Virus record (IMG/VR): IMGVR_UViG_3300046779_000230
Coordinates: 23,562-87,561 of that record
Reading direction: 5' to 3' (one strand)
DNA length: 64,000 nt
Source: a virus
Lineage: Duplodnaviria; Heunggongvirae; Uroviricota; Caudoviricetes
In this document: positions 1 to 64,000 of the stretch, piece after piece
Layout: the number at the start of each line of letters is the position of its first letter
Numbering within the stretch: the stretch's first letter is position 1
Program-made: the position numbers and the translations under genes
Notes under the pieces: generated by a model
Told to the model about the DNA's origin: nothing
Databases searched by the model: none
What the model saw: only the letters and a program-made list of their open reading frames with translations

Positions 1-1585
1 CAGTACCAAAGTCTTCTTCTTCATTACGCAGAGCACGACCAATAGCTTTATTGTGTGCTTGTGCAGTTTTGTGCTCTGGTTCAGCGTCTGGAACTGGGTT
101 CTTTAGCTTGTACTTTGCACCACGAGAAGCATCCATCATCTTACGCTTGATAGCGTTTTCTTTGTTACGTTCTTCGATCTGCTGAACTTCTTCTTTTAGA
201 TCGCTGTGTTTGATAGTAGTCTTTGGACCATCATTGGCAGAGTGTAAGTGAACATTATCACCATCACGCTTGGCAGTCCAGTGGCGACCAGTCTCGTCTT
301 TGAACTTGTGTTCTTGTTGATCCTTCAACGCATGAATCGCTTGGTGGTGTTCTGGGTGTAACGGAATAGAGAAAGAAGAACCGTGATGTACAGTCTTCAT
401 AGTACCCCAAGAATACTTTTTAGTTTCTACTGTTGCTTCAGTGATTTCTTGCTCTTCTTTACGCAACAATTTAAAATCATGCTTGTCTAGTTTGCCGTTC
501 TTATTCTTGTCCAACTTGTGTTGGTCGCCTTTAAGTTCTTCTTTGGCAAGTTTAGTTGCAGTTGCATACATAACAGACTTGGCATCAGCACCGTATCTGT
601 CTTTAAATGAGCTAAGATTTTTCTTCATACCTTTTACGATGTCCTCTCGTTTTTTCATTTGTTCATCAGACATCTCTTCTTTAACATTAGTTGGGTGTCC
701 GTTAATTGGCTTTTTAGTAGCCTTGTATGCTTTGTGTTCTGGAGTACCTTTGATGTACTTACGATCTAGAGTTGGAGCAACTGGAGCATGCTGCTCTGTT
801 GCATATTCTTCGCGGTGAACAGTTGCACCTTTGATCTTACGTGCAACATTAGTAGCATGAGATTGAGAACCAAAAGTCTTCCACTTTTTACCGTTGATGT
901 GAACGGCATGTGGGTGATCAGCTTGCTTGGCAGGTTTGTGGTCATCCCAACCTTCATCGTTGGCACCACCATCAAGATGATATGCAAGAGATTGACGCTT
1001 GCCCATACCACTAACGCTAGACTTGTAGTCGCGAGTATATGCATCATCACGACGACCATACGCTTCTTCTACAGCTTCTTCTTTAACAGGTTTACGCCAT
1101 TCTTTATTACCATGGTAACGATCAAGATGTTTCGCAAGAGATTCTTTATCGCTGGCAGAAGCCTTTTTATGGTAGTATGCTTTCTTTGCAGAATCTGCGC
1201 TATACATTCTTGGGTTGCTTGCGATTTCACTTGGATCAAATGATTCATCAAGATCTAATTCTTCTGATACACCACGATAATGATTAAGAGCATCAGTGTG
1301 GTTATTCATTTTAGATGCCTCAAGCGCACGTTTGTTCATTTTTCGCGCATAATCTTTTTGTGCTTGTGTAGAATCTTTAGATGAAAGATCTTTTAAATGT
1401 TTAACAGCAAGGCGTTTATATGTAGTAGCCACGTCTAAGATTTCTTCTTTGACTTCTTCTTTCTTGTCAGCGTCGAACACAATGTGACGTGCTTTATATT
1501 TCTTACCAGAAGCAGAAACCTTGTAGTCTGCAGACTCGACTTCGCCTTCTTGTATTTGTTGTACGATTTCTTTAAATGTTTTCAT
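1..1585 (-). CDS. Hypothetical hydrophilic His/Lys-rich protein, partial: its stop lies before the window start. The ATG is at 1583..1585.
   Basis: Manual translation of the minus strand from the ATG at 1585 (MKTFKEIVQQIQEGEV...) reads without a stop for more than 520 codons to the window edge. The ORF track missed it because there is no in-window stop. The plus ORFs 441..818 and 788..1243 and the minus ORFs 766..1059 and 1069..1251 are out-of-frame artefacts inside it. Confidence 0.7.
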   Translation of the reverse strand, partial: MKTFKEIVQQIQEGEVESADYKVSASGKKYKARHIVFDADKKEEVKEEILDVATTYKRLAVKHLKDLSSKDSTQAQKDYARKMNKRALEASKMNNHTDALNHYRGVSEELDLDESFDPSEIASNPRMYSADSAKKAYYHKKASASDKESLAKHLDRYHGNKEWRKPVKEEAVEEAYGRRDDAYTRDYKSSVSGMGKRQSLAYHLDGGANDEGWDDHKPAKQADHPHAVHINGKKWKTFGSQSHATNVARKIKGATVHREEYATEQHAPVAPTLDRKYIKGTPEHKAYKATKKPINGHPTNVKEEMSDEQMKKREDIVKGMKKNLSSFKDRYGADAKSVMYATATKLAKEELKGDQHKLDKNKNGKLDKHDFKLLRKEEQEITEATVETKKYSWGTMKTVHHGSSFSIPLHPEHHQAIHALKDQQEHKFKDETGRHWTAKRDGDNVHLHSANDGPKTTIKHSDLKEEVQQIEERNKENAIKRKMMDASRGAKYKLKNPVPDAEPEHKTAQAHNKAIGRALRNEEEDFGT

Positions 1586-1586
1586 T

Positions 1587-2027
1587 TTAATCCTTTAAAC
1601 TAGAGCGAAGCATCCACTTGTGTTTTTTATGTGAATCTAATCTGGCTGCAGCATAATCTGCTATACTATGCTCATTCGCTGCTGTTGCTGTGGTGAATAA
1701 TTTATTTAGGTTATTAAGCACTTCTTCATTTGCAAGAGACAGCTTCAATAACATAGTAGAAACCGATTGTGGTTCCTCGTCATCTTCTGGTATAGACTTG
1801 TATGCATACATCTCAGAAATACTACGTGGAGCATACTCATCTAAGATTCTTAGGTATTCTGCTGTCTTGTCGATAGAGCCATAGACATCAGAGTATATCT
1901 CGGCAAAGAAATCATGGTACTGTGAAAAGTTAATACCCTCAACATTCCAGTGATAAGAGTGTGCTTTAAAGTACATGACAAACTGATTTGCCAGTAGTGT
2001 TTTTAGCGCTAATTTCAATTCGTCCAT
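1587..2027 (-). CDS. Dps / ferritin-like DNA-protection protein
   Basis: The segment LLANQFVMYFKAHSYHWNVEGINFSQYHDFFAEIY matches the Dps family signature (LYxKTHNFHWNVxGxxFxxLHxxFEE). The length of 146 aa also fits. Confidence 0.7.
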   Translation of the reverse strand: MDELKLALKTLLANQFVMYFKAHSYHWNVEGINFSQYHDFFAEIYSDVYGSIDKTAEYLRILDEYAPRSISEMYAYKSIPEDDEEPQSVSTMLLKLSLANEEVLNNLNKLFTTATAANEHSIADYAAARLDSHKKHKWMLRSSLKD

Positions 2028-2028
2028 A

Positions 2029-2526
2029 TTAACTTCCTACAGCGTTGACATTATCGTAAACAGAGAACTCTGGAGTTTCAACTTTAGACTTCCAGCCCAT
2101 TTTACGCAACTTCAAAATACAATGACCTGGACCATCAAAGATCAATCTAAAGTCTTTATCAGCATAAATTCTATCTGCAAACGCATTGTGGTCAAAATCA
2201 TAATATCCAGCATTAATTAGATAATAATGATTGTGCATTAAACCAGTACCGCCGTTAACGATACGAGTAACATCAAGTTGTTTATCTTTTTTAAGACCCC
2301 ACCATATTCCAGTAATATAAACGTGAGATCCAGTATACTGAGCAAAGTGTCCGTCTGTTTCTGGAGAATCTCCAGCACCTGCTACATATACTTGTGTTGG
2401 TGTTGTTAGTACAGTACTTAGGCTAAGATCAACTGTTTGTCCAGCGGCTTCAGTTGTGTAGATTTTAAGTACAGCTTCGGTTTCTGTGTTTTTAAGAATG
2501 TGTATATTGGCCATTAGCAGTTCCAC
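2029..2526 (-). CDS. Hypothetical protein; paralog of the ORF at 48739..49170
   Basis: Shared N-terminus (M.L..I.KLTETEAV.K) and C-terminus (..KLRK..G...KVE..EF..YDN...VGS) with the 143-aa ORF located between gp68 and gp21. Confidence 0.6.
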   Translation of the reverse strand: MELLMANIHILKNTETEAVLKIYTTEAAGQTVDLSLSTVLTTPTQVYVAGAGDSPETDGHFAQYTGSHVYITGIWWGLKKDKQLDVTRIVNGGTGLMHNHYYLINAGYYDFDHNAFADRIYADKDFRLIFDGPGHCILKLRKMGWKSKVETPEFSVYDNVNAVGS

Positions 2527-3125
2527 TTTCTAAGCGCCAAGGCTTTACGAGTTGGGCGACCCTTTTCGTCTTTCATTGGACCTTCCATACCGCCCATGCG
2601 AGCACAGAAAGACTTGCGACGTTTTGCAGCTTTGCTGTCTGGGTTTAATTTAGAAGGTGGAGTTGTGACTGGAGCTTTTAGGTTCGCACCTTTGGCATTG
2701 TAAGCGTCACGACCCTTTTGAGTCAGACCACCAGTAGAACTCTTATGTCCTTTTGCATCAACTGCATACTCCAGCAATTCTTGATCAGAAACTTCTTCTA
2801 GAGTTTCCCAGATTGATTCTACTTCTAGATTATGTTCTTGTGCTAGTTCTTCAACAGCTTGCTCGATCAAATCAAACTGAGCTTCAACAGATTCTGCCGA
2901 TGCTTTAAACGCTGCTGCAGTTGGAGCACCTTTGCTTCCTGGCTTACGCATCTTTTCACCAGAACCATTTTTGATTCTTTCACGTTTAGCGTGGATGTTA
3001 TCCCACAAGCCATTCTTACCTTCTTTGATACATGAACCTTCAGCGCATGGAGCAGTTCCAGGTTTACGCTTGTATCCTTTCCAGCAATCACATTTTTCTT
3101 CTAGGAATTGATTGAAACTTAGCAT
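2514..3125 (-). CDS. Hypothetical protein with an N-terminal Cys cluster
   Basis: Intact ORF in the minus-strand gene array. Nothing further is recognised. Confidence 0.5.
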   Translation of the reverse strand: MLSFNQFLEEKCDCWKGYKRKPGTAPCAEGSCIKEGKNGLWDNIHAKRERIKNGSGEKMRKPGSKGAPTAAAFKASAESVEAQFDLIEQAVEELAQEHNLEVESIWETLEEVSDQELLEYAVDAKGHKSSTGGLTQKGRDAYNAKGANLKAPVTTPPSKLNPDSKAAKRRKSFCARMGGMEGPMKDEKGRPTRKALALRKWNC

Positions 3126-3126
3126 A

Positions 3127-5475
3127 TTAGTTAGCCTTTGTGAATGTGTCGTGAGACAATCTTGATTTTTCTAGTTGGCGAATTCTTGGAACAAGTTTCA
3201 TTGCAACTCTGCCAATGATAGCCTTACGGTTCTGTAACATTCGCTCAATGCGTTCTTTTTCACCAACAGAAAGAGAAGACATATCTCTACCACGAAGGAT
3301 ACGCTTCTTCATAGTTTTGATAGCTAATCTGCGAGCACGTTTGTTGATAGTAGAATTATTAGAGTGACGACGTAAGGCTAGCTGTGCTGCACGTTCGCGT
3401 TTAGCTTCAGTCTTGCGCATACGGAATTTAGCTTTCATTCGCTCAATGCGCGAAAGAACTTCTAAGATAGCTTGTTCATTAACAGAAAATTCTAATTCAT
3501 CTCCGCTTTCTGGATCGATAACTGCAAGTTCGTCTTCGTCGTAATCATTGACAATATCATCGTCTGTGATTAGATTCAACAACTCGTCAATCTCATTTTC
3601 TGGAACGTCTTGTTCAGGTTGTCCAGCAGTAGAAATTTCTATCTTTTGATTTTCGTAAGCAGCGTCACAAGATGTTTCTTCCATTAGTTGAGCGTAGTGA
3701 GCCCAGCTGTTTTCTTCTGCTAGTTTAGATCTGTTGAGATTTTCAATTTCTTTCTTGACCTTTAGCGTATCATTACCATATTTTCTATGGTGATTGTGTA
3801 CAGCTGTTAGGTAAGCCAAACGCTTTTTAGCTGCTGTCTTATCAGACAACAGAGAGCCTTTGTCCATTTGTTGGATTTTCTTCCAATCGTCTGTTTGGCT
3901 TTCGCTCATATGTTTGATCTTCATCTTGCGAACAGTATCGCTTTGACCATGAGAAACTGAGTGACCAAGTTTTTTCTTATCAGCTGGAGACATAATATCA
4001 CCTGCTAGATTAGAGTTGCTGCTTGTGTCAACTTTAGCAACAGTGGCTTCTTTTAGTTTATTAGGTTTTAGGGTAGCGTCGTAGTCAATACCAACTTCAG
4101 TAGCCAACACTAACATCTTGTCTAAGATTGCAAGAGCTTCTGCATTCAGCGCTTTGGTTTTAACTTTACGTAGAGCATTGTTGACCAATGACTCTGGATT
4201 AGAAGAAGACTCAGCAGTTTCAATGCCGAGAATAGTAGCGATCATTCTCGCGACTTTAATCTTGTCTGTAGATTTCAAAGTCTTGTCTGTTAGTCCTTCG
4301 TTCATCTCGTCCTTACCTTTTTCTTTGTAATTAGTTAAGAAGCCTTCAATCTCATGGCGGTGCATGTGCCAGTAATCTTCGTGGTGCATAAACTCACCGA
4401 CTCTGTCTAGAGATTCTTTAGCTTTCTCGTGGTAGTTATTCCAGTCTTGTACTTCTTGTTGTGTTAGTTCTTCACCCTTTAAGTGGCGGTCATTGATAGC
4501 CATATAAGCATCAGTGCTCTTGAGAGCATTTAGAACAGCAACAGGATCTTTTTCGCCAGATCTAGCGATTGTGTCTTGGAATGCCTTCGACGCTGACTCT
4601 GCTTGGTCGAAGTTTTTAGTTGTATATCCCTTGAATGTGATTTGCTTTTTAGCATAACCAGTAGAGACATCTTCTTTTATTTGGTTTTCTGAAAGTGTAA
4701 CATCTTGGATCCACTTACGAGAAACATCGCCATTAGAATTGGCAAGGACAAGGTAATTGCTACCTCTGTCTAAAATTTCATAGCGTTGGTTGTTAGACTC
4801 AACAAATTGTCCAATGTGATAGATTTGACCTTTGTGGTATTTTTCTCTTAGAGAATCTACATCGAACTTGACATTTTCTTTTATCGCTTCAAGACCCATA
4901 CCAGAACGAATATCGTTCATTAGTCTCTTGCCATCAATGTCACGCATTGATGAAGGCAGACCAGTCTTGAATGTGGCGTAGTCGCCTTTAGAAGCCAGCG
5001 AACGCATTTTAGTGGCAGACATACCAGAAGCATCATCGGCGTCTGGATCTCGTTCACCAGCAGAAACTACTTGAATTGTATCAAAGTGGAATTCAGATCC
5101 ATTGTACTTGTTCAGCAGTTTCTCGTACTCTGGAATACGGTCACTGCCAGCAACCATAATCAGATTCTTGTACTTTTTGTTTAGTTCTTTTGCAGCTTCG
5201 ATGAATGTTCTAACTTGAGCGTTGGCTGCAACAAAGTGTGTGCGTGGAAACATAAGGTTCAAATAGTGAACCTTTTTATCTACTGGTAATGGATTCTTTT
5301 TAGCGTCTTGAGATTTTGACGCATAGATCGCATGGTCGGCACCACGCTGTGTGGCTAGTTTCTTAACTGCCTTGACTAGAAGTTCGTGTCCTGTAGTTGG
5401 TGGATTAAATCTACCAAAGGCGAACACAACTGATTTTGACGGTAATTCTTTTATTAATTGTCTGTAGTTTTTCAT
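3127..5475 (-). CDS. Large protein with an N-terminal nucleotidyltransferase domain (NMNAT/PPAT-like HxGH fold) and a long charged C-terminal region
   Basis: GRFNPPTTGHELL is the (H/T)xGH motif. SATKMRSLASKG resembles the ISSTxIR motif of cytidylyltransferase-like adenylyltransferases. The C-terminal 550 aa are low-complexity, charged and coiled-coil-like. A TATAAATA box lies 31 nt upstream. Confidence 0.5.
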   Translation of the reverse strand: MKNYRQLIKELPSKSVVFAFGRFNPPTTGHELLVKAVKKLATQRGADHAIYASKSQDAKKNPLPVDKKVHYLNLMFPRTHFVAANAQVRTFIEAAKELNKKYKNLIMVAGSDRIPEYEKLLNKYNGSEFHFDTIQVVSAGERDPDADDASGMSATKMRSLASKGDYATFKTGLPSSMRDIDGKRLMNDIRSGMGLEAIKENVKFDVDSLREKYHKGQIYHIGQFVESNNQRYEILDRGSNYLVLANSNGDVSRKWIQDVTLSENQIKEDVSTGYAKKQITFKGYTTKNFDQAESASKAFQDTIARSGEKDPVAVLNALKSTDAYMAINDRHLKGEELTQQEVQDWNNYHEKAKESLDRVGEFMHHEDYWHMHRHEIEGFLTNYKEKGKDEMNEGLTDKTLKSTDKIKVARMIATILGIETAESSSNPESLVNNALRKVKTKALNAEALAILDKMLVLATEVGIDYDATLKPNKLKEATVAKVDTSSNSNLAGDIMSPADKKKLGHSVSHGQSDTVRKMKIKHMSESQTDDWKKIQQMDKGSLLSDKTAAKKRLAYLTAVHNHHRKYGNDTLKVKKEIENLNRSKLAEENSWAHYAQLMEETSCDAAYENQKIEISTAGQPEQDVPENEIDELLNLITDDDIVNDYDEDELAVIDPESGDELEFSVNEQAILEVLSRIERMKAKFRMRKTEAKRERAAQLALRRHSNNSTINKRARRLAIKTMKKRILRGRDMSSLSVGEKERIERMLQNRKAIIGRVAMKLVPRIRQLEKSRLSHDTFTKAN

Positions 5476-5505
5476 CGTTTTCCATCTATATAAAGTAATT
5501 ATATC

Positions 5506-5513
5506 TATTTATA
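5506..5513 (-). promoter_or_regulatory. T4-type late promoter box TATAAATA, seen as plus-strand tatttata
   Basis: Exact TATAAATA on the minus strand in the 42-nt gap upstream of the 782-aa gene. Confidence 0.55.
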
Positions 5514-5517
5514 ATTC

Positions 5518-6747
5518 TTATCTCTGCCAACCTTTGATAACGTCTGGAGAGAAGTTAGCTTTACTGAATTCTAAACGATCTACAATCTTAACAGCGCCAC
5601 CAGTTAGGTGATCAATGGCAACAAAGCCTTCGACTCCAGTTACCCTAAAGCCACTTGATGTCTTTAAGAATGTGGATATATGACCAGCTTCGTTCATCTT
5701 AGAGATTATTAGCTGCTTGGCATCAGCTATTAAAGTTGACAGTTGGAAGATTTCTGCGATTCTTCTTTGATCATGGTCTGCAAAGAACTTGACGATACGC
5801 TGGCGCTTTTCTTCGGCAGCAGCCTTGCCCTTTTCAGTCTTCTTTGAGTCAATGTCTTTTTGATAGCGAGCATGGATCCAGTCGTATAAACCTTTTACAT
5901 GGGCACGGGTGTCAGTTATTCTTTGACCTGCACGAACTTTGGTGTTGTTGTATGTATTGATCAACATATTCAACTCGTCGTCAGCAGCCATCTTGTTTAA
6001 GGCAACTGTGTCTATAACGCTAAACAACTTACCAGCGTTGGAAAGGATAGCAGTTACCTTGGCAGTTTCTTGCTTGGTGAATGTTGCTGTACCAGAGTAG
6101 TCTTTGTAAGTGGCATCGTCCATCCAGATTGTTGATACTTGATTGAACTTTGAGGCTATGTCTTTACCAAACGCAGCAGTCATAGTTTCAAACGAAGTGC
6201 CAGTGTACGTTGTGTGCCATACCACACCAATCTTTGCAGATCTTATCTTTCTACCCAACTCTGACTCAAAAGGCACAGCGTACAAAATAGTGTTTGGGTG
6301 GAATGTAATATACTTCTCACCGTCAATAGTTTCAACCTTTGTATCATCAGTGAACATCAAGTCACCTTGATAAACACCAGACTTGATACCAAGTTTTGAA
6401 AACTCAGCCAGTGCTACCTTTAATTTAGCAGCTAGATCGCCACTTGTGTCGGCATCAATCTCTGCTGCAGTTTTGTAGACCTTTGGCTCTTTGTTAAAGA
6501 CACCCTTTTTGGCAATAAAGAATTTACCGTCACGTGGATCAATACCAGCAAACACTGCTGGCGCACCGTCCCACTTGACAGTTGCTGTAATCTTAGAAGC
6601 TGAATTACCAGCCAACATGTCTCTTAGGTTTCTAAGAAAGTTAATGGCTTGACGTGTGCCATTAACTCCACCATCGAAGACCAAGTCCTCGATGTGTGTC
6701 ATGTGTGTATTCTTTTGCTCTAGAACAAATGTCTTTAAAGTTTTCAT
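5518..6747 (-). CDS. ATP-dependent polynucleotide ligase-like protein (KxDG nucleotidyltransferase), possibly an RNA ligase
   Basis: TVKWDGAPAVFAG is a KxDG motif I without the canonical DNA-ligase KxDGxR. A second, canonical DNA ligase lies at 22008..23291. Confidence 0.4.
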   Translation of the reverse strand: MKTLKTFVLEQKNTHMTHIEDLVFDGGVNGTRQAINFLRNLRDMLAGNSASKITATVKWDGAPAVFAGIDPRDGKFFIAKKGVFNKEPKVYKTAAEIDADTSGDLAAKLKVALAEFSKLGIKSGVYQGDLMFTDDTKVETIDGEKYITFHPNTILYAVPFESELGRKIRSAKIGVVWHTTYTGTSFETMTAAFGKDIASKFNQVSTIWMDDATYKDYSGTATFTKQETAKVTAILSNAGKLFSVIDTVALNKMAADDELNMLINTYNNTKVRAGQRITDTRAHVKGLYDWIHARYQKDIDSKKTEKGKAAAEEKRQRIVKFFADHDQRRIAEIFQLSTLIADAKQLIISKMNEAGHISTFLKTSSGFRVTGVEGFVAIDHLTGGAVKIVDRLEFSKANFSPDVIKGWQR

Positions 6748-6748
6748 A

Positions 6749-8011
6749 TTACTTTAGACCAAATGTACCAACAACGCCTCTGTGTGGTCCAGAAGAACCT
6801 TTCATTGTCATAGTGGCAACACGAGAAATCTTACCAGTTTCTTTGTGAGTGCCACGGATAACAGCAGAGATACCTTGGTGAACAACGTGAAGATTCTCGT
6901 AGTTCTTTAGGTGTTCGCTGGCGATACTGTCTGAAGGTTTAACAACTGCCTTAGAAGAGCCATCGCTTTGCACGTGGCTGTGCGCGACTGTGTGTGGAAT
7001 ATGTGTTGGAGCAGAAACGTGATCTGTTACAAGTTTACGTAACTCTTGATCAGATTTAGTACCGATTGCTTCTGCGAACTTTTTGGCCAGCGCTTGTTTA
7101 CCAACTAGCGCAGACGCCTCAGCTTGAGAAGCACGAGTTGCTGAATGTTGAGCAAAATGCTCTTTGTCTTTTGCTTGGTCGTGAGCGTTAACAAACATCT
7201 CTAGGTGCTTGTGCAAGTTCTTTTCTTTGGCAGATAGTTTTCTGTCTGTGGCAACCAAACCAGTTAAACGAGCATGCTCGGCACGAGCCTTGTCAATACC
7301 CATTTTATCAACTTTCCACTGAGCGTGGCGGTCTTCAGCAGAACCATGATACCCAATAGTTTCCATATTGGCATGGTGGTTTTTCATCAATCCGTTAAGT
7401 GTACCAGATGATAGTCCAGCAGTTTTCTCTAGAGAGTCAAGACCTGGATTGCGATAGTTTGGTTCTTTATTAGTACCGTACTTTGCAGAAACACCATGAT
7501 GACCAACAACCTTGCCATCTTTATGTAGCGTCATAATCAAGTCAGCGTTAGAGTTAACGTCCTTGATGCCAGTAGTCTTTTCGTGGTCGCCAGCTTTTGT
7601 TGCTTTATCTGGGTTTGATGTCCAGTGGACATTACCAACATTAACACCATTACCAAGATGACCTTCTTTGGTCAAGTGCTTTAGCAACGCTTTGGCAGTA
7701 TCTTTTGAGTGGGAATCGATCTCATTATAAGCAGCATCACCAATCTTCTTTTTAAGACGGTCATGTACTTGTTGAGGAGTACCAGCGTGGTCTTCGTTCT
7801 CAGACTCAGAACGGTGGTGTTCTGGTAGAGTGCCAGCTGGATGTAAGTGTTTTGCAAGCAGCAGTTCGTGCAGCTTGCCTTTGTCGTCAGAAGAAACAGA
7901 ACTGCTTAAAGCAGCTTCTTTGAGAACTATTTTTTCTGTTAAGAAATTCTTTAATCGTAGCATATCAATCCTTTTGAATTCAGTGTTGAAATTATACATT
8001 AGATTGTACAA
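6749..8011 (-). CDS. Hypothetical hydrophilic His-rich protein
   Basis: Intact 420-aa ORF with no recognisable motif. Confidence 0.5.
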   Translation of the reverse strand: MYNLMYNFNTEFKRIDMLRLKNFLTEKIVLKEAALSSSVSSDDKGKLHELLLAKHLHPAGTLPEHHRSESENEDHAGTPQQVHDRLKKKIGDAAYNEIDSHSKDTAKALLKHLTKEGHLGNGVNVGNVHWTSNPDKATKAGDHEKTTGIKDVNSNADLIMTLHKDGKVVGHHGVSAKYGTNKEPNYRNPGLDSLEKTAGLSSGTLNGLMKNHHANMETIGYHGSAEDRHAQWKVDKMGIDKARAEHARLTGLVATDRKLSAKEKNLHKHLEMFVNAHDQAKDKEHFAQHSATRASQAEASALVGKQALAKKFAEAIGTKSDQELRKLVTDHVSAPTHIPHTVAHSHVQSDGSSKAVVKPSDSIASEHLKNYENLHVVHQGISAVIRGTHKETGKISRVATMTMKGSSGPHRGVVGTFGLK

Positions 8012-8041
8012 AAGTCAACAGATAACTGAATTATTTAGGAC

Positions 8042-8734
8042 TCATGCTAAATTGGTATACTTTCTGTCCCACTTGTAGATCTGCTGATACAGCTTGGGTA
8101 TGGCAGCATTGTTTCTGTGGTCGTAGTTGAAAGTCTTTAGGATGTACTTTAGAGTAGTAGAACCTCTGGTTGTACCAGAAGCCAGTAAGTCTGTTAGAAC
8201 AGCCTTGGGTCTGTTTACCTTAAAGTCCAGATAGACACAGTGGGCGTATGCTTGTATCTCGTCAAACTCTGATAGGTATCTACGTTCGGAATCTATCTTG
8301 TCCTTACCAACACGCTTGTAAGGAACTACATAATCACTACATTCATCGTATCTTCTATCATACTGCATAAAGTGTATGATCTCGTGCATTAGTGTTTGGA
8401 TCAACTTGAACTTAAAACGATCCCAAGTTTCTTGGTTGAATATGAATTCGTTAAAGTGTTTGGTATGAATGTTTAACAGTATCTGTCGTTTTTCTGGATC
8501 GTACTCGCCACTGACAGCAATGTAACTTTTATAGACTTTAGCCTTTGATGGCTCTTTTAAAAAGTCTAGTCTGGTTCTCCACTTTCTAAAATAAAATGAG
8601 AGACCTGCCGCATCGTTTCGATACAGATCAAGGTCTCTCCAAACTTTAGATGGGATTAGTCTAGCCCTAAAAGGTCTTTCCTTGAAGTTCAACAACTTCA
8701 TCCAATCGTAATTAGCTGTTTCTAGGAATTTCAT
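8042..8734 (-). CDS. HExxH-motif protein (putative zinc metallohydrolase)
   Basis: HEIIHFMQYD contains the HExxH motif. Confidence 0.45.
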   Translation of the reverse strand: MKFLETANYDWMKLLNFKERPFRARLIPSKVWRDLDLYRNDAAGLSFYFRKWRTRLDFLKEPSKAKVYKSYIAVSGEYDPEKRQILLNIHTKHFNEFIFNQETWDRFKFKLIQTLMHEIIHFMQYDRRYDECSDYVVPYKRVGKDKIDSERRYLSEFDEIQAYAHCVYLDFKVNRPKAVLTDLLASGTTRGSTTLKYILKTFNYDHRNNAAIPKLYQQIYKWDRKYTNLA

Positions 8735-8755
8735 AACACCTAGAAAGGTCTTGCA

Positions 8756-9361
8756 TTACCTAATAGAATTCTCCAAGAAGGCAAGAACTTTCGCTTGTTC
8801 CTCTAAGTTAGTGTTGTTAAACTCAGTAATATAGGACATCAGTTCAAAATTTGATAGCAAGTTACTATATTTAGTTTCTCTGCCTCTTAGGAATTGTTCG
8901 GACTGGTCTGAGCCACGATCCTTGTAGCGTTGCTCCAGTAGTTCTTTTGGAGCCTTGAGATACACAACAATCAACTCAGTGTTTGGCAAGTTCATACAGA
9001 ACTCCAAGAAAGATTGATTAAAGACTCGGTCACCTTCGAACAGGATGTTACAGTTGTTAGAAGCGATCCACTCTTGTAGTGGTGGTTGAACTGCCATGGA
9101 CAAGCGATCTGTACCAGCGAATAATTCACCTTCGTTGTACTTACCAAGGATGTACAAGTCATGCTCTTTATTATAGAGAGCAGACACTAACTTAGCAGGT
9201 TCAGTACCGATAAATTCTTTACCTTCCATGAACTTACGGAATAGCGTAGTCTTGCCTGTACCTGGACTTCCACCAACGGCAATGATCTTTCTAGTCTTGA
9301 CTTCGTTCTTGATCAACTTAACTTCGATTCGATCTGAAATACCAAATTTATCAATTAACAT
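8756..9361 (-). CDS. P-loop NTPase/kinase; candidate DNA-base kinase (5-HMUDK-like)
   Basis: Walker A motif AVGGSPGTGKTTL. Small kinase size (201 aa). Translationally coupled to the radical SAM gene by a 7-nt overlap. Confidence 0.4.
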   Translation of the reverse strand: MLIDKFGISDRIEVKLIKNEVKTRKIIAVGGSPGTGKTTLFRKFMEGKEFIGTEPAKLVSALYNKEHDLYILGKYNEGELFAGTDRLSMAVQPPLQEWIASNNCNILFEGDRVFNQSFLEFCMNLPNTELIVVYLKAPKELLEQRYKDRGSDQSEQFLRGRETKYSNLLSNFELMSYITEFNNTNLEEQAKVLAFLENSIR

Positions 9362-10785
9362 CTTACACCTATCATTCTCTTGTATTGTTGGAGTTTCATC
9401 TTGTTGATGGACGAAACATTGTATTTAGACTCTAGTTCATTATATCTCAGCTTTAAGATTTCGTCAATCTTAATTCCTAGATTTGCAACTGTCATGATTT
9501 GAAATTCTGCAATCTTGTTTATTGGGTCTCTACGAGACATTATAGAATTAGCGTACATGGAACATATAGTATAGTTAAGGTTCTGACTCTTTAATGTCCA
9601 TGTATTGTTGTCTGTTATTTCATATCCATAAATTTCTGGATTTAAACTAAATTCAGAACCATAGTCACCCTTGTTCTTTTTGAATAACATTAGTGGATAA
9701 ACACTTATATGGTCAACAGGATTATTTTTATCCATAATCCAATCATTGGTTTCTTCAAAATACTCTACGGTGTCATAAGGTAATCCATAGATCAAACCAA
9801 TACCTATGTTTACTTTACCATTCCACTTTTCTTTTAACCAAGACAATCTATCTTTGACTTTGTTCGGCGCGAGACTTTTACCAATGGCAATACCACTTTG
9901 CTTATTGAGCGTTTCAACTCCAAAGAAAGTGCCAACTAATCCAGCTTCTCGTAGCAAGTCAGCTTGATGTGGATACTTGTTTAACAAGTCTAGTCTAAGG
10001 TAACAAGAAAAGTTAATCTTGAAAGGCAGAGATGTGAACAGTTTGTGTATTGCTTCAATCTTGTCGTTGTCATCATTGAAGGTATCATCTGTTATGTAGT
10101 AGTTGGTACATCCAGTTGCTTCCCAAGTTTTTATCATGTCATCTCTGACTTCTTCGATGTCTCTTAAGTAAGTACCTTTCTTTTTACCAATCAAAGAATA
10201 CCCACAGAATTTACATTTGAAGATACACCCACGCGCCAACTCCAGCGGTAGAGACTCTCCGTCAAGAATAGAAAAGTCTTTTCTCCACCAATGAGTCTTG
10301 ATGTTATCCATCTTTGGCTCTGGGAATTGTTTGGAATCAAAAATCTTTGGTTGCTGTACACCATCTGCCACACCCTTTGTGTATTCAATGATAGCATCAT
10401 CTGCGTATCCTAGGATGTAAGTATCAATGCGATCATCAGAAGCCCACAAGGATCTAACACCACCATAGATCAACTGCACATTAAACTGTTTGATGTATTG
10501 AAATAGTTTGTCTACATCTGCTGGTGTCATGTGTGGAAATAGCGTTTGGTCTCCCCAGAAAAAGGTAGAAGAAAAACCAACCCATAATGTATTGTCACTG
10601 ATGTGAACACTCAATGCTTGTATGATTTCATCAACAGTAAAGTATTGAGTAAAGTCAATAACTCTAGATGTATAACCAGCGTTTTCAAGAGCAGAAGCTA
10701 TTCTGTAAGAACCCAAGTTTCTTTGGATCTGAGAATAGGTTTCTGGAGACGTTGGTCCAGCAGCAATAATAATGCAATCAATCAT
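9355..10785 (-). CDS. B12-binding-domain radical SAM enzyme (class B)
   Basis: ARGCIFKCKFCGY is the CxxxCxxC cluster in the arrangement typical of B12-binding radical SAM enzymes. The N-terminal 150 aa form a Rossmann-like domain. Length is 476 aa. Confidence 0.65.
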   Translation of the reverse strand: MIDCIIIAAGPTSPETYSQIQRNLGSYRIASALENAGYTSRVIDFTQYFTVDEIIQALSVHISDNTLWVGFSSTFFWGDQTLFPHMTPADVDKLFQYIKQFNVQLIYGGVRSLWASDDRIDTYILGYADDAIIEYTKGVADGVQQPKIFDSKQFPEPKMDNIKTHWWRKDFSILDGESLPLELARGCIFKCKFCGYSLIGKKKGTYLRDIEEVRDDMIKTWEATGCTNYYITDDTFNDDNDKIEAIHKLFTSLPFKINFSCYLRLDLLNKYPHQADLLREAGLVGTFFGVETLNKQSGIAIGKSLAPNKVKDRLSWLKEKWNGKVNIGIGLIYGLPYDTVEYFEETNDWIMDKNNPVDHISVYPLMLFKKNKGDYGSEFSLNPEIYGYEITDNNTWTLKSQNLNYTICSMYANSIMSRRDPINKIAEFQIMTVANLGIKIDEILKLRYNELESKYNVSSINKMKLQQYKRMIGVRC

Positions 10786-11804
10786 TAAAAGAATTCTTCT
10801 AAACCAACTTGAACAGGTTTCTCATCATCAAACAACCACTCTAGGTTTTCCATCTTGCCACTACGTAAGAACAATGGAAACTTTTCTTTGTCAATACCAC
10901 GCTTGGAATCTAGACGCAAGTCAATAGTTTCGTTACGGGCTTGCCACATAACATTCCAATCAATACCATGCCAACCGTCGCCTTCGCATTTGATAATCTC
11001 TTCAGCTTGGCGATCAAGGTAGTAACCAAGATAACGCCCATGATTTTCTCTAAAGATTTTCTTAAAAGAACACAGGCATGTTTCCATGGTAAAGAAATCA
11101 ATTTGGTCTGTTAGATCTGGGAATCTTCTTCGCGTTTCTTCCAGAATGTCTCTGGCTTGTACTTCAAGAGATCCATACTCGCTTCCAGTGAGTTTTCTAT
11201 CATAATCGTCATCCTTGCCAAGGGCAAGTAGTAATCCATTACGATGAGAACGGGAACCATCATAATCGTCCAACATGAGAGAAGTAGGAGTAACAAGCAC
11301 ACCAGCAGTATGTTTAAGGTGCTGAAGATAAAACCAAGTGCTGTAACGCCCAAACTTATGCAAGCTGTTTTTAAGTACTGACCACAACGCATCAAAGTTT
11401 TGCGTCTCATTATCTCCGTAGTACGATTCGAGTGTTTCACGTTGATCTTTCTTTCCAATAAACTTTTGATACGATTCGAACATGGCAGGCAAGTGACCTT
11501 TGTTCCACTTTGTATCAGTTTGATATCTTAATCGCTTGTAGTTAGCAGTATTCCACTGCTCCATTCTATCAACAGTAGCCAACTCAAAGTCAGGAAACTC
11601 ATTCATTAGAATCCAAGCTGTTGGTAGATAGTATGTGTTACCATATAACCAACACAACCACAATCGTTGTTCATCGTTGTGTTCGTATCGCTCGTTCATG
11701 TAGTTGGTAGCCCAAACAGCTGGATCGCAGTCGTCATACTTTAACGACCATGCATACCAACGAATAAAGGCTTCACGTCGATTTTGTTTTAATCTATAAT
11801 CCAT
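10785..11804 (-). CDS. Hypothetical protein; candidate aGPT-Pplase-like DNA-modification transferase. Assigned by context only.
   Basis: 339-aa ORF inside the putative modification cluster. No motif is recognised by eye. Confidence 0.3.
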   Translation of the reverse strand: MDYRLKQNRREAFIRWYAWSLKYDDCDPAVWATNYMNERYEHNDEQRLWLCWLYGNTYYLPTAWILMNEFPDFELATVDRMEQWNTANYKRLRYQTDTKWNKGHLPAMFESYQKFIGKKDQRETLESYYGDNETQNFDALWSVLKNSLHKFGRYSTWFYLQHLKHTAGVLVTPTSLMLDDYDGSRSHRNGLLLALGKDDDYDRKLTGSEYGSLEVQARDILEETRRRFPDLTDQIDFFTMETCLCSFKKIFRENHGRYLGYYLDRQAEEIIKCEGDGWHGIDWNVMWQARNETIDLRLDSKRGIDKEKFPLFLRSGKMENLEWLFDDEKPVQVGLEEFF

Positions 11805-12445
11805 TATTTTAAAAAGTCTTCAAGAGATGGCTGATCCATCAGTGCATCTCGTAGCCATGCTTTACCAACTGTATCAATAGCAGCTTGAGTCTTTGCTTTC
11901 TTTTTGTCACCCCAAGTGTAAGACTCTAAACCTTCGCGACGGAATTGTTCACGAGCTTTTTGTGGTGGTAATGCTTGTAGTGGATTTACGATGGCGTTGT
12001 CTCTGTAAGCAATTTGCTCGGCACGTGTAGCGAATAGTGGTTGGTCACTGCGGAGTGAACCTGTTGGATCAACTGCCCAGAAGACCAAACCATTGCGTAT
12101 GTGCCAGCTGACAGAGGTTGGTGTACAAGAGATTTTAAGTCGTTGGACTTTTCGTTCTTCAACTGCATATTTGATCCAAGAGTCCCAGCACTTTGACGCA
12201 TATCCCTTTCCTTCTTTACCTTCAACTGTAACGATTTCATACAGGTTTGCATAGCCATCTCGATTGAATGTGGCAAAGATTAAAGAGACAACTTCACCGT
12301 TGTCTTCGAATGCCATTGGCAGATTCTTTTCATAATTATGAAAGCGAGTCCATAATGAATGTGCAGCCGATAAGAACTTGGTGTTCTTACCAGCTGGACT
12401 TGAATCAATAATTTGTTGAACTTTAGTTGAGTTAATGAATATCAT
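11804..12445 (-). CDS. Hypothetical protein, possibly GNAT-like
   Basis: EGKGYASKCWDSWIKYAVEE weakly resembles the GNAT acetyl-CoA-binding motif A. Confidence 0.3.
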   Translation of the reverse strand: MIFINSTKVQQIIDSSPAGKNTKFLSAAHSLWTRFHNYEKNLPMAFEDNGEVVSLIFATFNRDGYANLYEIVTVEGKEGKGYASKCWDSWIKYAVEERKVQRLKISCTPTSVSWHIRNGLVFWAVDPTGSLRSDQPLFATRAEQIAYRDNAIVNPLQALPPQKAREQFRREGLESYTWGDKKKAKTQAAIDTVGKAWLRDALMDQPSLEDFLK

Positions 12446-13142
12446 GTTGATAATCTACAGCGCTTTTAATAGAGACTGCACGCAATTCCATTTTCAAGTC
12501 GCCATCAAGTTTAATGTATGTATTCATTGGAACTTCCATAGTTGGAAGAAACAATCCAGCACGTTGTGGAATATCGGCAGTAGAAGTAATTATACTACCA
12601 TTAGTCATTGTAGTCAAATATAATGGTCGTTTGCCATTACGGTAAACAGTTACCTCTTTGGTAGATGCAATAAGTTGACAAACAGCCATGGACATATTAC
12701 TGAACTCTTCTAGTGGACTTTTTGCGTGTAGCACCAATTCACTGTCGTTCTTTGTTTCAGTTTTATAACCGTACAACTCTTGCCACTTTTCTGGCAGTTC
12801 TTGGGTAATAACACCATTGTGAACAATAGCAACATTATCGTTACCCAACGGTTGGTTATATTCCAAGTCGCTAGTTGAATAACGGCAGTGTCCAATCATA
12901 TACAAGTTTCCATCTTCATTCAAGAATGATTTGAAGTTATCATTATGCATGTGTTTCTCAACGAATTGATCAGCTGGGATCGCTTCTTTGATTGTAACAA
13001 GGTTACCTTTATTCCAAGCAGGAATAAAAGAAATACCAGTGGCGTGCAAACCACGAATCTTTGATTCAACGAATACACGTTTTAAGGATTCAAAATCCTT
13101 CAGAGAAGGATTCTGTATAACTGCTCCGATAACGGCACACAT
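12432..13142 (-). CDS. Class-II (Ntn) glutamine amidotransferase domain protein, stand-alone
   Basis: N-terminal MCAVIGAV with the nucleophilic Cys2, then IGHCRYSTSD...NQPLGNDNVAIVHNGVITQEL. This parallels PurF/AsnB (GHVRYPTAG...LAHNGNLTN). Confidence 0.6.
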   Translation of the reverse strand: MCAVIGAVIQNPSLKDFESLKRVFVESKIRGLHATGISFIPAWNKGNLVTIKEAIPADQFVEKHMHNDNFKSFLNEDGNLYMIGHCRYSTSDLEYNQPLGNDNVAIVHNGVITQELPEKWQELYGYKTETKNDSELVLHAKSPLEEFSNMSMAVCQLIASTKEVTVYRNGKRPLYLTTMTNGSIITSTADIPQRAGLFLPTMEVPMNTYIKLDGDLKMELRAVSIKSAVDYQHDIH

Positions 13143-14536
13143 TAGAAGAAACTTTCAAGTGAATTAGATTTATCTGACTCTGGGTGATACTTCAACAACA
13201 CTTCTGCGCCAAGTTTTTTCTCGCAGTAGTCATACCACTCTTGACTTTCCCACATACCAGCAGAAACACCATTCCAAAGATGACGCTCAGAGCCGTCTTC
13301 GTTTCGGTGACCTGCATGCTCTTTGTTCAAACGACGAGATTCAACAAACTCATAACGGCAGTCTTCATACTCTTTTGAACCAAGTTCAAGCATCTTTTCA
13401 CGGAAATAACAAACCAGTGAAATACGTTCGGCTTCTTCATCCAACAATTCAATTGGAGTGTTACCGTGCATAACTTCGTGGTTGTTGATCAACAGCAAGT
13501 CGCCTGGACGTACATTGACAGCAACGCGATACTCTGGAGCAATTAGATAACCACCCTTGTAATTGCCGTTGTTAGAAAGAACCAACAAGTTAGAAAGACC
13601 ACTATTCAAGTCGCCTGCATCAAAGTGTGCTGCAGTACGGAATGTTTTGTTAACAGTGATTGTAGTGAATGGAGTTTCTGGAACCAAGAATTGTGGATCA
13701 AGTTTCTTGGCAGCTTCCATTTGATTATTGTAACGCCATGGCATCAACTCTTTAAAACCTTTGGCAAGAGTCTGTAGGAATGGGAATGCCATCTCAAACT
13801 TCTCACGATTCTTTTCAGTATAAGAAGTTGCACGACCATAAGGGATACGTGGGTAACGATCAAACCAACCAGCAATACCAGAGAACACACCGTTGGCATA
13901 AGTTGTTTGACAAACATATTTCTGCACAACACGCTTGGCTTCGGCACGTTGTTCATCCAAACTCAATTTACGAGTACGCTCAACCCACTCATCAAAAGTG
14001 AAATTGTCCTTTTTAACCGCCTGAATACTCCAAACATTGTTCTTATTAGAAGGCTGTTCTTTCTTGTTGGCGTGTTGACGCTTTAGTTCTTCGATTGGAT
14101 CTTCACCAAAGATGTTGGCTTTGGGATTAGAAAAGTAATCAATCACATCGTACTCATACTCAGTGACCCACTCTCTGTTACCCAACTTGTCTTTTCGTGG
14201 ACCAGCTGCGATGCCACGGTTTTGAGTCTCAACAGCTGCTTCACGTAGCCCAACATATGCAGCCAACTGTTCTTCTTTTGAGAAGAAGTTCTTACGGAAC
14301 TTAAATGCAATACGCATTTCATCCGTACCTTTAGGGCAGCTGGAGCAGTCTTTGTCTGTGTCGCAAGATGCTTGTTGAGCGATATCGCAGTTTACTGGCA
14401 TGTAAACGTCGGCGTCATAATCAACTAGAATATCGTAATGTGATTCGTCTACAAACTGACCCAGAAGATGAGAACAGTCGTGCTTTTTATCAGCCACGAT
14501 AATTTTAACATTTCTACCTTCATCTATTTTACTCAT
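13142..14536 (-). CDS. 2OG-Fe(II) dioxygenase domain protein (TET/JBP-like candidate) with an N-terminal Cys-rich region
   Basis: HxD at AAHFDAGD, a distal His at NNHEVMHGNTP, and an RxS pair at ERISLV. This is the HxD...H...RxS facial triad with a 2-oxoglutarate-binding Arg. Confidence 0.55.
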   Translation of the reverse strand: MSKIDEGRNVKIIVADKKHDCSHLLGQFVDESHYDILVDYDADVYMPVNCDIAQQASCDTDKDCSSCPKGTDEMRIAFKFRKNFFSKEEQLAAYVGLREAAVETQNRGIAAGPRKDKLGNREWVTEYEYDVIDYFSNPKANIFGEDPIEELKRQHANKKEQPSNKNNVWSIQAVKKDNFTFDEWVERTRKLSLDEQRAEAKRVVQKYVCQTTYANGVFSGIAGWFDRYPRIPYGRATSYTEKNREKFEMAFPFLQTLAKGFKELMPWRYNNQMEAAKKLDPQFLVPETPFTTITVNKTFRTAAHFDAGDLNSGLSNLLVLSNNGNYKGGYLIAPEYRVAVNVRPGDLLLINNHEVMHGNTPIELLDEEAERISLVCYFREKMLELGSKEYEDCRYEFVESRRLNKEHAGHRNEDGSERHLWNGVSAGMWESQEWYDYCEKKLGAEVLLKYHPESDKSNSLESFF

Positions 14537-14547
14537 TTATCTTCTCC

Positions 14548-15954
14548 TTAAAACTTGAAACTGTCGTAATTGTCTTCTCTATGTATTCGTTTACCAAAAG
14601 AGCTTTTATCAAAAACAGGTCCATCATCCTTTTCCTGTCCAGAATCTGACAATCCTTGCTGTGCAGATTCTTCAACATCATATAACTTCATCTTGGAACG
14701 ATCGATACCAACTACGAATCGTTTATAGAAGCTAGGGTCATTATAACGGTTCTTCAATTGCTTGACGATAATCTGATTCAAGGCTTCTAACTCTTCGTTT
14801 GATACCAACGCAAACATAAAGTCGGCAGTGGCAGGTAGACCAAACGATTCAGATGTATCTTCAAGACCTGGGTCTGAATTGGAATAACCAGAACGAGTAG
14901 TTTGTGTAGCCGAAAGAATCGGAACATTATACTCAACAGCTAATCCACGTAGTTCTTCTGCAATGCTCTTGATATATGTATAAGAGTTTACAGAACCACC
15001 TTGCTTCATACGCTGAGACGCACAAATGTTCAAATAGTCAATCATAATAATATCAGGGGCGAAATCTCGTTTAAGTTTCAGTTCTTCCAACAGCGCTCTA
15101 AAGTGACCAGCATGAGCACTTGCAGTTGGATATTCTTTGATGATCAGTTTACCTTTGGTCTTGTTGGCAATCTTTTGAAGACGATTATCAAAGATGTCTT
15201 TATCAACAACCTTCAATTCATCCATTGTCAAGTTCAACAAGTTGGCATCGATACGTTCAGCGATACGTTCTTCAGCCATTTCCATGGTAATGTAAAGCAC
15301 ATTACGCCCTTGGGTCAAACATCCAGCAGCCACGTGACACATGAACAATGATTTACCAACACCAGTACCAGCCAGTGCAATGTTTAGAGTTTTCTTGGAC
15401 AGACCACCTTTAGTGATCTTATTGAACATCTCTAAGTCAAAGGCAATCTTTTCTTCAACGCGATGGTAGTAATCAAAACGTGCATCATGATCTCCCAAGT
15501 AATCGTGACCAACGTGACTGTCAAAACAAACAGACAACGCTTCTGAAAGGATACTTGGGATAGCGTCTTGTGTGTGTTGCTTGTCTCTGCCGTCAATAAT
15601 TTTGATTGAATCAACAATCGCGTTATAGACAGCTTTGTCTTTACAAAACTTTTCTGTGTTAGTGACTAACCAATCACTGTTGATTGGAGCTTGTGCTAAT
15701 CCATCAATGACTTCGTTAATCTCAACCAATTCTTTATCGATAAGATCAGTACGGTTACTGACCTCAATGGACAAGATTTCTTTGGTTGCTGGTTTATTAT
15801 ATTTGTTAAAGAATTCGATAATCTCTGAAATGATCACCGACTCTTTTCTGTCGGCAAAGTAACTCTTCTTAAGGAATGGAATTACTTTGCGACAGTACTG
15901 TTCATCATAAATTAAATTTGCTAGAATCGTCTGTTCAATTCTCATCAATACCAC
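14548..15954 (-). CDS. 41: Replicative DNA helicase, DnaB / T4 gp41 family
   Basis: RecA-like Walker A motif ALAGTGVGKSLFMCHVAAG. Length 468 aa against 475 aa for T4 gp41. Position next to uvsX is as in T4. Confidence 0.85.
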   Translation of the reverse strand: MVLMRIEQTILANLIYDEQYCRKVIPFLKKSYFADRKESVIISEIIEFFNKYNKPATKEILSIEVSNRTDLIDKELVEINEVIDGLAQAPINSDWLVTNTEKFCKDKAVYNAIVDSIKIIDGRDKQHTQDAIPSILSEALSVCFDSHVGHDYLGDHDARFDYYHRVEEKIAFDLEMFNKITKGGLSKKTLNIALAGTGVGKSLFMCHVAAGCLTQGRNVLYITMEMAEERIAERIDANLLNLTMDELKVVDKDIFDNRLQKIANKTKGKLIIKEYPTASAHAGHFRALLEELKLKRDFAPDIIMIDYLNICASQRMKQGGSVNSYTYIKSIAEELRGLAVEYNVPILSATQTTRSGYSNSDPGLEDTSESFGLPATADFMFALVSNEELEALNQIIVKQLKNRYNDPSFYKRFVVGIDRSKMKLYDVEESAQQGLSDSGQEKDDGPVFDKSSFGKRIHREDNYDSFKF

Positions 15955-16237
15955 CAGTATATGAAATACTATTATTCTGTAATTCTTCGAGAATAATAAA
16001 TTTCAGTAGTTCACCGATGTACATTTCAAATTCTTCGGTCTTATAAGTGACGCCAGCATCTTCATGTACATCATACTCAAAGTTCATCTTGCAAGTGTCA
16101 TCAACACCATCGTTGATTTCCTCAAATGAAACTTTCCCATAAGAGAAAATTATACCTGAGAATGGACCAGAGGTCAACTTAACTGCCTCTACTCCACTCT
16201 TGCGAGACTCTACAACAATGTAAGGTTTGTCACTCAT
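15935..16237 (-). CDS. Hypothetical protein
   Basis: 100-aa ORF between uvsX and the helicase, the position of gene 40 in T4. Confidence 0.4.
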   Translation of the reverse strand: MSDKPYIVVESRKSGVEAVKLTSGPFSGIIFSYGKVSFEEINDGVDDTCKMNFEYDVHEDAGVTYKTEEFEMYIGELLKFIILEELQNNSISYTGGIDEN

Positions 16238-17300
16238 CGAATTCTAGTTCTTCTAATGCTTTGTCAAGGTCTTCGCTTTGTACCATATCGACTGTGCCGA
16301 TAGAGTATTTGTCCTTCACAAAATCATAGAAAGACTTTTGCTGCAAGATAGGTAGCCAGAAGTCTTTGGTATCTGTATCCTTGATGCGATACTTCTTGTC
16401 TTCAATGACACCAGTTTCTAAATCTACCTTTGAATACCAACCATTGCTAGGCTTGACAACATGTCCTGACTCGAGTGCAAGATCAAGTAGACCGCTCCAC
16501 TTGCTAATGCCACCGTCAAAAGATACGGAAACAGGGATCTTAGATTTTTCTTTAACATGACGAGATTTTTCAACGTTGATAATAAAGTTGTAACCTACAA
16601 CTTCAGTGCCTTCTTTTTCTTGCTGGCGACCAAGGATATAAATGTTATCAGCAGAGTAGTATGAACCAGTGCCACCACCAACGATGTCTTTAGGATACAA
16701 ACCAATTTCTTTGTAGGTGTGGTTAACAACTACCATTGGAATGTCTTTAAGTGTCAAGTGTGGAGTAATCATTCGGAACAATGACTTCAACTGCTTGGCA
16801 CGACTCATGTCTGCAACAGACTTACCATCTAGGGCATCTTCAACTTCTTTCTTAGAAGCCAAGTTACCAATAGAGTCGATGATAATGATAACGTGTTCAC
16901 CACGTTCGATGTTTTGCAGCTGCTGCATGCAGTCAAACTTTAATTGTTCAATGTCGGTAATAGGAACATGAACAACTCTTTTAGTATTAATCCCAAAAGC
17001 GTCAAAGTAAGACTGAGGAGTACCAAACTCAGAATCATAAAAGAGAACAACAGCATCATCATATTTGTCCTGATATGCTTTTGCCATTAGCAAAGAGAAT
17101 GCAGTCTTAAAGTGCTTTGATGGACCAGCCCACATAGTAAGACCTGGAGTTAGACCACCATCAAGGCGACCAGCCAGCGCGACGTTAATGACTGGGATTG
17201 AAGTAGGAATCATATCCTTCTTCTTAAAGAACTTGGAATCCGATAGGATAGAAGTATCTTTGATTGTAGAATTCTTTCGGATTTTATCTAGAATACTCAT
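16230..17300 (-). CDS. uvsX: Recombinase UvsX (RecA family)
   Basis: VINVALAGRLDGGLTPGLTMWAGPSKHFKT matches the T4 UvsX N-terminal block (..GPSKSFKT). Confidence 0.85.
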   Translation of the reverse strand: MSILDKIRKNSTIKDTSILSDSKFFKKKDMIPTSIPVINVALAGRLDGGLTPGLTMWAGPSKHFKTAFSLLMAKAYQDKYDDAVVLFYDSEFGTPQSYFDAFGINTKRVVHVPITDIEQLKFDCMQQLQNIERGEHVIIIIDSIGNLASKKEVEDALDGKSVADMSRAKQLKSLFRMITPHLTLKDIPMVVVNHTYKEIGLYPKDIVGGGTGSYYSADNIYILGRQQEKEGTEVVGYNFIINVEKSRHVKEKSKIPVSVSFDGGISKWSGLLDLALESGHVVKPSNGWYSKVDLETGVIEDKKYRIKDTDTKDFWLPILQQKSFYDFVKDKYSIGTVDMVQSEDLDKALEELEFDE

Positions 17301-17554
17301 TATTCACCTTTAATGAAAGTCAGTAGAGCTTGTTCGTTCATATATCCAGAACGAGAGCGAATAGTTGCACCAGTGTCATCAACGATAACTACCATTGGTA
17401 CACCGCGAACATTATATTGTTTGGCGACTTCCATGTTCTGGTCGATGTCAATGTCTTCGATTGTGATATCAATCTTGTCGCCAGCTTCTTGAATGACACG
17501 TGACAGCATCTTGCAAGGTTGGCACCATTCGGCGTAAAATTTTAACATTTTCAT
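17300..17554 (-). CDS. Thioredoxin
   Basis: WCQPCK is the WCxPC active site. Length 84 aa. Confidence 0.8.
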   Translation of the reverse strand: MKMLKFYAEWCQPCKMLSRVIQEAGDKIDITIEDIDIDQNMEVAKQYNVRGVPMVVIVDDTGATIRSRSGYMNEQALLTFIKGE

Positions 17555-17577
17555 ATATTTTCTCCTAGTATTTTAGT

Positions 17578-17606
17578 ATTATACAGTATATTTTATTGTA
17601 AGGCAA
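17578..17606 (-). promoter_or_regulatory. Sigma70-type early promoter: TTGCCT, 17-nt spacer, TGTATAAT
   Basis: The minus strand reads aaTTGCCTtacaataaaatatactgTATAATac. A perfect -10 box sits 23 nt upstream of the thioredoxin ATG. Confidence 0.55.
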
Positions 17607-18194
17607 TTATGTTTTCTTAGAACGTGGCACATCGAACACGAATGTAACTCTGACATTATCACCAATGTTCTTTGCACCGTGTGGTAATTTATTGTTAAAC
17701 CAAAGCAAAGTTCCAGGCTCTACTGTAACAGATTCATCTCCCACAGTGTATATGTATCTTCCTTGAATTGAAAGATGATAGCGATCCTTTGTTCGGTAAT
17801 AATCACCGATGTCAATGTGTGTTCCAACTACACCACCAACTGGCAGTGATAAGAAACCACATCGACTGACTTTCTTGAAGTGTCGTTTGACAAAACCAAT
17901 AACTTCAGTGTGATGTTTGATTGCTGGAGTTGGAATGCACAGTTCGGTATCTCCAACATAATCATCTATGTTTTCAATACCACCCATAATTAACTGCAAC
18001 ACACCAGCTTGAACATCTGGGAATCCATACGTAAGCATGGACTTAACGCCATCAACTCGCGTTTGAATTCCCCAGTCTTCTGGATGTTGCTCCAACTGCG
18101 CCAAAATCTTTGACACATTGAGTCCAGTTTTGATTATCTTAATGTTATCCAAAGAAGTCTTCCAGTGAACTTTCTTCTTGCGTCTTCCAACCAA
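17607..18194 (-). CDS. Cupin-fold protein, possibly an Asp/Asn beta-hydroxylase-like 2OG oxygenase
   Basis: THIDIGDYY ... LLWFNNKLPHGAKN is a His/Asp pattern compatible with the AspH family. Overlaps the DNA polymerase start by 50 nt. Confidence 0.35.
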   Translation of the reverse strand: MVGRRKKKVHWKTSLDNIKIIKTGLNVSKILAQLEQHPEDWGIQTRVDGVKSMLTYGFPDVQAGVLQLIMGGIENIDDYVGDTELCIPTPAIKHHTEVIGFVKRHFKKVSRCGFLSLPVGGVVGTHIDIGDYYRTKDRYHLSIQGRYIYTVGDESVTVEPGTLLWFNNKLPHGAKNIGDNVRVTFVFDVPRSKKT

Positions 18195-20631
18195 TTGGTT
18201 CGATTACGTTTTGAAGAGCATCTAAAAACACCTTTTCAAATTGAAGGTCATAGTCTATGTATGATTCCAGATTAAACTCTTTTGGCAATTCACTGGTGAA
18301 TGCGATAACGTCTTCTTGGAATGGATTGGGTTTTCTGACATAAACAAACTTGATCTTATCACCATCACGAATGGCTTGGTACTTGTTATCAATACCAAAA
18401 CGCTTGCAGTAGTGGTTGAACAGTAAGGCACCACGAACGTGGATTGGTGTACCCTTAGTGTAGATTGGAGAACCAGCGTACTGTTTCATACCATTAACAC
18501 CACGAGGGAATGCAATCTCCTGAACAGGCAGCTTATTGAACACTTCCCTAAAGTCATTAACATACTTATGTAGTTTCTTTTCGTCACCTTCTAGAATAAC
18601 ATTAATAGAGTCTTTTAACTTATCACGAATCACAGCTGGCGTTGAAGACTTGACCATCTCAAGACCCATAACTTTGATCTTGGGTTTTGCGTATTGAACA
18701 CCTTCAGAGTTGTGCACGTTTAGAACATAACGCTTTTTGGCAGTCCAGATACCTTTGTCGGCTAGAACTTCGCGCTTCATAACCATCTTCTGACTATATG
18801 CGTTCATGTACTTTGCCAACTCTTGATAACCGTCATCAATGAACGGCTGAAGAACTTCTTCGCAAACTTTGTCCATGAACTTAATCTTGGCATTGGTGTC
18901 TTTACCCTCACAAACCTTTTCTACTAGATTCTCTAGTGTCAAGTAGATTGAGTCAGTGTCGATCGCAACAACGTAATCTTTACCATCAGTCTTCATAGTC
19001 TTGTTCATGAATGCATTTAGCTTGTTAGCCATCCAACGAATAGACAATTGACCTGAAGTTGTAATACCTTCAGCCATACGAATATCAAAGTAACGGAAAT
19101 ACTGATTACCCATGGCACCGTAAGCAGAGTTAAGGGCAATCTTCATAGCCATCTGCAAGTTATTCAATCGCGAGATGTCTTTCAACAAGTGCTTTTTAGT
19201 CTTGTCTTTTTCATACTCTTGTTGAACACCAAGCATCTGCTTCTTGAACTTGGAACGATCCTTGTACATCTTTTCCATCAACTCAGGCATAAAACCTTTG
19301 ATGTCTTTACGATAACACCAACCGTTTGCAGTTAAAGCCAAGTCACGACGATGTGCATAGCTAGTATCAACTTCTTGGTTCAGCAGCTTTTCTACCGTGA
19401 CTGGAATCTTCTCATGAGTCAAAGTCTCTGGTGAGATATTGTACTGCATAATCAAGTGAGGGTACAGTGAGTTCAAGTCAAAGGATGCCATCCACTTATG
19501 TAAACCAATCAACGGATCTTTAACGAATGCGCCTTCGAATTGAGAGTCTTTGCCAGAATAAGTCTTGGCTGGAATAACAATACGCTTTGTTCGCAAATGG
19601 TTATAGATGATAGAATCCCACATACGAACTTGAGAGTAAACATCTTCTGGATTGATCTTGGCATTATAAGCCATAGTCAAATGCAGTTCGATCAGACGCA
19701 TCTTGTCTTCCATGCGGTCAACCAATTCAACGTCGTGGATGTTATACTCAACAAACTGTTGCCAGTGGTTGGTGTAAAACTCTCGGAATGTATCTCCTGG
19801 GTTTTCTTTCTTCTTGTCGCCTAATTCTTGCTCAGCGATGTAGTCCAGTCGATAAGACTCTTGCTTGGAGTATGTATACTTTTTATACAACTCAAGATAG
19901 TCAAGCTGACTAATACCAGTAATGTCGTAGTGGATCTCTTCGTTACCTTTGATGAATGTCTTACGCTCATTCACCATACCCCAAGGGCTAATTTTATTGG
20001 CAAAGGTGTCGCCAAGTTCACGGGCAATGCGACGAACCAAATATGGCACGTCAAAGAAGTCAGTGTTCCAACCAGTAATAATGTCTGGATAGTTTTGTTG
20101 CCACCAGATCATAAACTCTTTGAGCAAGTGTTGCTCATCGCGACAGTTGATATAAACTACATCATCGCGATTGTGAACGAATGCACCAATACCAAAAGTG
20201 ATGATGCGTTTAGAGATTAGATCTTTAACAGTAATCAACAACACTTCTTCGTTGGCTGTGCGAATGTCTGGGAATCCAGACTCAGTTTTGGTTTCAATGT
20301 CAATGGTAAATACCTTGAGCAATTCCATATCCCAGTTAACATCGCCTTCATAGGTGTCACTGATATATTGATATGCGTAGTTGGTATTACCAAACACTGA
20401 AAAGCCTTGGACGCCATCATAACGCTTGACAAAATCTCGCGTTTCTCTGATCGATCCAGGCTTTACTTCATCCACGTAGATACCTTCAAGAGTTTTCCAA
20501 TTAGATTGACTCTTGGAAGTCACATAGAGTGTTGGGTAAAAGTCTACTTTACGATTGTATGCTCTACCTTTATCATAGCCTCGAACGAAAATCTTATCGC
20601 CGATGGCATATACTGATGTGTAAAATTCCAT
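18145..20631 (-). CDS. 43: Family B DNA polymerase (T4 gp43-like)
   Basis: Exo I motif FTIDIETK, motif A DLNSLYPHLI, motif B KIALNSAYG and motif C AIDTDSIY are all present. Length 828 aa. Confidence 0.95.
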   Translation of the reverse strand: MEFYTSVYAIGDKIFVRGYDKGRAYNRKVDFYPTLYVTSKSQSNWKTLEGIYVDEVKPGSIRETRDFVKRYDGVQGFSVFGNTNYAYQYISDTYEGDVNWDMELLKVFTIDIETKTESGFPDIRTANEEVLLITVKDLISKRIITFGIGAFVHNRDDVVYINCRDEQHLLKEFMIWWQQNYPDIITGWNTDFFDVPYLVRRIARELGDTFANKISPWGMVNERKTFIKGNEEIHYDITGISQLDYLELYKKYTYSKQESYRLDYIAEQELGDKKKENPGDTFREFYTNHWQQFVEYNIHDVELVDRMEDKMRLIELHLTMAYNAKINPEDVYSQVRMWDSIIYNHLRTKRIVIPAKTYSGKDSQFEGAFVKDPLIGLHKWMASFDLNSLYPHLIMQYNISPETLTHEKIPVTVEKLLNQEVDTSYAHRRDLALTANGWCYRKDIKGFMPELMEKMYKDRSKFKKQMLGVQQEYEKDKTKKHLLKDISRLNNLQMAMKIALNSAYGAMGNQYFRYFDIRMAEGITTSGQLSIRWMANKLNAFMNKTMKTDGKDYVVAIDTDSIYLTLENLVEKVCEGKDTNAKIKFMDKVCEEVLQPFIDDGYQELAKYMNAYSQKMVMKREVLADKGIWTAKKRYVLNVHNSEGVQYAKPKIKVMGLEMVKSSTPAVIRDKLKDSINVILEGDEKKLHKYVNDFREVFNKLPVQEIAFPRGVNGMKQYAGSPIYTKGTPIHVRGALLFNHYCKRFGIDNKYQAIRDGDKIKFVYVRKPNPFQEDVIAFTSELPKEFNLESYIDYDLQFEKVFLDALQNVIEPIGWKTQEESSLEDFFG

Positions 20632-21092
20632 TAGTTAGTTTTCTCTGCTAAATCTTTATAACCTGCCCAGCTTGGATGAATTCCATCAGGTTGTATTCTG
20701 TTAATTGGTAACACAGTGTCACCGAAATTCTTGGCAATAATTTGAACCCAATCTTGTACGATCTTGATATCTACATTGCTGGCTTTTAAATTACCTGCTG
20801 GTAAAATCCAGAACACACGCTTGCCTTCTGCACGTTGCCGAATAGTTAGTAGTTCTTTAAATGTATGAACACCGCTGTGATCATTCGACCCAAGGCTGAT
20901 AATAACTGTCTCAGCTGGCTGCATTTTGTGGGCGTAGTTTTTATTAAACTGCCAAGTGTTAATACCACCCTTGCCAACTAGAACACAATCTGGGCGTTGC
21001 TGATGTATACCAACAGCAATACTATCACCAACAATTAGACAATCAATCATACTTGCTTTCCATATAACAACATCATAACATCCAGAGCACAA
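20631..21092 (-). CDS. SGNH/GDSL-family hydrolase
   Basis: LIVGDSIAVG (GDS block I), GSNDHSG (block III) and DGIHP (block V, catalytic His). Confidence 0.55.
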   Translation of the reverse strand: MCSGCYDVVIWKASMIDCLIVGDSIAVGIHQQRPDCVLVGKGGINTWQFNKNYAHKMQPAETVIISLGSNDHSGVHTFKELLTIRQRAEGKRVFWILPAGNLKASNVDIKIVQDWVQIIAKNFGDTVLPINRIQPDGIHPSWAGYKDLAEKTN

Positions 21093-21619
21093 TCGTGTAC
21101 TGGGTGATGTTTGATAACATTATGTCGCGCGAATTCAGGATGCTCTACGCTACAATAACCATTAGTAGAACCGTACATGATATCCACTGCAGTTCTAATA
21201 TCTCGCCACTGAGCATAACCAGTTATCTCTTGCATACCACATTTGGTTGAAAGAGAATCAATGGCAAGTTGATCCAATGAACCGCGAGCCCACATAGTTT
21301 GTTTGTGGGCATTCGGGAACTTGTTCATATAGTTATGTAGTTCAGTGATAGCTTCTTCTGCAGTTAGATCAAAGGCACTTGGATCCAAAGAAACTTTTCT
21401 AACATACTCATGTTGATTTTGCCACCACTCTAGAGTTGATAGAGTTACAGTTCTACCCAAACGCTGTACTTGATCCTTAGATTTTAGCTTAACGAAACAC
21501 GCTCCGTCAAGTAATTGTTGATAAGTTGGTTGTTGCTCTGGGTCAAAATGAATCAATGCTGCCGATAAAACGACAGCATTAGATTCGACACCCAGCGTTT
21601 CTACGTCGAAGATAAACAT
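21047..21619 (-). CDS. DnaQ-like 3'-5' exonuclease (DEDD family, DexA-like)
   Basis: MFIFDVETLG is the Exo I DxE motif. Length 190 aa. Confidence 0.55.
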   Translation of the reverse strand: MFIFDVETLGVESNAVVLSAALIHFDPEQQPTYQQLLDGACFVKLKSKDQVQRLGRTVTLSTLEWWQNQHEYVRKVSLDPSAFDLTAEEAITELHNYMNKFPNAHKQTMWARGSLDQLAIDSLSTKCGMQEITGYAQWRDIRTAVDIMYGSTNGYCSVEHPEFARHNVIKHHPVHDCALDVMMLLYGKQV

Positions 21620-22011
21620 TAACTATTCTTTCTGTTTTGGTATTCTTGTTCGTGTTCATCACACAAAGTTCTAATCCATCCACCACTACGACGCGAACCA
21701 AGGTGTCCACATGTTTCGCATGTTCGCGCAGCCCAAGATTCTGCCATTGAAACTAATCCATCGATGTAATCGTCTCCGCCTTGGTAATAAAAACGAAGTC
21801 CACCAAACTTTTCTTTGATCTGTTCAACAACAACTTGTGTGACAGAACCTTCTTTAGTTTTATTGCGCCAATCAATGTGTGTTTGAATATGTGAACACAG
21901 CACTTGAATAATAGGCAACCATCCATCACCAACAGCAACGCCACCGTATTGCCCAGCAAACATCTTAGGATAAGTTTCCTCTAGATGTTTCTGGAATTCT
22001 TCATTTGTCAT
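21619..22011 (-). CDS. Hypothetical protein with a Cys4-like cluster
   Basis: CETCGHLGS...LCDEHE. Confidence 0.4.
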   Translation of the reverse strand: MTNEEFQKHLEETYPKMFAGQYGGVAVGDGWLPIIQVLCSHIQTHIDWRNKTKEGSVTQVVVEQIKEKFGGLRFYYQGGDDYIDGLVSMAESWAARTCETCGHLGSRRSGGWIRTLCDEHEQEYQNRKNS

Positions 22012-23291
22012 TTAATATCTCCACTGGCATCAGCCACTTCTTTATCATCACGAATCTCTAGAACGATAGGCAAGAAAAGAGATTCTTCACCAGCCTTGTT
22101 TTTGATACGCATGTTATACTTGATAGCAGCAATTTTACCGATAATTTCTGCACCTTGTTTACGTTGGTCATCGTTAAAACCAGAGCCAACAGAAACCTTA
22201 ATCACACCATCAGAAGACTCGCATTTGATAGCACCAAGCAGACCAGCATACTTGCCAGTGCCTTCTTCGATGCCAACAATCTTTAGATCGCACTCTAGTT
22301 CACCCTTGAATTTAATCTGAGTTTTTGAACGCTTGTCTTCCCAGATACCATTCATGTCTTTGAGGATGATACCTTCTTCACCACGCTGCAGCATTTCTTC
22401 GAACAGAGCCTTTGCAGTTTCGTAGTTATCCACTTCCCAACTCTTGACCAAAGAAACTTTCTTAGGCATTTTAATAGCTTGTAGAGTTTCGAAACGATCC
22501 TTGTACTTGCTAGTGCCTTTACCGACAATAAAGTCTTCATATGGAATCACATCCCAGATGGTAGCTTGGACTTTACTAGCTTCATCAGCTTTAATCGTAC
22601 CTTTGTTGGCTTTGTTTAGAATACCATTACCAGTTTGGCGATCAAGAATAACACCATTATCGCGCACAAGTAATTCGCCGTCAAACACAACATTCTCATT
22701 ATCGGCTAGGGCGATAAACTCTTTTTCTAAATTACCAAGCAGTTGAATCTCTTTACCATTACGACTACGGAATTCGCACTTACCATCCTTTACGATGGCG
22801 TTGAATCGCATCCCGTCCATTTTGAGTTGGACGTAAGCTGGGAACTTTACCTTGTCCACCAACTTTTGCTCGAACTGGCTGCACAACATTACTGGATATT
22901 CTAGCACCAAACCAGTCCACACTGCGTTTGCGGTTGATACTTGTACCCCACATTTTAAATCCTTTTGAATAATACGCTCAATAACCTTTGCGTCATCGGC
23001 TGACACAACTTCTAGAATAGCAGTTAGACGATCGATGGCTGCATTGCCAGTAACAACGCGACCAGACAAGTCACCAAGTGAAGGCAACATCGACTGCAGC
23101 GATGCAGCATGTGCTGTGGTGTTGGGGGTGTACTTTGGAATCTTACGCTGATAGAATTGAGTGAATGGGTCTAGAGCCAGACGAACCACTTCACGAAGAA
23201 CTGCATTGTCTTTATTAAGATTCAGCTGCTCGATTTTAAAATTACGAGAAGAGTTGGCAGCAAGTTCATCAAAAAAGACATTCAGATTCAT
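22008..23291 (-). CDS. ATP-dependent DNA ligase
   Basis: VQLKMDGMRFNAIV is motif I KxDGxR. Length 427 aa. Confidence 0.8.
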   Translation of the reverse strand: MNLNVFFDELAANSSRNFKIEQLNLNKDNAVLREVVRLALDPFTQFYQRKIPKYTPNTTAHAASLQSMLPSLGDLSGRVVTGNAAIDRLTAILEVVSADDAKVIERIIQKDLKCGVQVSTANAVWTGLVLEYPVMLCSQFEQKLVDKVKFPAYVQLKMDGMRFNAIVKDGKCEFRSRNGKEIQLLGNLEKEFIALADNENVVFDGELLVRDNGVILDRQTGNGILNKANKGTIKADEASKVQATIWDVIPYEDFIVGKGTSKYKDRFETLQAIKMPKKVSLVKSWEVDNYETAKALFEEMLQRGEEGIILKDMNGIWEDKRSKTQIKFKGELECDLKIVGIEEGTGKYAGLLGAIKCESSDGVIKVSVGSGFNDDQRKQGAEIIGKIAAIKYNMRIKNKAGEESLFLPIVLEIRDDKEVADASGDIK

Positions 23292-23470
23292 TTCAATTCC
23301 TTAAATTTACGGTAACGTGTGTCAAAGCCGATTGGTTTCTTAAACTTAGTTACCTTCTTTGTGTTGACATTATAGAATGCCACCATCTTGCTTTTGTCGT
23401 CAGTTAGGTAGTAGATGTGATTGGTCACATTACCAACCCAGTCACTGGTGACTTCTTGGAAGGCTTTCAT
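23288..23470 (-). CDS. Hypothetical small protein
   Basis: Intact ORF in the gene array. Confidence 0.35.
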   Translation of the reverse strand: MKAFQEVTSDWVGNVTNHIYYLTDDKSKMVAFYNVNTKKVTKFKKPIGFDTRYRKFKELK

Positions 23471-23706
23471 AGCGAGCGTGAAGGATAGCCAACAGCAAAG
23501 CCACTGGTGCCAATTTGGAAACTGCGAGAGGCTTTAGAACTCATTTTCTGAGTGGTGCGACGACGAGACTTTTTGGCTTTGACCACTTCAATCTGACCAC
23601 CACGAGCAAGGAATTGCTGTACAGCTTCAGATGTTTCTTCACGAACTTGTGATTTGGTTTTGTAGATAGTTGCTTGCATGATATAGTCCTCTTTCAAATT
23701 AAACAA
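23467..23706 (-). CDS. Hypothetical small basic protein
   Basis: Intact ORF. Confidence 0.35.
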   Translation of the reverse strand: MFNLKEDYIMQATIYKTKSQVREETSEAVQQFLARGGQIEVVKAKKSRRRTTQKMSSKASRSFQIGTSGFAVGYPSRSL

Positions 23707-24016
23707 AATCGTAATAAGTCTCAGAACACATGGTACCCATCATGATACCTGCAGTCACTTCGGTATAGATTGCATTGAAAACTTTGACGGCAGTCTTTGA
23801 GTCACGTGTATTCAGGAACAGCGTACCATTCGTGAATGTAGCTGGAACATTGGTAACTGATTCAACCACTGCCAAAACTTTGTTTTCGAATTCCATCTTA
23901 GTACCTTTCTCAATCACAATAGAGTTATTATACAGCAGGTGACCATAAAAGACAACAAAAAGTTGCAATGACCCCACAGGTTTGAGGGGCTTGTAAGTTG
24001 TTGATTTATAAAGCAA
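23699..24016 (-). CDS. Hypothetical protein
   Basis: Intact ORF. Confidence 0.4.
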   Translation of the reverse strand: MLYKSTTYKPLKPVGSLQLFVVFYGHLLYNNSIVIEKGTKMEFENKVLAVVESVTNVPATFTNGTLFLNTRDSKTAVKVFNAIYTEVTAGIMMGTMCSETYYDFV

Positions 24017-24035
24017 AAACCCTCCTATCGGAGGG
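24011..24035 (-). terminator. Rho-independent terminator on the minus transcript
   Basis: Stem ccctcc/ggaggg at 24020..24025 and 24030..24035 with loop tatc, followed on the minus strand by TTTTTGCTT. Confidence 0.6.
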
Positions 24036-24057
24036 TCTAAAAAGTAATACCTAAGTG

Positions 24058-24357
24058 TTACATTTTTGGCATCGCGCCAGCAGGGACGATCTGAATACCA
24101 GAACCGAATACACGGTTATATTCATTTACCATCTTTTGATCAGGTTGAGCTTCTGACGCAATAGCTGATTTATACAAATTAACATTACCATCAGCATAAG
24201 GCATATATGGAGCGATACCAACGCCCATTTGTCCAGAAGATGTTTGTTGAATTATAATATTCGCTGGGTTTTTTAATTCAAGATGTTTATCATAATGGTT
24301 AAACACTTCAGAAATTAGTTCTTCACCATTAATCAATTTAAATACTTTAACATTCAT
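24058..24357 (-). CDS. Hypothetical protein
   Basis: Intact ORF. Confidence 0.4.
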   Translation of the reverse strand: MNVKVFKLINGEELISEVFNHYDKHLELKNPANIIIQQTSSGQMGVGIAPYMPYADGNVNLYKSAIASEAQPDQKMVNEYNRVFGSGIQIVPAGAMPKM

Positions 24358-24359
24358 AA

Positions 24360-24563
24360 TTATTCCTCTATAACAAGATTTTCAATAAAATCGACAGCTT
24401 GGTGTTGATCAAAGAAAAATCTAAGATGTATTTTCTCCATATCAAAACCATGCATAGCCATAACTAATATCTGTTTGTTTTTATAAACAGATACTTTTAA
24501 AACCCAGTTACCTCTTCGCACAGTAACAAAGGAAATTAAATTGGGGGATAGTTTTGCTCTCAT
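24360..24563 (-). CDS. Hypothetical small protein
   Basis: Intact ORF. Confidence 0.35.
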   Translation of the reverse strand: MRAKLSPNLISFVTVRRGNWVLKVSVYKNKQILVMAMHGFDMEKIHLRFFFDQHQAVDFIENLVIEE

Positions 24564-24572
24564 ACCTAGTAT

Positions 24573-25130
24573 TTAGGTATGACGTCTCCAGTAAAAATCA
24601 AATACTCTAAAATTGTTTTTAAAGTACATATCATATAAAGCCACTCGATCCATATAAACATCTTTTGCTATTGTGGATGGAGTTGCTGGCTCAATATTAA
24701 CTCTGGCATCTGACTCACCATATTCACTGACAACTACCATAGAGTTTTTCTTGGCAATGTGACGCATGGCTTGATTCTCAGTTAGGCAATGCATAAACAC
24801 ATGAGTGATACCACGTGTTCTCAACCATGTTACTGCACGTTCAAACATGTGTTGAGCCAAGCCTTGTCCTCTATAATCCTTATCAACAGAACATCCTAAT
24901 TCAGCTTCGTTATTAACGACAGCAACGTGGCAAGCAGCCACAAGATGTCCGTCTATATGATCTATACCAAACCACTTTGAGTCAGTCTTGAAAGAGTTTT
25001 CAATATATGATTTGATGTAATCGTCGGAGACTCCACCACCGAATCTAAGTCGACGGTCTTCTCCTTGTAAACTGGTCAAGTGAACAACCAGCTTTGTCTT
25101 ATCTAACAGCGATAATTTTCTTGGTACCAT
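24573..25130 (-). CDS. GNAT-family N-acetyltransferase
   Basis: RGQGLAQHMFERAV is motif A (R/QxxGxG/A). Confidence 0.6.
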   Translation of the reverse strand: MVPRKLSLLDKTKLVVHLTSLQGEDRRLRFGGGVSDDYIKSYIENSFKTDSKWFGIDHIDGHLVAACHVAVVNNEAELGCSVDKDYRGQGLAQHMFERAVTWLRTRGITHVFMHCLTENQAMRHIAKKNSMVVVSEYGESDARVNIEPATPSTIAKDVYMDRVALYDMYFKNNFRVFDFYWRRHT

Positions 25131-25135
25131 GATTA

Positions 25136-25158
25136 AAAAGGGGCATAAGCCCCTTTAA
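25136..25158 (-). terminator. Rho-independent terminator after the Hsp20 gene
   Basis: The minus strand reads GGGGCttatGCCC then TTTTT. Confidence 0.55.
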
Positions 25159-25635
25159 TTACTCTTGTAAAAGAGACTTGTCGCCTTTAGCCTTTACTGG
25201 CACTTTCTTTGGCTTAGATGCTTCTGGAATAAGACGCTCAAGAGCGATCTTAAGCATGCCATTGAAAAGTTCAGCGTCCTTGACTTCAACTTGATCGTTT
25301 AGCGCAAAAGTGCGAGTGAATGCACGTGCTGCGATACCCTTGAATAAAAAGTCTTCAGATTCGTCTGCTTTGACATTACCCTTAACAACTAGCTTACCAC
25401 CGTCAATCTCGATGTCAATCTCGTTCTGACCAAAGCCAGCAACTGCCATCTCAATGACGTAATGAGTGTCATCAACCTTACGGATGTTGTATGGAGGATA
25501 GTTTGGGATATTCTTAGTAACGTCGTCGTGCAGTTTTTGCATTTTCGAGAATTGCTCATCGAAACCGACGAAGAACTTGTCAAAGTCCTTGAACACGTCT
25601 TGACTAAAGAATGATGGAATGAATGATTTGCTCAT
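25159..25635 (-). CDS. Small heat-shock protein, Hsp20/alpha-crystallin (IbpA-like)
   Basis: PYNIRKVDDTHYVIEMAVAGFGQNEIDIEIDGGKLVVKG parallels IbpA [28 protein letters not shown]...LLVVKG. Confidence 0.8.
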   Translation of the reverse strand: MSKSFIPSFFSQDVFKDFDKFFVGFDEQFSKMQKLHDDVTKNIPNYPPYNIRKVDDTHYVIEMAVAGFGQNEIDIEIDGGKLVVKGNVKADESEDFLFKGIAARAFTRTFALNDQVEVKDAELFNGMLKIALERLIPEASKPKKVPVKAKGDKSLLQE

Positions 25636-25845
25636 ATGTTTCTCCTATTAAGCGAGGTTATAAAAATTACCACCCGAAGCATGGTAGTGCTGGTTACTTT
25701 ATCCAGCGGCAATTAACGAATGCCAGTGAAATCTCTCGGACGCCATTGACCGTAGCATCAACGTTCCCAAGGTAGTGGGACAAAATAGTATGCGTTTTAA
25801 CTTATGGCGTAGGGCGCATCCCCTGCCACTTCCCATCCCTGAGAA

Positions 25846-26013
25846 TTATTCTGTTTGTGCAGCAGCTGCTTGTTCAGCACGCAACTGATCGATCTGTGCA
25901 TCACCTTGTTGCTTGATCTTCAAGATAAGAGCAACAACTTCATCAAATGGGTGCTTGCCCAATACGCGAAGAATAGTATTTACGTCAGATGGATTCAATT
26001 CAAGTTTAATCAT
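25846..26013 (-). CDS. Small ORF (55 aa) coupled to the regA stop by an ATGA overlap
   Basis: Manual translation gives MIKLELNPSDVNTILRVLGKHPFDEVVALILKIKQQGDAQIDQLRAEQAAAAQTE*. It is below the ORF-track size cutoff. Confidence 0.4.
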   Translation of the reverse strand: MIKLELNPSDVNTILRVLGKHPFDEVVALILKIKQQGDAQIDQLRAEQAAAAQTE

Positions 26014-26429
26014 TTTGTTTTCTTTCCTATGTTATATTTAGCTACCAATTCCCATTGATCCTTTTCTTTGTAAGAAACGACCTTAATTTGAGACAAAGAT
26101 GCTTTTTGTTCAGACTTCTTAGTATCTAGGATCTTCAATAAATCCCAATCTTGAAGCAATGAAGCAATAGCATTTCTACGCTCTACATCACCTTGGGTAA
26201 TGTTCGATTCTTTACCGTCCAATGCAAATAGTTCTTTGAAGTGTACGATAAAGTATCTGCCTTGCTTGTGTAAGATATGGCAAGACTGATATAATTTATT
26301 CTCTTTTCTGGAAGCGATACCAATTCTGGTAAGAGTTTCGCGGACTTTTAGGAAGTTGTCTGGTTCTGGCAGACTCACCTCAAGCATGGACTCAGGAGTC
26401 CAATCGTAGTAAACCATCTCGATAGTCAT
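26010..26429 (-). CDS. regA: Translational repressor RegA
   Basis: DNFLKVRETLTRIGIASRKENKLYQSCHILHKQGRYFIVHFKEL parallels T4 RegA EDFLKVKETLTRMGIANNKDKVLYQSCHILQKKGLYYIVHFKEM. The true start is probably the internal MLEVSL, giving 26010..26387. Confidence 0.85.
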   Translation of the reverse strand: MTIEMVYYDWTPESMLEVSLPEPDNFLKVRETLTRIGIASRKENKLYQSCHILHKQGRYFIVHFKELFALDGKESNITQGDVERRNAIASLLQDWDLLKILDTKKSEQKASLSQIKVVSYKEKDQWELVAKYNIGKKTK

Positions 26430-26806
26430 TATTTTCCACCTTTATATAATTTTTCTTTTATCATAGTAAGTTGTTCATCTGAAAGGACAGTTAGTGCCTC
26501 TTTCGCCTTTTCGTCAGAGTACTTAAAGTACTCTTTAACTAAGAGCATGGATTCTGAGCTGGCATCTTTTTTAGCCCACTTACTAAATCGCTTGCGCTTA
26601 GGTATAGTATTTAGGAAAAAGAAAAACTGCCAGTCCTTATCGATGAAGCTGAGACGGTTCATCTCATTAGCATACATGACGGTGTCTGGAAAATATGATA
26701 ATCCTCGGTTTACAATATAAGGTAAGTAGTCCTTTGAAGCTGTTGGGTCTTCGAATAAATTTCTTTTGTTATCACAAATCGCATTAATAAAGTCAAAAGG
26801 TGTCAT
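26429..26806 (-). CDS. 62: Clamp-loader small subunit, gp62-like
   Basis: Positioned between gp44 and regA as in T4. The PKRKRFSKWAKK block resembles T4 gp62 as recalled from memory. Confidence 0.5.
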   Translation of the reverse strand: MTPFDFINAICDNKRNLFEDPTASKDYLPYIVNRGLSYFPDTVMYANEMNRLSFIDKDWQFFFFLNTIPKRKRFSKWAKKDASSESMLLVKEYFKYSDEKAKEALTVLSDEQLTMIKEKLYKGGK

Positions 26807-26976
26807 TCGTTAAGTACCCAATTCTCTGCTGCGTCTTCAGCTTTGTCTAGACTGTGATATGTTTCGTACAATTCTTCACCAGAAACAGTGTCAGTGAATA
26901 CTACTTGGTAGTCACCAGTGATGATTGACTCAACTGTTGCTATTCTTGTTCCTTGTTGATATGTGCTAATTTCCAT
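26803..26976 (-). CDS. Small acidic ORF (57 aa), coupled at both ends
   Basis: Manual translation gives MEISTYQQGTRIATVESIITGDYQVVFTDTVSGEELYETYHSLDKAEDAAENWVLNE*. Its stop overlaps the gp62 ATG. Confidence 0.4.
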   Translation of the reverse strand: MEISTYQQGTRIATVESIITGDYQVVFTDTVSGEELYETYHSLDKAEDAAENWVLNE

Positions 26977-27300
26977 TTAAATAAATCCTACTTCTTTTAG
27001 GTTTTCTGATGTTGCATTGAACTTCTTGTTAGGGAATCTCTTTGCAAGTTCTTTTTCTAACTCGTCACGAGTCATGCCTTGACCCATAAACTCATCACTT
27101 TCAGAATTAAATACATACAGGGCTTCGCCATGTTTTTCGATCTTAATCGGAATGGTGTTTTCTTTGATAGTATTTACCATGTCTGTTTCAAGGTCATCTA
27201 GCATAGATGACACAATTTTCTTGGCATAACGCTCACGTTGTACCCATCCAAAAACAAAACCCAAAACAAACGCGATAACAAAAGCAATAACGAGTTCCAT
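26977..27300 (-). CDS. Small membrane protein
   Basis: N-terminal transmembrane helix MELVIAFVIAFVLGFVFGWV. Confidence 0.45.
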   Translation of the reverse strand: MELVIAFVIAFVLGFVFGWVQRERYAKKIVSSMLDDLETDMVNTIKENTIPIKIEKHGEALYVFNSESDEFMGQGMTRDELEKELAKRFPNKKFNATSENLKEVGFI

Positions 27301-27309
27301 ATATGTATC

Positions 27310-28284
27310 TCACTTAAATTTACAGTTAGCCATGATCTCAGTAAGAGCAGCCATGATATTCAATTCTTGATCAGCCACGAAAGCTGCCTTGTATTGATAG
27401 TCAGCCAAGATAAGAACCATCTGTGGAATGCTAGGTGGTTCCATGTAAGTAGTAGATGTATCATAAAACTGACGGAAAAGACCAGTAATATCAGCATCTG
27501 AATTCTTTGCAACCCAAGAGCGAACTTCAGTAAAGTTCTTTTCTTTCAAGAATCCAATCAGAGTCTTGTAAGATTCTTCTGACATATTGATAAGAATACC
27601 AGAATCAATCTTACCAGCCACAGAGTATTTCTGTAGTTCATTCAAGATTCGGCGATAGTCAGGAAAGTGTTTGGTAGTTAGCTCAGCAACAGACTTTGGA
27701 TCAAACTCAATACCTTCTTGCTTCAAGATTTTAGTTGCACGTTTAAAGAAAGTAGCAGCAATCTCTTGCTTGTCTTTGTTCTCAATCTTAAAATCTACGT
27801 TGGCACATCGTGAACGCAGTGGCTCAATGATTTTATTCTTGAAGTTACATGTAAAGATAAAGCGACAGTTAGCAGAGAATTCTTCCATGAAAGAACGCAG
27901 TGCTGGTTGAACAGAATCTGATGTCATGTAATCAGCTTCGTCGATAATAACAACCTTCTTGGCATCAGTCAAAGAAACAGTCGAAGCAAATGCCGTGATT
28001 GTAGTTCTAAGAGTATCAATCTTACGACCCTCGTCAGAACCGTTGATCATCAGATACTCTGCACCAATTTCATTACACAAGGCTTTAGCCACAGTTGTCT
28101 TACCAACACCAGCTGTTCCAGAAAACAAAAAGTGTGGTAGTTCACCTTGAGCAATATATTCCCTGAATGTCTTTTTCAGAGACTCTGGCAGAACACAATC
28201 ATCAATTTTCTGTGGGCGATACTTTTCAACCCACAGAAATTGTTCTTCACGGCTATCAATCATTATAAAAACTCCATTATTCAA
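27310..28284 (-). CDS. 44: Clamp-loader large subunit gp44 (AAA+, RFC-like)
   Basis: WVEKYRPQKIDDCVLP and GTAGVGKTTVAKALC parallel T4 gp44 LEQKYRPSTIDECILP and GTGKTTVAKALC. Confidence 0.9.
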   Translation of the reverse strand: MNNGVFIMIDSREEQFLWVEKYRPQKIDDCVLPESLKKTFREYIAQGELPHFLFSGTAGVGKTTVAKALCNEIGAEYLMINGSDEGRKIDTLRTTITAFASTVSLTDAKKVVIIDEADYMTSDSVQPALRSFMEEFSANCRFIFTCNFKNKIIEPLRSRCANVDFKIENKDKQEIAATFFKRATKILKQEGIEFDPKSVAELTTKHFPDYRRILNELQKYSVAGKIDSGILINMSEESYKTLIGFLKEKNFTEVRSWVAKNSDADITGLFRQFYDTSTTYMEPPSIPQMVLILADYQYKAAFVADQELNIMAALTEIMANCKFK

Positions 28285-29734
28285 ATTTCAAAACATATCT
28301 ATTCTGCTCTAGCAAAGTCTTGTGATCAATCAATGCTAATTTAGAAAAGTCACTCAAGTAATTATTATACATCGACATTTGATTGGAGACAACTTTTTCT
28401 CCATGTGACTGCATAAAATTACTACTAATAGTATTCACATCAAACAAACCAAGACCATCCATAACTTGTATCCAGTTTGTTTCACTAAACATAGTCCAAT
28501 TACCAGAAAAGTACATTCTAGTTGGCATTGCACTCTTGAATGTTTCTAAGTTTTCTCTAATAAAATCTGTCTTGGTTATTTCGTTTTTCACTGTCTTCCA
28601 AAAATCACTATCTGACCGTTTTGTCATATAATGTAGTTGAACGAAATCAACAATATTATCAAATGAAGAAATAAACTCTTTATTGTAATGGTCAGAAGCC
28701 TTTCGGTTGACTACCCAATACTCAAAAGACTGAACAAACCCCATAGCTTGTAAAATAGAATTACCAATACTAGATGCTTCTAAAGGTTCAACGAACGATG
28801 CAGACAATCCAATAGAAAGACAATTATTAATCCAAAATCTATCTACTCTACCAGCTTCAAATTTAATATCTTTGGCAATATTAACTTGTTCGGTGTATAC
28901 AGATTGTACCTCATCATGTGCTTGAGATGAATTTATAAAATCATCACAGAATACATATCCATTACCATAACGACCACGTGTGGAAATTCTCCAATTCCAT
29001 CCAGAAGACAATGCTCTAGATAATGTATATGGAGATAACTGAGAGACATCATCAGTTGGGAATGCCAATGCATGATTCATTGGAAGATATTTCTTATAAG
29101 AAATCCATTTAGCTCCAAGTTTAGAAGCTAAGAATTTCTTAAATCCAGTGCTATCAATAAAGAAATCAGCATCGAATACTTCACCAGATTCAGAAACTAC
29201 AGAACCAATATCGCCATTCTCTAAGATATTTACATCTGTTAAAGTTGTCTTGACGATGTTAATATCGCGCTCTATACATTTCTTATGTAAGTATTCATTT
29301 AACTTAAATGTATTAAAATGGTATTGGAATGTTGTGTTAATTCCACCAACCATTCTAACCATATCTGTGCCAACGGTAACATCAACAAGTTGAATACCTT
29401 TGTGTATACAAGTCTTTTCTAATAAGTGGTCTTCTTGGGTTTGCCAAAAAGGTTGACCAATCGCATGAAAATAGCTTTTACCATCTCCATTCCAATTCTC
29501 AAACTTGATGCCTTTCTTCAAGGCACCATCAGTCTCGCGAACTAATTCTCGATTGTCGAGACCTACATAATCACAGAACTGAGACCAATGCTCAGTCGAT
29601 CCCTCTCCAACCCCAATAATACCAATATCTGTAGATTCGATAATGGTTATGGGGTAGAGTGGATATGCTTTACGTATAATCAAGGCAGAAATCAGACCTG
29701 CAGTCCCGCCACCTACGATTACAAATTTCTTCAT
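28277..29734 (-). CDS. Flavin-dependent halogenase (tryptophan-halogenase family)
   Basis: IVGGGTAGLISA is the FAD GxGxxG motif. GVGEGS, SSGWNWRIS (the WxWxI halogenase signature) and ASFVEPLEASSIG (the conserved FxEPLES with the catalytic Glu) are all present. Confidence 0.75.
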   Translation of the reverse strand: MKKFVIVGGGTAGLISALIIRKAYPLYPITIIESTDIGIIGVGEGSTEHWSQFCDYVGLDNRELVRETDGALKKGIKFENWNGDGKSYFHAIGQPFWQTQEDHLLEKTCIHKGIQLVDVTVGTDMVRMVGGINTTFQYHFNTFKLNEYLHKKCIERDINIVKTTLTDVNILENGDIGSVVSESGEVFDADFFIDSTGFKKFLASKLGAKWISYKKYLPMNHALAFPTDDVSQLSPYTLSRALSSGWNWRISTRGRYGNGYVFCDDFINSSQAHDEVQSVYTEQVNIAKDIKFEAGRVDRFWINNCLSIGLSASFVEPLEASSIGNSILQAMGFVQSFEYWVVNRKASDHYNKEFISSFDNIVDFVQLHYMTKRSDSDFWKTVKNEITKTDFIRENLETFKSAMPTRMYFSGNWTMFSETNWIQVMDGLGLFDVNTISSNFMQSHGEKVVSNQMSMYNNYLSDFSKLALIDHKTLLEQNRYVLKFE

Positions 29735-29737
29735 ATA

Positions 29738-30394
29738 TTAAAAGTCGAATGTAGAATCAGATTCAACAGCAACGTAATACACTAGATCACCAGCAGACTT
29801 AAAGCGAGAGATTTTCTTGCTGGAAATACTAACAGTATATTCACCTGGGAGCATCTTAAGGTTTTCAACTTTCAAGTTGACTTTGAAAGACTTGTCTGTG
29901 GATCCAACTGGCTCGCTGAAAGAGTTACCAGTTGCATTCTTTTTATCGCCAACTACAGCAGTAATAGTAGTGCCGTCACCAACAATAGAAACGTCGGATG
30001 CACGAAGAACTGAAGCAGTCTTGTGAATCATGTTCAACATGGCAGCAGTCATTGTGAACTCGATGTCAGCATTCGGGAATGTGATAGACTTTTGCGGAGC
30101 AGTCAAGACAGTTGCATCAGCTGCAAAGTATTTGATGCTCATGTTACCTTGCTTGATAGTAACATACTTTGTATCAAAGTCCAATTCAGGATCTTCGAAC
30201 AACGACATGGCACCAAGGAATTCGTTTAGATCGTAGATACCAAAGTCTGGGAATGTCTCAGAAACAACAGCGTCTGCCATCACGTTCTTTTGAGCAGAGA
30301 TTGTTGCCAGTTTATTACCTTGCTTCAACAGAAGGTTTCCATTGATGCCTGCAAAGTTCTTAAACAGGGCAAGGGTTTCTTTTGATAGTTTCAT
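29738..30394 (-). CDS. 45: Sliding clamp gp45
   Basis: MKLSKETLALFKNFAGINGNLLLKQG parallels T4 gp45 MKLSKDTTALLKNFATINSGIMLKSG. The C-terminal YYVAVESDSTFDF parallels NYVVALEADSTHDF. Confidence 0.95.
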   Translation of the reverse strand: MKLSKETLALFKNFAGINGNLLLKQGNKLATISAQKNVMADAVVSETFPDFGIYDLNEFLGAMSLFEDPELDFDTKYVTIKQGNMSIKYFAADATVLTAPQKSITFPNADIEFTMTAAMLNMIHKTASVLRASDVSIVGDGTTITAVVGDKKNATGNSFSEPVGSTDKSFKVNLKVENLKMLPGEYTVSISSKKISRFKSAGDLVYYVAVESDSTFDF

Positions 30395-30428
30395 TATTTC
30401 TCCTAAAATATATTACTATGTATAATAG

Positions 30429-30457
30429 ATTATGCCTGAAAACCAAGTTTCAGGCAA
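30429..30457 (-). promoter_or_regulatory. Putative promoter TTGCCT, 17-nt spacer, CATAAT, overlapping a perfect 9-bp hairpin at 30433..30456
   Basis: The minus strand reads TTGCCTgaaacttggttttcaggCATAAT. The hairpin tgcctgaaa/tttcaggca spans the -35 box and the spacer, between the rubredoxin stop and the gp45 start. Confidence 0.4.
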
Positions 30458-30464
30458 ATTATTT

Positions 30465-30596
30465 TCACTCCATCAGGACGTAGTCGTTCTTGGAAACACC
30501 ACATTCTGGGCAGTTGACTTCATCTGGAAGACTCAACCAATCAGCTTCTGATAATTGGTGACCACAAACGATACAAACATAAATTCGTTCAGACAT
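30465..30596 (-). CDS. Rubredoxin (43 aa)
   Basis: Manual translation gives MSERIYVCIVCGHQLSEADWLSLPDEVNCPECGVSKNDYVLME*. It has the two CxxCG knuckles (VCIVCG, NCPECG) and the rubredoxin-like spacing. Its start overlaps the rubrerythrin stop (TAATG). Confidence 0.6.
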   Translation of the reverse strand: MSERIYVCIVCGHQLSEADWLSLPDEVNCPECGVSKNDYVLME

Positions 30597-31045
30597 TATA
30601 GGCTCTCCTTAACTTTTTGGTATGCTTCAGCGTGACGCTTTTCAACTTTAGCAAGGGCAGCGAATCGCTTTTCAGCCAATGCCAACACTTTCTTGAACTG
30701 CTCAGCGTGTTCTTTAGATTCAGCTGCTTGGTAGCGAGCTTCTAACATAGCTTCGTCGTTCTTTTCCAACTCAGCTTCTTCTTCCATGCGTGGATACATT
30801 TCTGTAAACTCATGGGTCTCACCGAGAATGGCAAGATGCAAGCATTCTTTTGTAGATGGTTTACCGATCAGCAACTCAAGATGACCCCAAGCGTGAAGGA
30901 TCTCTTGATCAGCTGTATGTTCAAAGTGTTTAGCAACATCCTCGAACCCTTCAGCGCGTGCCAACTTGGCGAAATAACGATACTTGATATGAGCCATGGA
31001 TTCGCCAGCCAATGCGCTCTCAAGGTTTTTAATTGTTACAGACAT
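30596..31045 (-). CDS. Rubrerythrin / ferritin-like diiron protein
   Basis: Repeated E..H pairs (EILHAWGH, ETHEFTEMYPRMEEE) in a predicted four-helix protein of 149 aa. Confidence 0.5.
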   Translation of the reverse strand: MSVTIKNLESALAGESMAHIKYRYFAKLARAEGFEDVAKHFEHTADQEILHAWGHLELLIGKPSTKECLHLAILGETHEFTEMYPRMEEEAELEKNDEAMLEARYQAAESKEHAEQFKKVLALAEKRFAALAKVEKRHAEAYQKVKESL

Positions 31046-31059
31046 ATTTTCCTTTTAAT

Positions 31060-31593
31060 TTACCAGTCAGAACTTGGACCAGAGTCAGAACTTGATGAGT
31101 AAGAACTCGATGAATCAGAACTTGAACTCCAAGATGATTTTGGGCTAGATGTATCAGAATCACCCCAGCCATATGATGATTCATTTGTTTTTACGCTAAC
31201 AGATCCAGTGTCTTCATTTTTAGTGACAACACCAGAAATACTGTCAGAATTAGAATTAAGCAGTGTATTAATAACAACAGCAGTCATAACACCATCCATA
31301 AAACCATCATCGTGAGATTTAACAGATTGTGTTGGTGATGGAGCATAAGAAACAGTTGTTTCTTTTCCACGAGGTGGAACAGCGCGAGTATTATCTACAG
31401 CTACAGCCTTCATTTTAGCTTGAAAGTTTTTACGAGACTGACGAGCAATTTCGATTTCTCGAAGACGCTCTTGCTCAGCTTGTTCTTCTTTAAACTTTTT
31501 ACGACGTTGATTGATTCGGAGTTGAGCACGAATCGCCAGAATGGCTAAAGCCACCCCAGCAATCGCCACAGCAATTACTAGGATGTCGTCCAT
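31060..31593 (-). CDS. Membrane protein with a Ser-rich C-terminal tail
   Basis: N-terminal transmembrane helix ILVIAVAIAGVALAILAI. C-terminus SSSSDSSSSYSSSSDSGPSSDW. Coupled to the SPFH gene by an ATGA overlap. Confidence 0.45.
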   Translation of the reverse strand: MDDILVIAVAIAGVALAILAIRAQLRINQRRKKFKEEQAEQERLREIEIARQSRKNFQAKMKAVAVDNTRAVPPRGKETTVSYAPSPTQSVKSHDDGFMDGVMTAVVINTLLNSNSDSISGVVTKNEDTGSVSVKTNESSYGWGDSDTSSPKSSWSSSSDSSSSYSSSSDSGPSSDW

Positions 31594-32390
31594 TATTTAC
31601 CTACAACAACTTGACCACGGAAGTCGAATGGAATAACAACAGTGTTTACTTTACCGTTCTTAATACCTTCGGCGATATCAGCTTGAGCCTTTGCTTGCAT
31701 ATAAGCAATTGATTGAGCGCCTTGATTAGCCAACGCTTGCATACGACGAGCCTCAGCTTCAGCAGTCTTTACTTCAACTTCTTTTTGCTTGAATTCATTC
31801 TTTGAACGAACCAATGCGTTGGCAGATTCAACGACGCTATCAGCAGGCACTACGTTACGTACAAGAACCTGAGTAATAGTGATACTACCATCCAGCTTTT
31901 CGTCAGTCAGTGTCTTTTGAATTTGTTCTTTGATAGACAATTCCATTGCTTGACGAGCATCAGCCATTTCCAACGCTTCGTATTTACGCGCTTCTTTGTA
32001 GATAGCGTTACGTGCAGCATTGTGGATATAGTTAAACATCAAGTAAGTATCGCCATCGTGTTTAACGTGGAATGCCTTTGACTTGGTGTTATAAAGTTCA
32101 GCAACCTGAGACTGATTCAAGCTGTAGATAACGATGGCATCAAAGTCTTTCATTGTGCTGTTATCTTTGGCAATTGGAGTCATGTCGTCCAATTTCACGT
32201 TAACATCTTTGACAGGGAATGTCAGAACATCACCAACCAAGACTTGATTGAAAGAACCTGGAAGCAATTCCTCATTCTTAACTTGCTTATCAAAACCAAC
32301 TCGCAAACCAACTTCACCAGTTTCAATACGGGTGCAACCAGTCAGCAATACAGCGCCAGCCAAAATAGCCATAGAGACAAGACGTTTCAT
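31593..32390 (-). CDS. SPFH/band-7 (prohibitin/HflKC-like) lipoprotein
   Basis: Signal peptide with lipobox LLTGC, followed by a long charged coiled-coil typical of SPFH proteins. Confidence 0.55.
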   Translation of the reverse strand: MKRLVSMAILAGAVLLTGCTRIETGEVGLRVGFDKQVKNEELLPGSFNQVLVGDVLTFPVKDVNVKLDDMTPIAKDNSTMKDFDAIVIYSLNQSQVAELYNTKSKAFHVKHDGDTYLMFNYIHNAARNAIYKEARKYEALEMADARQAMELSIKEQIQKTLTDEKLDGSITITQVLVRNVVPADSVVESANALVRSKNEFKQKEVEVKTAEAEARRMQALANQGAQSIAYMQAKAQADIAEGIKNGKVNTVVIPFDFRGQVVVGK

Positions 32391-32486
32391 ATTAAATAAA
32401 TCCTTTTACCATTAGAAAGAAACACACAACAAAACCAAGAACAAAATACAGTGGGCGGAGCCAGACATCATTAATCATAATTCACC

Positions 32487-32663
32487 TTAGAAAGTTAGGA
32501 CAATTGCAGTCAAACAAGCCAGAGCAATAAATGCAGTCATGAAACTGTAGAATACTGCTTTGATCAGATCAAATTTTGCAGCTGGAGAAATGTGCCAGAA
32601 GTAACTGAGACCAAAGAACACCACACCCCACACTGCAAGGAATACCATAATAGCACGAATCAT
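32487..32663 (-). CDS. Small hydrophobic membrane protein (58 aa)
   Basis: Manual translation gives MIRAIMVFLAVWGVVFFGLSYFWHISPAAKFDLIKAVFYSFMTAFIALACLTAIVLTF*. ATGA overlap with the upstream gene. Confidence 0.4.
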   Translation of the reverse strand: MIRAIMVFLAVWGVVFFGLSYFWHISPAAKFDLIKAVFYSFMTAFIALACLTAIVLTF

Positions 32664-32956
32664 TTTTTAATTCTTTCTAAGAATTCTTGAGAGAGTTTAT
32701 TGTGTTGTTCAATAGAACAATAAAGAATCCACTCACAAGGAACTTTTACATTATCTTTATCCAATAAGAAATAACCAATAAGGGTATAAGGAATACCTTC
32801 ATCGATATTTCTTTCGATCGAAAAGACATCTAAGTTATCCCAATTGACAACAAAGTTACACGAAGCAAGATCAGCCTCGCGTAGATTGTCATTTTCTAAT
32901 TTCAAAGACTTAATAGTCTCTCGAGCTTCACGTAGTTCGCTAAACAAGTTCAACAT
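32660..32956 (-). CDS. Hypothetical protein
   Basis: Intact ORF. Confidence 0.4.
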   Translation of the reverse strand: MLNLFSELREARETIKSLKLENDNLREADLASCNFVVNWDNLDVFSIERNIDEGIPYTLIGYFLLDKDNVKVPCEWILYCSIEQHNKLSQEFLERIKK

Positions 32957-33279
32957 TATACATCCTTTGAATACTTCACATCATGCTCATACAAGAAAGC
33001 CAAGCAACACATAGCGTGAGCCAAGTGGTGAATGCCAGACTCTGGATCAACTTGTTCGCCCATTTTCCATGCCCACACATGACGCTCAAGCGCAGCAAAG
33101 TAACGTCGCTTAGAATCAGGAACCAACTGCCAATTATCAGGCGCATATTTTTGAGCACCAAAGGTCAAAACTTTGACCATCTCTGCTTGAGCAAGAGGTG
33201 GAATCAGATCATAGCGAAGTTTATCGCCATCAAACTTACGACCATCGGGTGTAGCTTCTTTTTGTTTTTTAGTAACCAT
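32956..33279 (-). CDS. Conserved phage protein; the DGDKLRYDLIP...GAQKY..NW motif suggests a nucleotide pyrophosphohydrolase-associated N-terminal domain
   Basis: Motif resemblance only. Confidence 0.3.
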   Translation of the reverse strand: MVTKKQKEATPDGRKFDGDKLRYDLIPPLAQAEMVKVLTFGAQKYAPDNWQLVPDSKRRYFAALERHVWAWKMGEQVDPESGIHHLAHAMCCLAFLYEHDVKYSKDV

Positions 33280-33329
33280 ACTATCTCCAGTGTATCAACT
33301 ATGGGCACTCATAGAATGCCCATAAGCAA

Positions 33330-33590
33330 TTAGCCGCGAGTGAAAATGGTAGCACCAGCAACATGATTTGCAATTGCAATCATACGCTTGCTTGGCTTAC
33401 CGATGCGGTACTTAGTTGTTTCTGTGCCATCGGACAGAGTAGCTTTGTTGCTATAGATGCAATGACCTTGCATGCGCAATTGATGAATTGCATCATGTGG
33501 GTTCTTCAAACCAAAAGAGCCAGCGATCTGGCGAGCAGTGACTGTAGCACCATTTTTAAGATGATTCAATAGCTTTGCTTGTTTAGACAT
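33330..33590 (-). CDS. Hypothetical protein
   Basis: Intact ORF. Confidence 0.4.
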   Translation of the reverse strand: MSKQAKLLNHLKNGATVTARQIAGSFGLKNPHDAIHQLRMQGHCIYSNKATLSDGTETTKYRIGKPSKRMIAIANHVAGATIFTRG

Positions 33591-33610
33591 AATATCTCCA
33601 TACCATCAAC

Positions 33611-33650
33611 AAAAAGAGGACGTAAGAGAGATGGTGTATCCCTTACGCCC
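33611..33650 (-). terminator. Rho-independent terminator: 9-bp stem with one G·U pair and a 15-nt loop, then UCUUUUU
   Basis: Stem arms at 33618..33626 and 33642..33650. T-run on the minus strand at 33611..33617. Confidence 0.45.
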
Positions 33651-33655
33651 TGTAA

Positions 33656-34153
33656 TTAAATTTCGATGCCGTTTTCGCGGAGGATCTGATTGAAGTCCTC
33701 TGTGTCGTCATCGTATGCATCAGATTCAGCGATGACACTTTGCAAGCGTGAAGTATCCATAGTAGATTCTTTCTTCACAGCCTTGGGTGCGACAGTTTTA
33801 GTTTTAGTCTTGGTCTTAGCCACAGTAGTCTTAGCGACTTTGGCAACTTTAGCTTTAGCAGCCTTAACAGGATTCTGCTTGGCATCAAGTTCAAGATTGA
33901 ATGCCTTCATTTCCTCTGCAGTGGGAACTGGCAGTTGGTACACACCACGCTCAACTTTGTTCTTGTTGAACAACCAGTTGGGGTAACCAATCTTTTCACC
34001 CTTAACACCATTGCGTTGTTCGCGCAAGATGTAATAGATGGAAGCACACTCTTTGAGTGTAATTTGTGGGTCTTTCTTGTATTGTGGTTTTTCTGCAAGA
34101 ACAGCCACAACAAAGCGTTTCTGGGAAAGAGTCAGGTTTGCAAATTTCAACAT
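33656..34153 (-). CDS. Histone H1-like Lys/Ala-rich DNA-binding protein
   Basis: The KAAKAKVAKVAKTTVAKTKTKTKTVAPKAVKK tail. The real start is probably the ATG at 34153 (MLKFANL) preceded by an AAGGA ribosome-binding site. The track start uses an upstream TTG. Confidence 0.5.
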   Translation of the reverse strand: MLKFANLTLSQKRFVVAVLAEKPQYKKDPQITLKECASIYYILREQRNGVKGEKIGYPNWLFNKNKVERGVYQLPVPTAEEMKAFNLELDAKQNPVKAAKAKVAKVAKTTVAKTKTKTKTVAPKAVKKESTMDTSRLQSVIAESDAYDDDTEDFNQILRENGIEI

Positions 34154-34200
34154 AATATATCCTTTCAAGATTACAAAACATTACCGAAGTAACAGATGTT

Positions 34201-34229
34201 ATTATACAGGAACTAACAATAAAAGGCAA
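34201..34229 (-). promoter_or_regulatory. Sigma70-type early promoter: TTGCCT, 17-nt spacer, TATAAT
   Basis: The minus strand reads cTTGCCTtttattgttagttcctgTATAAT, 47 nt upstream of the ATG at 34153. Confidence 0.55.
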
Positions 34230-34290
34230 GTCTTTTTTGTAATAACCCTACAGCCCGTGGGGTTATTAAAAGTAAACCTAAAGTGTTACT

Positions 34291-35415
34291 TTAGAAGGGG
34301 ATTTCCTCTTCATAAGGCTGGGGAACTACTTTTTGGGGCTTGACAGGCTCTGGTTCAGGAGAAGCCACTTTATCGTACAAGTCGATAAATGCAGTCCTAG
34401 TCGAAGCATCAAACCGATTGCAGCACAGCTGTACGGCTTTTTCGCGATTCTTAAAGATTGCAAAGGCTCGAACAATGTGAATCATACGACGAGTTGTAAT
34501 AGTCTCATCGCAACCACCATCAGCAAAAGTTCTACGAATAGCTTCAGCCCACTTGACTAGAGTTTCAGCAAATTCTTCATCAACACAAGAGTATGTATCC
34601 ATCAGATTTTTAATAATCTTAACTTCAATCTTTGCGTTGGGATAGTCTTGATCAAAGGTAACAGCAAAACGCTCAAGGAACGCTTCGTTCAGAATGTTAG
34701 TACCAATGTAACGACCATCATCACTGCCTTTACCTTTTGTGTTGGCAGTGGCGATAATGTTAAATCCCTGAGCAGGAACAATCATCTCATTTTTAAGTTT
34801 GAAGTAGTATGGCTTGCCTTCAAGGATAGGTTGCAAGCACAACAAGGTGTTGGCAGCGCCAGCATCAATTTCATCCAACAGCAGAGTACAACCTGTGCGC
34901 ATGGCGATTAGCACTGGACCTTCGACAATTTCAACATTACCCTCTTGAAGAGTCTTGGAACCAATAAGTTGTTCTTCATCAGTCATCATGTTAAGGTTAA
35001 CACGAATCAATGGCTTCTTGTGCTTGGCACAAATTTGCTCAACCATTGTTGACTTACCATTACCAGTTGGACCAGAGATATAAGTTGGGTAGAAGATACC
35101 TTCTTTGATAATAGACTCAATGTCTGAGTAGTTACCAAATGGTACAAAGTTAGGATCTTTAACAGGAATCAAAGAATTGGATTCTTGAACAACTTCTTTC
35201 GTTGGGCTTTGAGCAGCTTGCTTCTTGGCAACAGAATATGAGCCACGACCAACTTTTTCAGTCATGAGCCAAACAGGATACTTGCTAGTGCCAAGATCAC
35301 TCATAACTTCCAACAGTTGCTGTCTGGTAACAACACCATCTGCAGAAACTGCAGGGAACATCTCATACATTCGGTTCTCAAAAGAACCACGAAACTCAGA
35401 ATCAATTTTAGCCAT
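34291..35415 (-). CDS. cobS: MoxR/CobS-like AAA+ ATPase
   Basis: Walker A motif YISGPTGNGKSTMVEQ. Length 374 aa. Paired with a downstream VWA protein, as in CobS/CobT. Confidence 0.65.
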   Translation of the reverse strand: MAKIDSEFRGSFENRMYEMFPAVSADGVVTRQQLLEVMSDLGTSKYPVWLMTEKVGRGSYSVAKKQAAQSPTKEVVQESNSLIPVKDPNFVPFGNYSDIESIIKEGIFYPTYISGPTGNGKSTMVEQICAKHKKPLIRVNLNMMTDEEQLIGSKTLQEGNVEIVEGPVLIAMRTGCTLLLDEIDAGAANTLLCLQPILEGKPYYFKLKNEMIVPAQGFNIIATANTKGKGSDDGRYIGTNILNEAFLERFAVTFDQDYPNAKIEVKIIKNLMDTYSCVDEEFAETLVKWAEAIRRTFADGGCDETITTRRMIHIVRAFAIFKNREKAVQLCCNRFDASTRTAFIDLYDKVASPEPEPVKPQKVVPQPYEEEIPF

Positions 35416-35441
35416 AATAAATTACTCCATTCACTAACATA

Positions 35442-35470
35442 ATTATACTGTAGTTATTGTTGCAAGTCAA
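35442..35470 (-). promoter_or_regulatory. Sigma70-type promoter: TTGACT, 17-nt spacer, TATAAT
   Basis: The minus strand reads gcTTGACTtgcaacaataactacagTATAAT, 27 nt upstream of the CobS ATG. Confidence 0.6.
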
Positions 35471-37707
35471 GCAACATATCCAATGAATCGGTTCAACAAA
35501 ACACGACTTGTTTTCTTGACATTTAGATAATTACTAAACTTTCTAGAAATAGCAGAAGCACTCATATTTGAAGTTGCTTCAAGTTCACCATCATCAATCT
35601 TAGTTGAAGATTGTGGAATCAAGAACAAGTCATCTCTGCCAGTGCCACTAATAGAAGCAAAGCCAGCATTCTTAAAATCTTTTCTCCAGTCTTCAATCAA
35701 TTCTTCGTAGTTACCCTTGAAGTCTGGAATGTTGCAACGAATAACACTTCTAAGATCTCGCAATGAGTTCTTAGAAATATAAAAGCCAACGACTGCAACA
35801 CCATAACGATCCTTAATCATACGAAGGATGACTTCGGTTTGCTTGGAAGAATCTGAACTAAACTCATAAGTCTTTTGTGTTTGTTCATCACGGATAAAAT
35901 GCTTTTGTGTGATTCTCTTATACTGACCATTGATATACTCATTCGAGTAAGAGTGTAAACCTGCACGAGAACCAACATATGGACCAATAGAACCACCTTC
36001 ACCATCGGTCAGTGTGATGAAAGTCATCTTTTCAATATTGTTGTTCTTGATGTACGTACCAAGATTGTTGTAAACCCAAACAAGAGCCTGATTCAATGGA
36101 GTTGCACCAAGGTCATAACCTTCATTCAAAAAGAATTTTGGATCAAGTGTGCGTTTAGCCATAGTGTTAAATTCACTGGATGTCATTTTATCAGAGAACA
36201 ATTCCAGCAACCTAAAGTTATCATTGGTCTTTAGAGTATCTCTGTTCTTGCTAACAGATGGAGATGGAGATTTATATCCATAACGATCTATTGTCTTCAA
36301 GTGATATTGAGATGTGAAAGCCAAAACACGGTATGGAATCTGAACCTTTGAACAGAACATAGCCAAGTTAATAACTTGTTGTAGTGTTTCTGTTATAACA
36401 TTAGACATGGAACCAGACCAGTCCAACAAGAAAATCATACCGTGATTTTTACCAGTGGGTAACACAGTCACACGTTTGAACAAGTCATCATTTAGTTTAT
36501 ACGACCAAATTTTACGCATGTCCAGCGAACCAACTTTAGAAGTTTGTGCACGCTTGTACATCTGAGCAGACTTACGCATATCAAATTCTTTGACAAGGTA
36601 ATTCACAGTGCGCACAGATTCACTTTTGAATTTCTCAAAGTCTGCATCAATTTCTTTTTGACGGTTGACCATCTGTTCATACCAACTATTACGGTATGGC
36701 ATATCGTCAATAGTCCAAGTTTTTTTGATCTCGTTCAAGATAGTCTTGTAAGAGATAACAGGATCTTCTTGGTAATGAGTATCGTATTTCCAGTAAAAAT
36801 AATGAGTGCTGTCATCAGCCAAACTTTCCAGTTGCTGACTAAATGCTTTGTCTGTTAGAGACTCAAGTTCATCTTCAGTTGTATCTTGGTTTGACTCAGC
36901 AGGAGTTTCAGTCTCTTCCTGTTCACCGCTTGGCTTACCATTTGGTTGTTGCTGATCATCAGAGTCTTGCTCTGCGTCAGAGTCATCCGAGTCATTAGAA
37001 GCAGGGGCTTCATCTTCTTGATCGTCTTCTTCTTGATCGTCTGCAGAACCAAATGTCTGGCTTGGATCATCTTGGTCATCATCTTCTTCTTCTTCTTGAT
37101 CTTCGGGAATAGATGACTTAGAAGAGTTTTGCTGGCGCTGTTCTTTTTGTTGCTTGATCTGATCCTTTGAAAACTCATAAATTTCATGAGCCAGTTCAAT
37201 GACTTCTTCAACAGTCTCACATCGTTCAGCACGATCTACGAATTCACGCTCAATAGAATTGAACTTAACACCACAATCAAAACCAGCTTTGTAGTACATG
37301 TTGATTTTGTCAATCAACAAAAGTTTGTCAAATGATTGGACTTGTTTAACCTTAAAGAAGTCACGATCGTTAAGTTGTTTGTAACCAGCACTCATGCGTT
37401 TACGCAGACCTGGATACTTACGTTTGATTAGTTTTTCAATGCGCACATCCTCCAGCACATTAAGGTATGTCATAATGCGAGGATTCTTTTCGATGGGTTC
37501 GATGTACTTTTCGCCTGTGTAAAGAGCGTGACCAACTTCGTGAGCGATCAACATGTCTTCAATCTCTGGCGTCATGTCTTTCCAGAGTGGCAAAGTTAAC
37601 ACACGTGATCTGATATCAAAAGATGCAGTACGTGTTGTGGCGCGAACAACAGTTAGGTTTTCTGTTGCAAGAAGTTTAGCGGATAGGTCTGATGTTGCAG
37701 TGTGCAT
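35467..37707 (-). CDS. VWA-domain protein (CobT-like) with an N-terminal HExxH motif and an acidic middle region
   Basis: HEVGHALY is the HExxH motif. FLLDWSGSMSNVI is the VWA MIDAS DxSxS motif. A long D/E-rich linker is present. The probable start is the ATG at 37707 (MHTATSD) with a GGAGAT ribosome-binding site. The track start uses an upstream TTG. Confidence 0.6.
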   Translation of the reverse strand: MHTATSDLSAKLLATENLTVVRATTRTASFDIRSRVLTLPLWKDMTPEIEDMLIAHEVGHALYTGEKYIEPIEKNPRIMTYLNVLEDVRIEKLIKRKYPGLRKRMSAGYKQLNDRDFFKVKQVQSFDKLLLIDKINMYYKAGFDCGVKFNSIEREFVDRAERCETVEEVIELAHEIYEFSKDQIKQQKEQRQQNSSKSSIPEDQEEEEDDDQDDPSQTFGSADDQEEDDQEDEAPASNDSDDSDAEQDSDDQQQPNGKPSGEQEETETPAESNQDTTEDELESLTDKAFSQQLESLADDSTHYFYWKYDTHYQEDPVISYKTILNEIKKTWTIDDMPYRNSWYEQMVNRQKEIDADFEKFKSESVRTVNYLVKEFDMRKSAQMYKRAQTSKVGSLDMRKIWSYKLNDDLFKRVTVLPTGKNHGMIFLLDWSGSMSNVITETLQQVINLAMFCSKVQIPYRVLAFTSQYHLKTIDRYGYKSPSPSVSKNRDTLKTNDNFRLLELFSDKMTSSEFNTMAKRTLDPKFFLNEGYDLGATPLNQALVWVYNNLGTYIKNNNIEKMTFITLTDGEGGSIGPYVGSRAGLHSYSNEYINGQYKRITQKHFIRDEQTQKTYEFSSDSSKQTEVILRMIKDRYGVAVVGFYISKNSLRDLRSVIRCNIPDFKGNYEELIEDWRKDFKNAGFASISGTGRDDLFLIPQSSTKIDDGELEATSNMSASAISRKFSNYLNVKKTSRVLLNRFIGYVA

Positions 37708-37725
37708 AATGTATCTCCAGATAGA

Positions 37726-37754
37726 ATTATACACCAAAACCGTATAAAAGACAA
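37726..37754 (-). promoter_or_regulatory. Sigma70-type promoter: TTGTCT, 17-nt spacer, TATAAT
   Basis: The minus strand reads TTGTCTtttatacggttttggtgTATAAT, directly downstream of the terminator at 37762..37784. Confidence 0.55.
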
Positions 37755-37761
37755 CACCAAT

Positions 37762-37784
37762 AAAAAACCCTGTCAGAGACAGGG
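37762..37784 (-). terminator. Rho-independent terminator after gp46
   Basis: Stem ccctgtc/gacaggg with loop aga, followed by TTTTTT on the minus strand. Confidence 0.6.
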
Positions 37785-37791
37785 TTTGCGG

Positions 37792-39510
37792 TTAGTTAGT
37801 TGCAATAACTGAAAAGTCGTTTCGTTTTTCAAACTTGATCACACTTCTAAACTTATCGAACAACTGGTCACCTTTGTGAGAGATAACAAAGACATTCGAA
37901 TGTTCTCCAAGAGTATTCATTAGATTCAAGAAGTAATCAGTACCAGCTGTGTCCAAACTTGAATCAAAAATCTCGTCTAATAGCAACAAGTTTGTGTTCA
38001 CTGAGTTTTTCATCTTGGCAATTTGTCGCCATGTAAACAAGATTGATAAGTCGATACGCATCTTTTCGCCTTCAGAGAAACTTGCATAAGTAAACTCATC
38101 GCGATGACGAGATTTGACAATCTCGTTAAAGTTCTCATCAAGTTCAAAGTGAATGTAAGCATCCATGGCATTCAGATACTTGTTAATCAACTTGTTCATA
38201 ACTGGCAAGTATTCACGAATGATAGCAGTTTTGATCCCAGTGTCTTTTAACAACAAGTTTGCTACTTCTTCGAGATTACGGTGTTCTTGTAGAGTAGTTT
38301 TCTGCTTGATCAATTCCATGGCAGCACTTGCTAGTTCTTTCAACTTACGCTTTTCTTCATCAACATTGGCTGTGTCCATAGTCGATTCTTCGACTTCAGC
38401 TTGAAGAGTCTTGTTCAACTTGTTCAACATAGAGATGTTGGCATTAAGCGTTGAAAGTTTGATATTTAAATCAGTGATTTCTTTTAGAACAGTGTTCATG
38501 TCTGACAAGTCGTTATTCAACTTGCTAAAGATATCTTCTAAATCAGACAGTCTCTTGTTCTCAAATTCAATCTTGGCATTTAGTTCTTGAACAATGGTTT
38601 CTTTATGATCGTGCGGAATGCCTTGTGAGCAGGACGGGCATACGCTGTTCTCATCAAAGAATTCGGCATGATGTTTGTGTTGCTCGACGATGGAAAGTAG
38701 TTTATTTTTAAACCCCTTTGCCTTTTCAATGTCACTATCAACCTTACTCTTGTTAGCAGTTTGTAGTTGGAGTGAGGTAATCTCAGCAAGTGTCTCAGCC
38801 ACCGCTGTTTCGCTTCGCTGTATTTCTGAGTTATTAGCTTCGATCTTAGATAGTAGAGATCCAATAGCTTCTGACTTGGCATTTGTAAGAGTTTTAATGA
38901 GTAACGATTGTCCATCAACCTTAGTCTTCGCAGTTGCAATCTCCCCTTCAATCCTCTTGATAGTGTCACGTGTTTCATTGGCTTTTTCTTTCAACAACTG
39001 ATTCATAGTCGAGAAGATACGAATATCAAGAATGTCTTCAATAACTTCTCGGCGTTGACTTGGAGACAACTGCATGAATGGGACAAACGAAGCTGAACCC
39101 AAGATAACAACCTGTGTGAAGGTTTTGTAGTTCAGTTTTAAAATCTGTTGCTCAAGAACTTTTTGGTAGTCTTTGGCAGCAGCATCTTGGTTCATTAAAA
39201 CACTATCAACCCAAATTTCAAATTTGTTGGGTTTGATACCACGAATAACTTTATACTTCTTGGCACCAATACTGAATTGAACTTCAACAAGACAGTTCTT
39301 ACCATTGATAGAGTTAATCAGTTGTCCCTTGTTGATATTACGAAATGGTTTACCAAACAAAGCAAAACACAAGGCATCTAGAACAGTGGATTTACCTTCA
39401 CCGTTCTTGCCAATGATAAGAGTGGTTGTTGATTTGTTCAGTAAGATTTTGTTAGCAGAATTACCAGTTGATAGAAAATTCTTCCATTCAATACTTTCGA
39501 AAACAATCAT
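37792..39510 (-). CDS. 46: Recombination nuclease subunit gp46 (SbcC/Rad50-like)
   Basis: N-terminal P-loop LIIGKNGEGKSTVLDAL, a long coiled-coil, and a C-terminal signature/D-loop region (LLLLDEIFD). Length 572 aa. Confidence 0.85.
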   Translation of the reverse strand: MIVFESIEWKNFLSTGNSANKILLNKSTTTLIIGKNGEGKSTVLDALCFALFGKPFRNINKGQLINSINGKNCLVEVQFSIGAKKYKVIRGIKPNKFEIWVDSVLMNQDAAAKDYQKVLEQQILKLNYKTFTQVVILGSASFVPFMQLSPSQRREVIEDILDIRIFSTMNQLLKEKANETRDTIKRIEGEIATAKTKVDGQSLLIKTLTNAKSEAIGSLLSKIEANNSEIQRSETAVAETLAEITSLQLQTANKSKVDSDIEKAKGFKNKLLSIVEQHKHHAEFFDENSVCPSCSQGIPHDHKETIVQELNAKIEFENKRLSDLEDIFSKLNNDLSDMNTVLKEITDLNIKLSTLNANISMLNKLNKTLQAEVEESTMDTANVDEEKRKLKELASAAMELIKQKTTLQEHRNLEEVANLLLKDTGIKTAIIREYLPVMNKLINKYLNAMDAYIHFELDENFNEIVKSRHRDEFTYASFSEGEKMRIDLSILFTWRQIAKMKNSVNTNLLLLDEIFDSSLDTAGTDYFLNLMNTLGEHSNVFVISHKGDQLFDKFRSVIKFEKRNDFSVIATN

Positions 39511-40568
39511 TAAACAACCTCAATGTTAACTGCTTCAGTGTATAAACTGCGCATGTATGTTTTAATCTTTTCTTTATCCATATCAGTCTCGATAGAATCA
39601 ACGTAGTGACCAAGAACAGAAAGCGTATCTTCTAGATTGATATTTTCATCATCAAGTTCGCCGTCACTAAACTCAGACATATCTTCGACAACTTTGATAT
39701 CTTGACATCCTTTATTATACAACTTTTGAATAAACTTATCAAACTTGTAATAGTCAGTTTTATTGACAACAACTAATCTAACATACTTGCCTGTTAGATC
39801 TGATTTGTCAAGGTCGAAGGGTTCTTTATCCTTGTCGTCGTACTCAATTCTCTCGAACATTCGATAAGGATTGCGAATGAAGTCGAGGTTTCTTGTGTCG
39901 AGGTCAAACAAGTGAAATCCTCGGGGATCGTTATAGTCTTGCCATGTAAGCTCATATGGGTTTCCGAGGTAGTAGATCTGCTTATCATCAGACTTGTGAT
40001 GATAATGCCCAGAAAAAACCATGTCAAACTTGTCGAATGTTTCTTTAGAAAGTCCATCATGCGATTCCATACCTCTGTACATAGCAAAGCCAGCAATTTC
40101 AAAGTGACCCATACAAATTTCGGCTTTTGTACTTTTCATATGGTCAACGCATTCAGAATAATTATCTGTACAGATCCAAGGAATCATACAAATAGAAACA
40201 CCATCAATGACGATGGTTTCTGGTTTAGAGATAACATCTATGTTGGCATACTCGTTCAACAATAAGTCTGGTGAGTTGACATCATTGGTATTCTTGAAGT
40301 AAGTATCGTGATTACCTGCCAACATATGAACTCGAATTCCTCTACGCTCAAGTTCATCAAAGAACATTTTCTTGGCTCTGTCAAGAGCGTAGAAGTTTAC
40401 GTACTTACGGCGATCAAAAGTATCACCAAGAATAAGAACAGTATTAATATTGTTTTTATCCAGCGTAGGAAAAAATACATTTTGATAAAACTTTTCAAAG
40501 AAATCCAAGAATGTGATGCTGTCGTTGCGAGCACCAAAATGTTGATCAGTTATTAACGCTACCTTCAT
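39510..40568 (-). CDS. 47: Recombination nuclease subunit gp47 (SbcD/Mre11-like phosphoesterase)
   Basis: Calcineurin-like motifs ITDQHFG, GDTFDRR and GNHDT. Length 352 aa. Confidence 0.85.
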   Translation of the reverse strand: MKVALITDQHFGARNDSITFLDFFEKFYQNVFFPTLDKNNINTVLILGDTFDRRKYVNFYALDRAKKMFFDELERRGIRVHMLAGNHDTYFKNTNDVNSPDLLLNEYANIDVISKPETIVIDGVSICMIPWICTDNYSECVDHMKSTKAEICMGHFEIAGFAMYRGMESHDGLSKETFDKFDMVFSGHYHHKSDDKQIYYLGNPYELTWQDYNDPRGFHLFDLDTRNLDFIRNPYRMFERIEYDDKDKEPFDLDKSDLTGKYVRLVVVNKTDYYKFDKFIQKLYNKGCQDIKVVEDMSEFSDGELDDENINLEDTLSVLGHYVDSIETDMDKEKIKTYMRSLYTEAVNIEVV

Positions 40569-40576
40569 GCAATTCC

Positions 40577-40801
40577 TCAGAATGATGTTGGTTGTGCTAC
40601 ACCACGAACAAGAGCCATCAGACCAGTTTGTAAGTCTGTTGCACCGATACTAATCCAACGCTGATCCAGAGTAGGTTGTGAGCGTAGACGTTCAACCAAT
40701 TCTCCAAGTTCAGCACCTTTGGCTTTGATCTCATTCATAAGATTAATCTCATCTTGAGAAAGATCACGATAGCCTTTAATTTGTTTGTGTTGATTGTCCA
40801 T
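40577..40801 (-). CDS. Hypothetical protein
   Basis: The probable start is MDNQHK at 40801 with a strong AAGGAGA ribosome-binding site. The track start is an upstream alternative. Confidence 0.4.
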   Translation of the reverse strand: MDNQHKQIKGYRDLSQDEINLMNEIKAKGAELGELVERLRSQPTLDQRWISIGATDLQTGLMALVRGVAQPTSF

Positions 40802-40939
40802 CAGGAATCTCCTTGTATAATTTAATTTCAATGACATCTCCAGTTTTAACAGTTAGTGAAAACTGACTAGCTTCACCAAACGTGTTAAACCACTTAAAAG
40901 CCACCATTGACCCAGATGTGTAGTATGTAACTTTATACA

Positions 40940-42124
40940 TCAATAAAAACCAACCTTTCTGGAATTCTTTGAATTCTTGACACCATCAGATTGCTTGTTG
41001 AAAATTTCAGCAATGCTGTACTTGCCAGTGGCACTGTCAGTTGGCGCAGCGACGCCAAGTTTGTCAGCCAATACTTTGGCTTGTGATGTATCCAACTGAT
41101 CAAAGGTAACGATGTCAAAACAACGACCTGGACGCACCAAGGCAGAATCAACATCGCGAATGCTTGGCAAATTTGTAGAGAAGATCATCTTCTTACCGCG
41201 AGTTGTAACCAAACCATCACCCACGTTCAAGAAACGGTGCATCATTGTGTTACCGTCACTACGAGACTTCAAGAATGCATCACTGTCTTCCAACACCATG
41301 ATTTCAGTGTCGTCTTCGATAAAGCGTGCAAAGAAACCATCCTTCTCAAGGATTTGAGAATCGTAAGAAACGATTGCGGATGCGTTGCGGTGAGACAGCA
41401 AGCCACGGATGAATGTAGTCTTGCCAGTTCCAGGTGGACCAATCAACAGCAAGATGTTTGCTGAAGAATTCATATATCGATCGTAGTAGCTTTCCAGAGA
41501 TTCACCATTAAGGAATGGATACATCTCAGCAACTGGCAAACGATCACGGTTAAGAGGGACGCTCACAGAATGACCATCGCTGCCGTAAACCCATTCGATG
41601 TGAGATGTCACAACAGAGAATGCGTCTTCAACCATCTCGATGATCTCAGTAACAAACTCTTGGCTACCATATGCACGAACATTAGTTGAGTTTGAGCTAA
41701 CGCTGTATGTGATGTATTCGTTGGTTGCTTCAATGACGATAAAGCCAGAAGAAGAACCACCTTGAACAATCAAATCACCATCAAAGTTTTGTTCAACCCA
41801 ATTAGCCCATGTGCGACGATTGGCAAGCACAGTTGTATCGCGGTGGAGTGTGCGTTGGTTTGCGTCAACGCGACGCTTTAAAATTTCTGATGTGATCAGA
41901 TCATCAAAGTCGTTAACACCAAGAAAGATTTTGTTGTCAGTTTGATTGTTCATATATGTATTCAAGTTCAAATAATTATCATCTGCAGAAATTGTTCTAC
42001 GCTTTAGAGTTCTACCACTTCTTGCTCTAATCGCTCTAGCCCTAGCGGGTCTGTATGCTATTGCTCGTTCAATACCACCATTACTAAGGCTATTGATCAA
42101 GTCCCTCACGCTCTGTGACATCAT
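40940..42124 (-). CDS. AAA+ family ATPase
   Basis: LLLIGPPGTGKTTFIRGL (Walker A), MVLEDSD (Walker B) and LVRPGRCF (sensor 2). Confidence 0.6.
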   Translation of the reverse strand: MMSQSVRDLINSLSNGGIERAIAYRPARARAIRARSGRTLKRRTISADDNYLNLNTYMNNQTDNKIFLGVNDFDDLITSEILKRRVDANQRTLHRDTTVLANRRTWANWVEQNFDGDLIVQGGSSSGFIVIEATNEYITYSVSSNSTNVRAYGSQEFVTEIIEMVEDAFSVVTSHIEWVYGSDGHSVSVPLNRDRLPVAEMYPFLNGESLESYYDRYMNSSANILLLIGPPGTGKTTFIRGLLSHRNASAIVSYDSQILEKDGFFARFIEDDTEIMVLEDSDAFLKSRSDGNTMMHRFLNVGDGLVTTRGKKMIFSTNLPSIRDVDSALVRPGRCFDIVTFDQLDTSQAKVLADKLGVAAPTDSATGKYSIAEIFNKQSDGVKNSKNSRKVGFY

Positions 42125-42656
42125 CTACTCCATCATCAATAAATTCATCTAAGTTTGGTTGCTTTTTCTTTTTCTTTTCTTTTTTGCGTTCAATAAACGT
42201 ATCGTCAAACGTCTGATTGGCTTGCATAAATTCAAGATAAGCATTGTGGTATCCTGTACCTTCGTCTTGCTCTTGCAGTTCAAACATCTCAAAGGGCATG
42301 TCTTGTATCAACTTGCCTTTGATGTATGATTGTTTCTTTTCTTTTGCTATCCTACGCAAGAATGCATAGTAAATAATTTGGGTGAAGTATGCAAAAGGAT
42401 TGCTGGACTTGTCTGGGTTAAAGTTATCAATGTACTGAATGCAGTTCTCGATACCGTCGAGAATCATATCATCACGATATGAGTAGTTGATAAAGTTTGG
42501 CTTGTACGAAAGGTGATTGGCGATCTTTAAGATGCATTCACCGATGTAGTTGCTAATGATTGGCTTGGGTCTGCCTTCTTGTTTAGCCAACTCCACAGAG
42601 TCTCTATACTTAATTAGTGCATCTAAAAAATCTTTGTTATTTACGTAGTGAGCCAT
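42090..42656 (-). CDS. 55: Late-transcription sigma factor gp55
   Basis: YVNNKDFLDALIKY and NPFAYFTQIIYYAFLRRIAKEKK parallel T4 gp55 YVNNKELLQAIIDW and [23 protein letters not shown]. Confidence 0.85.
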   Translation of the reverse strand: MAHYVNNKDFLDALIKYRDSVELAKQEGRPKPIISNYIGECILKIANHLSYKPNFINYSYRDDMILDGIENCIQYIDNFNPDKSSNPFAYFTQIIYYAFLRRIAKEKKQSYIKGKLIQDMPFEMFELQEQDEGTGYHNAYLEFMQANQTFDDTFIERKKEKKKKKQPNLDEFIDDGVDDVTEREGLDQ

Positions 42657-42692
42657 ACATGGGCGTTCCTCTTGTAGTTCAAGTTATCAAGT

Positions 42693-42721
42693 ATTATACA
42701 GCAACAAGTGTGAAAAGACAA
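42693..42721 (-). promoter_or_regulatory. Sigma70-type early promoter: TTGTCT, 17-nt spacer, TATAAT
   Basis: The minus strand reads agTTTGTCTtttcacacttgttgctgTATAAT, 33 nt upstream of the gp55 ATG. Confidence 0.55.
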
Positions 42722-42815
42722 ACTTTCTTTTGTAGCCAAAGCATTGCAAAATACATTTGCTTTTTTATTTGACTTGAGGCATAATTCAGGGTGTTAGGGT
42801 TGGTAAAGATATAGA

Positions 42816-43169
42816 TCAATTAATCGTATCGTTACCGTCCATTATGAATCTGTAGGATCCGTCATCCTCTGCTTCTCTCTCAGGACGCTCATCTTCTTCT
42901 GACTCTGTCAGCCTGATGTATGTTTTTATAAATGGCTCAGCCAGATTTTTGATAAACATTACATCTCTCTTGTCCAAGATGAATTCAGAATCTTCAGTGA
43001 AGGGACAGAATGGAGCAGCTGCAAGATGTTCTCTACCATCTGCAAGAGATGGCACAGACTTGATCACAAGAGGATTATTCAGCTGAACAAAATTTTCATC
43101 CTCAGCCCCTAAGACAGACATCAACGTCTCTCCAGAAACAAGTTTCAACACAACATAGACATCATTCAT
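42816..43169 (-). CDS. Hypothetical protein
   Basis: Intact ORF. Confidence 0.4.
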   Translation of the reverse strand: MNDVYVVLKLVSGETLMSVLGAEDENFVQLNNPLVIKSVPSLADGREHLAAAPFCPFTEDSEFILDKRDVMFIKNLAEPFIKTYIRLTESEEDERPEREAEDDGSYRFIMDGNDTIN

Positions 43170-44680
43170 TGTAAGTCAACTTCCACAAGTTTTAGTTTAA
43201 ATTGTTCTTCAGCGTATGTCTTGTAACGCTCAGCAGCATGATTTAGTGTATGATTCTTCCAAGACTTCCAATGCAAGTCATCTGCAATGTCGTAAAGTTT
43301 ACAAGAAACCTTACCGTCCTTTAAACGCAAACCACGACCAATGGATTGTAAATTTCTAATTTTTGATTTTGATGGCGACGCAAAGATAACATTCTCGATG
43401 GATGGTATGTTGATACCTGTGGAGAACGTGCCATAAGATGCGATGATGATTGCATCGTCTTCACCTTCTGTGATGTGACGAACTGCTTCTCTATCAGCTG
43501 TGTCTGTTCCACCGTACACAAAAAAGACTTTTCTGTCATCGTGTACTTTATCTTTTATAAGATCGTAGAGAACTTTACCGTGCTTTTCAACGTATTGAAA
43601 AAGAACGAGCGTATTACCTTTAGAATTTACTGCCAGATTTCTGATGAACTTGTTACGCTTTTCGTTCGTAACTAGCCAATCCATTTCTTCTTGGTACGTG
43701 TTTTTATTACGTTCTTTACGAATTAACTCACTATATTTTAATATAAGACACGTTATATTTAGTTGAGTCAATTTTCCAGAATCCATCAACGCTTTGGTAG
43801 TTGTCACACGATGTACTGGACCAAAGATACCTTCAAGGACTAGCTGGTGAATCTTTTTATTGTCTAGTGTACCAGTTGTGCCAATGCGATATTGGATGGT
43901 GTCCATCTTTTCCATAACACCAGTTAGTGACTTGGCTTTAAAGTTATGAGCCTCATCTCCAAACATAACATGGAACTGTTTGAACCATGACTTTGGTTGC
44001 AAGTAGATGGATTGCCAAGTTGTGATCAACACATGCTTGGTAAAGTCTTTTGGAAACCCACTGTATAACTTTTGGCAGTGGGTACCAACATCAAACCCAT
44101 TTGCTGATGAATAGTCTTCAAAGTCAGCGTACATCTGTTCAACTAGCGAAGTTGTTGGAACAATAAGAATACACTTACGTCCTTCATTCAAATGCCAACG
44201 CATTGTAGTGTATATGATGAACGACTTACCTGACGCAGTTGGCGACAGTAGTAATACACGCTCTTTGTTAAGAGCAGTCTGTACAGCTTCTACTTGATAA
44301 TCTCTAATCTCAATTGGCTTACCACGTCCATGTGGATTTAACCATTTGGCAAACTCTTCAACAAGTTCTGTTGTTATATTGTTGTTTGGAGCAAAGTTGT
44401 CTTTTAGTTCTACTGTATATTGATTGCGTTCGGCGAACTTGACAACATAATCTAACAATCCAATGTACAGAGTTTTTCTTACTTGATCATATAGACGCAC
44501 CTTACCGTCCCACAATCTTGCTCTGTATTGAGGAGTGTATTTTGCACCTGGATATTCATATGTGAAGAAATCAGCGATCTCCTGTTCAACAGAAGGGTCA
44601 CTGAATACTCTGACGTAAACTTCGTCTAGCTTTTCTACTTTTATTACATTCATTACATTCCAGCTAGGAACTTTTTCCAT
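43166..44680 (-). CDS. uvsW: SF2 DNA helicase UvsW
   Basis: SPTASGKS (Walker A) and MFGDEAHNF (DEAH box). Length and position next to uvsY fit. Confidence 0.8.
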   Translation of the reverse strand: MEKVPSWNVMNVIKVEKLDEVYVRVFSDPSVEQEIADFFTYEYPGAKYTPQYRARLWDGKVRLYDQVRKTLYIGLLDYVVKFAERNQYTVELKDNFAPNNNITTELVEEFAKWLNPHGRGKPIEIRDYQVEAVQTALNKERVLLLSPTASGKSFIIYTTMRWHLNEGRKCILIVPTTSLVEQMYADFEDYSSANGFDVGTHCQKLYSGFPKDFTKHVLITTWQSIYLQPKSWFKQFHVMFGDEAHNFKAKSLTGVMEKMDTIQYRIGTTGTLDNKKIHQLVLEGIFGPVHRVTTTKALMDSGKLTQLNITCLILKYSELIRKERNKNTYQEEMDWLVTNEKRNKFIRNLAVNSKGNTLVLFQYVEKHGKVLYDLIKDKVHDDRKVFFVYGGTDTADREAVRHITEGEDDAIIIASYGTFSTGINIPSIENVIFASPSKSKIRNLQSIGRGLRLKDGKVSCKLYDIADDLHWKSWKNHTLNHAAERYKTYAEEQFKLKLVEVDLQ

Positions 44681-45090
44681 TCCACGTGTGTTTTAATCTG
44701 CCAATCTCTGGCTTTGATTTGACTTAATATAGACTCAAGCAGGTATATCATTGTTTCAAGATACTCAATCTTGACTCTCATTGTATTTAGATCTGAGTCC
44801 CCTTGAAGGAATTCGTCCATCTCATTCTTTAGTGGCTTAATACCTTGCCACTGTACCCAGCCGAGTTCATTCAATTCATCGCGGCTGAGTTCACCCCTGT
44901 AGTACCTAAACTTATTCTTGCGAAGTTGGTTATGGTCTGATGAAAGTTTTGTGTGTTTGAGTTTAACCCCTACGAGTAATCGTAGATATTTTGCGTGTAG
45001 CTTTGGGGTTGCTGTGGCTTGTTCGCCGAGAAAGTTATCATTAATGGAACAGTCTTTGTCCCATTCATCTTGTAGCTGTTCAATATTCAT
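44653..45090 (-). CDS. uvsY: Recombination mediator UvsY
   Basis: Length 145 aa. IEQLQDEW and YYRGE blocks resemble T4 UvsY. Positioned next to uvsW. Confidence 0.6.
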   Translation of the reverse strand: MNIEQLQDEWDKDCSINDNFLGEQATATPKLHAKYLRLLVGVKLKHTKLSSDHNQLRKNKFRYYRGELSRDELNELGWVQWQGIKPLKNEMDEFLQGDSDLNTMRVKIEYLETMIYLLESILSQIKARDWQIKTHVEWKKFLAGM

Positions 45091-45114
45091 AATATCCTCA
45101 AAAATTATGTAGAC

Positions 45115-45143
45115 ATTATACTACATAATTGTAATAATTTCAA
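45115..45143 (-). promoter_or_regulatory. Sigma70-type promoter: TTGAAA, 17-nt spacer, TATAAT
   Basis: The minus strand reads aaTTGAAAttattacaattatgtagTATAAT, 24 nt upstream of the uvsY ATG. Confidence 0.5.
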
Positions 45144-45673
45144 TTAAATTTGTAATAACTGTATCTGAATGTGGCGTTACCTACTAGGTATTGCACGTCT
45201 TGATTTGTTGATTGGAAGTTAAGAGATTCCAAAGAAATTGGAAATAGATCAATAAAACTAACTGTTTGAATAGCTTTATTGTTAGATCCTAAGATTTCTA
45301 GAGTTGCATCAGAATAGTTTTTAGCTAATTCAGAAACAACACCACGTTGGTCTTCGTTGATAAAATTAACGTACTGATTGTAGTCATTAGGAAATCCCAA
45401 TGCAATAATCCAGTTGTATATGGATTTGTAGTTCTCCATACTTTCGTCTACCAAAAACTGAACATTCAAAGTATCGTAAGTAAGAGACTCACCTGGAATT
45501 GGTGTTGTGTGGAATGGGTTTCCAAACTCTGGTGAACCAATCAAAATCCCTGGAAGATTTACTTGCTGACAGAAGAATGATACGCTTGGTAATTTTTGAA
45601 TGGCAAAATTGAACCCATTTGGTGACAATGGATTTAAATTTGCTGGAAGAGGACAGGTAAGTGTTGTAGCCAT
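45140..45673 (-). CDS. 3: Tail-tube-fold protein, gp3-like tail tube terminator (a gp19 paralog)
   Basis: FFCQQVNLPGILIGSPEFGNP...PIPGES shares the F-C-x4-LP...IP..GE pattern of gp19 in this window. The position (g23, g3, uvsY) matches cyanophage-type synteny. Confidence 0.55.
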   Translation of the reverse strand: MATTLTCPLPANLNPLSPNGFNFAIQKLPSVSFFCQQVNLPGILIGSPEFGNPFHTTPIPGESLTYDTLNVQFLVDESMENYKSIYNWIIALGFPNDYNQYVNFINEDQRGVVSELAKNYSDATLEILGSNNKAIQTVSFIDLFPISLESLNFQSTNQDVQYLVGNATFRYSYYKFN

Positions 45674-45690
45674 AAAATTATTTAGGAATT

Positions 45691-45715
45691 AAAAAAGGCT
45701 CCCGAAGGAGCCTTT
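45691..45715 (-). terminator. Rho-independent terminator with a UUCG tetraloop, after the major capsid gene
   Basis: The minus strand reads AAGGCUCC-UUCG-GGAGCCUU then UUUUUU. Confidence 0.7.
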
Positions 45716-45750
45716 GAGTACCTATCTTACGTAGGTTCTATCTTACTTGA

Positions 45751-47028
45751 TTACATCAAGTTTGTAACTTTAACCTTGCGGTAGTATACGTTTTGGCCAG
45801 AAGCCATGCTAGTGAATGGGTTTGCAACCATACCGTAGCGAGTCTTGAAACCAATCTTTGGTTGGAAAGTGTTTGGATCAACTGCACGAACCATTTGTAG
45901 AGGAACGTATGGGCAGTAGAACAAACCAGCGTCAAAGGCAGAAGTACCTTTGTAACCAACAACGAAGAACTGGCTAGCAGACACGTTTGCAGAGTATGGA
46001 TCAACATACACTTTGTACTTGCCGTTTAGAACACCAGCGAAAGTAGTAGAAGTGTCGTCAACGTTTAGACCATTGTTACCAGCCAAAGCAGGAGTGTAGT
46101 CTAGAACACCAGCCATCGCCAATGCAGAAGCAACGTCTGCAGAAGTGATGATGAAGTTACCACGACCACGACGAGTTTGTTGACCGATAGCGTTTGCTTC
46201 ACGTTCGATTTGGAACATCAAGCCCTTGAACTTTTCAACAGACCAGCGACCATTAGAGTCAACGTCCAAGTCGAAAGTACCAGCAGTAGCAGTACCAACT
46301 TGGGCACCAGCCTTAGCAGCAGAGTAAACAGTACGAACAACTTCGCGGTTGATTTCTGCAGTGATTTCAGAAGACAAGATGTTAGACAATTCGCCTTCAG
46401 CATCCAAACCATGAACTGCCTTCAAGTCTTGAGCCAATTCAATAGTGTATTCTGCTTTCAAAGCACGAGTTTGTGCAGTAACAGTAGTCTTCTCGATAGA
46501 GAATGCCATTTGGTTGAACGCTGTTGCGCCACCTAGATCTTCAGCAGTAGCTGTAGAAACTGGAGTACCAGTAGTGTAAGTACCGTCAACTGGGTTAGAA
46601 CCAGCGTGAGTACCAGCACCAGAGAAGTCAGTATCTGCTTCGTTAAATAGAGCTTCAGCGCCAGCTTGGTTAGTGTACTTGCTCTTCATAGCGAAGATTA
46701 AACCAGTTGGTTGAGTCATTGGCTGAACACCAGCGATGTCATAAGCGATCATCTGTGGAGCAGCACGGCGAACCAAGCTGATTAGAACTGGATCGTAACC
46801 AGCCATGTTTGCGTTAGTACCAGCACCACCCAAAGCGATACCGTCGCCACCAGCGTTAGCTGGAGTAGCTTCGAACAATGCTTGAGCTTGCTTTGCCATT
46901 TCGCGTTCTTGGTTTTCCAAAAGAACAGCAGTAACTTCCTTACGGTAGTTGTCTTTGATAGATGGTGCAGATTCTGCGTTTAGAATCGGTGCCCATTTTT
47001 CCATTAGTTGTTGACGTGATGCAGTCAT
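45751..47028 (-). CDS. 23: Major capsid protein gp23
   Basis: Blocks parallel to T4 gp23: LMEKWAPIL, AYDIAGVQPM, KAEYTIELAQDLKAVHG, FQPKIGFKTRYG. Confidence 0.9.
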   Translation of the reverse strand: MTASRQQLMEKWAPILNAESAPSIKDNYRKEVTAVLLENQEREMAKQAQALFEATPANAGGDGIALGGAGTNANMAGYDPVLISLVRRAAPQMIAYDIAGVQPMTQPTGLIFAMKSKYTNQAGAEALFNEADTDFSGAGTHAGSNPVDGTYTTGTPVSTATAEDLGGATAFNQMAFSIEKTTVTAQTRALKAEYTIELAQDLKAVHGLDAEGELSNILSSEITAEINREVVRTVYSAAKAGAQVGTATAGTFDLDVDSNGRWSVEKFKGLMFQIEREANAIGQQTRRGRGNFIITSADVASALAMAGVLDYTPALAGNNGLNVDDTSTTFAGVLNGKYKVYVDPYSANVSASQFFVVGYKGTSAFDAGLFYCPYVPLQMVRAVDPNTFQPKIGFKTRYGMVANPFTSMASGQNVYYRKVKVTNLM

Positions 47029-47054
47029 TTTATTTTCCTTTTAAATTGTTGAGA

Positions 47055-48038
47055 TTATTTGCGGTTTAGTGCTTGTAGATACTTTGCCATTGTTGGGTCA
47101 ACTTTCTTTTCCTCGAACAATGCTTCTACTGGAGCGTCTGATACAACAGAAGATACTTCTGCTGCTGGTTTTGCGACGAAATAATTTTCGCGGATTGTTT
47201 GAACTTTACCTTTGAAAGATTCTGAATCTTCAAAGACTAATTCTTCTGCTAGACCTTTCAACTTCTCGACTTCAGTTGCCGCCAAACCTTCGCATGCCAT
47301 TGTAACGATTTCGTTACGAGTCATTTCGCTGACAGTTTTTGTCAACTCAACGTTGGCTGCTACTTGTTCGTCCAACTTAGCGTTTAGTTGTTCAATCTGT
47401 TCTTCTAAAGAACCTAGTACATCAAACTTCTCTTCTGGAACTTCGATATAGTGTTCTTCGAATAAACCTTTTAGTCCAGCAACAAATCCTTCTAGGATTT
47501 CCGCCTTCATACCACGCTCAAGGGCTAATTCATTCTGTGCCATCCACTGCTCGGCAATATAGCCAAGATATCCATCAACTTGTTCAACAATTCCCTCGAT
47601 ATTCTGTGCTAGTTGTTCATCCAACTTAGCTTCGAATGCTTCTTCTAGTTTAGCAACTTCTTGCTTAACTCTAGATACTACAGCTGCTTCAAAAATAGTT
47701 GCAGCTTTAGTTTTAAATTCTTCTGACAATTCTTCGCCGTTGATTAGAGCAGCAACATCAGCAGAAACGTCTACAGACAATTCTTCTTTAACTGTTGGCT
47801 TTGCGTCTTGTGCAGATGCGTTTGCTGTTACTTTGTTAGCCTTCTTAGAAGTACCACCTTCAGCAGACTTTTCATCTTCAACATCATTACGTGCGTTGTC
47901 TGGGTTCTGTGCAGCAGACGGAGCTTTTAGAGCTTCTTCGTCTAACTCATCTTCTACTAGATCTTCGGACAATTGCTCTTCAATTTGAGCTTCCTTAGAT
48001 TCAGCTAGAAGTTTAGCGATTTTTTGTTCGATTGACAT
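47055..48038 (-). CDS. 22: Prohead scaffold protein gp22
   Basis: Acidic coiled-coil protein of 327 aa, sitting between gp21 and gp23. Confidence 0.65.
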   Translation of the reverse strand: MSIEQKIAKLLAESKEAQIEEQLSEDLVEDELDEEALKAPSAAQNPDNARNDVEDEKSAEGGTSKKANKVTANASAQDAKPTVKEELSVDVSADVAALINGEELSEEFKTKAATIFEAAVVSRVKQEVAKLEEAFEAKLDEQLAQNIEGIVEQVDGYLGYIAEQWMAQNELALERGMKAEILEGFVAGLKGLFEEHYIEVPEEKFDVLGSLEEQIEQLNAKLDEQVAANVELTKTVSEMTRNEIVTMACEGLAATEVEKLKGLAEELVFEDSESFKGKVQTIRENYFVAKPAAEVSSVVSDAPVEALFEEKKVDPTMAKYLQALNRK

Positions 48039-48072
48039 CGTGTTCTCCTGTAACTGGAATAGTTCTATTAAA

Positions 48073-48088
48073 TTATTTATTATTTATC
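48073..48088 (-). promoter_or_regulatory. Late-promoter-like element GATAAATAATAAATAA
   Basis: The minus strand reads cagATAAATAATAAATAAT, 43 nt upstream of gp22. The same 15-mer recurs at 58101..58115. Confidence 0.4.
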
Positions 48089-48737
48089 TGATTTCACTCA
48101 GAAATTTCTTGAAAGCGTAAGCCTTTGCTTCTTCTAAATTCTTTGATGAAGTTTTCTTAATTAAAGACTTGACAGCATCAATATGTTTTTCCACAAACTT
48201 TCCATCAACAAATACCCACTCTTTAGATTCCATAATGCCTCTAACGAAAGCATCTGGAGCAGATGGGTCGGCAACGATATCAGCGGCTGTTGAAAGCATA
48301 AAATCGTCTTGTACAACTTGAACACCTTCTTTGTTCATCTGTAAAGAACCAAGAGCACGACTAGAAACGCCAAGGTTTGCTCCACCGTCTAATAGACCAC
48401 GTGCAATATTACCCATTGGTGTTTCAAGAATCTTTGCTCTACCGATATAGTTGGTACCTTCTTTACGAAGATCAACAATAAGATGAGACACTCTGTCTAA
48501 GTTAATAGATGGTGTGTCTGGGTGGCCAAGTTCACCGTAAGCGCGATTTGCTTTAACATATGATTCCATATATCTTGCAACTTCTTTATCCATGATTTGC
48601 TCTGGATAAGATCTACCATTACGGTTTATTAGTTCTGATTGAAGAAAAATACCTTCGATAAAGTATTGTTTACTTTTACCTAGTTTTTCTTCAACGATAA
48701 ATTTTGTATCTAGAACTTCTTCTCTGATAAGTTTCAT
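48084..48737 (-). CDS. 21: Prohead protease gp21
   Basis: GELGHPDTP, GVSSRALGSL and SAPDAFV parallel T4 gp21 GELNHP, GVSSRGLGSL and SAPDAWV. Confidence 0.9.
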   Translation of the reverse strand: MKLIREEVLDTKFIVEEKLGKSKQYFIEGIFLQSELINRNGRSYPEQIMDKEVARYMESYVKANRAYGELGHPDTPSINLDRVSHLIVDLRKEGTNYIGRAKILETPMGNIARGLLDGGANLGVSSRALGSLQMNKEGVQVVQDDFMLSTAADIVADPSAPDAFVRGIMESKEWVFVDGKFVEKHIDAVKSLIKKTSSKNLEEAKAYAFKKFLSEIR

Positions 48738-48738
48738 T

Positions 48739-49170
48739 TTAGCTTCCTACTGTAGTTGTGTTGTCGTAAGAACCGAATTCTGCGTCTTCTACTTTAGGTG
48801 CATATCCAGAAACTTTACGTAGTTTTAAATATAACTCTACATAACCAGTACCAGTTTGCGCGACTTCAATGTCGAATGTGTTCGCTGTATTCTCTGATGG
48901 CAACTCTTGACCATCAAAAGAAATCATATCAGCTTGTTCAGTTGGTAGTGTCAAAACTCTTGTTGAGTTTCTAGAAACTGCAATAACATTGGCATTCTCA
49001 CCACCCCAACGAACACCAGTAATATTAACTGTTTGTGTCGCGCCAGAGATAGCTTGGTTGCTGTCTAAAATGTCTGCTTGAATATCAATAGTAGCAGTGC
49101 CGCCATTACCTGCGACTTTAACAACAGCTTCTGTTTCTGTTAGTTTTAAAATGCTTTTAGTTAGTGCCAT
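48739..49170 (-). CDS. Hypothetical protein; paralog of the ORF at 2029..2526
   Basis: See the paralogy noted for 2029..2526. Confidence 0.55.
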   Translation of the reverse strand: MALTKSILKLTETEAVVKVAGNGGTATIDIQADILDSNQAISGATQTVNITGVRWGGENANVIAVSRNSTRVLTLPTEQADMISFDGQELPSENTANTFDIEVAQTGTGYVELYLKLRKVSGYAPKVEDAEFGSYDNTTTVGS

Positions 49171-49606
49171 TTTGTTCCTCTAATTTATCGAGCACATATA
49201 GAAAGTTTTCTTTTGACTCTCTCATATACTCAATAATATCTTTTTGATTCTGTAACAAATTATTTAGGCGTTCTTGAGTTTGTTCTGAAATTGCTACAAT
49301 TGTTTTGTCTGACAGAACATAATGTATCTTGTTCTCAACTAATCTATCAATTTTGTTGTATTTACGCAGTTCACAGATAACAGGGTCTACTGAAAAAATA
49401 TTAGAAGCAGCTAACTCAACATATGACTCTATCAGAGTATCTGTTACTCTAACATCATGATGTTCTTTGATTATTTCTGCTACCTTTGAAGATGGAATTT
49501 CTTCGTAGGCTTCTTTAACTACTTCTTCTACAACATGATCAGTTGATGGCTTACCCACAGACTTGCTGTGTATATTCATTGAACCAACAAACTGTTTATA
49601 ATTCAT
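49157..49606 (-). CDS. Prohead core protein, gp68-like
   Basis: Position and size (149 aa) match T4 gene 68. Confidence 0.45.
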   Translation of the reverse strand: MNYKQFVGSMNIHSKSVGKPSTDHVVEEVVKEAYEEIPSSKVAEIIKEHHDVRVTDTLIESYVELAASNIFSVDPVICELRKYNKIDRLVENKIHYVLSDKTIVAISEQTQERLNNLLQNQKDIIEYMRESKENFLYVLDKLEEQNGTN

Positions 49607-49788
49607 TACTCAGCTTCTGCCTCTGTTTCTGTCTGTTGGACATTGAACATATTTTGAGCAACTTGTACTCTCATATCATCTAGCTTCACAGATAATTTTT
49701 CTGCCATAGCGGCATTGAATGCAGATTCTGTATCAACAGCATTACCTGTAACAATAGCAGAAATAAGATCTTTCACAGTATCAGTCAT
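49606..49788 (-). CDS. Prohead core protein, gp67-like
   Basis: VKDLISAIVTGNAVDTESAFNAAMAEKL resembles the gp67 N-terminus (LIEAIKSNDLVAARKLF..AM). It has an acidic tail. Confidence 0.5.
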   Translation of the reverse strand: MTDTVKDLISAIVTGNAVDTESAFNAAMAEKLSVKLDDMRVQVAQNMFNVQQTETEAEAE

Positions 49789-49798
49789 TTAGTTCTCC

Positions 49799-51472
49799 TC
49801 AATTTGGCCATTTGCCTTTAGTCGGCTGTTTATTTGTTTGTTGCGTTTGGTCGTCTGCTGGTTGCTCATCTTGCGGAGCAGCGTCGGCACCTTGGTCACC
49901 ACCATCTTGTCCTTCAGGTTGAACCATGTTCTGCGCCATAAAGTTTTGTGCAGCTGTTTGTTGAGCGCCATCTAGTGTGCCCAATTGTTCAGCGTGTGAT
50001 AATTGGTCAGCTTGTTCAGATTCGATTTGGTTTTCGATTTCTTCAATCTCATCATCTTTCAATTGAAGAACATTCTTACGAACCCATTCTTTTGAATAGT
50101 ACTTGCCAACGAATGGATCTAACTGAGCTAACATGTTAACACGTTGTAACAATACTTCTGAATCTTTTAGTTCTGAGTAGTGATTGTCTTCAACAAAGTC
50201 GTAACGAATGTCTTGCTTGATATCATCCCACTCTTCTGGGCGAATGATATTCTTTGCGATTAACTGAACACGTAGCGCATCAGTAAACATTGTAGAGAAT
50301 TTTCTACGCAGTCTAACGATAAACTTATTAAACTTAATTTCTTCTCTGCTGATTTCAGTTGAACGACCAATAGAAAAACCTTGCTGCTCTTGCAAACGGC
50401 TAATTGGCACGTTTAGTGAGTGGTACAACTTGGATTGGAAGTATTCAATATCTTGAATCTCACCAAGGTTTTGTCCACCTGGAAGTGTAGTAATTTCTGT
50501 GCCTTTACCGCCTTCACGACGTGGCATCCAGAAGTCTTCCATCATTGAAAGGTGTTTACGATCGTCACGTGTTTCACCAGTAGTTGCGTCATAAACAATC
50601 TTGTTACGGAACTTGTTCATAATATCGTTAACATACTGTTCAGCTTTTAGCTTTGGTAAGTTACCAACGTCAACGTAGAAAATTCTACGCTCTGGGGCGC
50701 GTGAAATACGATAGATGACTAGGGCGTCTTCGATAAGTTTTAATTGGTTTACTGGTTTGATTGCCTTATGTAGATAAGACATCATCATGCCAGTGTTCTG
50801 GTCAATGTAACCAGATGGTACATACAACACAGAATCAAGGGACATCTTCACCCCTTGTGTAGCTGAGTCAGTGATACCTTTATCATTGTAAAGATAAAAC
50901 TCTTCGACTGTCTTTACAACTTCTAGTCCTTGAGCGTTTTTTTCTTTTACAATGTTTTTAATTCTACGAATCTTACGAGGATCAATGTATCTAAGTTCTA
51001 CGATACCTTGCTTGACATTCTTTTCGTCAATCAAGATATGAAAATACAATCTTCCGTCAATGTACCAATTACGGAATAACTCGTGTGCGCGATCGTTGAA
51101 TTTTAAAATCTTTAAGACTTTTGCAAATTCTTCTGAGATCTTTTTCTTGATTGCAGAAGAAACATTAACATCGTCTAATACAATACTGACTGGTGGATGC
51201 ACTCCATCAGCCACTATAGATTCATTAACAATATCATCAATAGCACCATCACAATCGCTGTACTGAGCAGTTTCACGATAACGACGAATTAAATCATTCT
51301 CGTTTTTTACGATGCTATCTAAGTCGATGACCATGCCATAATAACCACCAGAATTGACTCCAAAACTGGTGTTTACTACAGTTGCACCATCACCATCAGC
51401 TGCGCTCGGAGCAACAATACTCAGAGGCGCAGCTTGGTCTTTACGTTTTATCTCGAACCCAAAAATATTCAT
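49799..51472 (-). CDS. 20: Portal protein gp20
   Basis: SYLHKAIKPVNQLKLIEDALVIYRISRAPERRIFYVDVGNLP parallels T4 gp20 [42 protein letters not shown]. Confidence 0.95.
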   Translation of the reverse strand: MNIFGFEIKRKDQAAPLSIVAPSAADGDGATVVNTSFGVNSGGYYGMVIDLDSIVKNENDLIRRYRETAQYSDCDGAIDDIVNESIVADGVHPPVSIVLDDVNVSSAIKKKISEEFAKVLKILKFNDRAHELFRNWYIDGRLYFHILIDEKNVKQGIVELRYIDPRKIRRIKNIVKEKNAQGLEVVKTVEEFYLYNDKGITDSATQGVKMSLDSVLYVPSGYIDQNTGMMMSYLHKAIKPVNQLKLIEDALVIYRISRAPERRIFYVDVGNLPKLKAEQYVNDIMNKFRNKIVYDATTGETRDDRKHLSMMEDFWMPRREGGKGTEITTLPGGQNLGEIQDIEYFQSKLYHSLNVPISRLQEQQGFSIGRSTEISREEIKFNKFIVRLRRKFSTMFTDALRVQLIAKNIIRPEEWDDIKQDIRYDFVEDNHYSELKDSEVLLQRVNMLAQLDPFVGKYYSKEWVRKNVLQLKDDEIEEIENQIESEQADQLSHAEQLGTLDGAQQTAAQNFMAQNMVQPEGQDGGDQGADAAPQDEQPADDQTQQTNKQPTKGKWPN

Positions 51473-51492
51473 AATTAAGTTTTTAGTTTAAC

Positions 51493-52080
51493 TTATAGAG
51501 GTAGAGAACCAACTGGTGTATCAATAGAAACATTGACACCAAAGCCAGAAGTCGCACCAGTGTTAGAAGTAAAGAAGTTGTATTGGAATTCAACATCAAA
51601 CTGCTCAATGGCATTTTGTTGTTCATAATCCAAGCCAATAGCTCCAATTACAGTTGGGAATGCGTCTACAAACTTATAAGTCTTGACAGTTGCACCATTA
51701 CGATCTAGTTGGTGAACAGCTAGGTCAACTTGATAGTCAGATGGGTTTACACGACCGCTAGTAGTGTCGTAGTTCTGAATACCAGACTGCCATTGTTCTA
51801 GAGCATTACGAATACCGAATGTAGTATCGTTATACACAGTAACTGACCATGGTTGGAAAGTGCGTTCACCAGCGAAGTTTACTGGGCGACCACGATACAA
51901 AACTGGAATAGTTTCGATAGTAGAAGCTGGTAGTGTTGCTGCCTTACATAAGAATTGAGCACGTTGTCCTGCAACAACACCCAATGTCACGAATGACGGG
52001 AATGTTAGTTCAACACGGAATTGATTAGGGCGAGCACCGCCCCCAATCATTTGTGCCTTAAAATCAGCGATATTTGCCAT
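51493..52080 (-). CDS. 19: Tail tube protein gp19
   Basis: ARPNQFRVELTF...FLCKAATLPASTIETIPVLYRGRPVNFAGERTFQPWSVTVYND parallels T4 gp19. Confidence 0.95.
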   Translation of the reverse strand: MANIADFKAQMIGGGARPNQFRVELTFPSFVTLGVVAGQRAQFLCKAATLPASTIETIPVLYRGRPVNFAGERTFQPWSVTVYNDTTFGIRNALEQWQSGIQNYDTTSGRVNPSDYQVDLAVHQLDRNGATVKTYKFVDAFPTVIGAIGLDYEQQNAIEQFDVEFQYNFFTSNTGATSGFGVNVSIDTPVGSLPL

Positions 52081-52099
52081 TTAAATCTCCTTGTTCCTT

Positions 52100-52107
52100 T
52101 ATTTATC
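52100..52107 (-). promoter_or_regulatory. Late-promoter-like box GATAAATA upstream of gp19
   Basis: The minus strand reads GATAAATAAAggaacaAGGAGAtttaaATG. Confidence 0.35.
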
Positions 52108-52116
52108 TCTTACTTC

Positions 52117-54285
52117 TTAAGCGCCGATTTCGCTAAAGTTGATACCAGAGCGAGCAGCCACGAAGTTCAAGCTGATAAAGTTGATAGAACGGTTTGGTTT
52201 AACGAAGATATCGGCAACGAATTCGTTACGGTCAATAACCTCACCAGTGTTGTTAGATTCGTCGCACTTAACAACGAAGTCTGTGATACCACGGCGACCT
52301 TGTACATCACGTAGGAATGGCTCGACCAAGTTCTTGAACTGAGCGCGAGTGAAACCATCGTTGAATTCAAACAACTGGTACTTAGCAGCAGTAGCGATTG
52401 CTTTCTCAAGAACGATAAACAAACGACGAACGTTGATACGATCAAACGCAGATGGCTTGCTTAGAAGAGTCTTGTCGCCAAATAAGACAGTACCTTCGCC
52501 TGGGAATGTAACAACTGGGTTTACGCCAGCTTTGTACAAGTTATCGCGATCAGTCTTGTGTAAGAATACACCTAGTTTAACAACATTCTTGATTTGACCA
52601 CGGTTTAGACCACCTGGAGAGAACCATGGGTCATTAGTATAGTCAGTGCGCGCACATAGACCAGCAACATCACCGTTCAATGGGATCCAACGATACTTGT
52701 CGTTGTAACGGTCATATTGATATTTGTAACCAGAGTCCATCACTGCATAAGAAGTAGACGGAAGAGCATTTCTATACTCGATAATCTGATCAACAGCAGA
52801 AGATCCATTTAGGATAACTTCTCCAGTATCTACGTTTTCTGGTGAAATGAACACAACACAATCTTTACGTGTTTCAGCAACGTTGTTAATAACATATGTT
52901 GCAACAGTGGCAGAAGCCTTGCCCAATGGAATCAAGCTGATGTCGTATTCAGTGTCGTTGGCTAGCAATTCCCATGCTGTCATTAGTTCACCATCAGTTG
53001 GCATACCACCATCAACACCACCAGATAGACGGTAATCGCTGTAACCAGCGTTTACGAATGCTGTATTGTCAGCAACACCACCCCAGTTAGTTCCACCAAC
53101 TGGATGATCCATCCACCAGATGTACTGAGAGCGAGAGTTAATAACATCTTTGTAGTAGTTGTTTGTTCCATCAGATTTCTTGGCATTTAGAGCTTTAGAA
53201 ACAAATGCAAACTTTTCTAGAACACCGCCTGGAGTTCCAGTCCAACGACCATCAGCGTCAATAACGATAACGTGTAGTTCATCATTAGAACCAGAAACAG
53301 AAGCAGCAAAATCTGAAGTTCCTGGAGCTGAATCGAATTCAGACTTATGATCCCAAGTAGCCCATTCACCTGCATCACACACACCAACGTAAATAGAGTT
53401 ACCAAGAGTACCTGGATACTTAGCAGCCCACTGCCCGATAACAGCAGCGCCATCGTGGTAGTTTTGTAGATAATCTGAAGAGTTATTAACCTTAACACCA
53501 GAAACTACTACAGTAGCTGTTGCAGTCGCTGCTGTTCCGCCGCCACCTGCAGGTGCATTGATAGTAACAGTTGGCGCAGATGTGTATCCAGAACCAACGT
53601 TAGAAACAAAAATACTAGTAATAATAGAATTACCTATTGTAACAGTGCCTACTTCTGCACCTGTGCCATTACCAGAAATAACAGCAGATGGAGAAGAAGT
53701 ATAACCAGTACCAGCATTAGTGATTGTGATACCAGTAACAACACCGCTAGAAATAATAACAGTACCTTGGGCTCTAACACCACCAGTTACTTGTGGTAGG
53801 GCAAAATCTACAGTAGCTGTAGTGTATCCAGATCCACCGCTAGAAATTGTAGCAGCAGTAACACCGCCGCCAGATAATCTTGCCACACCAGTTGCAGTAA
53901 CACCACCTGGAGTCTGTGGATTTGAGAATGTTACTGCTGGAACATCAGTGTAACCAGAACCTGGTGTAGTCACTGTTACACCAGTAACCATACCAGTTTG
54001 AACTGCTACGGCGTTTCTTGCCTGAGCAGAATCTGTTCTAACTGCGATTAAATTGTTTGTATATGATAGGAAGTTTGCAGCAGTGAAAAAGTCTGCAGCG
54101 TTGTGTTCTTCTGGTTTGCCAAAGTTACGAACCAATTCATTTTCTGAAGACACTGTTGTAGGAGCCAATACTGGACCCCACTGGAAATGCCCAGCAAAAC
54201 CGCCAGCAGAACTAGATACTGCTGGAACGATTGAAGAAAAATCTTTTTCTGTGACTGCAACGCCTGGAGATAGTTGGAACGGCAT
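52117..54285 (-). CDS. 18: Tail sheath protein gp18
   Basis: GHFQWGP, YKYQYDRYNDKYRWIPLNGDVAGLCARTD and SINFISLNFVAA parallel T4 gp18 GKFQWGP, YKYQYDKYNDVNRWVPLAADIAGLCARTD and SINYITLNFVAT. Confidence 0.95.
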   Translation of the reverse strand: MPFQLSPGVAVTEKDFSSIVPAVSSSAGGFAGHFQWGPVLAPTTVSSENELVRNFGKPEEHNAADFFTAANFLSYTNNLIAVRTDSAQARNAVAVQTGMVTGVTVTTPGSGYTDVPAVTFSNPQTPGGVTATGVARLSGGGVTAATISSGGSGYTTATVDFALPQVTGGVRAQGTVIISSGVVTGITITNAGTGYTSSPSAVISGNGTGAEVGTVTIGNSIITSIFVSNVGSGYTSAPTVTINAPAGGGGTAATATATVVVSGVKVNNSSDYLQNYHDGAAVIGQWAAKYPGTLGNSIYVGVCDAGEWATWDHKSEFDSAPGTSDFAASVSGSNDELHVIVIDADGRWTGTPGGVLEKFAFVSKALNAKKSDGTNNYYKDVINSRSQYIWWMDHPVGGTNWGGVADNTAFVNAGYSDYRLSGGVDGGMPTDGELMTAWELLANDTEYDISLIPLGKASATVATYVINNVAETRKDCVVFISPENVDTGEVILNGSSAVDQIIEYRNALPSTSYAVMDSGYKYQYDRYNDKYRWIPLNGDVAGLCARTDYTNDPWFSPGGLNRGQIKNVVKLGVFLHKTDRDNLYKAGVNPVVTFPGEGTVLFGDKTLLSKPSAFDRINVRRLFIVLEKAIATAAKYQLFEFNDGFTRAQFKNLVEPFLRDVQGRRGITDFVVKCDESNNTGEVIDRNEFVADIFVKPNRSINFISLNFVAARSGINFSEIGA

Positions 54286-54360
54286 TGTTGTTCTCCTTGT
54301 TTAATAGTTTTACTCTAGACAATTTTATGTCTACATTTTATTTAGTTTTTACAGGATTTC

Positions 54361-55938
54361 TCAAAAGTCTAAGGGGTCTGATTCTGGCTGTCCATCATCA
54401 TAGAAACCGAATGGAGTCAATTCCTCTTCAATTGCCTGAATTTGCTTCTTATACATAATTTCTCTTAGGTTTATGTTATTTAGGTCTTTAAAATAACTGT
54501 TTGTAGACAACCAGCTAAACAAGACCAAAGGCATAACCAAGTCATCATGATAACCTTCATCTGCTTCATACGAACCTTTCTTTTCGATAAATGTCGAAAT
54601 TTCAGATATCGTGTCTGCGTCATTAATAATAAGTTTATTTTCTTCTACCATAGCTTTAAAGTTATGGCATCCGATTCTCTTGATTTTCTTGTCAGTGACA
54701 ACACCAAGTTGTGTTTTACCACCACCAAATCCACCAGAAACTACCTGTCCACCATTTGTTCTGGTAACCATCAAAATATTCTCATACTCTAATTCTTGAT
54801 ACAAAATATGAGCCACTTGCTCAGAGATGTTAATCTCTAATAACACAAACGCTTCGTTGTAGTCTTTACCAACTTTGTAGATTACGTTTGGATATAGCAG
54901 TGGACTGATTTCGTTATTTCTGTACTTTGCAACAATTCTGTACGGTGTTTCTGTTATGTCAATAACTTGGAAGGCTGAGTAGTCGCCACCAACACCTTTG
55001 GCAACGTCGGCTATCATACAGTAAGTGTGTCCAGCTTGTGGTTTCACATAGACATCTAGACCATCTTTACTATACTGAATAGTATCTACTGACATTCTAG
55101 CAATAACATCGGCATTGACTAGGGTTAAACTAGAACCCAAGAATTTACACAAAACTTCTTGGTTGTACTTGAGATCACCAAGCATGGCTTTTTGTTCGTT
55201 CGCCCATGCTTCATCTCGACCTGGAATTTCCCAGTAAGGAATGAATAGTGGAACAAAACCGTTGCGACCATTTTCAGCGTCATTCCAAAACTTCCAAAAG
55301 TGGTTGTAACCAAGTGGAGTTGAACTCAATAGAATCTTGGTAGTTTGACCAGCAGAAATAGTTGGATATACTGATGTAAAGAATTCTTCAGCAACGTTGT
55401 TTGGAATAATCGCAGCTTCGTCAACGTACAGCATGTTAACAGACTTACCACGAATACCAGACTTACCAGTTGCAGCAGTGAATACCTTTGAGCCGTTTTC
55501 TAGTTCAATGTCACCTTTGTTCCAAGTAGTAACACCTTGCTGCATCCACTTTGGTAGTAACTCATACATTGTTTGGTAACGATCCAAAACTTCACGGGCA
55601 GCAGTAGCTTTGTTGGCTAGAATAGCAACAGTTTTATTTGCTTGGAATAAGGTGTACCAAAGGATGTAAGCAGCAGAAGTAGTAGTCTTACCTTGCTGTC
55701 GTCCTTCCATAAGAATAACGCGACGGTTATTGTGGATGATGTTTACTTTATTTTTCTGACAGTCGTACAGTTTGAATAACTTTAGACCATGATCCAGAGT
55801 AACGATCTGGCAGTAGTTTTCAATAAAGTAAATCGGATCCTGAGAACACTTAATGTACTCTTGGATATTCTGTGGTGTAAACTCAACTGTAACGCCAGCC
55901 GCTTTAAGGTTGGCGTTACTATTATAAATCTCAGCCAT
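54361..55938 (-). CDS. 17: Terminase large subunit gp17
   Basis: Walker A motif MEGRQQGKTT, a downstream ATPase, and a C-terminal nuclease with Asp clusters. Positioned upstream of gp18. Confidence 0.9.
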   Translation of the reverse strand: MAEIYNSNANLKAAGVTVEFTPQNIQEYIKCSQDPIYFIENYCQIVTLDHGLKLFKLYDCQKNKVNIIHNNRRVILMEGRQQGKTTTSAAYILWYTLFQANKTVAILANKATAAREVLDRYQTMYELLPKWMQQGVTTWNKGDIELENGSKVFTAATGKSGIRGKSVNMLYVDEAAIIPNNVAEEFFTSVYPTISAGQTTKILLSSTPLGYNHFWKFWNDAENGRNGFVPLFIPYWEIPGRDEAWANEQKAMLGDLKYNQEVLCKFLGSSLTLVNADVIARMSVDTIQYSKDGLDVYVKPQAGHTYCMIADVAKGVGGDYSAFQVIDITETPYRIVAKYRNNEISPLLYPNVIYKVGKDYNEAFVLLEINISEQVAHILYQELEYENILMVTRTNGGQVVSGGFGGGKTQLGVVTDKKIKRIGCHNFKAMVEENKLIINDADTISEISTFIEKKGSYEADEGYHDDLVMPLVLFSWLSTNSYFKDLNNINLREIMYKKQIQAIEEELTPFGFYDDGQPESDPLDF

Positions 55939-55941
55939 ATT

Positions 55942-56688
55942 TTAGAATGTGTCTTCCCAACTCTCGCTAGTTACTTGTGCTGTAGCTGGATCGCCAGTTG
56001 CAGTATATGTTTGATTTGGATTAGTCAAGTCAGCATTATTGCCGACATTCGCGTTGACTGTTTGAATAACTTCTTTACTGCCAATTCCACCAAATATGTT
56101 GGTTTTCATTTGGAATTGTAGAGTGTGTGTTACGAATCTACGTGTTTGAAAGTCGCCATCATACTCATCGGATACGCTTACACTATTCAATATGATAGGA
56201 ACATCCAATTTAACATTCATGTCTGGTACAGCATTGATAGTTAGCGTGTACTCTGGAGTGAATGTTGGAAGTATTTGCTCTAATATCTGTAGACCATCTT
56301 CTTGAGTCTTTGTCAAGATATACAATGAAATATCAATGTTGTATGGCACTGGAGTGTACAGAGTTGGCACTGAACCCAAACCGCCACCACACTTTATTTG
56401 TTGCATACGATTCATCTTACGAGTTGGATCATAAGAATATCCATTGATCTCGAAAGACATTCTTGGTAGAGAAACGTATGTGTTGTTGTCTAGGTTTGGA
56501 TCTGAATCTATTCTAACCAACCACTTTTCTTTTGGTGCATACGCAAGAGGAACTTGTAATCTTTGTACAGTTGTACCAGTCACAGAGTCGCCTTGCTTTC
56601 TGTCGATATAGATGTCACTGAACAGTCTACCGAATGCTACGATAGACTTTCTAATTATTCCGTGATAAAAAACATTACCGTTTAACAT
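55942..56688 (-). CDS. 15: Tail sheath stabiliser/completion protein gp15
   Basis: FSDIYIDRKQ and QILEQILPTFTPEYTLTI parallel T4 gp15 FSNIQIKRQ and QIVEQILPYFQPHFNTTM. Confidence 0.75.
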   Translation of the reverse strand: MLNGNVFYHGIIRKSIVAFGRLFSDIYIDRKQGDSVTGTTVQRLQVPLAYAPKEKWLVRIDSDPNLDNNTYVSLPRMSFEINGYSYDPTRKMNRMQQIKCGGGLGSVPTLYTPVPYNIDISLYILTKTQEDGLQILEQILPTFTPEYTLTINAVPDMNVKLDVPIILNSVSVSDEYDGDFQTRRFVTHTLQFQMKTNIFGGIGSKEVIQTVNANVGNNADLTNPNQTYTATGDPATAQVTSESWEDTF

Positions 56689-57344
56689 TAAGCAACCTCA
56701 CCGAATGGGTTTGATTCATTGAACAATACATCAGCTGCTTGAGTTTTATATGCATTGTTATCGCCGTATGACTCTTGTACATCGATATCTGGTGCTTTGT
56801 CTACATCAAATGTTTTTAGATTTTCAAAGGCATCAACTTCAGCAACGCCAGTATTGATAATCTCTGACGAGTACTGGAATAGTTCTACTTGCAATTTGTA
56901 CACGTACAACTTTCCTATTTGATAGAATGGATCTTGGTGTTTGACAAACTTGATCTCAAACAATCCCTTTGTCAGAGGAAAGAATATCAAATCACCTTCA
57001 GCTGGACGATTAGGTAGTATAGAAATGTTTTGTGACCCAACGACTTGCTCCCATCTACGGCGAGAGACTACAAGCGTTGCAGACTGTTCCATCATAAGAC
57101 CAAACTTTTGAACGAATGCGCCTTGTCCATCAAAGTTGTCGATGTTTTCAAAATACATCTCTAGTGGGACAGCGTGTTCAAATTTACTTAATCTGTCTTC
57201 GCCAAGAATTTCATCTTTTGATACCAGAGATCTTGGAATGTAAAGAACATCATTACCATACATCTTCAACGATTCGATGATGATATCCTCAATGAGATTT
57301 CTCTCATTGGTAGTGCCGTGTGAAAAGTATGGATTTGTTGCCAT
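56688..57344 (-). CDS. 14: Neck protein gp14
   Basis: Assigned by synteny, between gp13 and gp15. Length 218 aa. Confidence 0.55.
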   Translation of the reverse strand: MATNPYFSHGTTNERNLIEDIIIESLKMYGNDVLYIPRSLVSKDEILGEDRLSKFEHAVPLEMYFENIDNFDGQGAFVQKFGLMMEQSATLVVSRRRWEQVVGSQNISILPNRPAEGDLIFFPLTKGLFEIKFVKHQDPFYQIGKLYVYKLQVELFQYSSEIINTGVAEVDAFENLKTFDVDKAPDIDVQESYGDNNAYKTQAADVLFNESNPFGEVA

Positions 57345-57346
57345 TA

Positions 57347-58084
57347 TTATCCCAAGAAAAAGTCTAGTGGAGCAGACTTGTTCATTAGATCGTCTTCTAA
57401 ATCTTTGATCTCTGTAACGGCTTCGTCGTACAGCTTATCACCGTCCAAGATAACACCGCCTGGAAGTTGAATTCCAGAAAACTTCTTAATGTTTATAGCC
57501 CACTGCTTTTTAAATAGTGCAGTCACGTAATGTTTCAACCAAGACTCATTCCACATCTTAGTGTATGTAGTTGGGTCTAGAGCGCGATAACATTCTACTA
57601 CCACGTATTGCCCTTCTTGCACATCTGATTCCCAATTCACATCCAACATCAATCTGCCTTGGATTCTATTGAAGCGATAAAGCGTTGCGCCATTCAGCTC
57701 CATATCCAACAAAGACAAGTGACTCATAATAGTCTTGTAGTAGATGATAGAAGTTGAAGTCAAGTCATACAAGTCGTGTAATCTCAGTTGGTACTGAACG
57801 TCGAATAGACTCTTAGAAGAAGATGAATGTGAGAAAGGAATAACGCGAGTAACACCATAAACTAAGTCTGGCATTGGAAGATATTGATTTGCGATATCTT
57901 CTGCAGTCACTTGGTGTTTTAGATAAACCTTTTCAGAACCATCCCAGTGATATTGTCTCCAGTATTCGATAGCTTCGTCTATTCTATCTTCTAGCTGGAC
58001 ATTATCTACGTTAATTTCGACAACAGGTGCACCCAGCGCTCTAAGCGCATATTCTTTTAGTTGTTCTCTAGTGCTTACTGCCAT
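57347..58084 (-). CDS. 13: Neck protein gp13
   Basis: LRALGAPVVEINVDNVQLEDRIDEAIEYWRQYHWDG parallels T4 gp13 [36 protein letters not shown]. The C-terminal LPGGVILDG parallels LPGGVTIDG. Confidence 0.85.
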   Translation of the reverse strand: MAVSTREQLKEYALRALGAPVVEINVDNVQLEDRIDEAIEYWRQYHWDGSEKVYLKHQVTAEDIANQYLPMPDLVYGVTRVIPFSHSSSSKSLFDVQYQLRLHDLYDLTSTSIIYYKTIMSHLSLLDMELNGATLYRFNRIQGRLMLDVNWESDVQEGQYVVVECYRALDPTTYTKMWNESWLKHYVTALFKKQWAINIKKFSGIQLPGGVILDGDKLYDEAVTEIKDLEDDLMNKSAPLDFFLG

Positions 58085-58100
58085 GTTATTTTCCTGAGTG

Positions 58101-58116
58101 TTATTTATTATTTATC
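58101..58116 (-). promoter_or_regulatory. Late-promoter-like element GATAAATAATAAATAA
   Basis: The minus strand reads tgGATAAATAATAAATAAC, 25 nt upstream of the gp13 ATG. It is identical as a 15-mer to the element at 48073..48087. Confidence 0.4.
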
Positions 58117-59149
58117 CAGTAAAAATGTTCTGATAGTCGTCTAGTAAGAACAACCACTCAGGCTCATGGATAGAAAATGTTGAAATCTTTTTTGGTTTAT
58201 TTCTAGCATAGTGTTCCATACCTCGATCCGCTAGAAAGTCTCTCATCTGCCATCTGTGTGTAGAAGAGTCGCCTTTAACTTTTGTAAATGGTTCGTTGGT
58301 GCTAATAGCCCACTGCTGAAATTCAATAGAATCAAAAAACCCATGAATCATTTTAGCTTTTTCTGGACTAAGAAGAATCTTGTGTTCGTATATCGCTGTA
58401 TACCAGTCTAGGTTAAAAATGCAATACCATCTAAGGTCTGCAATAGTTTCTATTTTTCTTGGTGAAGTTTGAATAATTGGGTTTAAAAATTCAAGCAAGT
58501 CTTCATTAACATTACCGATATAAGACTCATATATCGTTTCTTTGTTACCTAGTGTATGATGAAACATAGCCTTATCACCAGTAGCAAACATATCATCAGT
58601 TGGTCCAAACAATTGATTGCCACACATACCACTAACAAAGATAGAATCATCAGTATTGTGAAAGCTAAAGTTATTTCTGGCTCCAACTCTAATATCAAAT
58701 AAGAAATCGTTCTTTATCTTAGAGTCAAAAAGATCGCCAGATTCTATGATAGAATTATATGTACCGAACACTCTTACTTGATCTTTATCTACAGCAAACT
58801 CTTTTAAAATGTAAAGAATATATGTACTGTCGATGCCACCAGACCACATAACATTAATTTTCTTACCAGTAGATAGAAGTTCTTTAGCTCGACGCTCTGC
58901 AACTTCATGAAAGCTAGTGTTATAGTTTTCTACTCGTTTTGGGATTGGATGAAGGTTTGGAGTTATATCGAGAAAGTGTTTCAGGTTTCCAGTCCTATCA
59001 TAAACAGCATTATGCTTGTTTAGACCGAACCACTCATAACTCTCGAATACATCTCTTGTATTGGCTAAGAATGGTGTTGACTCTATTGTTTCTCGACTTC
59101 CAGTTAGAAGTTCTGATATTAGTTGTGGGTTATAATATAAAATAGACAT
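58112..59149 (-). CDS. Asparagine-synthetase-like PP-loop ATP pyrophosphatase (AsnB C-terminal-domain-like, stand-alone)
   Basis: KKINVMWSGGIDSTYILYIL is the SGGxDS PP-loop motif, in a 345-aa protein with no N-terminal amidotransferase domain. Confidence 0.6.
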   Translation of the reverse strand: MSILYYNPQLISELLTGSRETIESTPFLANTRDVFESYEWFGLNKHNAVYDRTGNLKHFLDITPNLHPIPKRVENYNTSFHEVAERRAKELLSTGKKINVMWSGGIDSTYILYILKEFAVDKDQVRVFGTYNSIIESGDLFDSKIKNDFLFDIRVGARNNFSFHNTDDSIFVSGMCGNQLFGPTDDMFATGDKAMFHHTLGNKETIYESYIGNVNEDLLEFLNPIIQTSPRKIETIADLRWYCIFNLDWYTAIYEHKILLSPEKAKMIHGFFDSIEFQQWAISTNEPFTKVKGDSSTHRWQMRDFLADRGMEHYARNKPKKISTFSIHEPEWLFLLDDYQNIFTG

Positions 59150-59168
59150 AGTGCCTCTAAGGAATCAA

Positions 59169-59185
59169 GGGAGCCGAAGCTCCCC
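59169..59185 (-). terminator. Stable hairpin with a UUCG tetraloop on the minus transcript; weak U tract
   Basis: The minus strand reads GGGAGC-UUCG-GCUCCC then UUGAUUCCUU, between the DctP-like gene and the PP-loop gene. Confidence 0.4.
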
Positions 59186-59189
59186 TTTA

Positions 59190-60137
59190 TCATTGCAATT
59201 TAATTTTTTCTACTAATCCAGGTGAGAAGTAGTCTTGGAATTTATCATATACTGTAGAAGTGATTTCTCTAAACTTAGATTCTTCTTCTTCACTCATCTT
59301 GACAACTTGAATGTCATTTTGTTTACATTGTTCAAGAATATTTGGGATATCAGCAACAGACTCTTTACGCTCTTGACGCGCTGCGTTAAATGCAGCAGTA
59401 GTCATAATCTTCTGAGTCTTTTTATCAAATTGCTTAAAGAAGTCTTGATTAACAATAATAGAAGTTAAGAACAAGCTATGTGATGTTTCGTTAACTATCT
59501 TGAAAGACTTATATTGATCTAATGGGAAAACACGAACGTATGTAGACTCACCTGCAGCAATCTCGCCTTTGTCTGCATACTGGTTCATTTCTTCCAAAGT
59601 GATATCTTCGCGTGGAATAGAACCAAGAGCCTTAAATGTTTCAACGGCAACTGGAGAACGAGAAGTTCTAACCACTTTACCTTTCCATGCATCTACAGTG
59701 TTTGCAGCAAATGTAGATGGAACAATACGGTAACCACCAGAGTATGTAAATGACATAGCTTTAATGTTGGAATTCTTAGAAACCCCAGCCAATAGTTCTG
59801 TGCCAATTTCACCTTCTAGAACACGGTCAGCGTGTTCATGATCTTTGAACAAAAACGGCAGATCAAATGCATGTAGATCTTTGTTGTAGTCACCAAGCCA
59901 AGTAGTGTAGATGTGAGACATCTCAATCTTACCTGTATTGATTAAATCCATAAGATCGTATTTTGTTACTTTCTTACCATCGTTATATTTTTCAGCATAG
60001 TCAGAAAGAGACAAAACTTCGATGTCAAACGCACCGTCCGTTTTCTCGTTAACTTCTTTTGCAAATCGTTCAGCTACCTTCAAAAACAAGCCGATTGGCT
60101 CGTGGGCGATAACCCATTTGACATGTTTAGTAGTCAT
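59190..60137 (-). CDS. TRAP-transporter DctP-like solute-binding-protein homolog lacking a signal peptide
   Basis: The N-terminus VKWVIAHEPIGLFLKVAERFAKEVNEKTDGAFDIEV follows the DctP-family pattern (xRxAHxxxxxHPxxxxAxxFAexVxexTxGxxxIxV) but starts directly at Met. Length 315 aa. Confidence 0.45.
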   Translation of the reverse strand: MTTKHVKWVIAHEPIGLFLKVAERFAKEVNEKTDGAFDIEVLSLSDYAEKYNDGKKVTKYDLMDLINTGKIEMSHIYTTWLGDYNKDLHAFDLPFLFKDHEHADRVLEGEIGTELLAGVSKNSNIKAMSFTYSGGYRIVPSTFAANTVDAWKGKVVRTSRSPVAVETFKALGSIPREDITLEEMNQYADKGEIAAGESTYVRVFPLDQYKSFKIVNETSHSLFLTSIIVNQDFFKQFDKKTQKIMTTAAFNAARQERKESVADIPNILEQCKQNDIQVVKMSEEEESKFREITSTVYDKFQDYFSPGLVEKIKLQ

Positions 60138-60436
60138 TTTAGTTCCTCTAAAACTTTGGTTTCAAAAAACCATTTTTCTGTTTGTGATTTTAAATCTATT
60201 TGCCTTCTTAAGAAGGGAGTTCTATTATTTATAAGAATCCTAATAATACTCTCTTCTGGAATTTCTTCTTTATTTAGGATCTGGGATGTCGGTATAACCG
60301 TATCTCTGTAACCATATTCCTTCGCAGAAGAGTCGTAAAAAAAGTAGTCCTTGACCGTGAATCCCTCACATCCACTTAGCGGAGATCTAGGGTACTGATT
60401 TATCTCGAATAGAAATTCATTAATATATGGTGTCAT
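60134..60436 (-). CDS. Hypothetical protein (100 aa), translationally coupled between the radical SAM gene and the DctP-like gene
   Basis: Overlaps both neighbours by 4 nt. Confidence 0.45.
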   Translation of the reverse strand: MTPYINEFLFEINQYPRSPLSGCEGFTVKDYFFYDSSAKEYGYRDTVIPTSQILNKEEIPEESIIRILINNRTPFLRRQIDLKSQTEKWFFETKVLEELK

Positions 60437-61806
60437 ACTGATACGATCGGAATTACTTTTTTCTTGGTTTCGACTTTTCCATTAATCATCCAGAAAATGT
60501 CTTTTCTGTCTTGTCTTAGTGGTCCATCGATATAAACTGGAATGTGTCCTGTTAAAATTTCAATAGCTGCACAAAAAATGACAATGTTGTCGCTAAATGA
60601 GTTATCGCATGTGGCTTCCCATAATGGACCAGTTAAAAAGAAACAAGCACCTTTACAGATGTGTAACACAGGGCACTTAGAACATTCTTCTCGATCACTC
60701 CAATGCGTTCCTGTTTTTATCTCAATATTTTTAAGATCTTTAACATTACCCAAGTGGTGTGAAATTCCAGATGGATTATGCGAAACTGTAGATACATTCT
60801 GGCAAGTTAAGACATTACCCTTTAAGTCTATAGCAATATTTTCAGACTTGTCCATACCACATTTCTGAGATAAGGTTTCTTTTCTAACTCCAGTTTCCAG
60901 AGACTTAATAAAGTTACTTATTTTTGTTTGTATTGTGCTGTATCGAGTAACACTGTCTGCGCGAAGTTCGTCGAATGTAAATTTTCTATAGTTAATATGA
61001 GATTCATCATTCATTAAAGAGTTAGCAGTACCACCCTCGTCGTATGCGTCAATAAAAGTGCCTTCGCCGATTGATAGGTACTTTACATATTCTTCACCAA
61101 GTTCTTTTCTGATTAACTCTTCGAAAAATAATTGAATGTTTTTACGGCTAATATTTTTGTTAGTTATCATAGAATTGAAACTAACACGACCTAGAGGAGC
61201 TAAAGTTTTATATGCGTAGATGATACCTTCTCTACTGGATGGGTCATCTAGTGGGTCTGGACCGCGAATAAATTGACCAACCGCATCATGAGAAATACCA
61301 ACAGTAAACCTTAAGTTGTTTAACCAATCAACCTTTTCTTTGTCTAGTAGACTACCATTAGTGATAATAGAAAATTCTGAGTTTGGATACTTAGCGCGAA
61401 TTTCTTCAGCAAGAGGTTTCAAGGTCTTCCAATATACTAGAGGTTCACCACCCCAAAATTCAAAGTATCTATTCGAACCCTTACCGTCTTCTCCACCATC
61501 AAACCATGATGGTATTTGTTCTACAAATTCTTGAATATCATTTGGGTTTGTAGAATCTGCGTGTGGCACAAATCTCTGATTGCAGTAATCACACTCGAAA
61601 TTACAAGAAAGACCAAGCTGTATCTTAACAGTTTTTGGTGCCTTGCCAATTTCTAGTTTTTTCTGAGATTGTGGGAGATTGTTTATTCTAGTTTCGATGA
61701 CAGCGGTGCCATCTTCCCATGTTAGGGTGCTAAACGTAGAATTATAGATCAATTTTTTAGTTAGACCGTCTTTTGGGTTAACTGATGTTATTACAAATTG
61801 TGACAT
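60433..61806 (-). CDS. Radical SAM enzyme with a C-terminal SPASM domain and an N-terminal RRE-like extension
   Basis: LSCNFECDYCNQ is the CxxxCxxC cluster. WGGEPL is the SAM glycine motif. The SPASM cysteines are KCGMDKSENIAIDLKGNVLTC and CSKCPVLHICKGAC. About 65 aa precede the radical SAM core. Confidence 0.8.
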   Translation of the reverse strand: MSQFVITSVNPKDGLTKKLIYNSTFSTLTWEDGTAVIETRINNLPQSQKKLEIGKAPKTVKIQLGLSCNFECDYCNQRFVPHADSTNPNDIQEFVEQIPSWFDGGEDGKGSNRYFEFWGGEPLVYWKTLKPLAEEIRAKYPNSEFSIITNGSLLDKEKVDWLNNLRFTVGISHDAVGQFIRGPDPLDDPSSREGIIYAYKTLAPLGRVSFNSMITNKNISRKNIQLFFEELIRKELGEEYVKYLSIGEGTFIDAYDEGGTANSLMNDESHINYRKFTFDELRADSVTRYSTIQTKISNFIKSLETGVRKETLSQKCGMDKSENIAIDLKGNVLTCQNVSTVSHNPSGISHHLGNVKDLKNIEIKTGTHWSDREECSKCPVLHICKGACFFLTGPLWEATCDNSFSDNIVIFCAAIEILTGHIPVYIDGPLRQDRKDIFWMINGKVETKKKVIPIVSV

Positions 61807-61826
61807 TATATACCTTAAATGAAATT

Positions 61827-61843
61827 CTGGGGACTAGCCCCAG
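61827..61843 (-). terminator. Hairpin ctgggg/ccccag with a 5-nt loop, possibly a terminator or processing site
   Basis: Located in the 46-nt gap between the 259-aa gene and the radical SAM gene. Confidence 0.35.
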
Positions 61844-61852
61844 AAGTATTTA

Positions 61853-62632
61853 TCAAGAAATTGTTATGGTAAAATCAGCTATACCTGTGTATTTTCTATG
61901 ACCAGCCTTAACTCTCACTAAGTCTCCAACATCCATACCAGTAGTTAAAAGTTTAAACGAACCAGAACCATTGGTTAATGGCACTCTAAGTTTATTTGGA
62001 ATTCCATAAACTTGCTCTAAATAAACTTCCTTGACAGTAGGGCTAGAAGAAACATCAATAGTAATACTAGAGTCTACTCCGACAGAAGACTGTGTAGAAG
62101 ATAATGTCACTGGAGCTATTAGATCTCTAGTGAAACGAACTGTTTCGCTTGTGACATGTTGAGCAGATGGACCTTCTACGATATAATCTACATCATCGCT
62201 ATCTTTGATAACATATGTAAAGTCCGTGAAATCTCCCTCAGAATCTTCAACGAAAATTCCAAACGGTGTGTAGAAAAAACCAGATTCCTGAGAATACCCT
62301 TGTTTCTTAGAGACTAGTGTTTCTGCCAATAAATCTATGACCATTGGCGCGCAAACTGGATGGTGTGTATTATTCCCATCAGAATCTAATAATGGATAAC
62401 AACTTTCTACAATAGTCCACACAGACTGATCACAGAAACCTTTTGATGCCTTTAATGTTTGTAAAGACATTTCACACCAAAATATTTCTTTGTACTCTCC
62501 ATCTTTATTCACAGAGACTTTAACTTCTAGTGTTTCAGGTTGTATATTCAAAAATATCTTGGGTGGTGTTAGGTTTTCACCCGCTTCTTTATTGAAGATT
62601 GTGTTTGGCGTTTTCGATCTAATAATTCTCAT
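61853..62632 (-). CDS. Hypothetical structural protein, beta-rich
   Basis: 259-aa ORF between the fibre-like gene and the radical SAM gene. Confidence 0.45.
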   Translation of the reverse strand: MRIIRSKTPNTIFNKEAGENLTPPKIFLNIQPETLEVKVSVNKDGEYKEIFWCEMSLQTLKASKGFCDQSVWTIVESCYPLLDSDGNNTHHPVCAPMVIDLLAETLVSKKQGYSQESGFFYTPFGIFVEDSEGDFTDFTYVIKDSDDVDYIVEGPSAQHVTSETVRFTRDLIAPVTLSSTQSSVGVDSSITIDVSSSPTVKEVYLEQVYGIPNKLRVPLTNGSGSFKLLTTGMDVGDLVRVKAGHRKYTGIADFTITIS

Positions 62633-62640
62633 AGATTACC

Positions 62641-63786
62641 TTAACAGTTGCAGTTGCAGTTACAATTATGTGCACGAAGAACCATGTTAGTTCCTTGTCT
62701 AATTGTATCATACCAAGTTGTGTCATGTCCTGGGGGATTACGTGAAGCATTACCCATACAGTTACCTACAGCTCGACCACCACCACCGTCAACGAAGAAA
62801 CCATAGTTACCTAAGTTGTTAACGAATTGAGATAGGTGACCTGGACGACCTTGTACGTTACCCCATGGAGTCACTTCAGCATAGAATGCATATCCAACGT
62901 TAGTTACGCTAACTGCTCCAGTGTTACCTTGAACAGATGTAACTGGGACTGAGACTACAACTGCGCCAGTGTTACCTTGAACAGATGTAACATGAGCAGA
63001 AACTGTTGGATTACCAGCAACACCATCTCCGTTAGAAACTGTAATACCACCACCAGCAACAATAGTTCTTGTTGCCATAGAACCAGTACCAGTTCTTGAA
63101 AGCATACCAGTTGTTGTCAAACCAGAAAGAGCAGACAAGTCAGAGTCGAATGGCTGAACGTCAGTACCGATTGTTAGACCAAGAGTGGCACGAGCAGTTA
63201 TTGCATCGCCATCGTCTAACAGAGTTCTGGCATATGGCGTCAAGCTAGTAGTATCGGCAGTGCCAAGACCTGTGTAATAAGGCAATGTATTTGCTGCAGA
63301 TGTTGTTGCAGCTAGGGCATCTAACTCTAGATTCCATGCTTGTACATCAGAACCAATGGCTAGACCCAAGTTAGTTCTAGCGCCAGCTGATGTAGATGAG
63401 CCAGTACCACCGTCTGCGATTGCCAAGTCTGTGATACCTTGGATTAAACCACTGGTAATCGCTGCTTCACCAGAATGTTTACCACTAAAATCTGCAGCTG
63501 TGATTACGTTGGCTTCAAAGTTACCTGAAGCATCACGAACTACTGCAGAGCTTTTATCAGCACCAGCTGGTAGCAATACAGATGCACTATAACCATCTAG
63601 TAAGTCGGCATCTAAGCCAGAACCGCTGCCGTCAACTGTTTTAAGTTTAGTTAAGATATCAGCTGCATTATAATCAACAGCTGTTAATTTTGTGGCTAAT
63701 TCGTTGTTCAGGTTACTAAAGTTTGCATCGACTTCAGCGTTAGTCAGCGGACTTCCTTTAGTACCTCTTAATGTAATAACTGCCAT
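62641..63786 (-). CDS. Tail-fibre-like protein with a C-terminal HNCNCNCNC repeat
   Basis: N-terminus [27 protein letters not shown]. Gly/Thr/Ser/Ala-rich fibre-like body with a duplicated [12 protein letters not shown](V/S)V motif. The terminal ...[13 protein letters not shown] was verified on the DNA (cat aat tgt aac tgc aac tgc aac tgt taa). Confidence 0.55.
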
Positions 63787-63797
63787 TTAAGGATCCT

Positions 63798-64000
63798 TTA
63801 TTTTTGCAAAATTTGGAGAATCAAAGATTTTATCTCTTGCAATTCATTCTTTATATTATTTATCTCTTTGGTATTATGAGAAATTTGATCCATCTTTTCC
63901 TTTTGGATTCTGGCTTCTTCTCTTCTCTGTAGATACCTTTGAACTTCGGTCTTATCAGTATTTATGATAGCCCCGTTAGAGACATCCCTAACTAGGCTAT
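63798..64000 (-). CDS. Partial CDS: the C-terminal 67 codons of a coiled-coil protein whose start lies beyond the window end
   Basis: The frame is open from the window edge to the TAA at 63798..63800. It reads ...RIQKEKMDQISHNTKEINNIKNELQEIKSLILQILQK*. Confidence 0.4.
   Translation of the reverse strand, partial: SLVRDVSNGAIINTDKTEVQRYLQRREEARIQKEKMDQISHNTKEINNIKNELQEIKSLILQILQK

Follow-up and report, generated by a model that had tools for sequence, protein, structure and literature searches.

The window analysed here, a 64,000-nucleotide stretch of DNA from an uncultured, aquatic, T4-like phage of the class Caudoviricetes, carries on its minus strand an ORF of 485 aa at positions 28277..29734 that belongs to the flavin-dependent halogenases (PF04820, phrog_2928). 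As the initial annotation had it, the ORF lies between the genes for the sliding clamp gp45 (29738..30394, minus strand; phrog_223, E 3e-70; PF09116) and the clamp-loader large subunit gp44 (27310..28263, minus strand; phrog_168, E 6e-129; PF21328). Pfam and PHROG matches give the gene order 45 - halogenase - 44 - two small ORFs - 62 - regA. The last four form a tightly packed string at 26010..27300, again on the minus strand, consisting of orf107 (26977-27300, 107 aa), orf57 (26803-26976, 57 aa), gp62 (26429-26806, PF16790) and regA (26010-26429, PF01818). A second variable slot (30465..31045, minus strand) is found on the other side of gene 45 and contains a rubrerythrin diiron domain (30596-31045) and a 43-aa CxxC...CPxC ORF (30465-30596). 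The halogenase ATG stands 3 nt past the gp45 stop, a spacing that suggests translational coupling of the halogenase to gene 45, and in all nine alleles examined the distance between gp45 stop and halogenase start is 1-13 nt.

At its other end, the halogenase gene had been described as overlapping gene 44 by 8 nt. Such an overlap arises only with the mechanically assigned first start of gene 44, TTG 28284, which is probably unused. The clamp-loader homology starts only at residue 9 of this mechanical ORF, the sequence GGAG (28275-28272 on the minus strand) precedes ATG 28263 by 8 nt, gene calling done independently on an identical contig yields a gp44 of 317 aa, i.e., the length obtained from ATG 28263, and TGGAGT...ATGATTGA is kept after the halogenase stop in the alleles of four relatives (L099, L004, L005 and L059). 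Because of these four observations, gene 44 likely starts at ATG 28263, with GGAG as its Shine-Dalgarno sequence inside a 13-nt spacer after the halogenase stop. One further allele (L008) has one or two additional bases between the halogenase stop and TGGAGT.

The halogenase gene is still probably co-transcribed with the replication genes, judging from the tight spacing and from the lack of predicted intrinsic terminators on the coding strand of the gene string, except for a weak 5-bp hairpin inside the halogenase ORF. This part of the earlier co-transcription claim can be retained, while the gene 44 overlap on which it had been based is lost. A site upstream of gene 45 (30429..30457, minus strand) that combines a 9-bp hairpin (30433-30456) with the promoter-like hexamers TTGCCT-17-CATAAT might tentatively be taken as the start of a 45-halogenase-44 transcription unit. 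Promoter-like and terminator counts in the region are not above those of shuffled controls. A promoter-like 11/12 match at 28291-28262, overlapping the gene 44 start codon, was set aside as probably due to chance. The T4 late-promoter motif TATAAATA shows no enrichment, and none occurs near the locus.

The position of the gene appeared exceptional as long as the 45-44-62-regA block was regarded as otherwise invariant. It is not: the 107- and 57-aa ORFs part 44 from 62 in the window itself, and the block is also interrupted in S-CAM9 and S-8S53, as is often so in related cyanomyophages. In P-TIM68, the 45-44 gap is filled by six ORFs, among them SpeD, and a further five, with PsbN and a methyltransferase among them, separate 44 from 62. 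Among 76 IMG/VR relatives, the gap between 45 and 44 ranges from 9 to 1525 nt and its cargo is varied, including a GIY-YIG endonuclease, a 2OG oxygenase and a MazG-like protein; in L096 the junction holds a homing endonuclease. In this phage group, the 45|44 junction is thus a hotspot for insertions in general. The slot beyond gene 45 varies as well. Peroxide-scavenging genes adjoin gene 45 as rubrerythrin in the window and as AhpC and CMD in L025 and L099, the AhpC-like and AhpD/CMD-like genes of the latter replacing the content of the second slot. A general functional link between the halogenase and such genes was considered and rejected, since L004, L005, L007, L008 and L011 do not have them.

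The location between two replication genes might suggest that the enzyme acts on nucleotides or DNA bases, the more so as the window also encodes a DNA-hypermodification cluster at 8756-14536 (Tet/JBP, an amino-acid:DNA transferase, a P-loop nucleotide kinase and a radical SAM protein). However, the same junction holds unrelated cargo in relatives, as listed above, and therefore the position is not functional evidence. Moreover, homologues with 46-51% identity sit in gp15-adjacent islands with 2OG oxygenases, and we know of no precedent for this halogenase family acting on nucleic acids. A nucleic acid substrate is accordingly regarded as extremely unlikely. PADLOC defence models gave no match.

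Assignment to the flavin-dependent "tryptophan halogenase" family, proposed earlier from the motifs, is clear from both sequence and predicted structure. PF04820 matches residues 3-430 over model positions 1-444 of 458 with 332 bits against a cut-off of 21 (E 8e-99), phrog_2928 matches with E 2e-101, and the top single-sequence PDB match in phmmer is PrnA (E 4.5e-62). The AF2 model of the protein (pLDDT 93.2, pTM 0.92) reveals the two-module PrnA-type fold, Foldseek aligning it to PrnA, PyrH, RebH and Thal with TM 0.84-0.89 and E about 1e-39. When the family profile is used for the search instead of the single sequence, the best PDB matches shift to the short enzymes 9LUQ and 9LU2. None of the NCBIfam function-level (equivalog) models matched, only sub-threshold matches to unrelated flavoenzymes being obtained.

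All four motifs quoted in the initial annotation occur in the protein, and their conservation was counted in 68 family relatives. GxGxxG reads GGGTAG (residues 8-13), with G8, G10 and G13 each present in 68 of 68, and GVGEGS spans residues 41-46. WxWxI corresponds to W246-N-W248-R-I250, both tryptophans and the isoleucine being invariant (68/68); the next residue is S251 in place of the canonical proline of WxWxIP, a position that is Pro in 38, Ser in 21 and Ala in 9 relatives. FVEPLEAS occupies residues 314-321. Absence of the catalytic Lys/Glu pair had been named as the result that would point away from a halogenase, and both residues are present. K73 is equivalent to PrnA K79 in phmmer, hmmsearch and MAFFT alignments and is conserved in 68/68, and E319, equivalent to PrnA E346, is found in 66/68 with Gln in the other two. 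An independent MAFFT alignment with PrnA reproduces the same equivalences.

The tunnel/halide motif F-x-x-P-x-x-S-x-G reads F314-V-E-P317-L-E-A320-S-S322, i.e., the position of PrnA S347 next to the catalytic Glu is Ala and that of PrnA G349 is Ser, and both replacements are invariant among the 68 relatives. Similar variants occur in solved homologues (EPLEATG in 9LU2, ESTS in 9LUQ), and published work accepts variants of the motif at the Gly position only, Ser-to-Ala not being covered (PMC8407142). Together with WxWxIS for WxWxIP and the peroxide-scavenging genes that adjoin gene 45 in the window, L099 and L025, the altered segment could speak for a flavoprotein that no longer halogenates, e.g., a monooxygenase or an oxidase generating H2O2 or HOX. 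But the Lys, the Glu and both blocking tryptophans, by which halogenases are told apart from monooxygenases (PMC8407142), show no or hardly any variation, and the five halogenase-bearing loci without peroxide genes do not fit it either. Loss of halogenation therefore seems very unlikely.

Tryptophan specificity, which the family name implies, is a different matter. In PrnA, the residues H101, F103, Y443, Y444, E450, F454, W455 and N459 clamp the indole and hold the amino acid part of tryptophan; the PDB entries 4Z43 and 4Z44 are the PrnA substrate-scope mutants E450K and F454K. In the window protein, F103 is replaced by I92, Y443 by N412, Y444 by W413 and E450 by T419, and F454 and W455 fall in an 8-residue deletion that is common to 9LUQ and 9LU2. 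PrnA H101 and N459 are retained as H90 and N420. Since several of the tryptophan-binding residues of PrnA are missing, the enzyme probably does not act on free L-tryptophan; the retained H90 and N420 would be compatible with an indole-type substrate or even one derived from tryptophan. By analogy with BrvH, Xcc4156 and VirX1, a small molecule resembling indole or phenol, or else the side chain of a peptide, appears more likely. BrvH, although annotated as a Trp halogenase, leaves tryptophan unconverted because the side chains needed to hold its amino acid part are missing (PMC7754283).

A true halogenase of free L-tryptophan like PrnA, RebH or PyrH, supplying halotryptophan for some phage-directed metabolite, would agree with PrnA as the top single-sequence match, with the shared predicted fold and the two retained residues, and with the label "tryptophan halogenase" that the relatives carry in their source annotations. 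Against it stand the substituted F103, Y443 and E450 and the deleted F454 and W455, a length of 485 aa where the chains in the solved structures of PrnA, PyrH, RebH and Thal have 511-554 aa, the preference of the family profile for the short enzymes, the missing NCBIfam function-level match and the lack of downstream pathway genes nearby. On balance, this activity is judged unlikely.

The halogenase is syntenic in about 20 uncultured relatives and missing from most close relatives, in which either nothing or cargo of another kind lies between 45 and 44. The order 45-halogenase-44 was seen in L003-L015, L017, L018, L025/L026, L059, L060, L073 and L099, and the truncated L016 shows halogenase-44 only. 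The syntenic proteins diverge down to 56-60% identity, forming at least six allele types that are no more than 73% identical. The comparison of the window with L099 is the most instructive. Their DNA is 95-100% identical across genes 45 and 44 and only 40-85% identical across the halogenase ORF, the L099 halogenase being 58% identical to that of the window. The breakpoints lie exactly at the start and stop codons, and the downstream edge of the swapped cassette is the gene 44 GGAG Shine-Dalgarno within the 13-nt spacer. At the level of sequence, this is a whole-ORF allelic replacement by a homologous gene on a near-identical backbone.

The gene is also under purifying selection, as seen from dN/dS values of 0.087 (window vs. 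L003), 0.10 (L004 vs. L005) and 0.06 (L007 vs. L011); these come only from unsaturated pairs, dS being saturated in the distant allele pairs, which are thus unusable. For P-SSM2 prnA, it was proposed in 2005 that the gene is a functionless passenger acquired by illegitimate recombination (PMC1079782). A transient passenger of this kind would explain the patchy distribution, with absence from most of the closest relatives, the location at an insertion hotspot and a G+C content (0.344) below the window mean of 0.394 (z = -1.8). It would not be expected to keep an intact ORF in every syntenic locus, dN/dS of 0.06-0.10, catalytic residues invariant across alleles only 56-73% identical and a tight spacing to the gp45 stop in all alleles. 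We regard it as highly unlikely.

The origin of the gene was searched for among phages and cells. No near-identical DNA was found in isolated phages, and no cellular donor was found, matches in isolate bacterial genomes being at most 32% identical; those of 36-43% identity are MAG contigs, of which at least one (L115) actually comes from a phage. No host could be assigned, the similarity of the capsid protein being 64-65% to cyanophage, Pelagibacter-phage and Methylophilales-phage proteins alike; psbA is absent from the window.

Halogenase genes as such are already known in phages. The prnA/tryptophan halogenase genes of P-SSM2, S-H38, S-SCSM2R and HTVC008M (PHROG 2928) belong to the same family and to the same kind of aquatic T4-like phage, but the best of the isolate cyanomyophage and pelagimyophage genes reach 35-40% identity over 82-97% of the length and none exceeds about 40%. 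The 46-51% identical homologues on metagenomic phage contigs belong to accessory islands, where they often form tandem paralogues accompanied by 2OG-Fe(II) oxygenases (PMC2938197), whereas the window has a single gene between 45 and 44. Accessory ORFs between core genes, with content varying among close relatives, recall the hyperplastic regions and cassette shuffling of T4-type phages. Here, this shuffling is resolved to the replacement of one whole ORF, so that, as far as can be read from the sequences, the halogenase is an optional cassette which passes in one piece between phages that otherwise hardly differ.

To our knowledge, VirX1 (PDB 6QGM) is the only viral flavin-dependent halogenase characterised biochemically. 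The window protein shares with it the viral origin, the variant-A type and the catalytic Lys and Glu, but is distant: it has about 27% identity with the gene of Syn10, and 6QGM (phmmer E 7e-33, profile E 2e-59) is the weakest of 30 PDB matches. At this distance, the iodide preference, wide-open active site and trimeric state of VirX1 are not transferable to the window protein. VirX1 of cyanophage Syn10 is an active halogenase with broad non-tryptophan arene substrates (PMC8407142). The "orphan" short bacterial halogenases (BrvH 6FRL, Xcc4156 6Y1W, 2PYX, 9LUQ, 9LU2) have the same fold and align over the full length, although they are about 24-30% identical and are cellular genes. Cellular homologues of this type frequently show linkage to TonB-receptor and SapC genes (PMC2938197). 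BrvH brominates indole rather than tryptophan, its native substrate being unknown (PMC7754283). No publications were found on the PDB entries 9LUQ, 9LU2 and 9LTB. With PrnA, RebH, PyrH and Thal, the window protein shares the fold, FAD module, tunnel and catalytic Lys and Glu, but it is about 25-65 residues shorter and has neither the tryptophan-clamping residues nor a biosynthetic gene cluster around it.

In general, the data are best explained by a working two-component flavin-dependent halogenase, probably with a substrate other than free L-tryptophan, carried as exchanged accessory cargo at the 45|44 junction. We consider this joint reading likely, its mechanism being taken over from the family. 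A host flavin reductase would supply FADH2, to be bound by the GxGxxG Rossmann module; none of the 46 window ORFs scanned with Pfam has a flavin-reductase domain, and a dedicated partner reductase is replaceable by host reductases (PMC8407142). The bound FADH2 would react with O2 and halide to form hypohalous acid, the tryptophans of WxWxI presumably holding the substrate apart from the flavin. The acid would then pass through the tunnel that the FVEPLEASS segment lines and reach Lys73 and Glu319, which may guide the electrophilic halogenation of an aromatic substrate rich in electrons. The gene itself would be accessory cargo at the recombination-prone 45/44 junction, probably sharing a transcript with the replication genes and coupled in translation to gene 45. 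Its function would be maintained by purifying selection despite the patchy distribution, the allele being exchanged between phages as a whole ORF.

A more far-reaching version of this reading, which we regard as unlikely, assumes that the slot is a balanced or frequently exchanged polymorphism of the wild phage population, with divergent alleles on interchangeable backbones. Variation may then be concentrated in the segments lining the PrnA substrate site while the catalytic machinery stays invariant, and the neighbouring slot with either rubrerythrin or AhpC/AhpD could be part of the same adaptive module. If true, this would fit an enzyme that tracks strain-variable molecules of the host or of competitors, for example an aromatic signal, a toxin, a peptide or a metabolite involved in defence, and the halogenase would be part of a phage-host arms race rather than of generic auxiliary metabolism.

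Phage-encoded flavin-dependent halogenases are abundant in aquatic T4-like phages. The locus described here reveals no new kind of enzyme and no link to DNA replication. It does speak against the early view of such genes as non-functional passengers. With one backbone, very different halogenase alleles and an empty site in close relatives, it amounts to a clean natural experiment that could guide comparative infection, metabolomic and biochemical work, and it offers a panel of naturally diversified enzymes for biocatalysis.

The 485-aa protein encoded at 28277..29734 (minus strand) is unambiguously a member of the flavin-dependent halogenase family. It matches the Pfam family PF04820 with 332 bits (cut-off 21) and phrog_2928, 'tryptophan halogenase', with an E-value of 2e-101; in a single-sequence search, PrnA turned out to be the top PDB match (E 4.5e-62). 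An AlphaFold2 model built from 68 homologues has a mean pLDDT of 93.2 and a pTM of 0.92, and it matches the solved tryptophan halogenases PrnA, PyrH, RebH and Thal with TM of 0.84–0.89. The initial annotation, which placed a halogenase-family gene between gp45 and gp44, is borne out by the ORF and its Pfam and PHROG matches, and the motifs it quoted are all found in the sequence: GxGxxG as GGGTAG (residues 8–13), GVGEGS (41–46), WxWxI as W246-N-W248-R-I250, and FVEPLEAS (314–321). The catalytic Lys/Glu pair that it left to be checked is also present. K73, the equivalent of PrnA K79, is kept in all 68 relatives, E319 (PrnA E346) in 66 of 68, and W246/W248 (PrnA W272/W274) in 68/68; the Lys, Glu and Trp equivalences to PrnA were the same in three independent alignments. 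The last position of WxWxIP is Ser here (P in 38 relatives, S in 21, A in 9), and PrnA S347 and G349 are replaced by Ala and Ser, each invariant within this family. Among homologues of solved structure, 9LU2 and 9LUQ show variants comparable to these motif departures.

By analogy with the family, reviewed in PMC8407142, reduced FAD, O2 and halide would yield HOX, which would travel along a ~10 Å tunnel to the conserved Lys and Glu, and these would guide the electrophilic halogenation of an aromatic substrate. A scan of 46 window ORFs turned up no flavin-reductase domain, hence a host reductase would be expected to supply the reduced flavin; host reductases do work for other family members (PMC8407142).

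As far as its residues can be read against PrnA, the enzyme is probably not a tryptophan halogenase. We take PrnA H101, F103, Y443, Y444, E450, F454, W455 and N459 to be the residues that hold tryptophan, and the PrnA mutants E450K and F454K (PDB 4Z43 and 4Z44) fit these roles. In a profile search, PrnA was alignable through residue 475, and the phage family has an 8-residue deletion opposite the PrnA segment bearing F454 and W455. An independent MAFFT alignment gives F103->I92, Y443->N412, Y444->W413 and E450->T419, with F454 and W455 deleted and H101 and N459 retained as H90 and N420. With the family profile, the top PDB matches are 9LUQ and 9LU2, two short enzymes with the same deletion as the phage family. 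BrvH, a short bacterial enzyme annotated as a Trp halogenase, converts indoles and not tryptophan, a failure ascribed to the lack of side chains to hold the amino acid moiety (PMC7754283). In an NCBIfam search, the phage protein was claimed by no function-level model.

The halogenase gene lies downstream of the gp45 sliding-clamp homologue (29738..30394; phrog_223, E 3e-70; PF09116) and upstream of the gp44 clamp-loader homologue (phrog_168, E 6e-129; PF21328 Gp44_lid), which is followed 3' by two small ORFs (107 and 57 aa), gp62 (PF16790) and regA (PF01818), all on the minus strand. The 8-nt overlap with gene 44 reported initially depends on a mechanical TTG start at 28284. An ATG at 28263 is better supported, since homology to clamp loaders starts at residue 9 of the mechanical ORF, GGAG lies 8 nt 5' of this ATG, an identical contig was independently annotated with a 317-aa product, and most relatives compared have TGGAGT...ATGATTGA after the halogenase stop. 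From this start, the spacers are likely 3 nt between gene 45 and the halogenase and 13 nt between the halogenase and gene 44. Co-transcription with the replication genes loses the overlap as its basis; it is nonetheless a plausible inference, as a scan of the 45-to-regA string found no convincing intrinsic terminator. An 11/12 sigma-70-like match (TTGAAA-18-TATAAT, 28262-28291, minus strand) at the 3' end of the halogenase gene is probably due to chance, since its -10 hexamer and the start codon of gene 44 overlap.

The 45-44-62-regA block is not invariant, as had been supposed, being interrupted in P-TIM68, S-CAM9, S-8S53 and IMG/VR relatives. In P-TIM68, the 45|44 gap holds six ORFs including SpeD and the 44|62 gap five, including PsbN and a methyltransferase; S-CAM9 and S-8S53 also have inserts in the block. 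A junction survey anchored on the clamp loader rather than the halogenase covered 76 relatives carrying both genes 45 and 44. In most of the closest relatives (77–82% gp44 identity), genes 45 and 44 lie side by side, 18–63 nt apart, and only four relatives have a halogenase at the junction; in a fifth, L063, the contig edge cuts into a halogenase, leaving a fragment. Other relatives have inserts of 200–1400 nt, whose cargo includes a GIY-YIG homing endonuclease (L096 3988-4464), a 2OG-FeII_Oxy_5 oxygenase (L058 3820-4473), a MazG-like protein (L050 4026-4286) and unknown ORFs. Because the inserts vary among relatives, the 45|44 junction is a general insertion hotspot, and closeness to the replisome genes therefore says little about halogenase function. 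The endonuclease hints at a possible route of cassette movement. An extra ORF of ~108 aa (MKHKGTPLTSTLNNEWMFKKLW...), without a match in a Pfam search, lies between the halogenase and gene 44 in one sub-lineage, in L007 and L011 (7492-7815) and also across L009-L018; in L042 and L092, both without the halogenase, a similar-looking ORF occupies the gap between genes 45 and 44.

Among pairs with unsaturated synonymous sites, halogenase dN/dS is 0.06–0.10, which argues that the gene is maintained and contradicts the 'transient gene' idea earlier proposed for P-SSM2 prnA (PMC1079782). On distant pairs, its dN is ~2x that of genes 44 and 45. Between the window and the related contig L099, the clamp and clamp-loader proteins are 100% identical (95–100% at the DNA level) and the halogenases just 58%; identity falls precisely at the start codon of the halogenase and returns immediately past its stop codon. 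Similarly, L004 and L008 have flanks 94–96% identical and halogenases 66%, and L005 and L059 have 98–100% and 82%. At least six allele types are in circulation, each no more than 73% identical. Across nine alleles, variation clusters in residues 91-135, 151-190, 331-350, 406-420 and 436-465, and there is almost no change in the FAD, tunnel and catalytic segments; the PrnA counterparts of residues 91-105 and 406-420 are the stretches with F103 and Y443-N459. The pattern may stem from balancing or diversifying selection, or simply from recombination between lineages. It seems unlikely to us that the locus is an arms-race-type polymorphism.

Isolated phages show no DNA-level match to the window, its clamp loader shares ~61% identity with marine cyanomyophage clamp loaders, and its capsid protein is 64–65% identical to cyanomyophage, Pelagibacter and Methylophilales myophage proteins alike. 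The window therefore falls within the aquatic T4-like group, in a lineage without cultured members; psbA is absent from the window. Halogenase homologues occur in 66 isolate phage records, each at most ~40% identical, mostly cyanomyophages plus HTVC008M, and reach 26–32% identity at most in isolate bacterial genomes. The protein database holds >6800 relatives, many from contigs of 150–190 kb. Halogenases at least 56% identical lie upstream of gene 44 in every fetched locus (IMG/VR and other assemblies), preceded by gene 45 wherever the contig extends (L003-L018, L025/26, L059, L060, L073, L099). Homologues of 46–51% identity sit in a gp15-adjacent island with three more halogenase paralogues and several 2OG-Fe(II) oxygenases, an arrangement described in cyanophages by Iyer et al. 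(PMC2938197). The T4-like phage contigs L022, L023 (2373-7425) and L027, L028, L029 (6001-12663) carry three or four tandem paralogues, in the latter three interspersed with 2OG-Fe(II) oxygenases, a NUDIX protein and DUF6445, with gp15 adjoining. A 40%-identical halogenase lies between UvsW and gp47 in L115 (NZEU01000035.1, 118 kb, 'MAG: Porticoccaceae bacterium MED754'), where UvsW, gp47 and gp46 homologues flank it; though binned as a bacterial MAG, this is evidently a T4-like phage contig.

Other accessory genes accompany the halogenase. In the slot at 30465-31045 (minus strand), a rubrerythrin has the diiron domain only (149 aa), and the ATG of a separate 43-aa CxxC...CPxC ORF overlaps its stop, so the two look like one rubrerythrin that has been split. 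In L099 (1237-2282), whose backbone is near-identical, this slot holds AhpC-like and AhpD/CMD-like genes, as also found in L025 (4216-5258), a non-orthologous swap of peroxide-scavenging modules. A contiguous minus-strand cluster (8756-14536) adjoining a gp41-like helicase (14548-15954) encodes a P-loop nucleotide kinase3 (8756-9361), a radical SAM protein (9355-10785), an amino-acid:DNA transferase ADDT (10785-11804), a GNAT protein (11804-12445), a glutamine amidotransferase (12432-13142) and a Tet/JBP 2OG dioxygenase (13142-14536). The cluster resembles a TET-initiated pathway of cytosine DNA hypermodification (5mC -> 5hmC -> further adduct). The same strand also carries a ferritin-like protein (1587-2027), a cupin/Asp-Arg hydroxylase-like protein between gp43 and UvsX (17607-18194), an SPFH/Band-7 protein (31593-32390) and a dATP/dGTP diphosphohydrolase N-terminal domain protein (32956-33279).

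Halogenase genes of T4-like cyanophages have been on record since 2005 (PMC1079782, PMC2984593, PMC3037559), and were counted in 20 of 153 cyanophage genomes (PMC10452541). VirX1 of cyanophage Syn10 is an active enzyme that prefers iodide (PMC8407142); at ~27% identity to it, the window protein is a distinct, distant member of the cyanophage halogenase set. Phage halogenases are thus already known, and this case adds evidence that such a gene is functional, a pocket that is probably not for tryptophan and, at a hotspot, the replacement of one allele by another over the whole ORF.

Follow-up and report, generated by a model that had tools for sequence, protein, structure and literature searches.

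Several radical SAM/SPASM enzymes install thioethers and are among the closest described systems to the locus analysed here. In the streptococcal ranthipeptide system NxxcB/NxxcA the enzyme joins a Cys sulphur to the Cβ of Asn within an N-x-x-C motif, freyrasin (the PapB system) contains six repeated Cys-Asp Cβ-thioethers, and QhpD, in quinohemoprotein amine dehydrogenase maturation, forms Cys-Asp and Cys-Glu thioethers inside a protein subunit (QhpC) and not in a secreted peptide (PMC8326336). Known Cβ-thioether acceptors are Asn in NxxcA and Asp in freyrasin and QhpC, the three-Cys auxiliary cluster of CteB binds a substrate Cys, and SPASM enzymes at large catalyse many different reactions (PMC8326336).

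The window, that is the whole 64,000-nucleotide stretch of T4-like phage DNA that was analysed, encodes a radical SAM/SPASM enzyme close to a fibre-like protein that ends in alternating Asn and Cys, and the same enzyme family is encoded by hundreds of other phages and prophages. The comparison points to enzymatic modification of a virion protein for host recognition, of a kind not described before and, by analogy with the systems above, most likely thioether cross-linking. The reading that we favour, and hold to be reasonably probable, is a phage-encoded RiPP-like protein-maturation module, whose minimal pair would be a protein ending in (Asn/Asp-Cys)n and a dedicated radical SAM/SPASM enzyme. 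The initial annotation, which had proposed such a modification and knew of no described equivalent in T4-like phages, is partly supported, and a literature search found no published description of a radical SAM enzyme paired with an NC tail.

Gene order and the radical SAM/SPASM enzyme

The genes follow each other on the minus strand in the order fibre-like gene, 259-aa gene, radical SAM gene, 100-aa gene, DctP homolog and AsnB-type synthetase, then T4 gp13, with gp14/gp15/TerL further downstream. All ORFs of the cluster are found in the ORF list of the window at the coordinates first assigned to them, and gene calls made independently on three other assemblies are identical to those of the window. 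The genes listed in the initial annotation are confirmed, but it had the fibre gene directly adjoining the enzyme and overlooked both the gene that separates them and the 2OG-oxygenase accessory genes found in most other modules. The separating gene (61853..62632, minus strand) encodes an all-β protein of 259 aa whose C-terminal domain is Ig-like (intimin/invasin-type). The gene is conserved and nearly universal in the modules, and its product is probably a partner of the fibre without enzymatic activity, serving it as structural protein, adaptor or chaperone. This gene and the radical SAM gene are separated by a 46-nt gap that contains a stem-loop followed by TTTCATTT (61825..61845, minus strand; 8 bp stem, 5 G-C, -12.5 kcal/mol). 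At this position 17 of 21 clade relatives likewise have a stable hairpin and a U-tract, with stems of differing sequence, and the element may act as a leaky terminator or attenuator between the structural and the enzyme genes.

The proposed maturase, of 457 aa (60433..61806, minus strand), matches Pfam Radical_SAM (38.1 vs cut-off 29.5), the TIGR04085 SPASM domain (34.5 vs 27) and phrog_1802 (218 bits). Its CX3CX2C motif is at residues 68-75 (nt 61582-61605) and seven SPASM Cys are at residues 316-400 (nt 60607-60861), which bears out the earlier call of a full SPASM domain; among 146 distinct members of the family exactly 10 Cys are invariant, seven of them in this domain. The family profiles that it matches best are those of the PapB ranthipeptide maturase, anSME, the SCIFF maturase and QhpD, the top NCBIfam match being a thioether-forming enzyme. 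The closest solved structures are CteB (5wgg), whose SPASM domain likewise has seven Cys and a three-Cys auxiliary cluster, and then anSME. By these profile matches it groups with SPASM peptide and protein maturases and not with QueE or NrdG, as had been expected. The scores are, however, far under the cut-offs of every characterised family (PapB 60.8 bits vs 340, CteB/SCIFF 38 vs 425, QhpD TIGR03906 47.3 vs 453, anSME TIGR03942 59.1 vs 349.45); judged by sequence, the enzyme resembles the thioether-forming maturases PapB, CteB and QhpD as well as anSME and is a member of none. NxxcB is likened to it by the proposed reaction, with no NxxcB-specific model among the matches listed. The N-terminal extension, earlier taken to be of RRE size, is short and β-rich (about residues 1-57, ~57-60 aa) and in alignment falls ~40 aa short of the N-terminus of CteB, which contains an RRE; no PqqD/RRE profile matches the enzyme even at E<=10. 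A distant member of the family, in a Bacteroidota-unrelated Bacteriovorax MAG, adjoins a peptide of 63 aa that ends in SACACGGPCACGGPCY; this peptide shows the same alternation of X and Cys and resembles a classical RiPP precursor.

The Asn-Cys tail and its coupling to the enzyme

The presumed substrate is the 381-aa fibre-like structural protein (62641..63786, minus strand), an ORF with matches to PHROG tail-fibre families (phrog_24210, E=1.6e-12, and others), in which typical phage-fibre repeats make up the N-terminal and central parts. As originally noted, its C-terminus is HNCNCNCNC (codons CAT AAT TGT AAC TGC AAC TGC AAC TGT TAA, 62670-62641), and the His-(Asn-Cys)4 tail, the proposed modification site or 'core', lies at 62644..62670 (minus strand), directly before the TAA stop. 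Homologous NC-tailed genes (fam2) are found upstream of the radical SAM gene in 119 loci. In the (X-Cys)n runs of related loci X is Asn in 76%, Asp in 9% and Ala in 7%, Val, Gln or Arg also being found, and the distance from the run to the stop is 0-4 residues in 109 of 120 such loci. Chance is far from explaining the motif: only 7 of 11,988 other ORF segments of these loci contain NC-rich (X-Cys)>=3 runs.

Phage fibres are known to bear C-terminal domains that remove themselves once assembly is complete. In six loci a Hint domain directly follows the repeat, beginning at its +1 Cys (...NCNCS followed by CFPAGT). The JWF-type fibres thereby resemble self-cleaving fibre domains and Hint/BIL domains: their Hint module starts at the catalytic Cys and matches Pfam Hom_end_hint with 47.5 bits (cut-off 32.1) over the first 37 profile positions only, and the self-cleavage that we infer would put the repeat back at the C-terminus. 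We know of no earlier description of a Hint domain coupled to a radical SAM substrate motif. The terminal position of the repeat must be a requirement. A conserved turn-strand element, which could serve in recognition, sits exactly 13 residues upstream of the repeat in 26 of the 30 tails containing it, across clades.

Tail and enzyme are coupled in both directions. Starting from the enzyme, 120 of the 130 loci having at least 2.5 kb of upstream DNA contain, upstream and on the same strand, an ORF that includes an N/D-rich (X-Cys)>=3 run, and the exceptions are mostly motif variants (NCQCGN-stop, NCRNCNC-stop) or loci where the upstream region is taken by other genes or is otherwise unclear. 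Starting from the motif, a DNA scan found the enzyme in the locus for 49 of 58 C-terminal (NC)4 tails, the remaining nine all having <2.7 kb of downstream sequence. The co-occurrence called for in the initial annotation is thus strongly positive from either side, and the cluster is essentially never found in relatives without the NC repeat. Within the fibre family, 15 members have both tail and enzyme, 15 have neither and 6 have the enzyme without the tail; in all six a separate NC-rich protein of ~130 aa comes directly after the fibre. The module is carried by unrelated myovirus, siphovirus and prophage backbones (Achromobacter siphovirus JWF and phage 2-1, Ralstonia phage RSP15, T4-like phages and Burkholderiales prophages), is reduced to two genes in L063, L125, L138 and L163, and also occurs with small peptide-like versions of the presumed tail substrate. 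Related contigs share ancestry and the raw counts therefore overstate independent events, which is mitigated by at least five distinct backbones and gene orders; L394, where an NC protein has no radical SAM gene within 5.2 kb, and L423 may be exceptions.

Genome papers treat such genes as cassettes or auxiliary metabolic genes (PMC7029224; PMC12801897), and the hypervariability of the host-recognition region is known (PMC7029224). The enzyme could be an auxiliary metabolic or 'antibiotic synthesis' gene that hitch-hikes in this region and is functionally unrelated to the fibre. Such an explanation is strongly disfavoured, and to our mind barely credible, given a two-way coupling that holds across unrelated backbones and gene orders, the two-gene minimal modules and the covariation within one fibre family.

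Possible chemistry at the tail

What would the enzyme do to the tail? In the maturation module that we propose, the tail would be its direct substrate and, by analogy, thioether formation its chemistry. In the host cytoplasm the enzyme would bind the C-terminal tail that freshly synthesised fibre protein exposes, a tail Cys thiolate would ligate the open iron of auxiliary cluster I, and the 5'-deoxyadenosyl radical would take a hydrogen from a neighbouring Asn/Asp carbon. Thioether bridges from Cys-S to carbon would result, (NC)n being a chain of overlapping N-x-x-C motifs as cross-linked in NxxcA. The fibre would end up with a C-terminal tip that is stapled covalently and insensitive to redox conditions, either by an intrachain ladder or by links between fibre chains; unlike disulfides, such cross-links can arise in the reducing cytoplasm. 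The Ig-like protein of 259 aa would accompany the fibre stoichiometrically, as adaptor, chaperone or distal piece, and would be no enzyme.

QhpD/QhpC is a precedent for thioether stapling at the protein level, and the frequency of Asn/Asp at X (85%) agrees with the known Cβ-thioether acceptors; the other residues found at X mean, however, that not every X can serve as an Asn/Asp acceptor. The described substrates also differ from the phage tail. NxxcA is a short leader-containing peptide with one cross-link, whereas here a 381-aa virion fibre bears a terminal repeat with no leader/core; freyrasin has CX3D donor-acceptor spacing and not alternating NC; in QhpC, a small enzyme subunit, the Cys are dispersed, as against a terminal tandem repeat of a virion protein; and, unlike the PapB and CteB systems, this one is phage-encoded with a structural protein as substrate. 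Against the thioether assignment stand its origin in analogy and the lack of a detectable RRE for recognising a 381-aa folded or trimerising substrate.

The enzyme might instead carry out other radical chemistry on the tail, which we consider unlikely: oxidation of Cys to formylglycine as by anSME, giving reactive aldehydes at the fibre tip, epimerisation, giving a D/L-alternating tail as in proteusins, or another C-C, C-N or C-O cross-link. An enzyme that works processively on alternate residues would fit the strict periodicity of two residues, the reactions of SPASM enzymes are varied (PMC8326336), and anSME, itself a SPASM enzyme whose target is a Cys in a full-length protein, is the second-best match in both NCBIfam (59.1 bits) and the PDB. 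However, the anSME motif C/S-x-P/A-x-R is missing from the tail, no sulfatase is nearby, and the phage family keeps seven conserved SPASM Cys and not eight, without the extra 'GTC' Cys of anSME. The enrichment of Asn/Asp beside every Cys, a signature of known Cβ-thioether acceptors, and the thioether-forming top NCBIfam match argue more generally for thioethers over the other reactions. JWF gp030 was originally annotated as anSME.

The alternation places all the Cys and His373 of the window's fibre on one strand face, His is in register with Cys (H-x-C-x-C...), and His-rich stretches (DPHHHH, NHNH) precede the tail in several relatives, features that would equally suit a metal-binding site. 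The T4 gp37 needle, with its His-x-His iron sites, offers an analogy, and in one lineage the AsnB-type genes lie beside IscU/IscA-like genes. (NC)n could then serve chiefly to bind a metal or Fe-S cluster in the tip of a trimeric fibre. The enzyme would in that case act only by an indirect route or have a different target, for instance the 259-aa protein or a component of the host surface. We judge this very unlikely, since a passive site needs no dedicated radical SAM enzyme, yet the coupling is two-way and kept as a two-gene module, and small peptide-like versions of the presumed substrate exist; moreover, the donors used by SPASM thioether synthases are Cys-rich substrates (PMC8326336).

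The AsnB-type synthetase, p100 and the DctP homolog

The remaining three genes of the cluster encode a stand-alone AsnB-type PP-loop synthetase domain of 345 aa (58112..59149, minus strand), with SGGxDS at residues 103-108 (nt 58826-58843) and a Pfam Asn_synthase score of 14 bits vs cut-off 21; a DctP-family (TRAP) solute-binding-protein homolog (59190..60137, minus strand; PF03480, E=3.7e-43; NF037995, 101.8 bits vs cut-off 50); and the 100-aa ORF p100 (60134..60436, minus strand), without a family match even at E<=10. The ends of p100 overlap both neighbouring genes by 4 nt each, start/stop overlaps that on sequence grounds indicate translational coupling. As noted earlier, the DctP homolog has no hydrophobic N-terminal signal region; the window contains no DctQ/DctM partner and no polytopic membrane ORF in its 64 kb. 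It aligns over the whole family profile, including the segment (VVRTS vs KIRTL in 4p47) with the carboxylate-binding Arg of the DctP family. The synthetase probably adenylates a carboxylate, and differs from the AsnB superfamily (AsnB, beta-lactam synthetase, CarA, TsnB9, lasso cyclases) in having no glutaminase domain and in its pairing with p100 in every arrangement seen, loci without the radical SAM gene included, often together with the solute-binding-protein homolog.

The three genes had been counted as members of the maturation system, which is not established. They form a separable cassette, present in 23 of 121 complete modules and absent from 98, including all cultured-phage modules (JWF and RSP15 among them) and the prophage versions, and in L293-L299 and L312-L313, where RNR and IscU/IscA genes are their neighbours, neither a radical SAM gene nor an NC gene lies within 8 kb; their role in fibre modification is therefore unproven. 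Within the favoured module, they would be a carboxylate-activating cassette docked in the window's phage clade, and may supply a further step such as activation of the C-terminal carboxylate.

A stronger version, in which all six genes are one pathway and the synthetase, p100 and the cytoplasmic DctP-like protein adenylate a fibre carboxylate before or after the radical SAM step, we regard as a tentative possibility. The target would most likely be the C-terminal Cys carboxylate (amidated, cyclised or ligated), a functional equivalent of Hint thioester activation in JWF-type fibres. Consistent with this are the apparent translational coupling to the radical SAM gene, the activation of carboxylates by the AsnB fold, and the full-profile alignment of the DctP homolog together with its lack of signal peptide and membrane partners. 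Of ~58 synthetase-centred loci (>=39% identity, adequate flanks), about 45 have the enzyme nearby, in at least five different gene orders. The cassette and the 2OG-oxygenase set never occur together (0/121), as for alternative tailoring sets, although this may reflect phage lineage only. Besides the modules without the cassette and the cassettes without the enzyme, one pathway is argued against by the tails of the cassette-bearing loci, which offer no Asp or Glu for amidation, and by L340, where the p100/synthetase pair lies beside a glutamine amidotransferase and a TctA/TctC carboxylate transporter, neighbours that point to a small-molecule substrate. In L037, L047, L291 and L322 the cassette is inserted between the 259-aa gene and the radical SAM gene.

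Gene layout and class of the radical SAM enzyme

All genes between 57.3 and 63.8 kb of the window lie on the minus strand. First in the order of transcription is the gene for the fibre-like protein of 381 residues (63786-62641), which ends in HNCNCNCNC, followed by that for p259, a protein of 259 residues (62632-61853), and, after a gap of 46 nt with a hairpin, by the radical SAM enzyme of 457 residues (rSAM, 61806-60433). The remaining three genes, which we call the trio, encode p100 (100 residues, 60436-60134, with a 4-nt overlap with its neighbour at each end), a DctP homolog (315 residues, 60137-59190) and an AsnB-like PP-loop protein (345 residues, 59149-58112), and downstream of them are T4-type gp13, gp14, gp15 and the large terminase. 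The same genes are found in three independent assemblies with gene calls made by others, where the Pfam labels are Phage_T4_gp13, T4_neck-protein and T4-gp15. The initial annotation, which had described a cluster of an NC-tailed (that is, (Asn-Cys)n-ending) fibre and a radical SAM enzyme, is confirmed in this respect, although it overlooked the 259-residue gene between the two. The codons of the tail are mixed (AAT TGT AAC TGC AAC TGC AAC TGT TAA) and it is therefore only in part a hexanucleotide repeat. In a Megablast search the region had no match among 50,697 phage records, and the phage is without a close cultured relative.

The motif CX3CX2C binds the [4Fe-4S] cluster that cleaves SAM. 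It is found in rSAM as C68-X3-C72-X2-C75, invariant in 146 family members, and together with the Pfam PF04055 score (38.1 bits, cut-off 29.5) it places the enzyme in the radical SAM superfamily. SPASM domains, which hold two auxiliary clusters, are recognised by a seven-cysteine motif, CX9-15GX4C...CX2CX5CX3C...C, and a TIGR04085 score above cut-off; here the score is 34.5 (cut-off 27) and the motif is complete and invariant, with C316-X13-G330-X4-C335, C375-X2-C378-X5-C384-X3-C388 and C400. Exactly ten cysteines, three plus seven, are invariant in the 146 distinct family members; the individual SPASM cysteines are presumed to act as cluster ligands.

Within the SPASM enzymes the family stands apart from those already named. 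In NCBIfam the enzyme comes nearest to PapB (ranthipeptide), anSME, the nif11-peptide maturase, QhpD, DynA and the SCIFF maturase, in each case with a score far under the family cut-off; among solved structures, CteB (E=1.6e-6) and anSME are the closest in sequence. PapB-type and SCIFF maturases differ from rSAM both in score, with the equivalog cut-offs missed widely (NF047865, 60.8 vs 340 bits; TIGR03974, 38.0 vs 425 bits), and in possessing an N-terminal RRE, the PqqD-like domain that binds the leader. The extension of rSAM, suggested in the initial annotation to be of RRE size, is too short for this, at ~57 residues against the ~96 that precede the aligned core in CteB, and these first ~57 residues have no Pfam match to PqqD/RRE at E<=10. 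Identity with anSME was rejected on the score (TIGR03942, 59.1 vs 349.45 bits), on the tail, which is without C/S-x-P/A-x-R, and on the cysteines: eight cluster-ligating ones are expected, and the family keeps the seven of SPASM with no counterpart of the 'GTC' Cys, HMMER alignments placing a single Cys in both the family and CteB at the position of anSME CGMNGTC. For QhpD the match (TIGR03906, 47.3 vs 453 bits) covers the radical SAM core only and the neighbours are phage structural genes, not qhpA/qhpC. Matches to prokaryotic viperin (pVip) in PADLOC and NCBIfam likewise span only the generic core (~62-176), and the presence of the SPASM domain speaks against viperin as well as against QueE and NrdG-type identities.

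The family is large and includes many Burkholderiales prophages. There are 2,690 clusters of it in the protein collection, each of those listed being named 'uncharacterized protein', the copy of phage JWF is annotated as anSME, and a cyanophage radical SAM 'maturase', putatively akin to the present family, has been classed under 'antibiotic synthesis genes' (PMC12801897).

Coupling of the enzyme to the terminal repeat

Only three annotated phages, Achromobacter JWF and 2-1 and Ralstonia RSP15, carry a close homolog of rSAM (42–47% identity), and in 3/3 its gene lies just 3' of one for a fibre-like protein and one for a hypothetical protein of ~250 residues. The fibres read ...KPRQNCNCDCNCNCS/CFPAGT... 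in JWF and ...KPRANCNCDCNCS/CFPAGT... in 2-1 (a slash marks the junction discussed below), and that of RSP15 ends in ...SMSNTNCQCGN at the stop codon. Scans found further relatives encoded on at least 487 viral contigs and on no fewer than 176 genome contigs, the latter chiefly freshwater Burkholderiales MAGs and isolates with some Alphaproteobacteria; we refer to such loci by L-numbers and to their protein families by fam-numbers.

Three tests address the coupling. From the enzyme side, using only loci with at least 2.5 kb upstream, an N/D-rich run of at least three X-Cys units is present in a same-strand upstream ORF in 120 of 130 loci, the background being 7 of 11,988 other ORF segments; here and in the two tests that follow the counts take in related contigs and so are not independent events, with at least five backbones and gene orders represented. 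The exceptions are mostly variants of the motif (NCQCGN or NCRNCNC at the stop) or loci with the upstream region occupied by other genes or ambiguous; three of them are bacterial and carry transporter genes. Starting from the motif, a scan of DNA for (AAYTGY)4, in which many matches from giant-virus MAGs were discarded as short or internal low-complexity repeats, gave 58 ORFs that end in an (NC)4 tail; rSAM is in the locus in 49, and in all of the other 9 the sequence downstream is shorter than 2.7 kb. Within the fibre family itself (closed ORFs followed by 3.5 kb or more of sequence), tail and enzyme occur together in 15 cases, neither in 15, the enzyme without the tail in 6 and the tail without the enzyme within 5.5 kb in one. 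In all six of the tail-less, enzyme-bearing loci a separate NC-rich protein of ~130 residues directly follows the fibre, and one additional case (L394) has the NC protein without rSAM within 5.2 kb. The co-occurrence of repeat and enzyme, which the initial annotation had put forward for comparative genomics, is borne out by each of the three tests, and the comparison of sequences supports a functional link between the enzyme and the NC tail.

The anatomy of the module, by which we mean the gene of the NC-tailed protein plus that of rSAM, was derived from 121 complete examples. The run comprises 3–9 X-Cys units, with X being Asn in 76%, Asp in 9% and Ala in 7%, and in 109 of 120 loci 0–4 residues separate it from the stop. 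In six loci a Hint domain (Pfam Hom_end_hint above threshold) directly follows the run, beginning at its catalytic Cys: residues 308-344 of JWF gp028, for example, correspond to Hom_end_hint positions 1-37 (47.5 bits, cut-off 32.1), the match starting at the Cys after ...NCNCS. Putative self-cleavage by Hint would put the repeat back at the mature C-terminus. Since the repeat is either terminal or would become so after such cleavage, selection seems to act on the terminal repeat. A second type of Hint junction after the repeat is seen in L079 (...NCNCSTC/CFPLDTEVAMG) and L104 (...NCNCGTC/CFPLDTQITMA), unlike the C/FPAGT type of JWF, 2-1, Burkholderia paludis MSh1 (L121) and L132.

Only a regex search brought out a turn-strand element, (D/E/Q)xG(G/S)x-Phi-x-Phi, at a fixed spacing: 30 tails contain it, and in 26 of them it stands exactly 13 residues ahead of the repeat. 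The tails are from T4-like phages and from prophages, and the element is a candidate for a recognition signal. When a leader-like motif was sought column by column from the start of the repeat, only beta-strand-like alternation appeared. In six T4-like relatives (L014, L022, L027, L030, L032 and L365) a His-rich stretch (DPHHHH, DPHHHYY) abuts the NC tail, and in the window His373 is in register with the four cysteines, as H-x-C-x-C-x-C-x-C, so that a metal-binding face could exist, by a possible analogy with the T4 gp37 needle.

The motif also occurs in other arrangements. In one T4-like subgroup (L323-L334, L385-L405) the fibre ends in a coiled coil and the NC motifs are on a separate protein of ~125–139 residues that contains CNACNSACNCNCGNCD in its interior and ends in an (NC/AC)n run; rSAM (36–42% identity), the DctP homolog and the PP-loop gene come next. 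Some alphaproteobacterial loci (L130, L134-L136, L152) have two members of the rSAM family apparently in tandem, with fam0 appearing twice before the downstream genes. Two groups of small viral ORFs carry the motif as well, one of 67–82 residues ending in (T/S)RG.. at the stop (L173, L225, L240, L266) and one of 134 residues (L236, L263, L279); the rSAM homologs in these loci are only very distant (23–29% identity).

Thioether stapling of the fibre tip as a proposed chemistry

What could the enzyme do to such a tail? In SPASM enzymes of the CteB, PapB, NxxcB and QhpD type the substrate Cys is the sulfur donor and hydrogen is taken from the acceptor carbon (PMC8326336). Cbeta thioethers are known on Asn (NxxcA, within N-x-x-C) and on Asp (freyrasin, QhpC), QhpD forms its thioethers inside a protein, and an open site on the auxiliary cluster of CteB binds the substrate Cys (PMC8326336). 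The (NC)n tail is a series of overlapping N-x-x-C motifs, Asn or Asp being found at 85% of X positions, and rSAM shares the seven-Cys arrangement of CteB. We therefore propose Cys-S-to-carbon thioether stapling, by which the C-terminal tip of the fibre would be cross-linked in the cytoplasm. The products would be covalent, redox-insensitive links in a place where disulfides cannot form, either within a chain, as a ladder of overlapping Asn-Cbeta-S-Cys rings, or between fibre chains. Beyond the observed anatomy, enzyme class and coupling, we infer that the tail is probably the direct substrate of rSAM; that the chemistry is thioether formation we put at about an even chance.

The enzymology belongs to the RiPP/SPASM world; what is new is the class of putative substrate, a virion fibre, along with the minimal (Asn-Cys)n motif at its terminus, the absence of an RRE and the version coupled to Hint. 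In contrast to RiPP clusters in general, which have a short leader/core precursor and usually a protease or exporter, the substrate here would be a fibre-like protein of 381 residues, and neither protease nor transporter was found in the module. Classical RiPP features (a C39-ABC transporter, HlyD, a Cys-rich peptide of 63 residues) do occur among distant relatives of the enzyme. In a Bacteriovorax MAG (L162:1970-4624) a 63-residue ORF ending in SACACGGPCACGGPCY adjoins a family member of 34% identity, next to a periplasmic-binding-protein-like gene (weak Phosphonate-bd match), and a second radical SAM gene fused to a peptidase-MA-like region lies upstream. In L150:2500-8317 and L156 the relatives (38–40% identity) are directly 3' of a C39-peptidase ABC exporter and an HlyD protein; these loci are without a fibre gene or an obvious NC peptide, and may represent secreted-peptide versions of the system. 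As judged from gene context, such RiPP-like settings support the view that the family acts on X-Cys substrates of the peptide type.

Across a large and mostly aquatic range of phages and prophages, fibres might carry at their extreme C-terminus a thioether staple installed by a dedicated phage radical SAM/SPASM enzyme, a tentative proposal that we place somewhat below an even chance; it would be the first modification by such chemistry of a structural or receptor-binding protein of the virion. Full-text literature on the NC repeat, or on radical SAM together with tail fibre, Hint, JWF or RSP15, gave no relevant description. If true, RiPP logic would reach large proteins, with interchangeable tailoring sets (2OG oxygenases, an AsnB-type cassette that activates the C-terminus, or a Hint domain). 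If confirmed, this would be a new class of covalent modification for the host-recognition proteins of phages, with RiPP-type radical SAM maturases at work on full-length virion proteins, and it offers a concrete explanation of the 'radical SAM cassettes' in host-recognition clusters of aquatic T4-like phages. The idea is testable in the cultured phages Achromobacter JWF and 2-1 and Ralstonia RSP15, and the (Asn-Cys)n C-terminus, a very simple motif, could serve as a portable tag for enzymatic stapling of peptides and proteins.

p259, accessory genes and the AsnB-like trio

In the modules the NC-tailed protein is followed by a member of the p259 family (105 of 121) or of an alternative family (8 of 121), then by optional accessory genes and rSAM; minimal modules of two genes also occur. 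The structure predicted for p259 (pLDDT 84) is all-beta, includes an Ig domain of intimin/invasin type and shows no enzyme fold; the viral proteins that resemble it in structure are all uncharacterised. Neither p259 nor p100 has a match in Pfam, NCBIfam, PHROG or PADLOC.

The gap between p259 and rSAM contains a terminator-like hairpin with a U-tract (61825-61845, minus strand), present at the same place in 17 of 21 clade relatives (compared over L005-L034) with stems that differ in sequence. Its position fits high expression of fibre and p259 with a presumed lower read-through into the enzyme genes. The T4 late-promoter-like ATAAATA is often just 5' of the stem. The exact T4 late promoter TATAAATA has two copies in the 64-kb window, not above chance, one of them inside the p100 gene (60226-60233, minus strand), ~90 nt upstream of the DctP start, and a sigma-70 scan was likewise at chance level. 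A G+C-rich palindrome, GGGAGCCGAAGCTCCC (59169-59184), sits in the 40-nt gap from the DctP homolog to the PP-loop gene.

The accessory slot is most often taken by 2OG-Fe(II) oxygenase genes (PF13759, PF13640; fam3/fam8), found in 66 of 121 modules, including most of those in prophages and phages, and never together with the trio, which occupies the same slot. Up to four stand in tandem between the p259-like gene and rSAM (L043:1391-3612), with hydroxylation of tail Asn/Asp or of collagen-like Pro as candidate targets. A third accessory set lies between the NC protein and rSAM in L058, L064, L077, L080 and L394; it consists of 276-residue proteins like RSP15 gp046 (H-x-D...H pattern, no Pfam match) and one or two fatty-acid-desaturase-like membrane proteins (PF00487).

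The PP-loop protein has the SGGxDS PP-loop and the AsnB-type synthetase fold of the AsnB/lasso cyclase superfamily. Its 345 residues align to synthetase domains only, with no N-terminal Ntn glutaminase domain, PF00733 (Asn_synthase) scores 14 bits against a cut-off of 21, and its sequence had no match in the PDB, so that fold comparison was needed. The DctP homolog is a true member of its family (PF03480, 148.3 bits, cut-off 23.4; NF037995, 101.8 bits, cut-off 50), whose proteins presumably bind carboxylate through an Arg. It lacks a signal peptide, as its N-terminus aligns to the mature protein and has no hydrophobic h-region, and the window contains no polytopic membrane ORF that could be DctQ/DctM; a membrane partner from the host genome is possible.

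The initial annotation assigned the trio, too, a role in fibre maturation, and this part is not established: the trio is present in only 23 of 121 modules, where the order of genes around rSAM varies and can place it inside the module, and it also exists without rSAM. In a scan centred on the PP-loop gene (497 viral contigs), L293-L299 and L312-L313 had the trio with no rSAM or NC gene within 8 kb, flanked by RNR/glutaredoxin genes on one side and IscU/IscA-like genes on the other, and in L315 a p100/PP-loop pair adjoins a distant radical SAM enzyme and a fibre of 918 residues. The stable unit is p100 plus the PP-loop enzyme, often with the solute-binding protein, as a separable cassette that would activate carboxylates. 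Participation of the trio in fibre maturation we consider possible, though less likely than not; if it does take part, it may activate the C-terminal carboxylate, in parallel to the Hint thioester. The tails in trio loci encode no Asp, and for this reason post-translational conversion of tail Asp to Asn, with the AsnB-like enzyme as the amidating activity, was rejected as the leading idea.

In one of the loci without rSAM (L296:6527-9732) the trio is preceded by a small membrane protein (...VTWRILVTITNFFGGWLASGNPWVGLGV...) and followed by IscU-like and IscA-like Fe-S assembly genes, with a DnaK/HscA-like gene further 3'. In L340:6477-10847 the genes that come after a p100-like/PP-loop pair encode a protein like class-I glutamine amidotransferases, a TctA-like membrane protein and a TctC-like binding protein that bears a signal peptide, an arrangement that suggests uptake and amidation of a small carboxylate.
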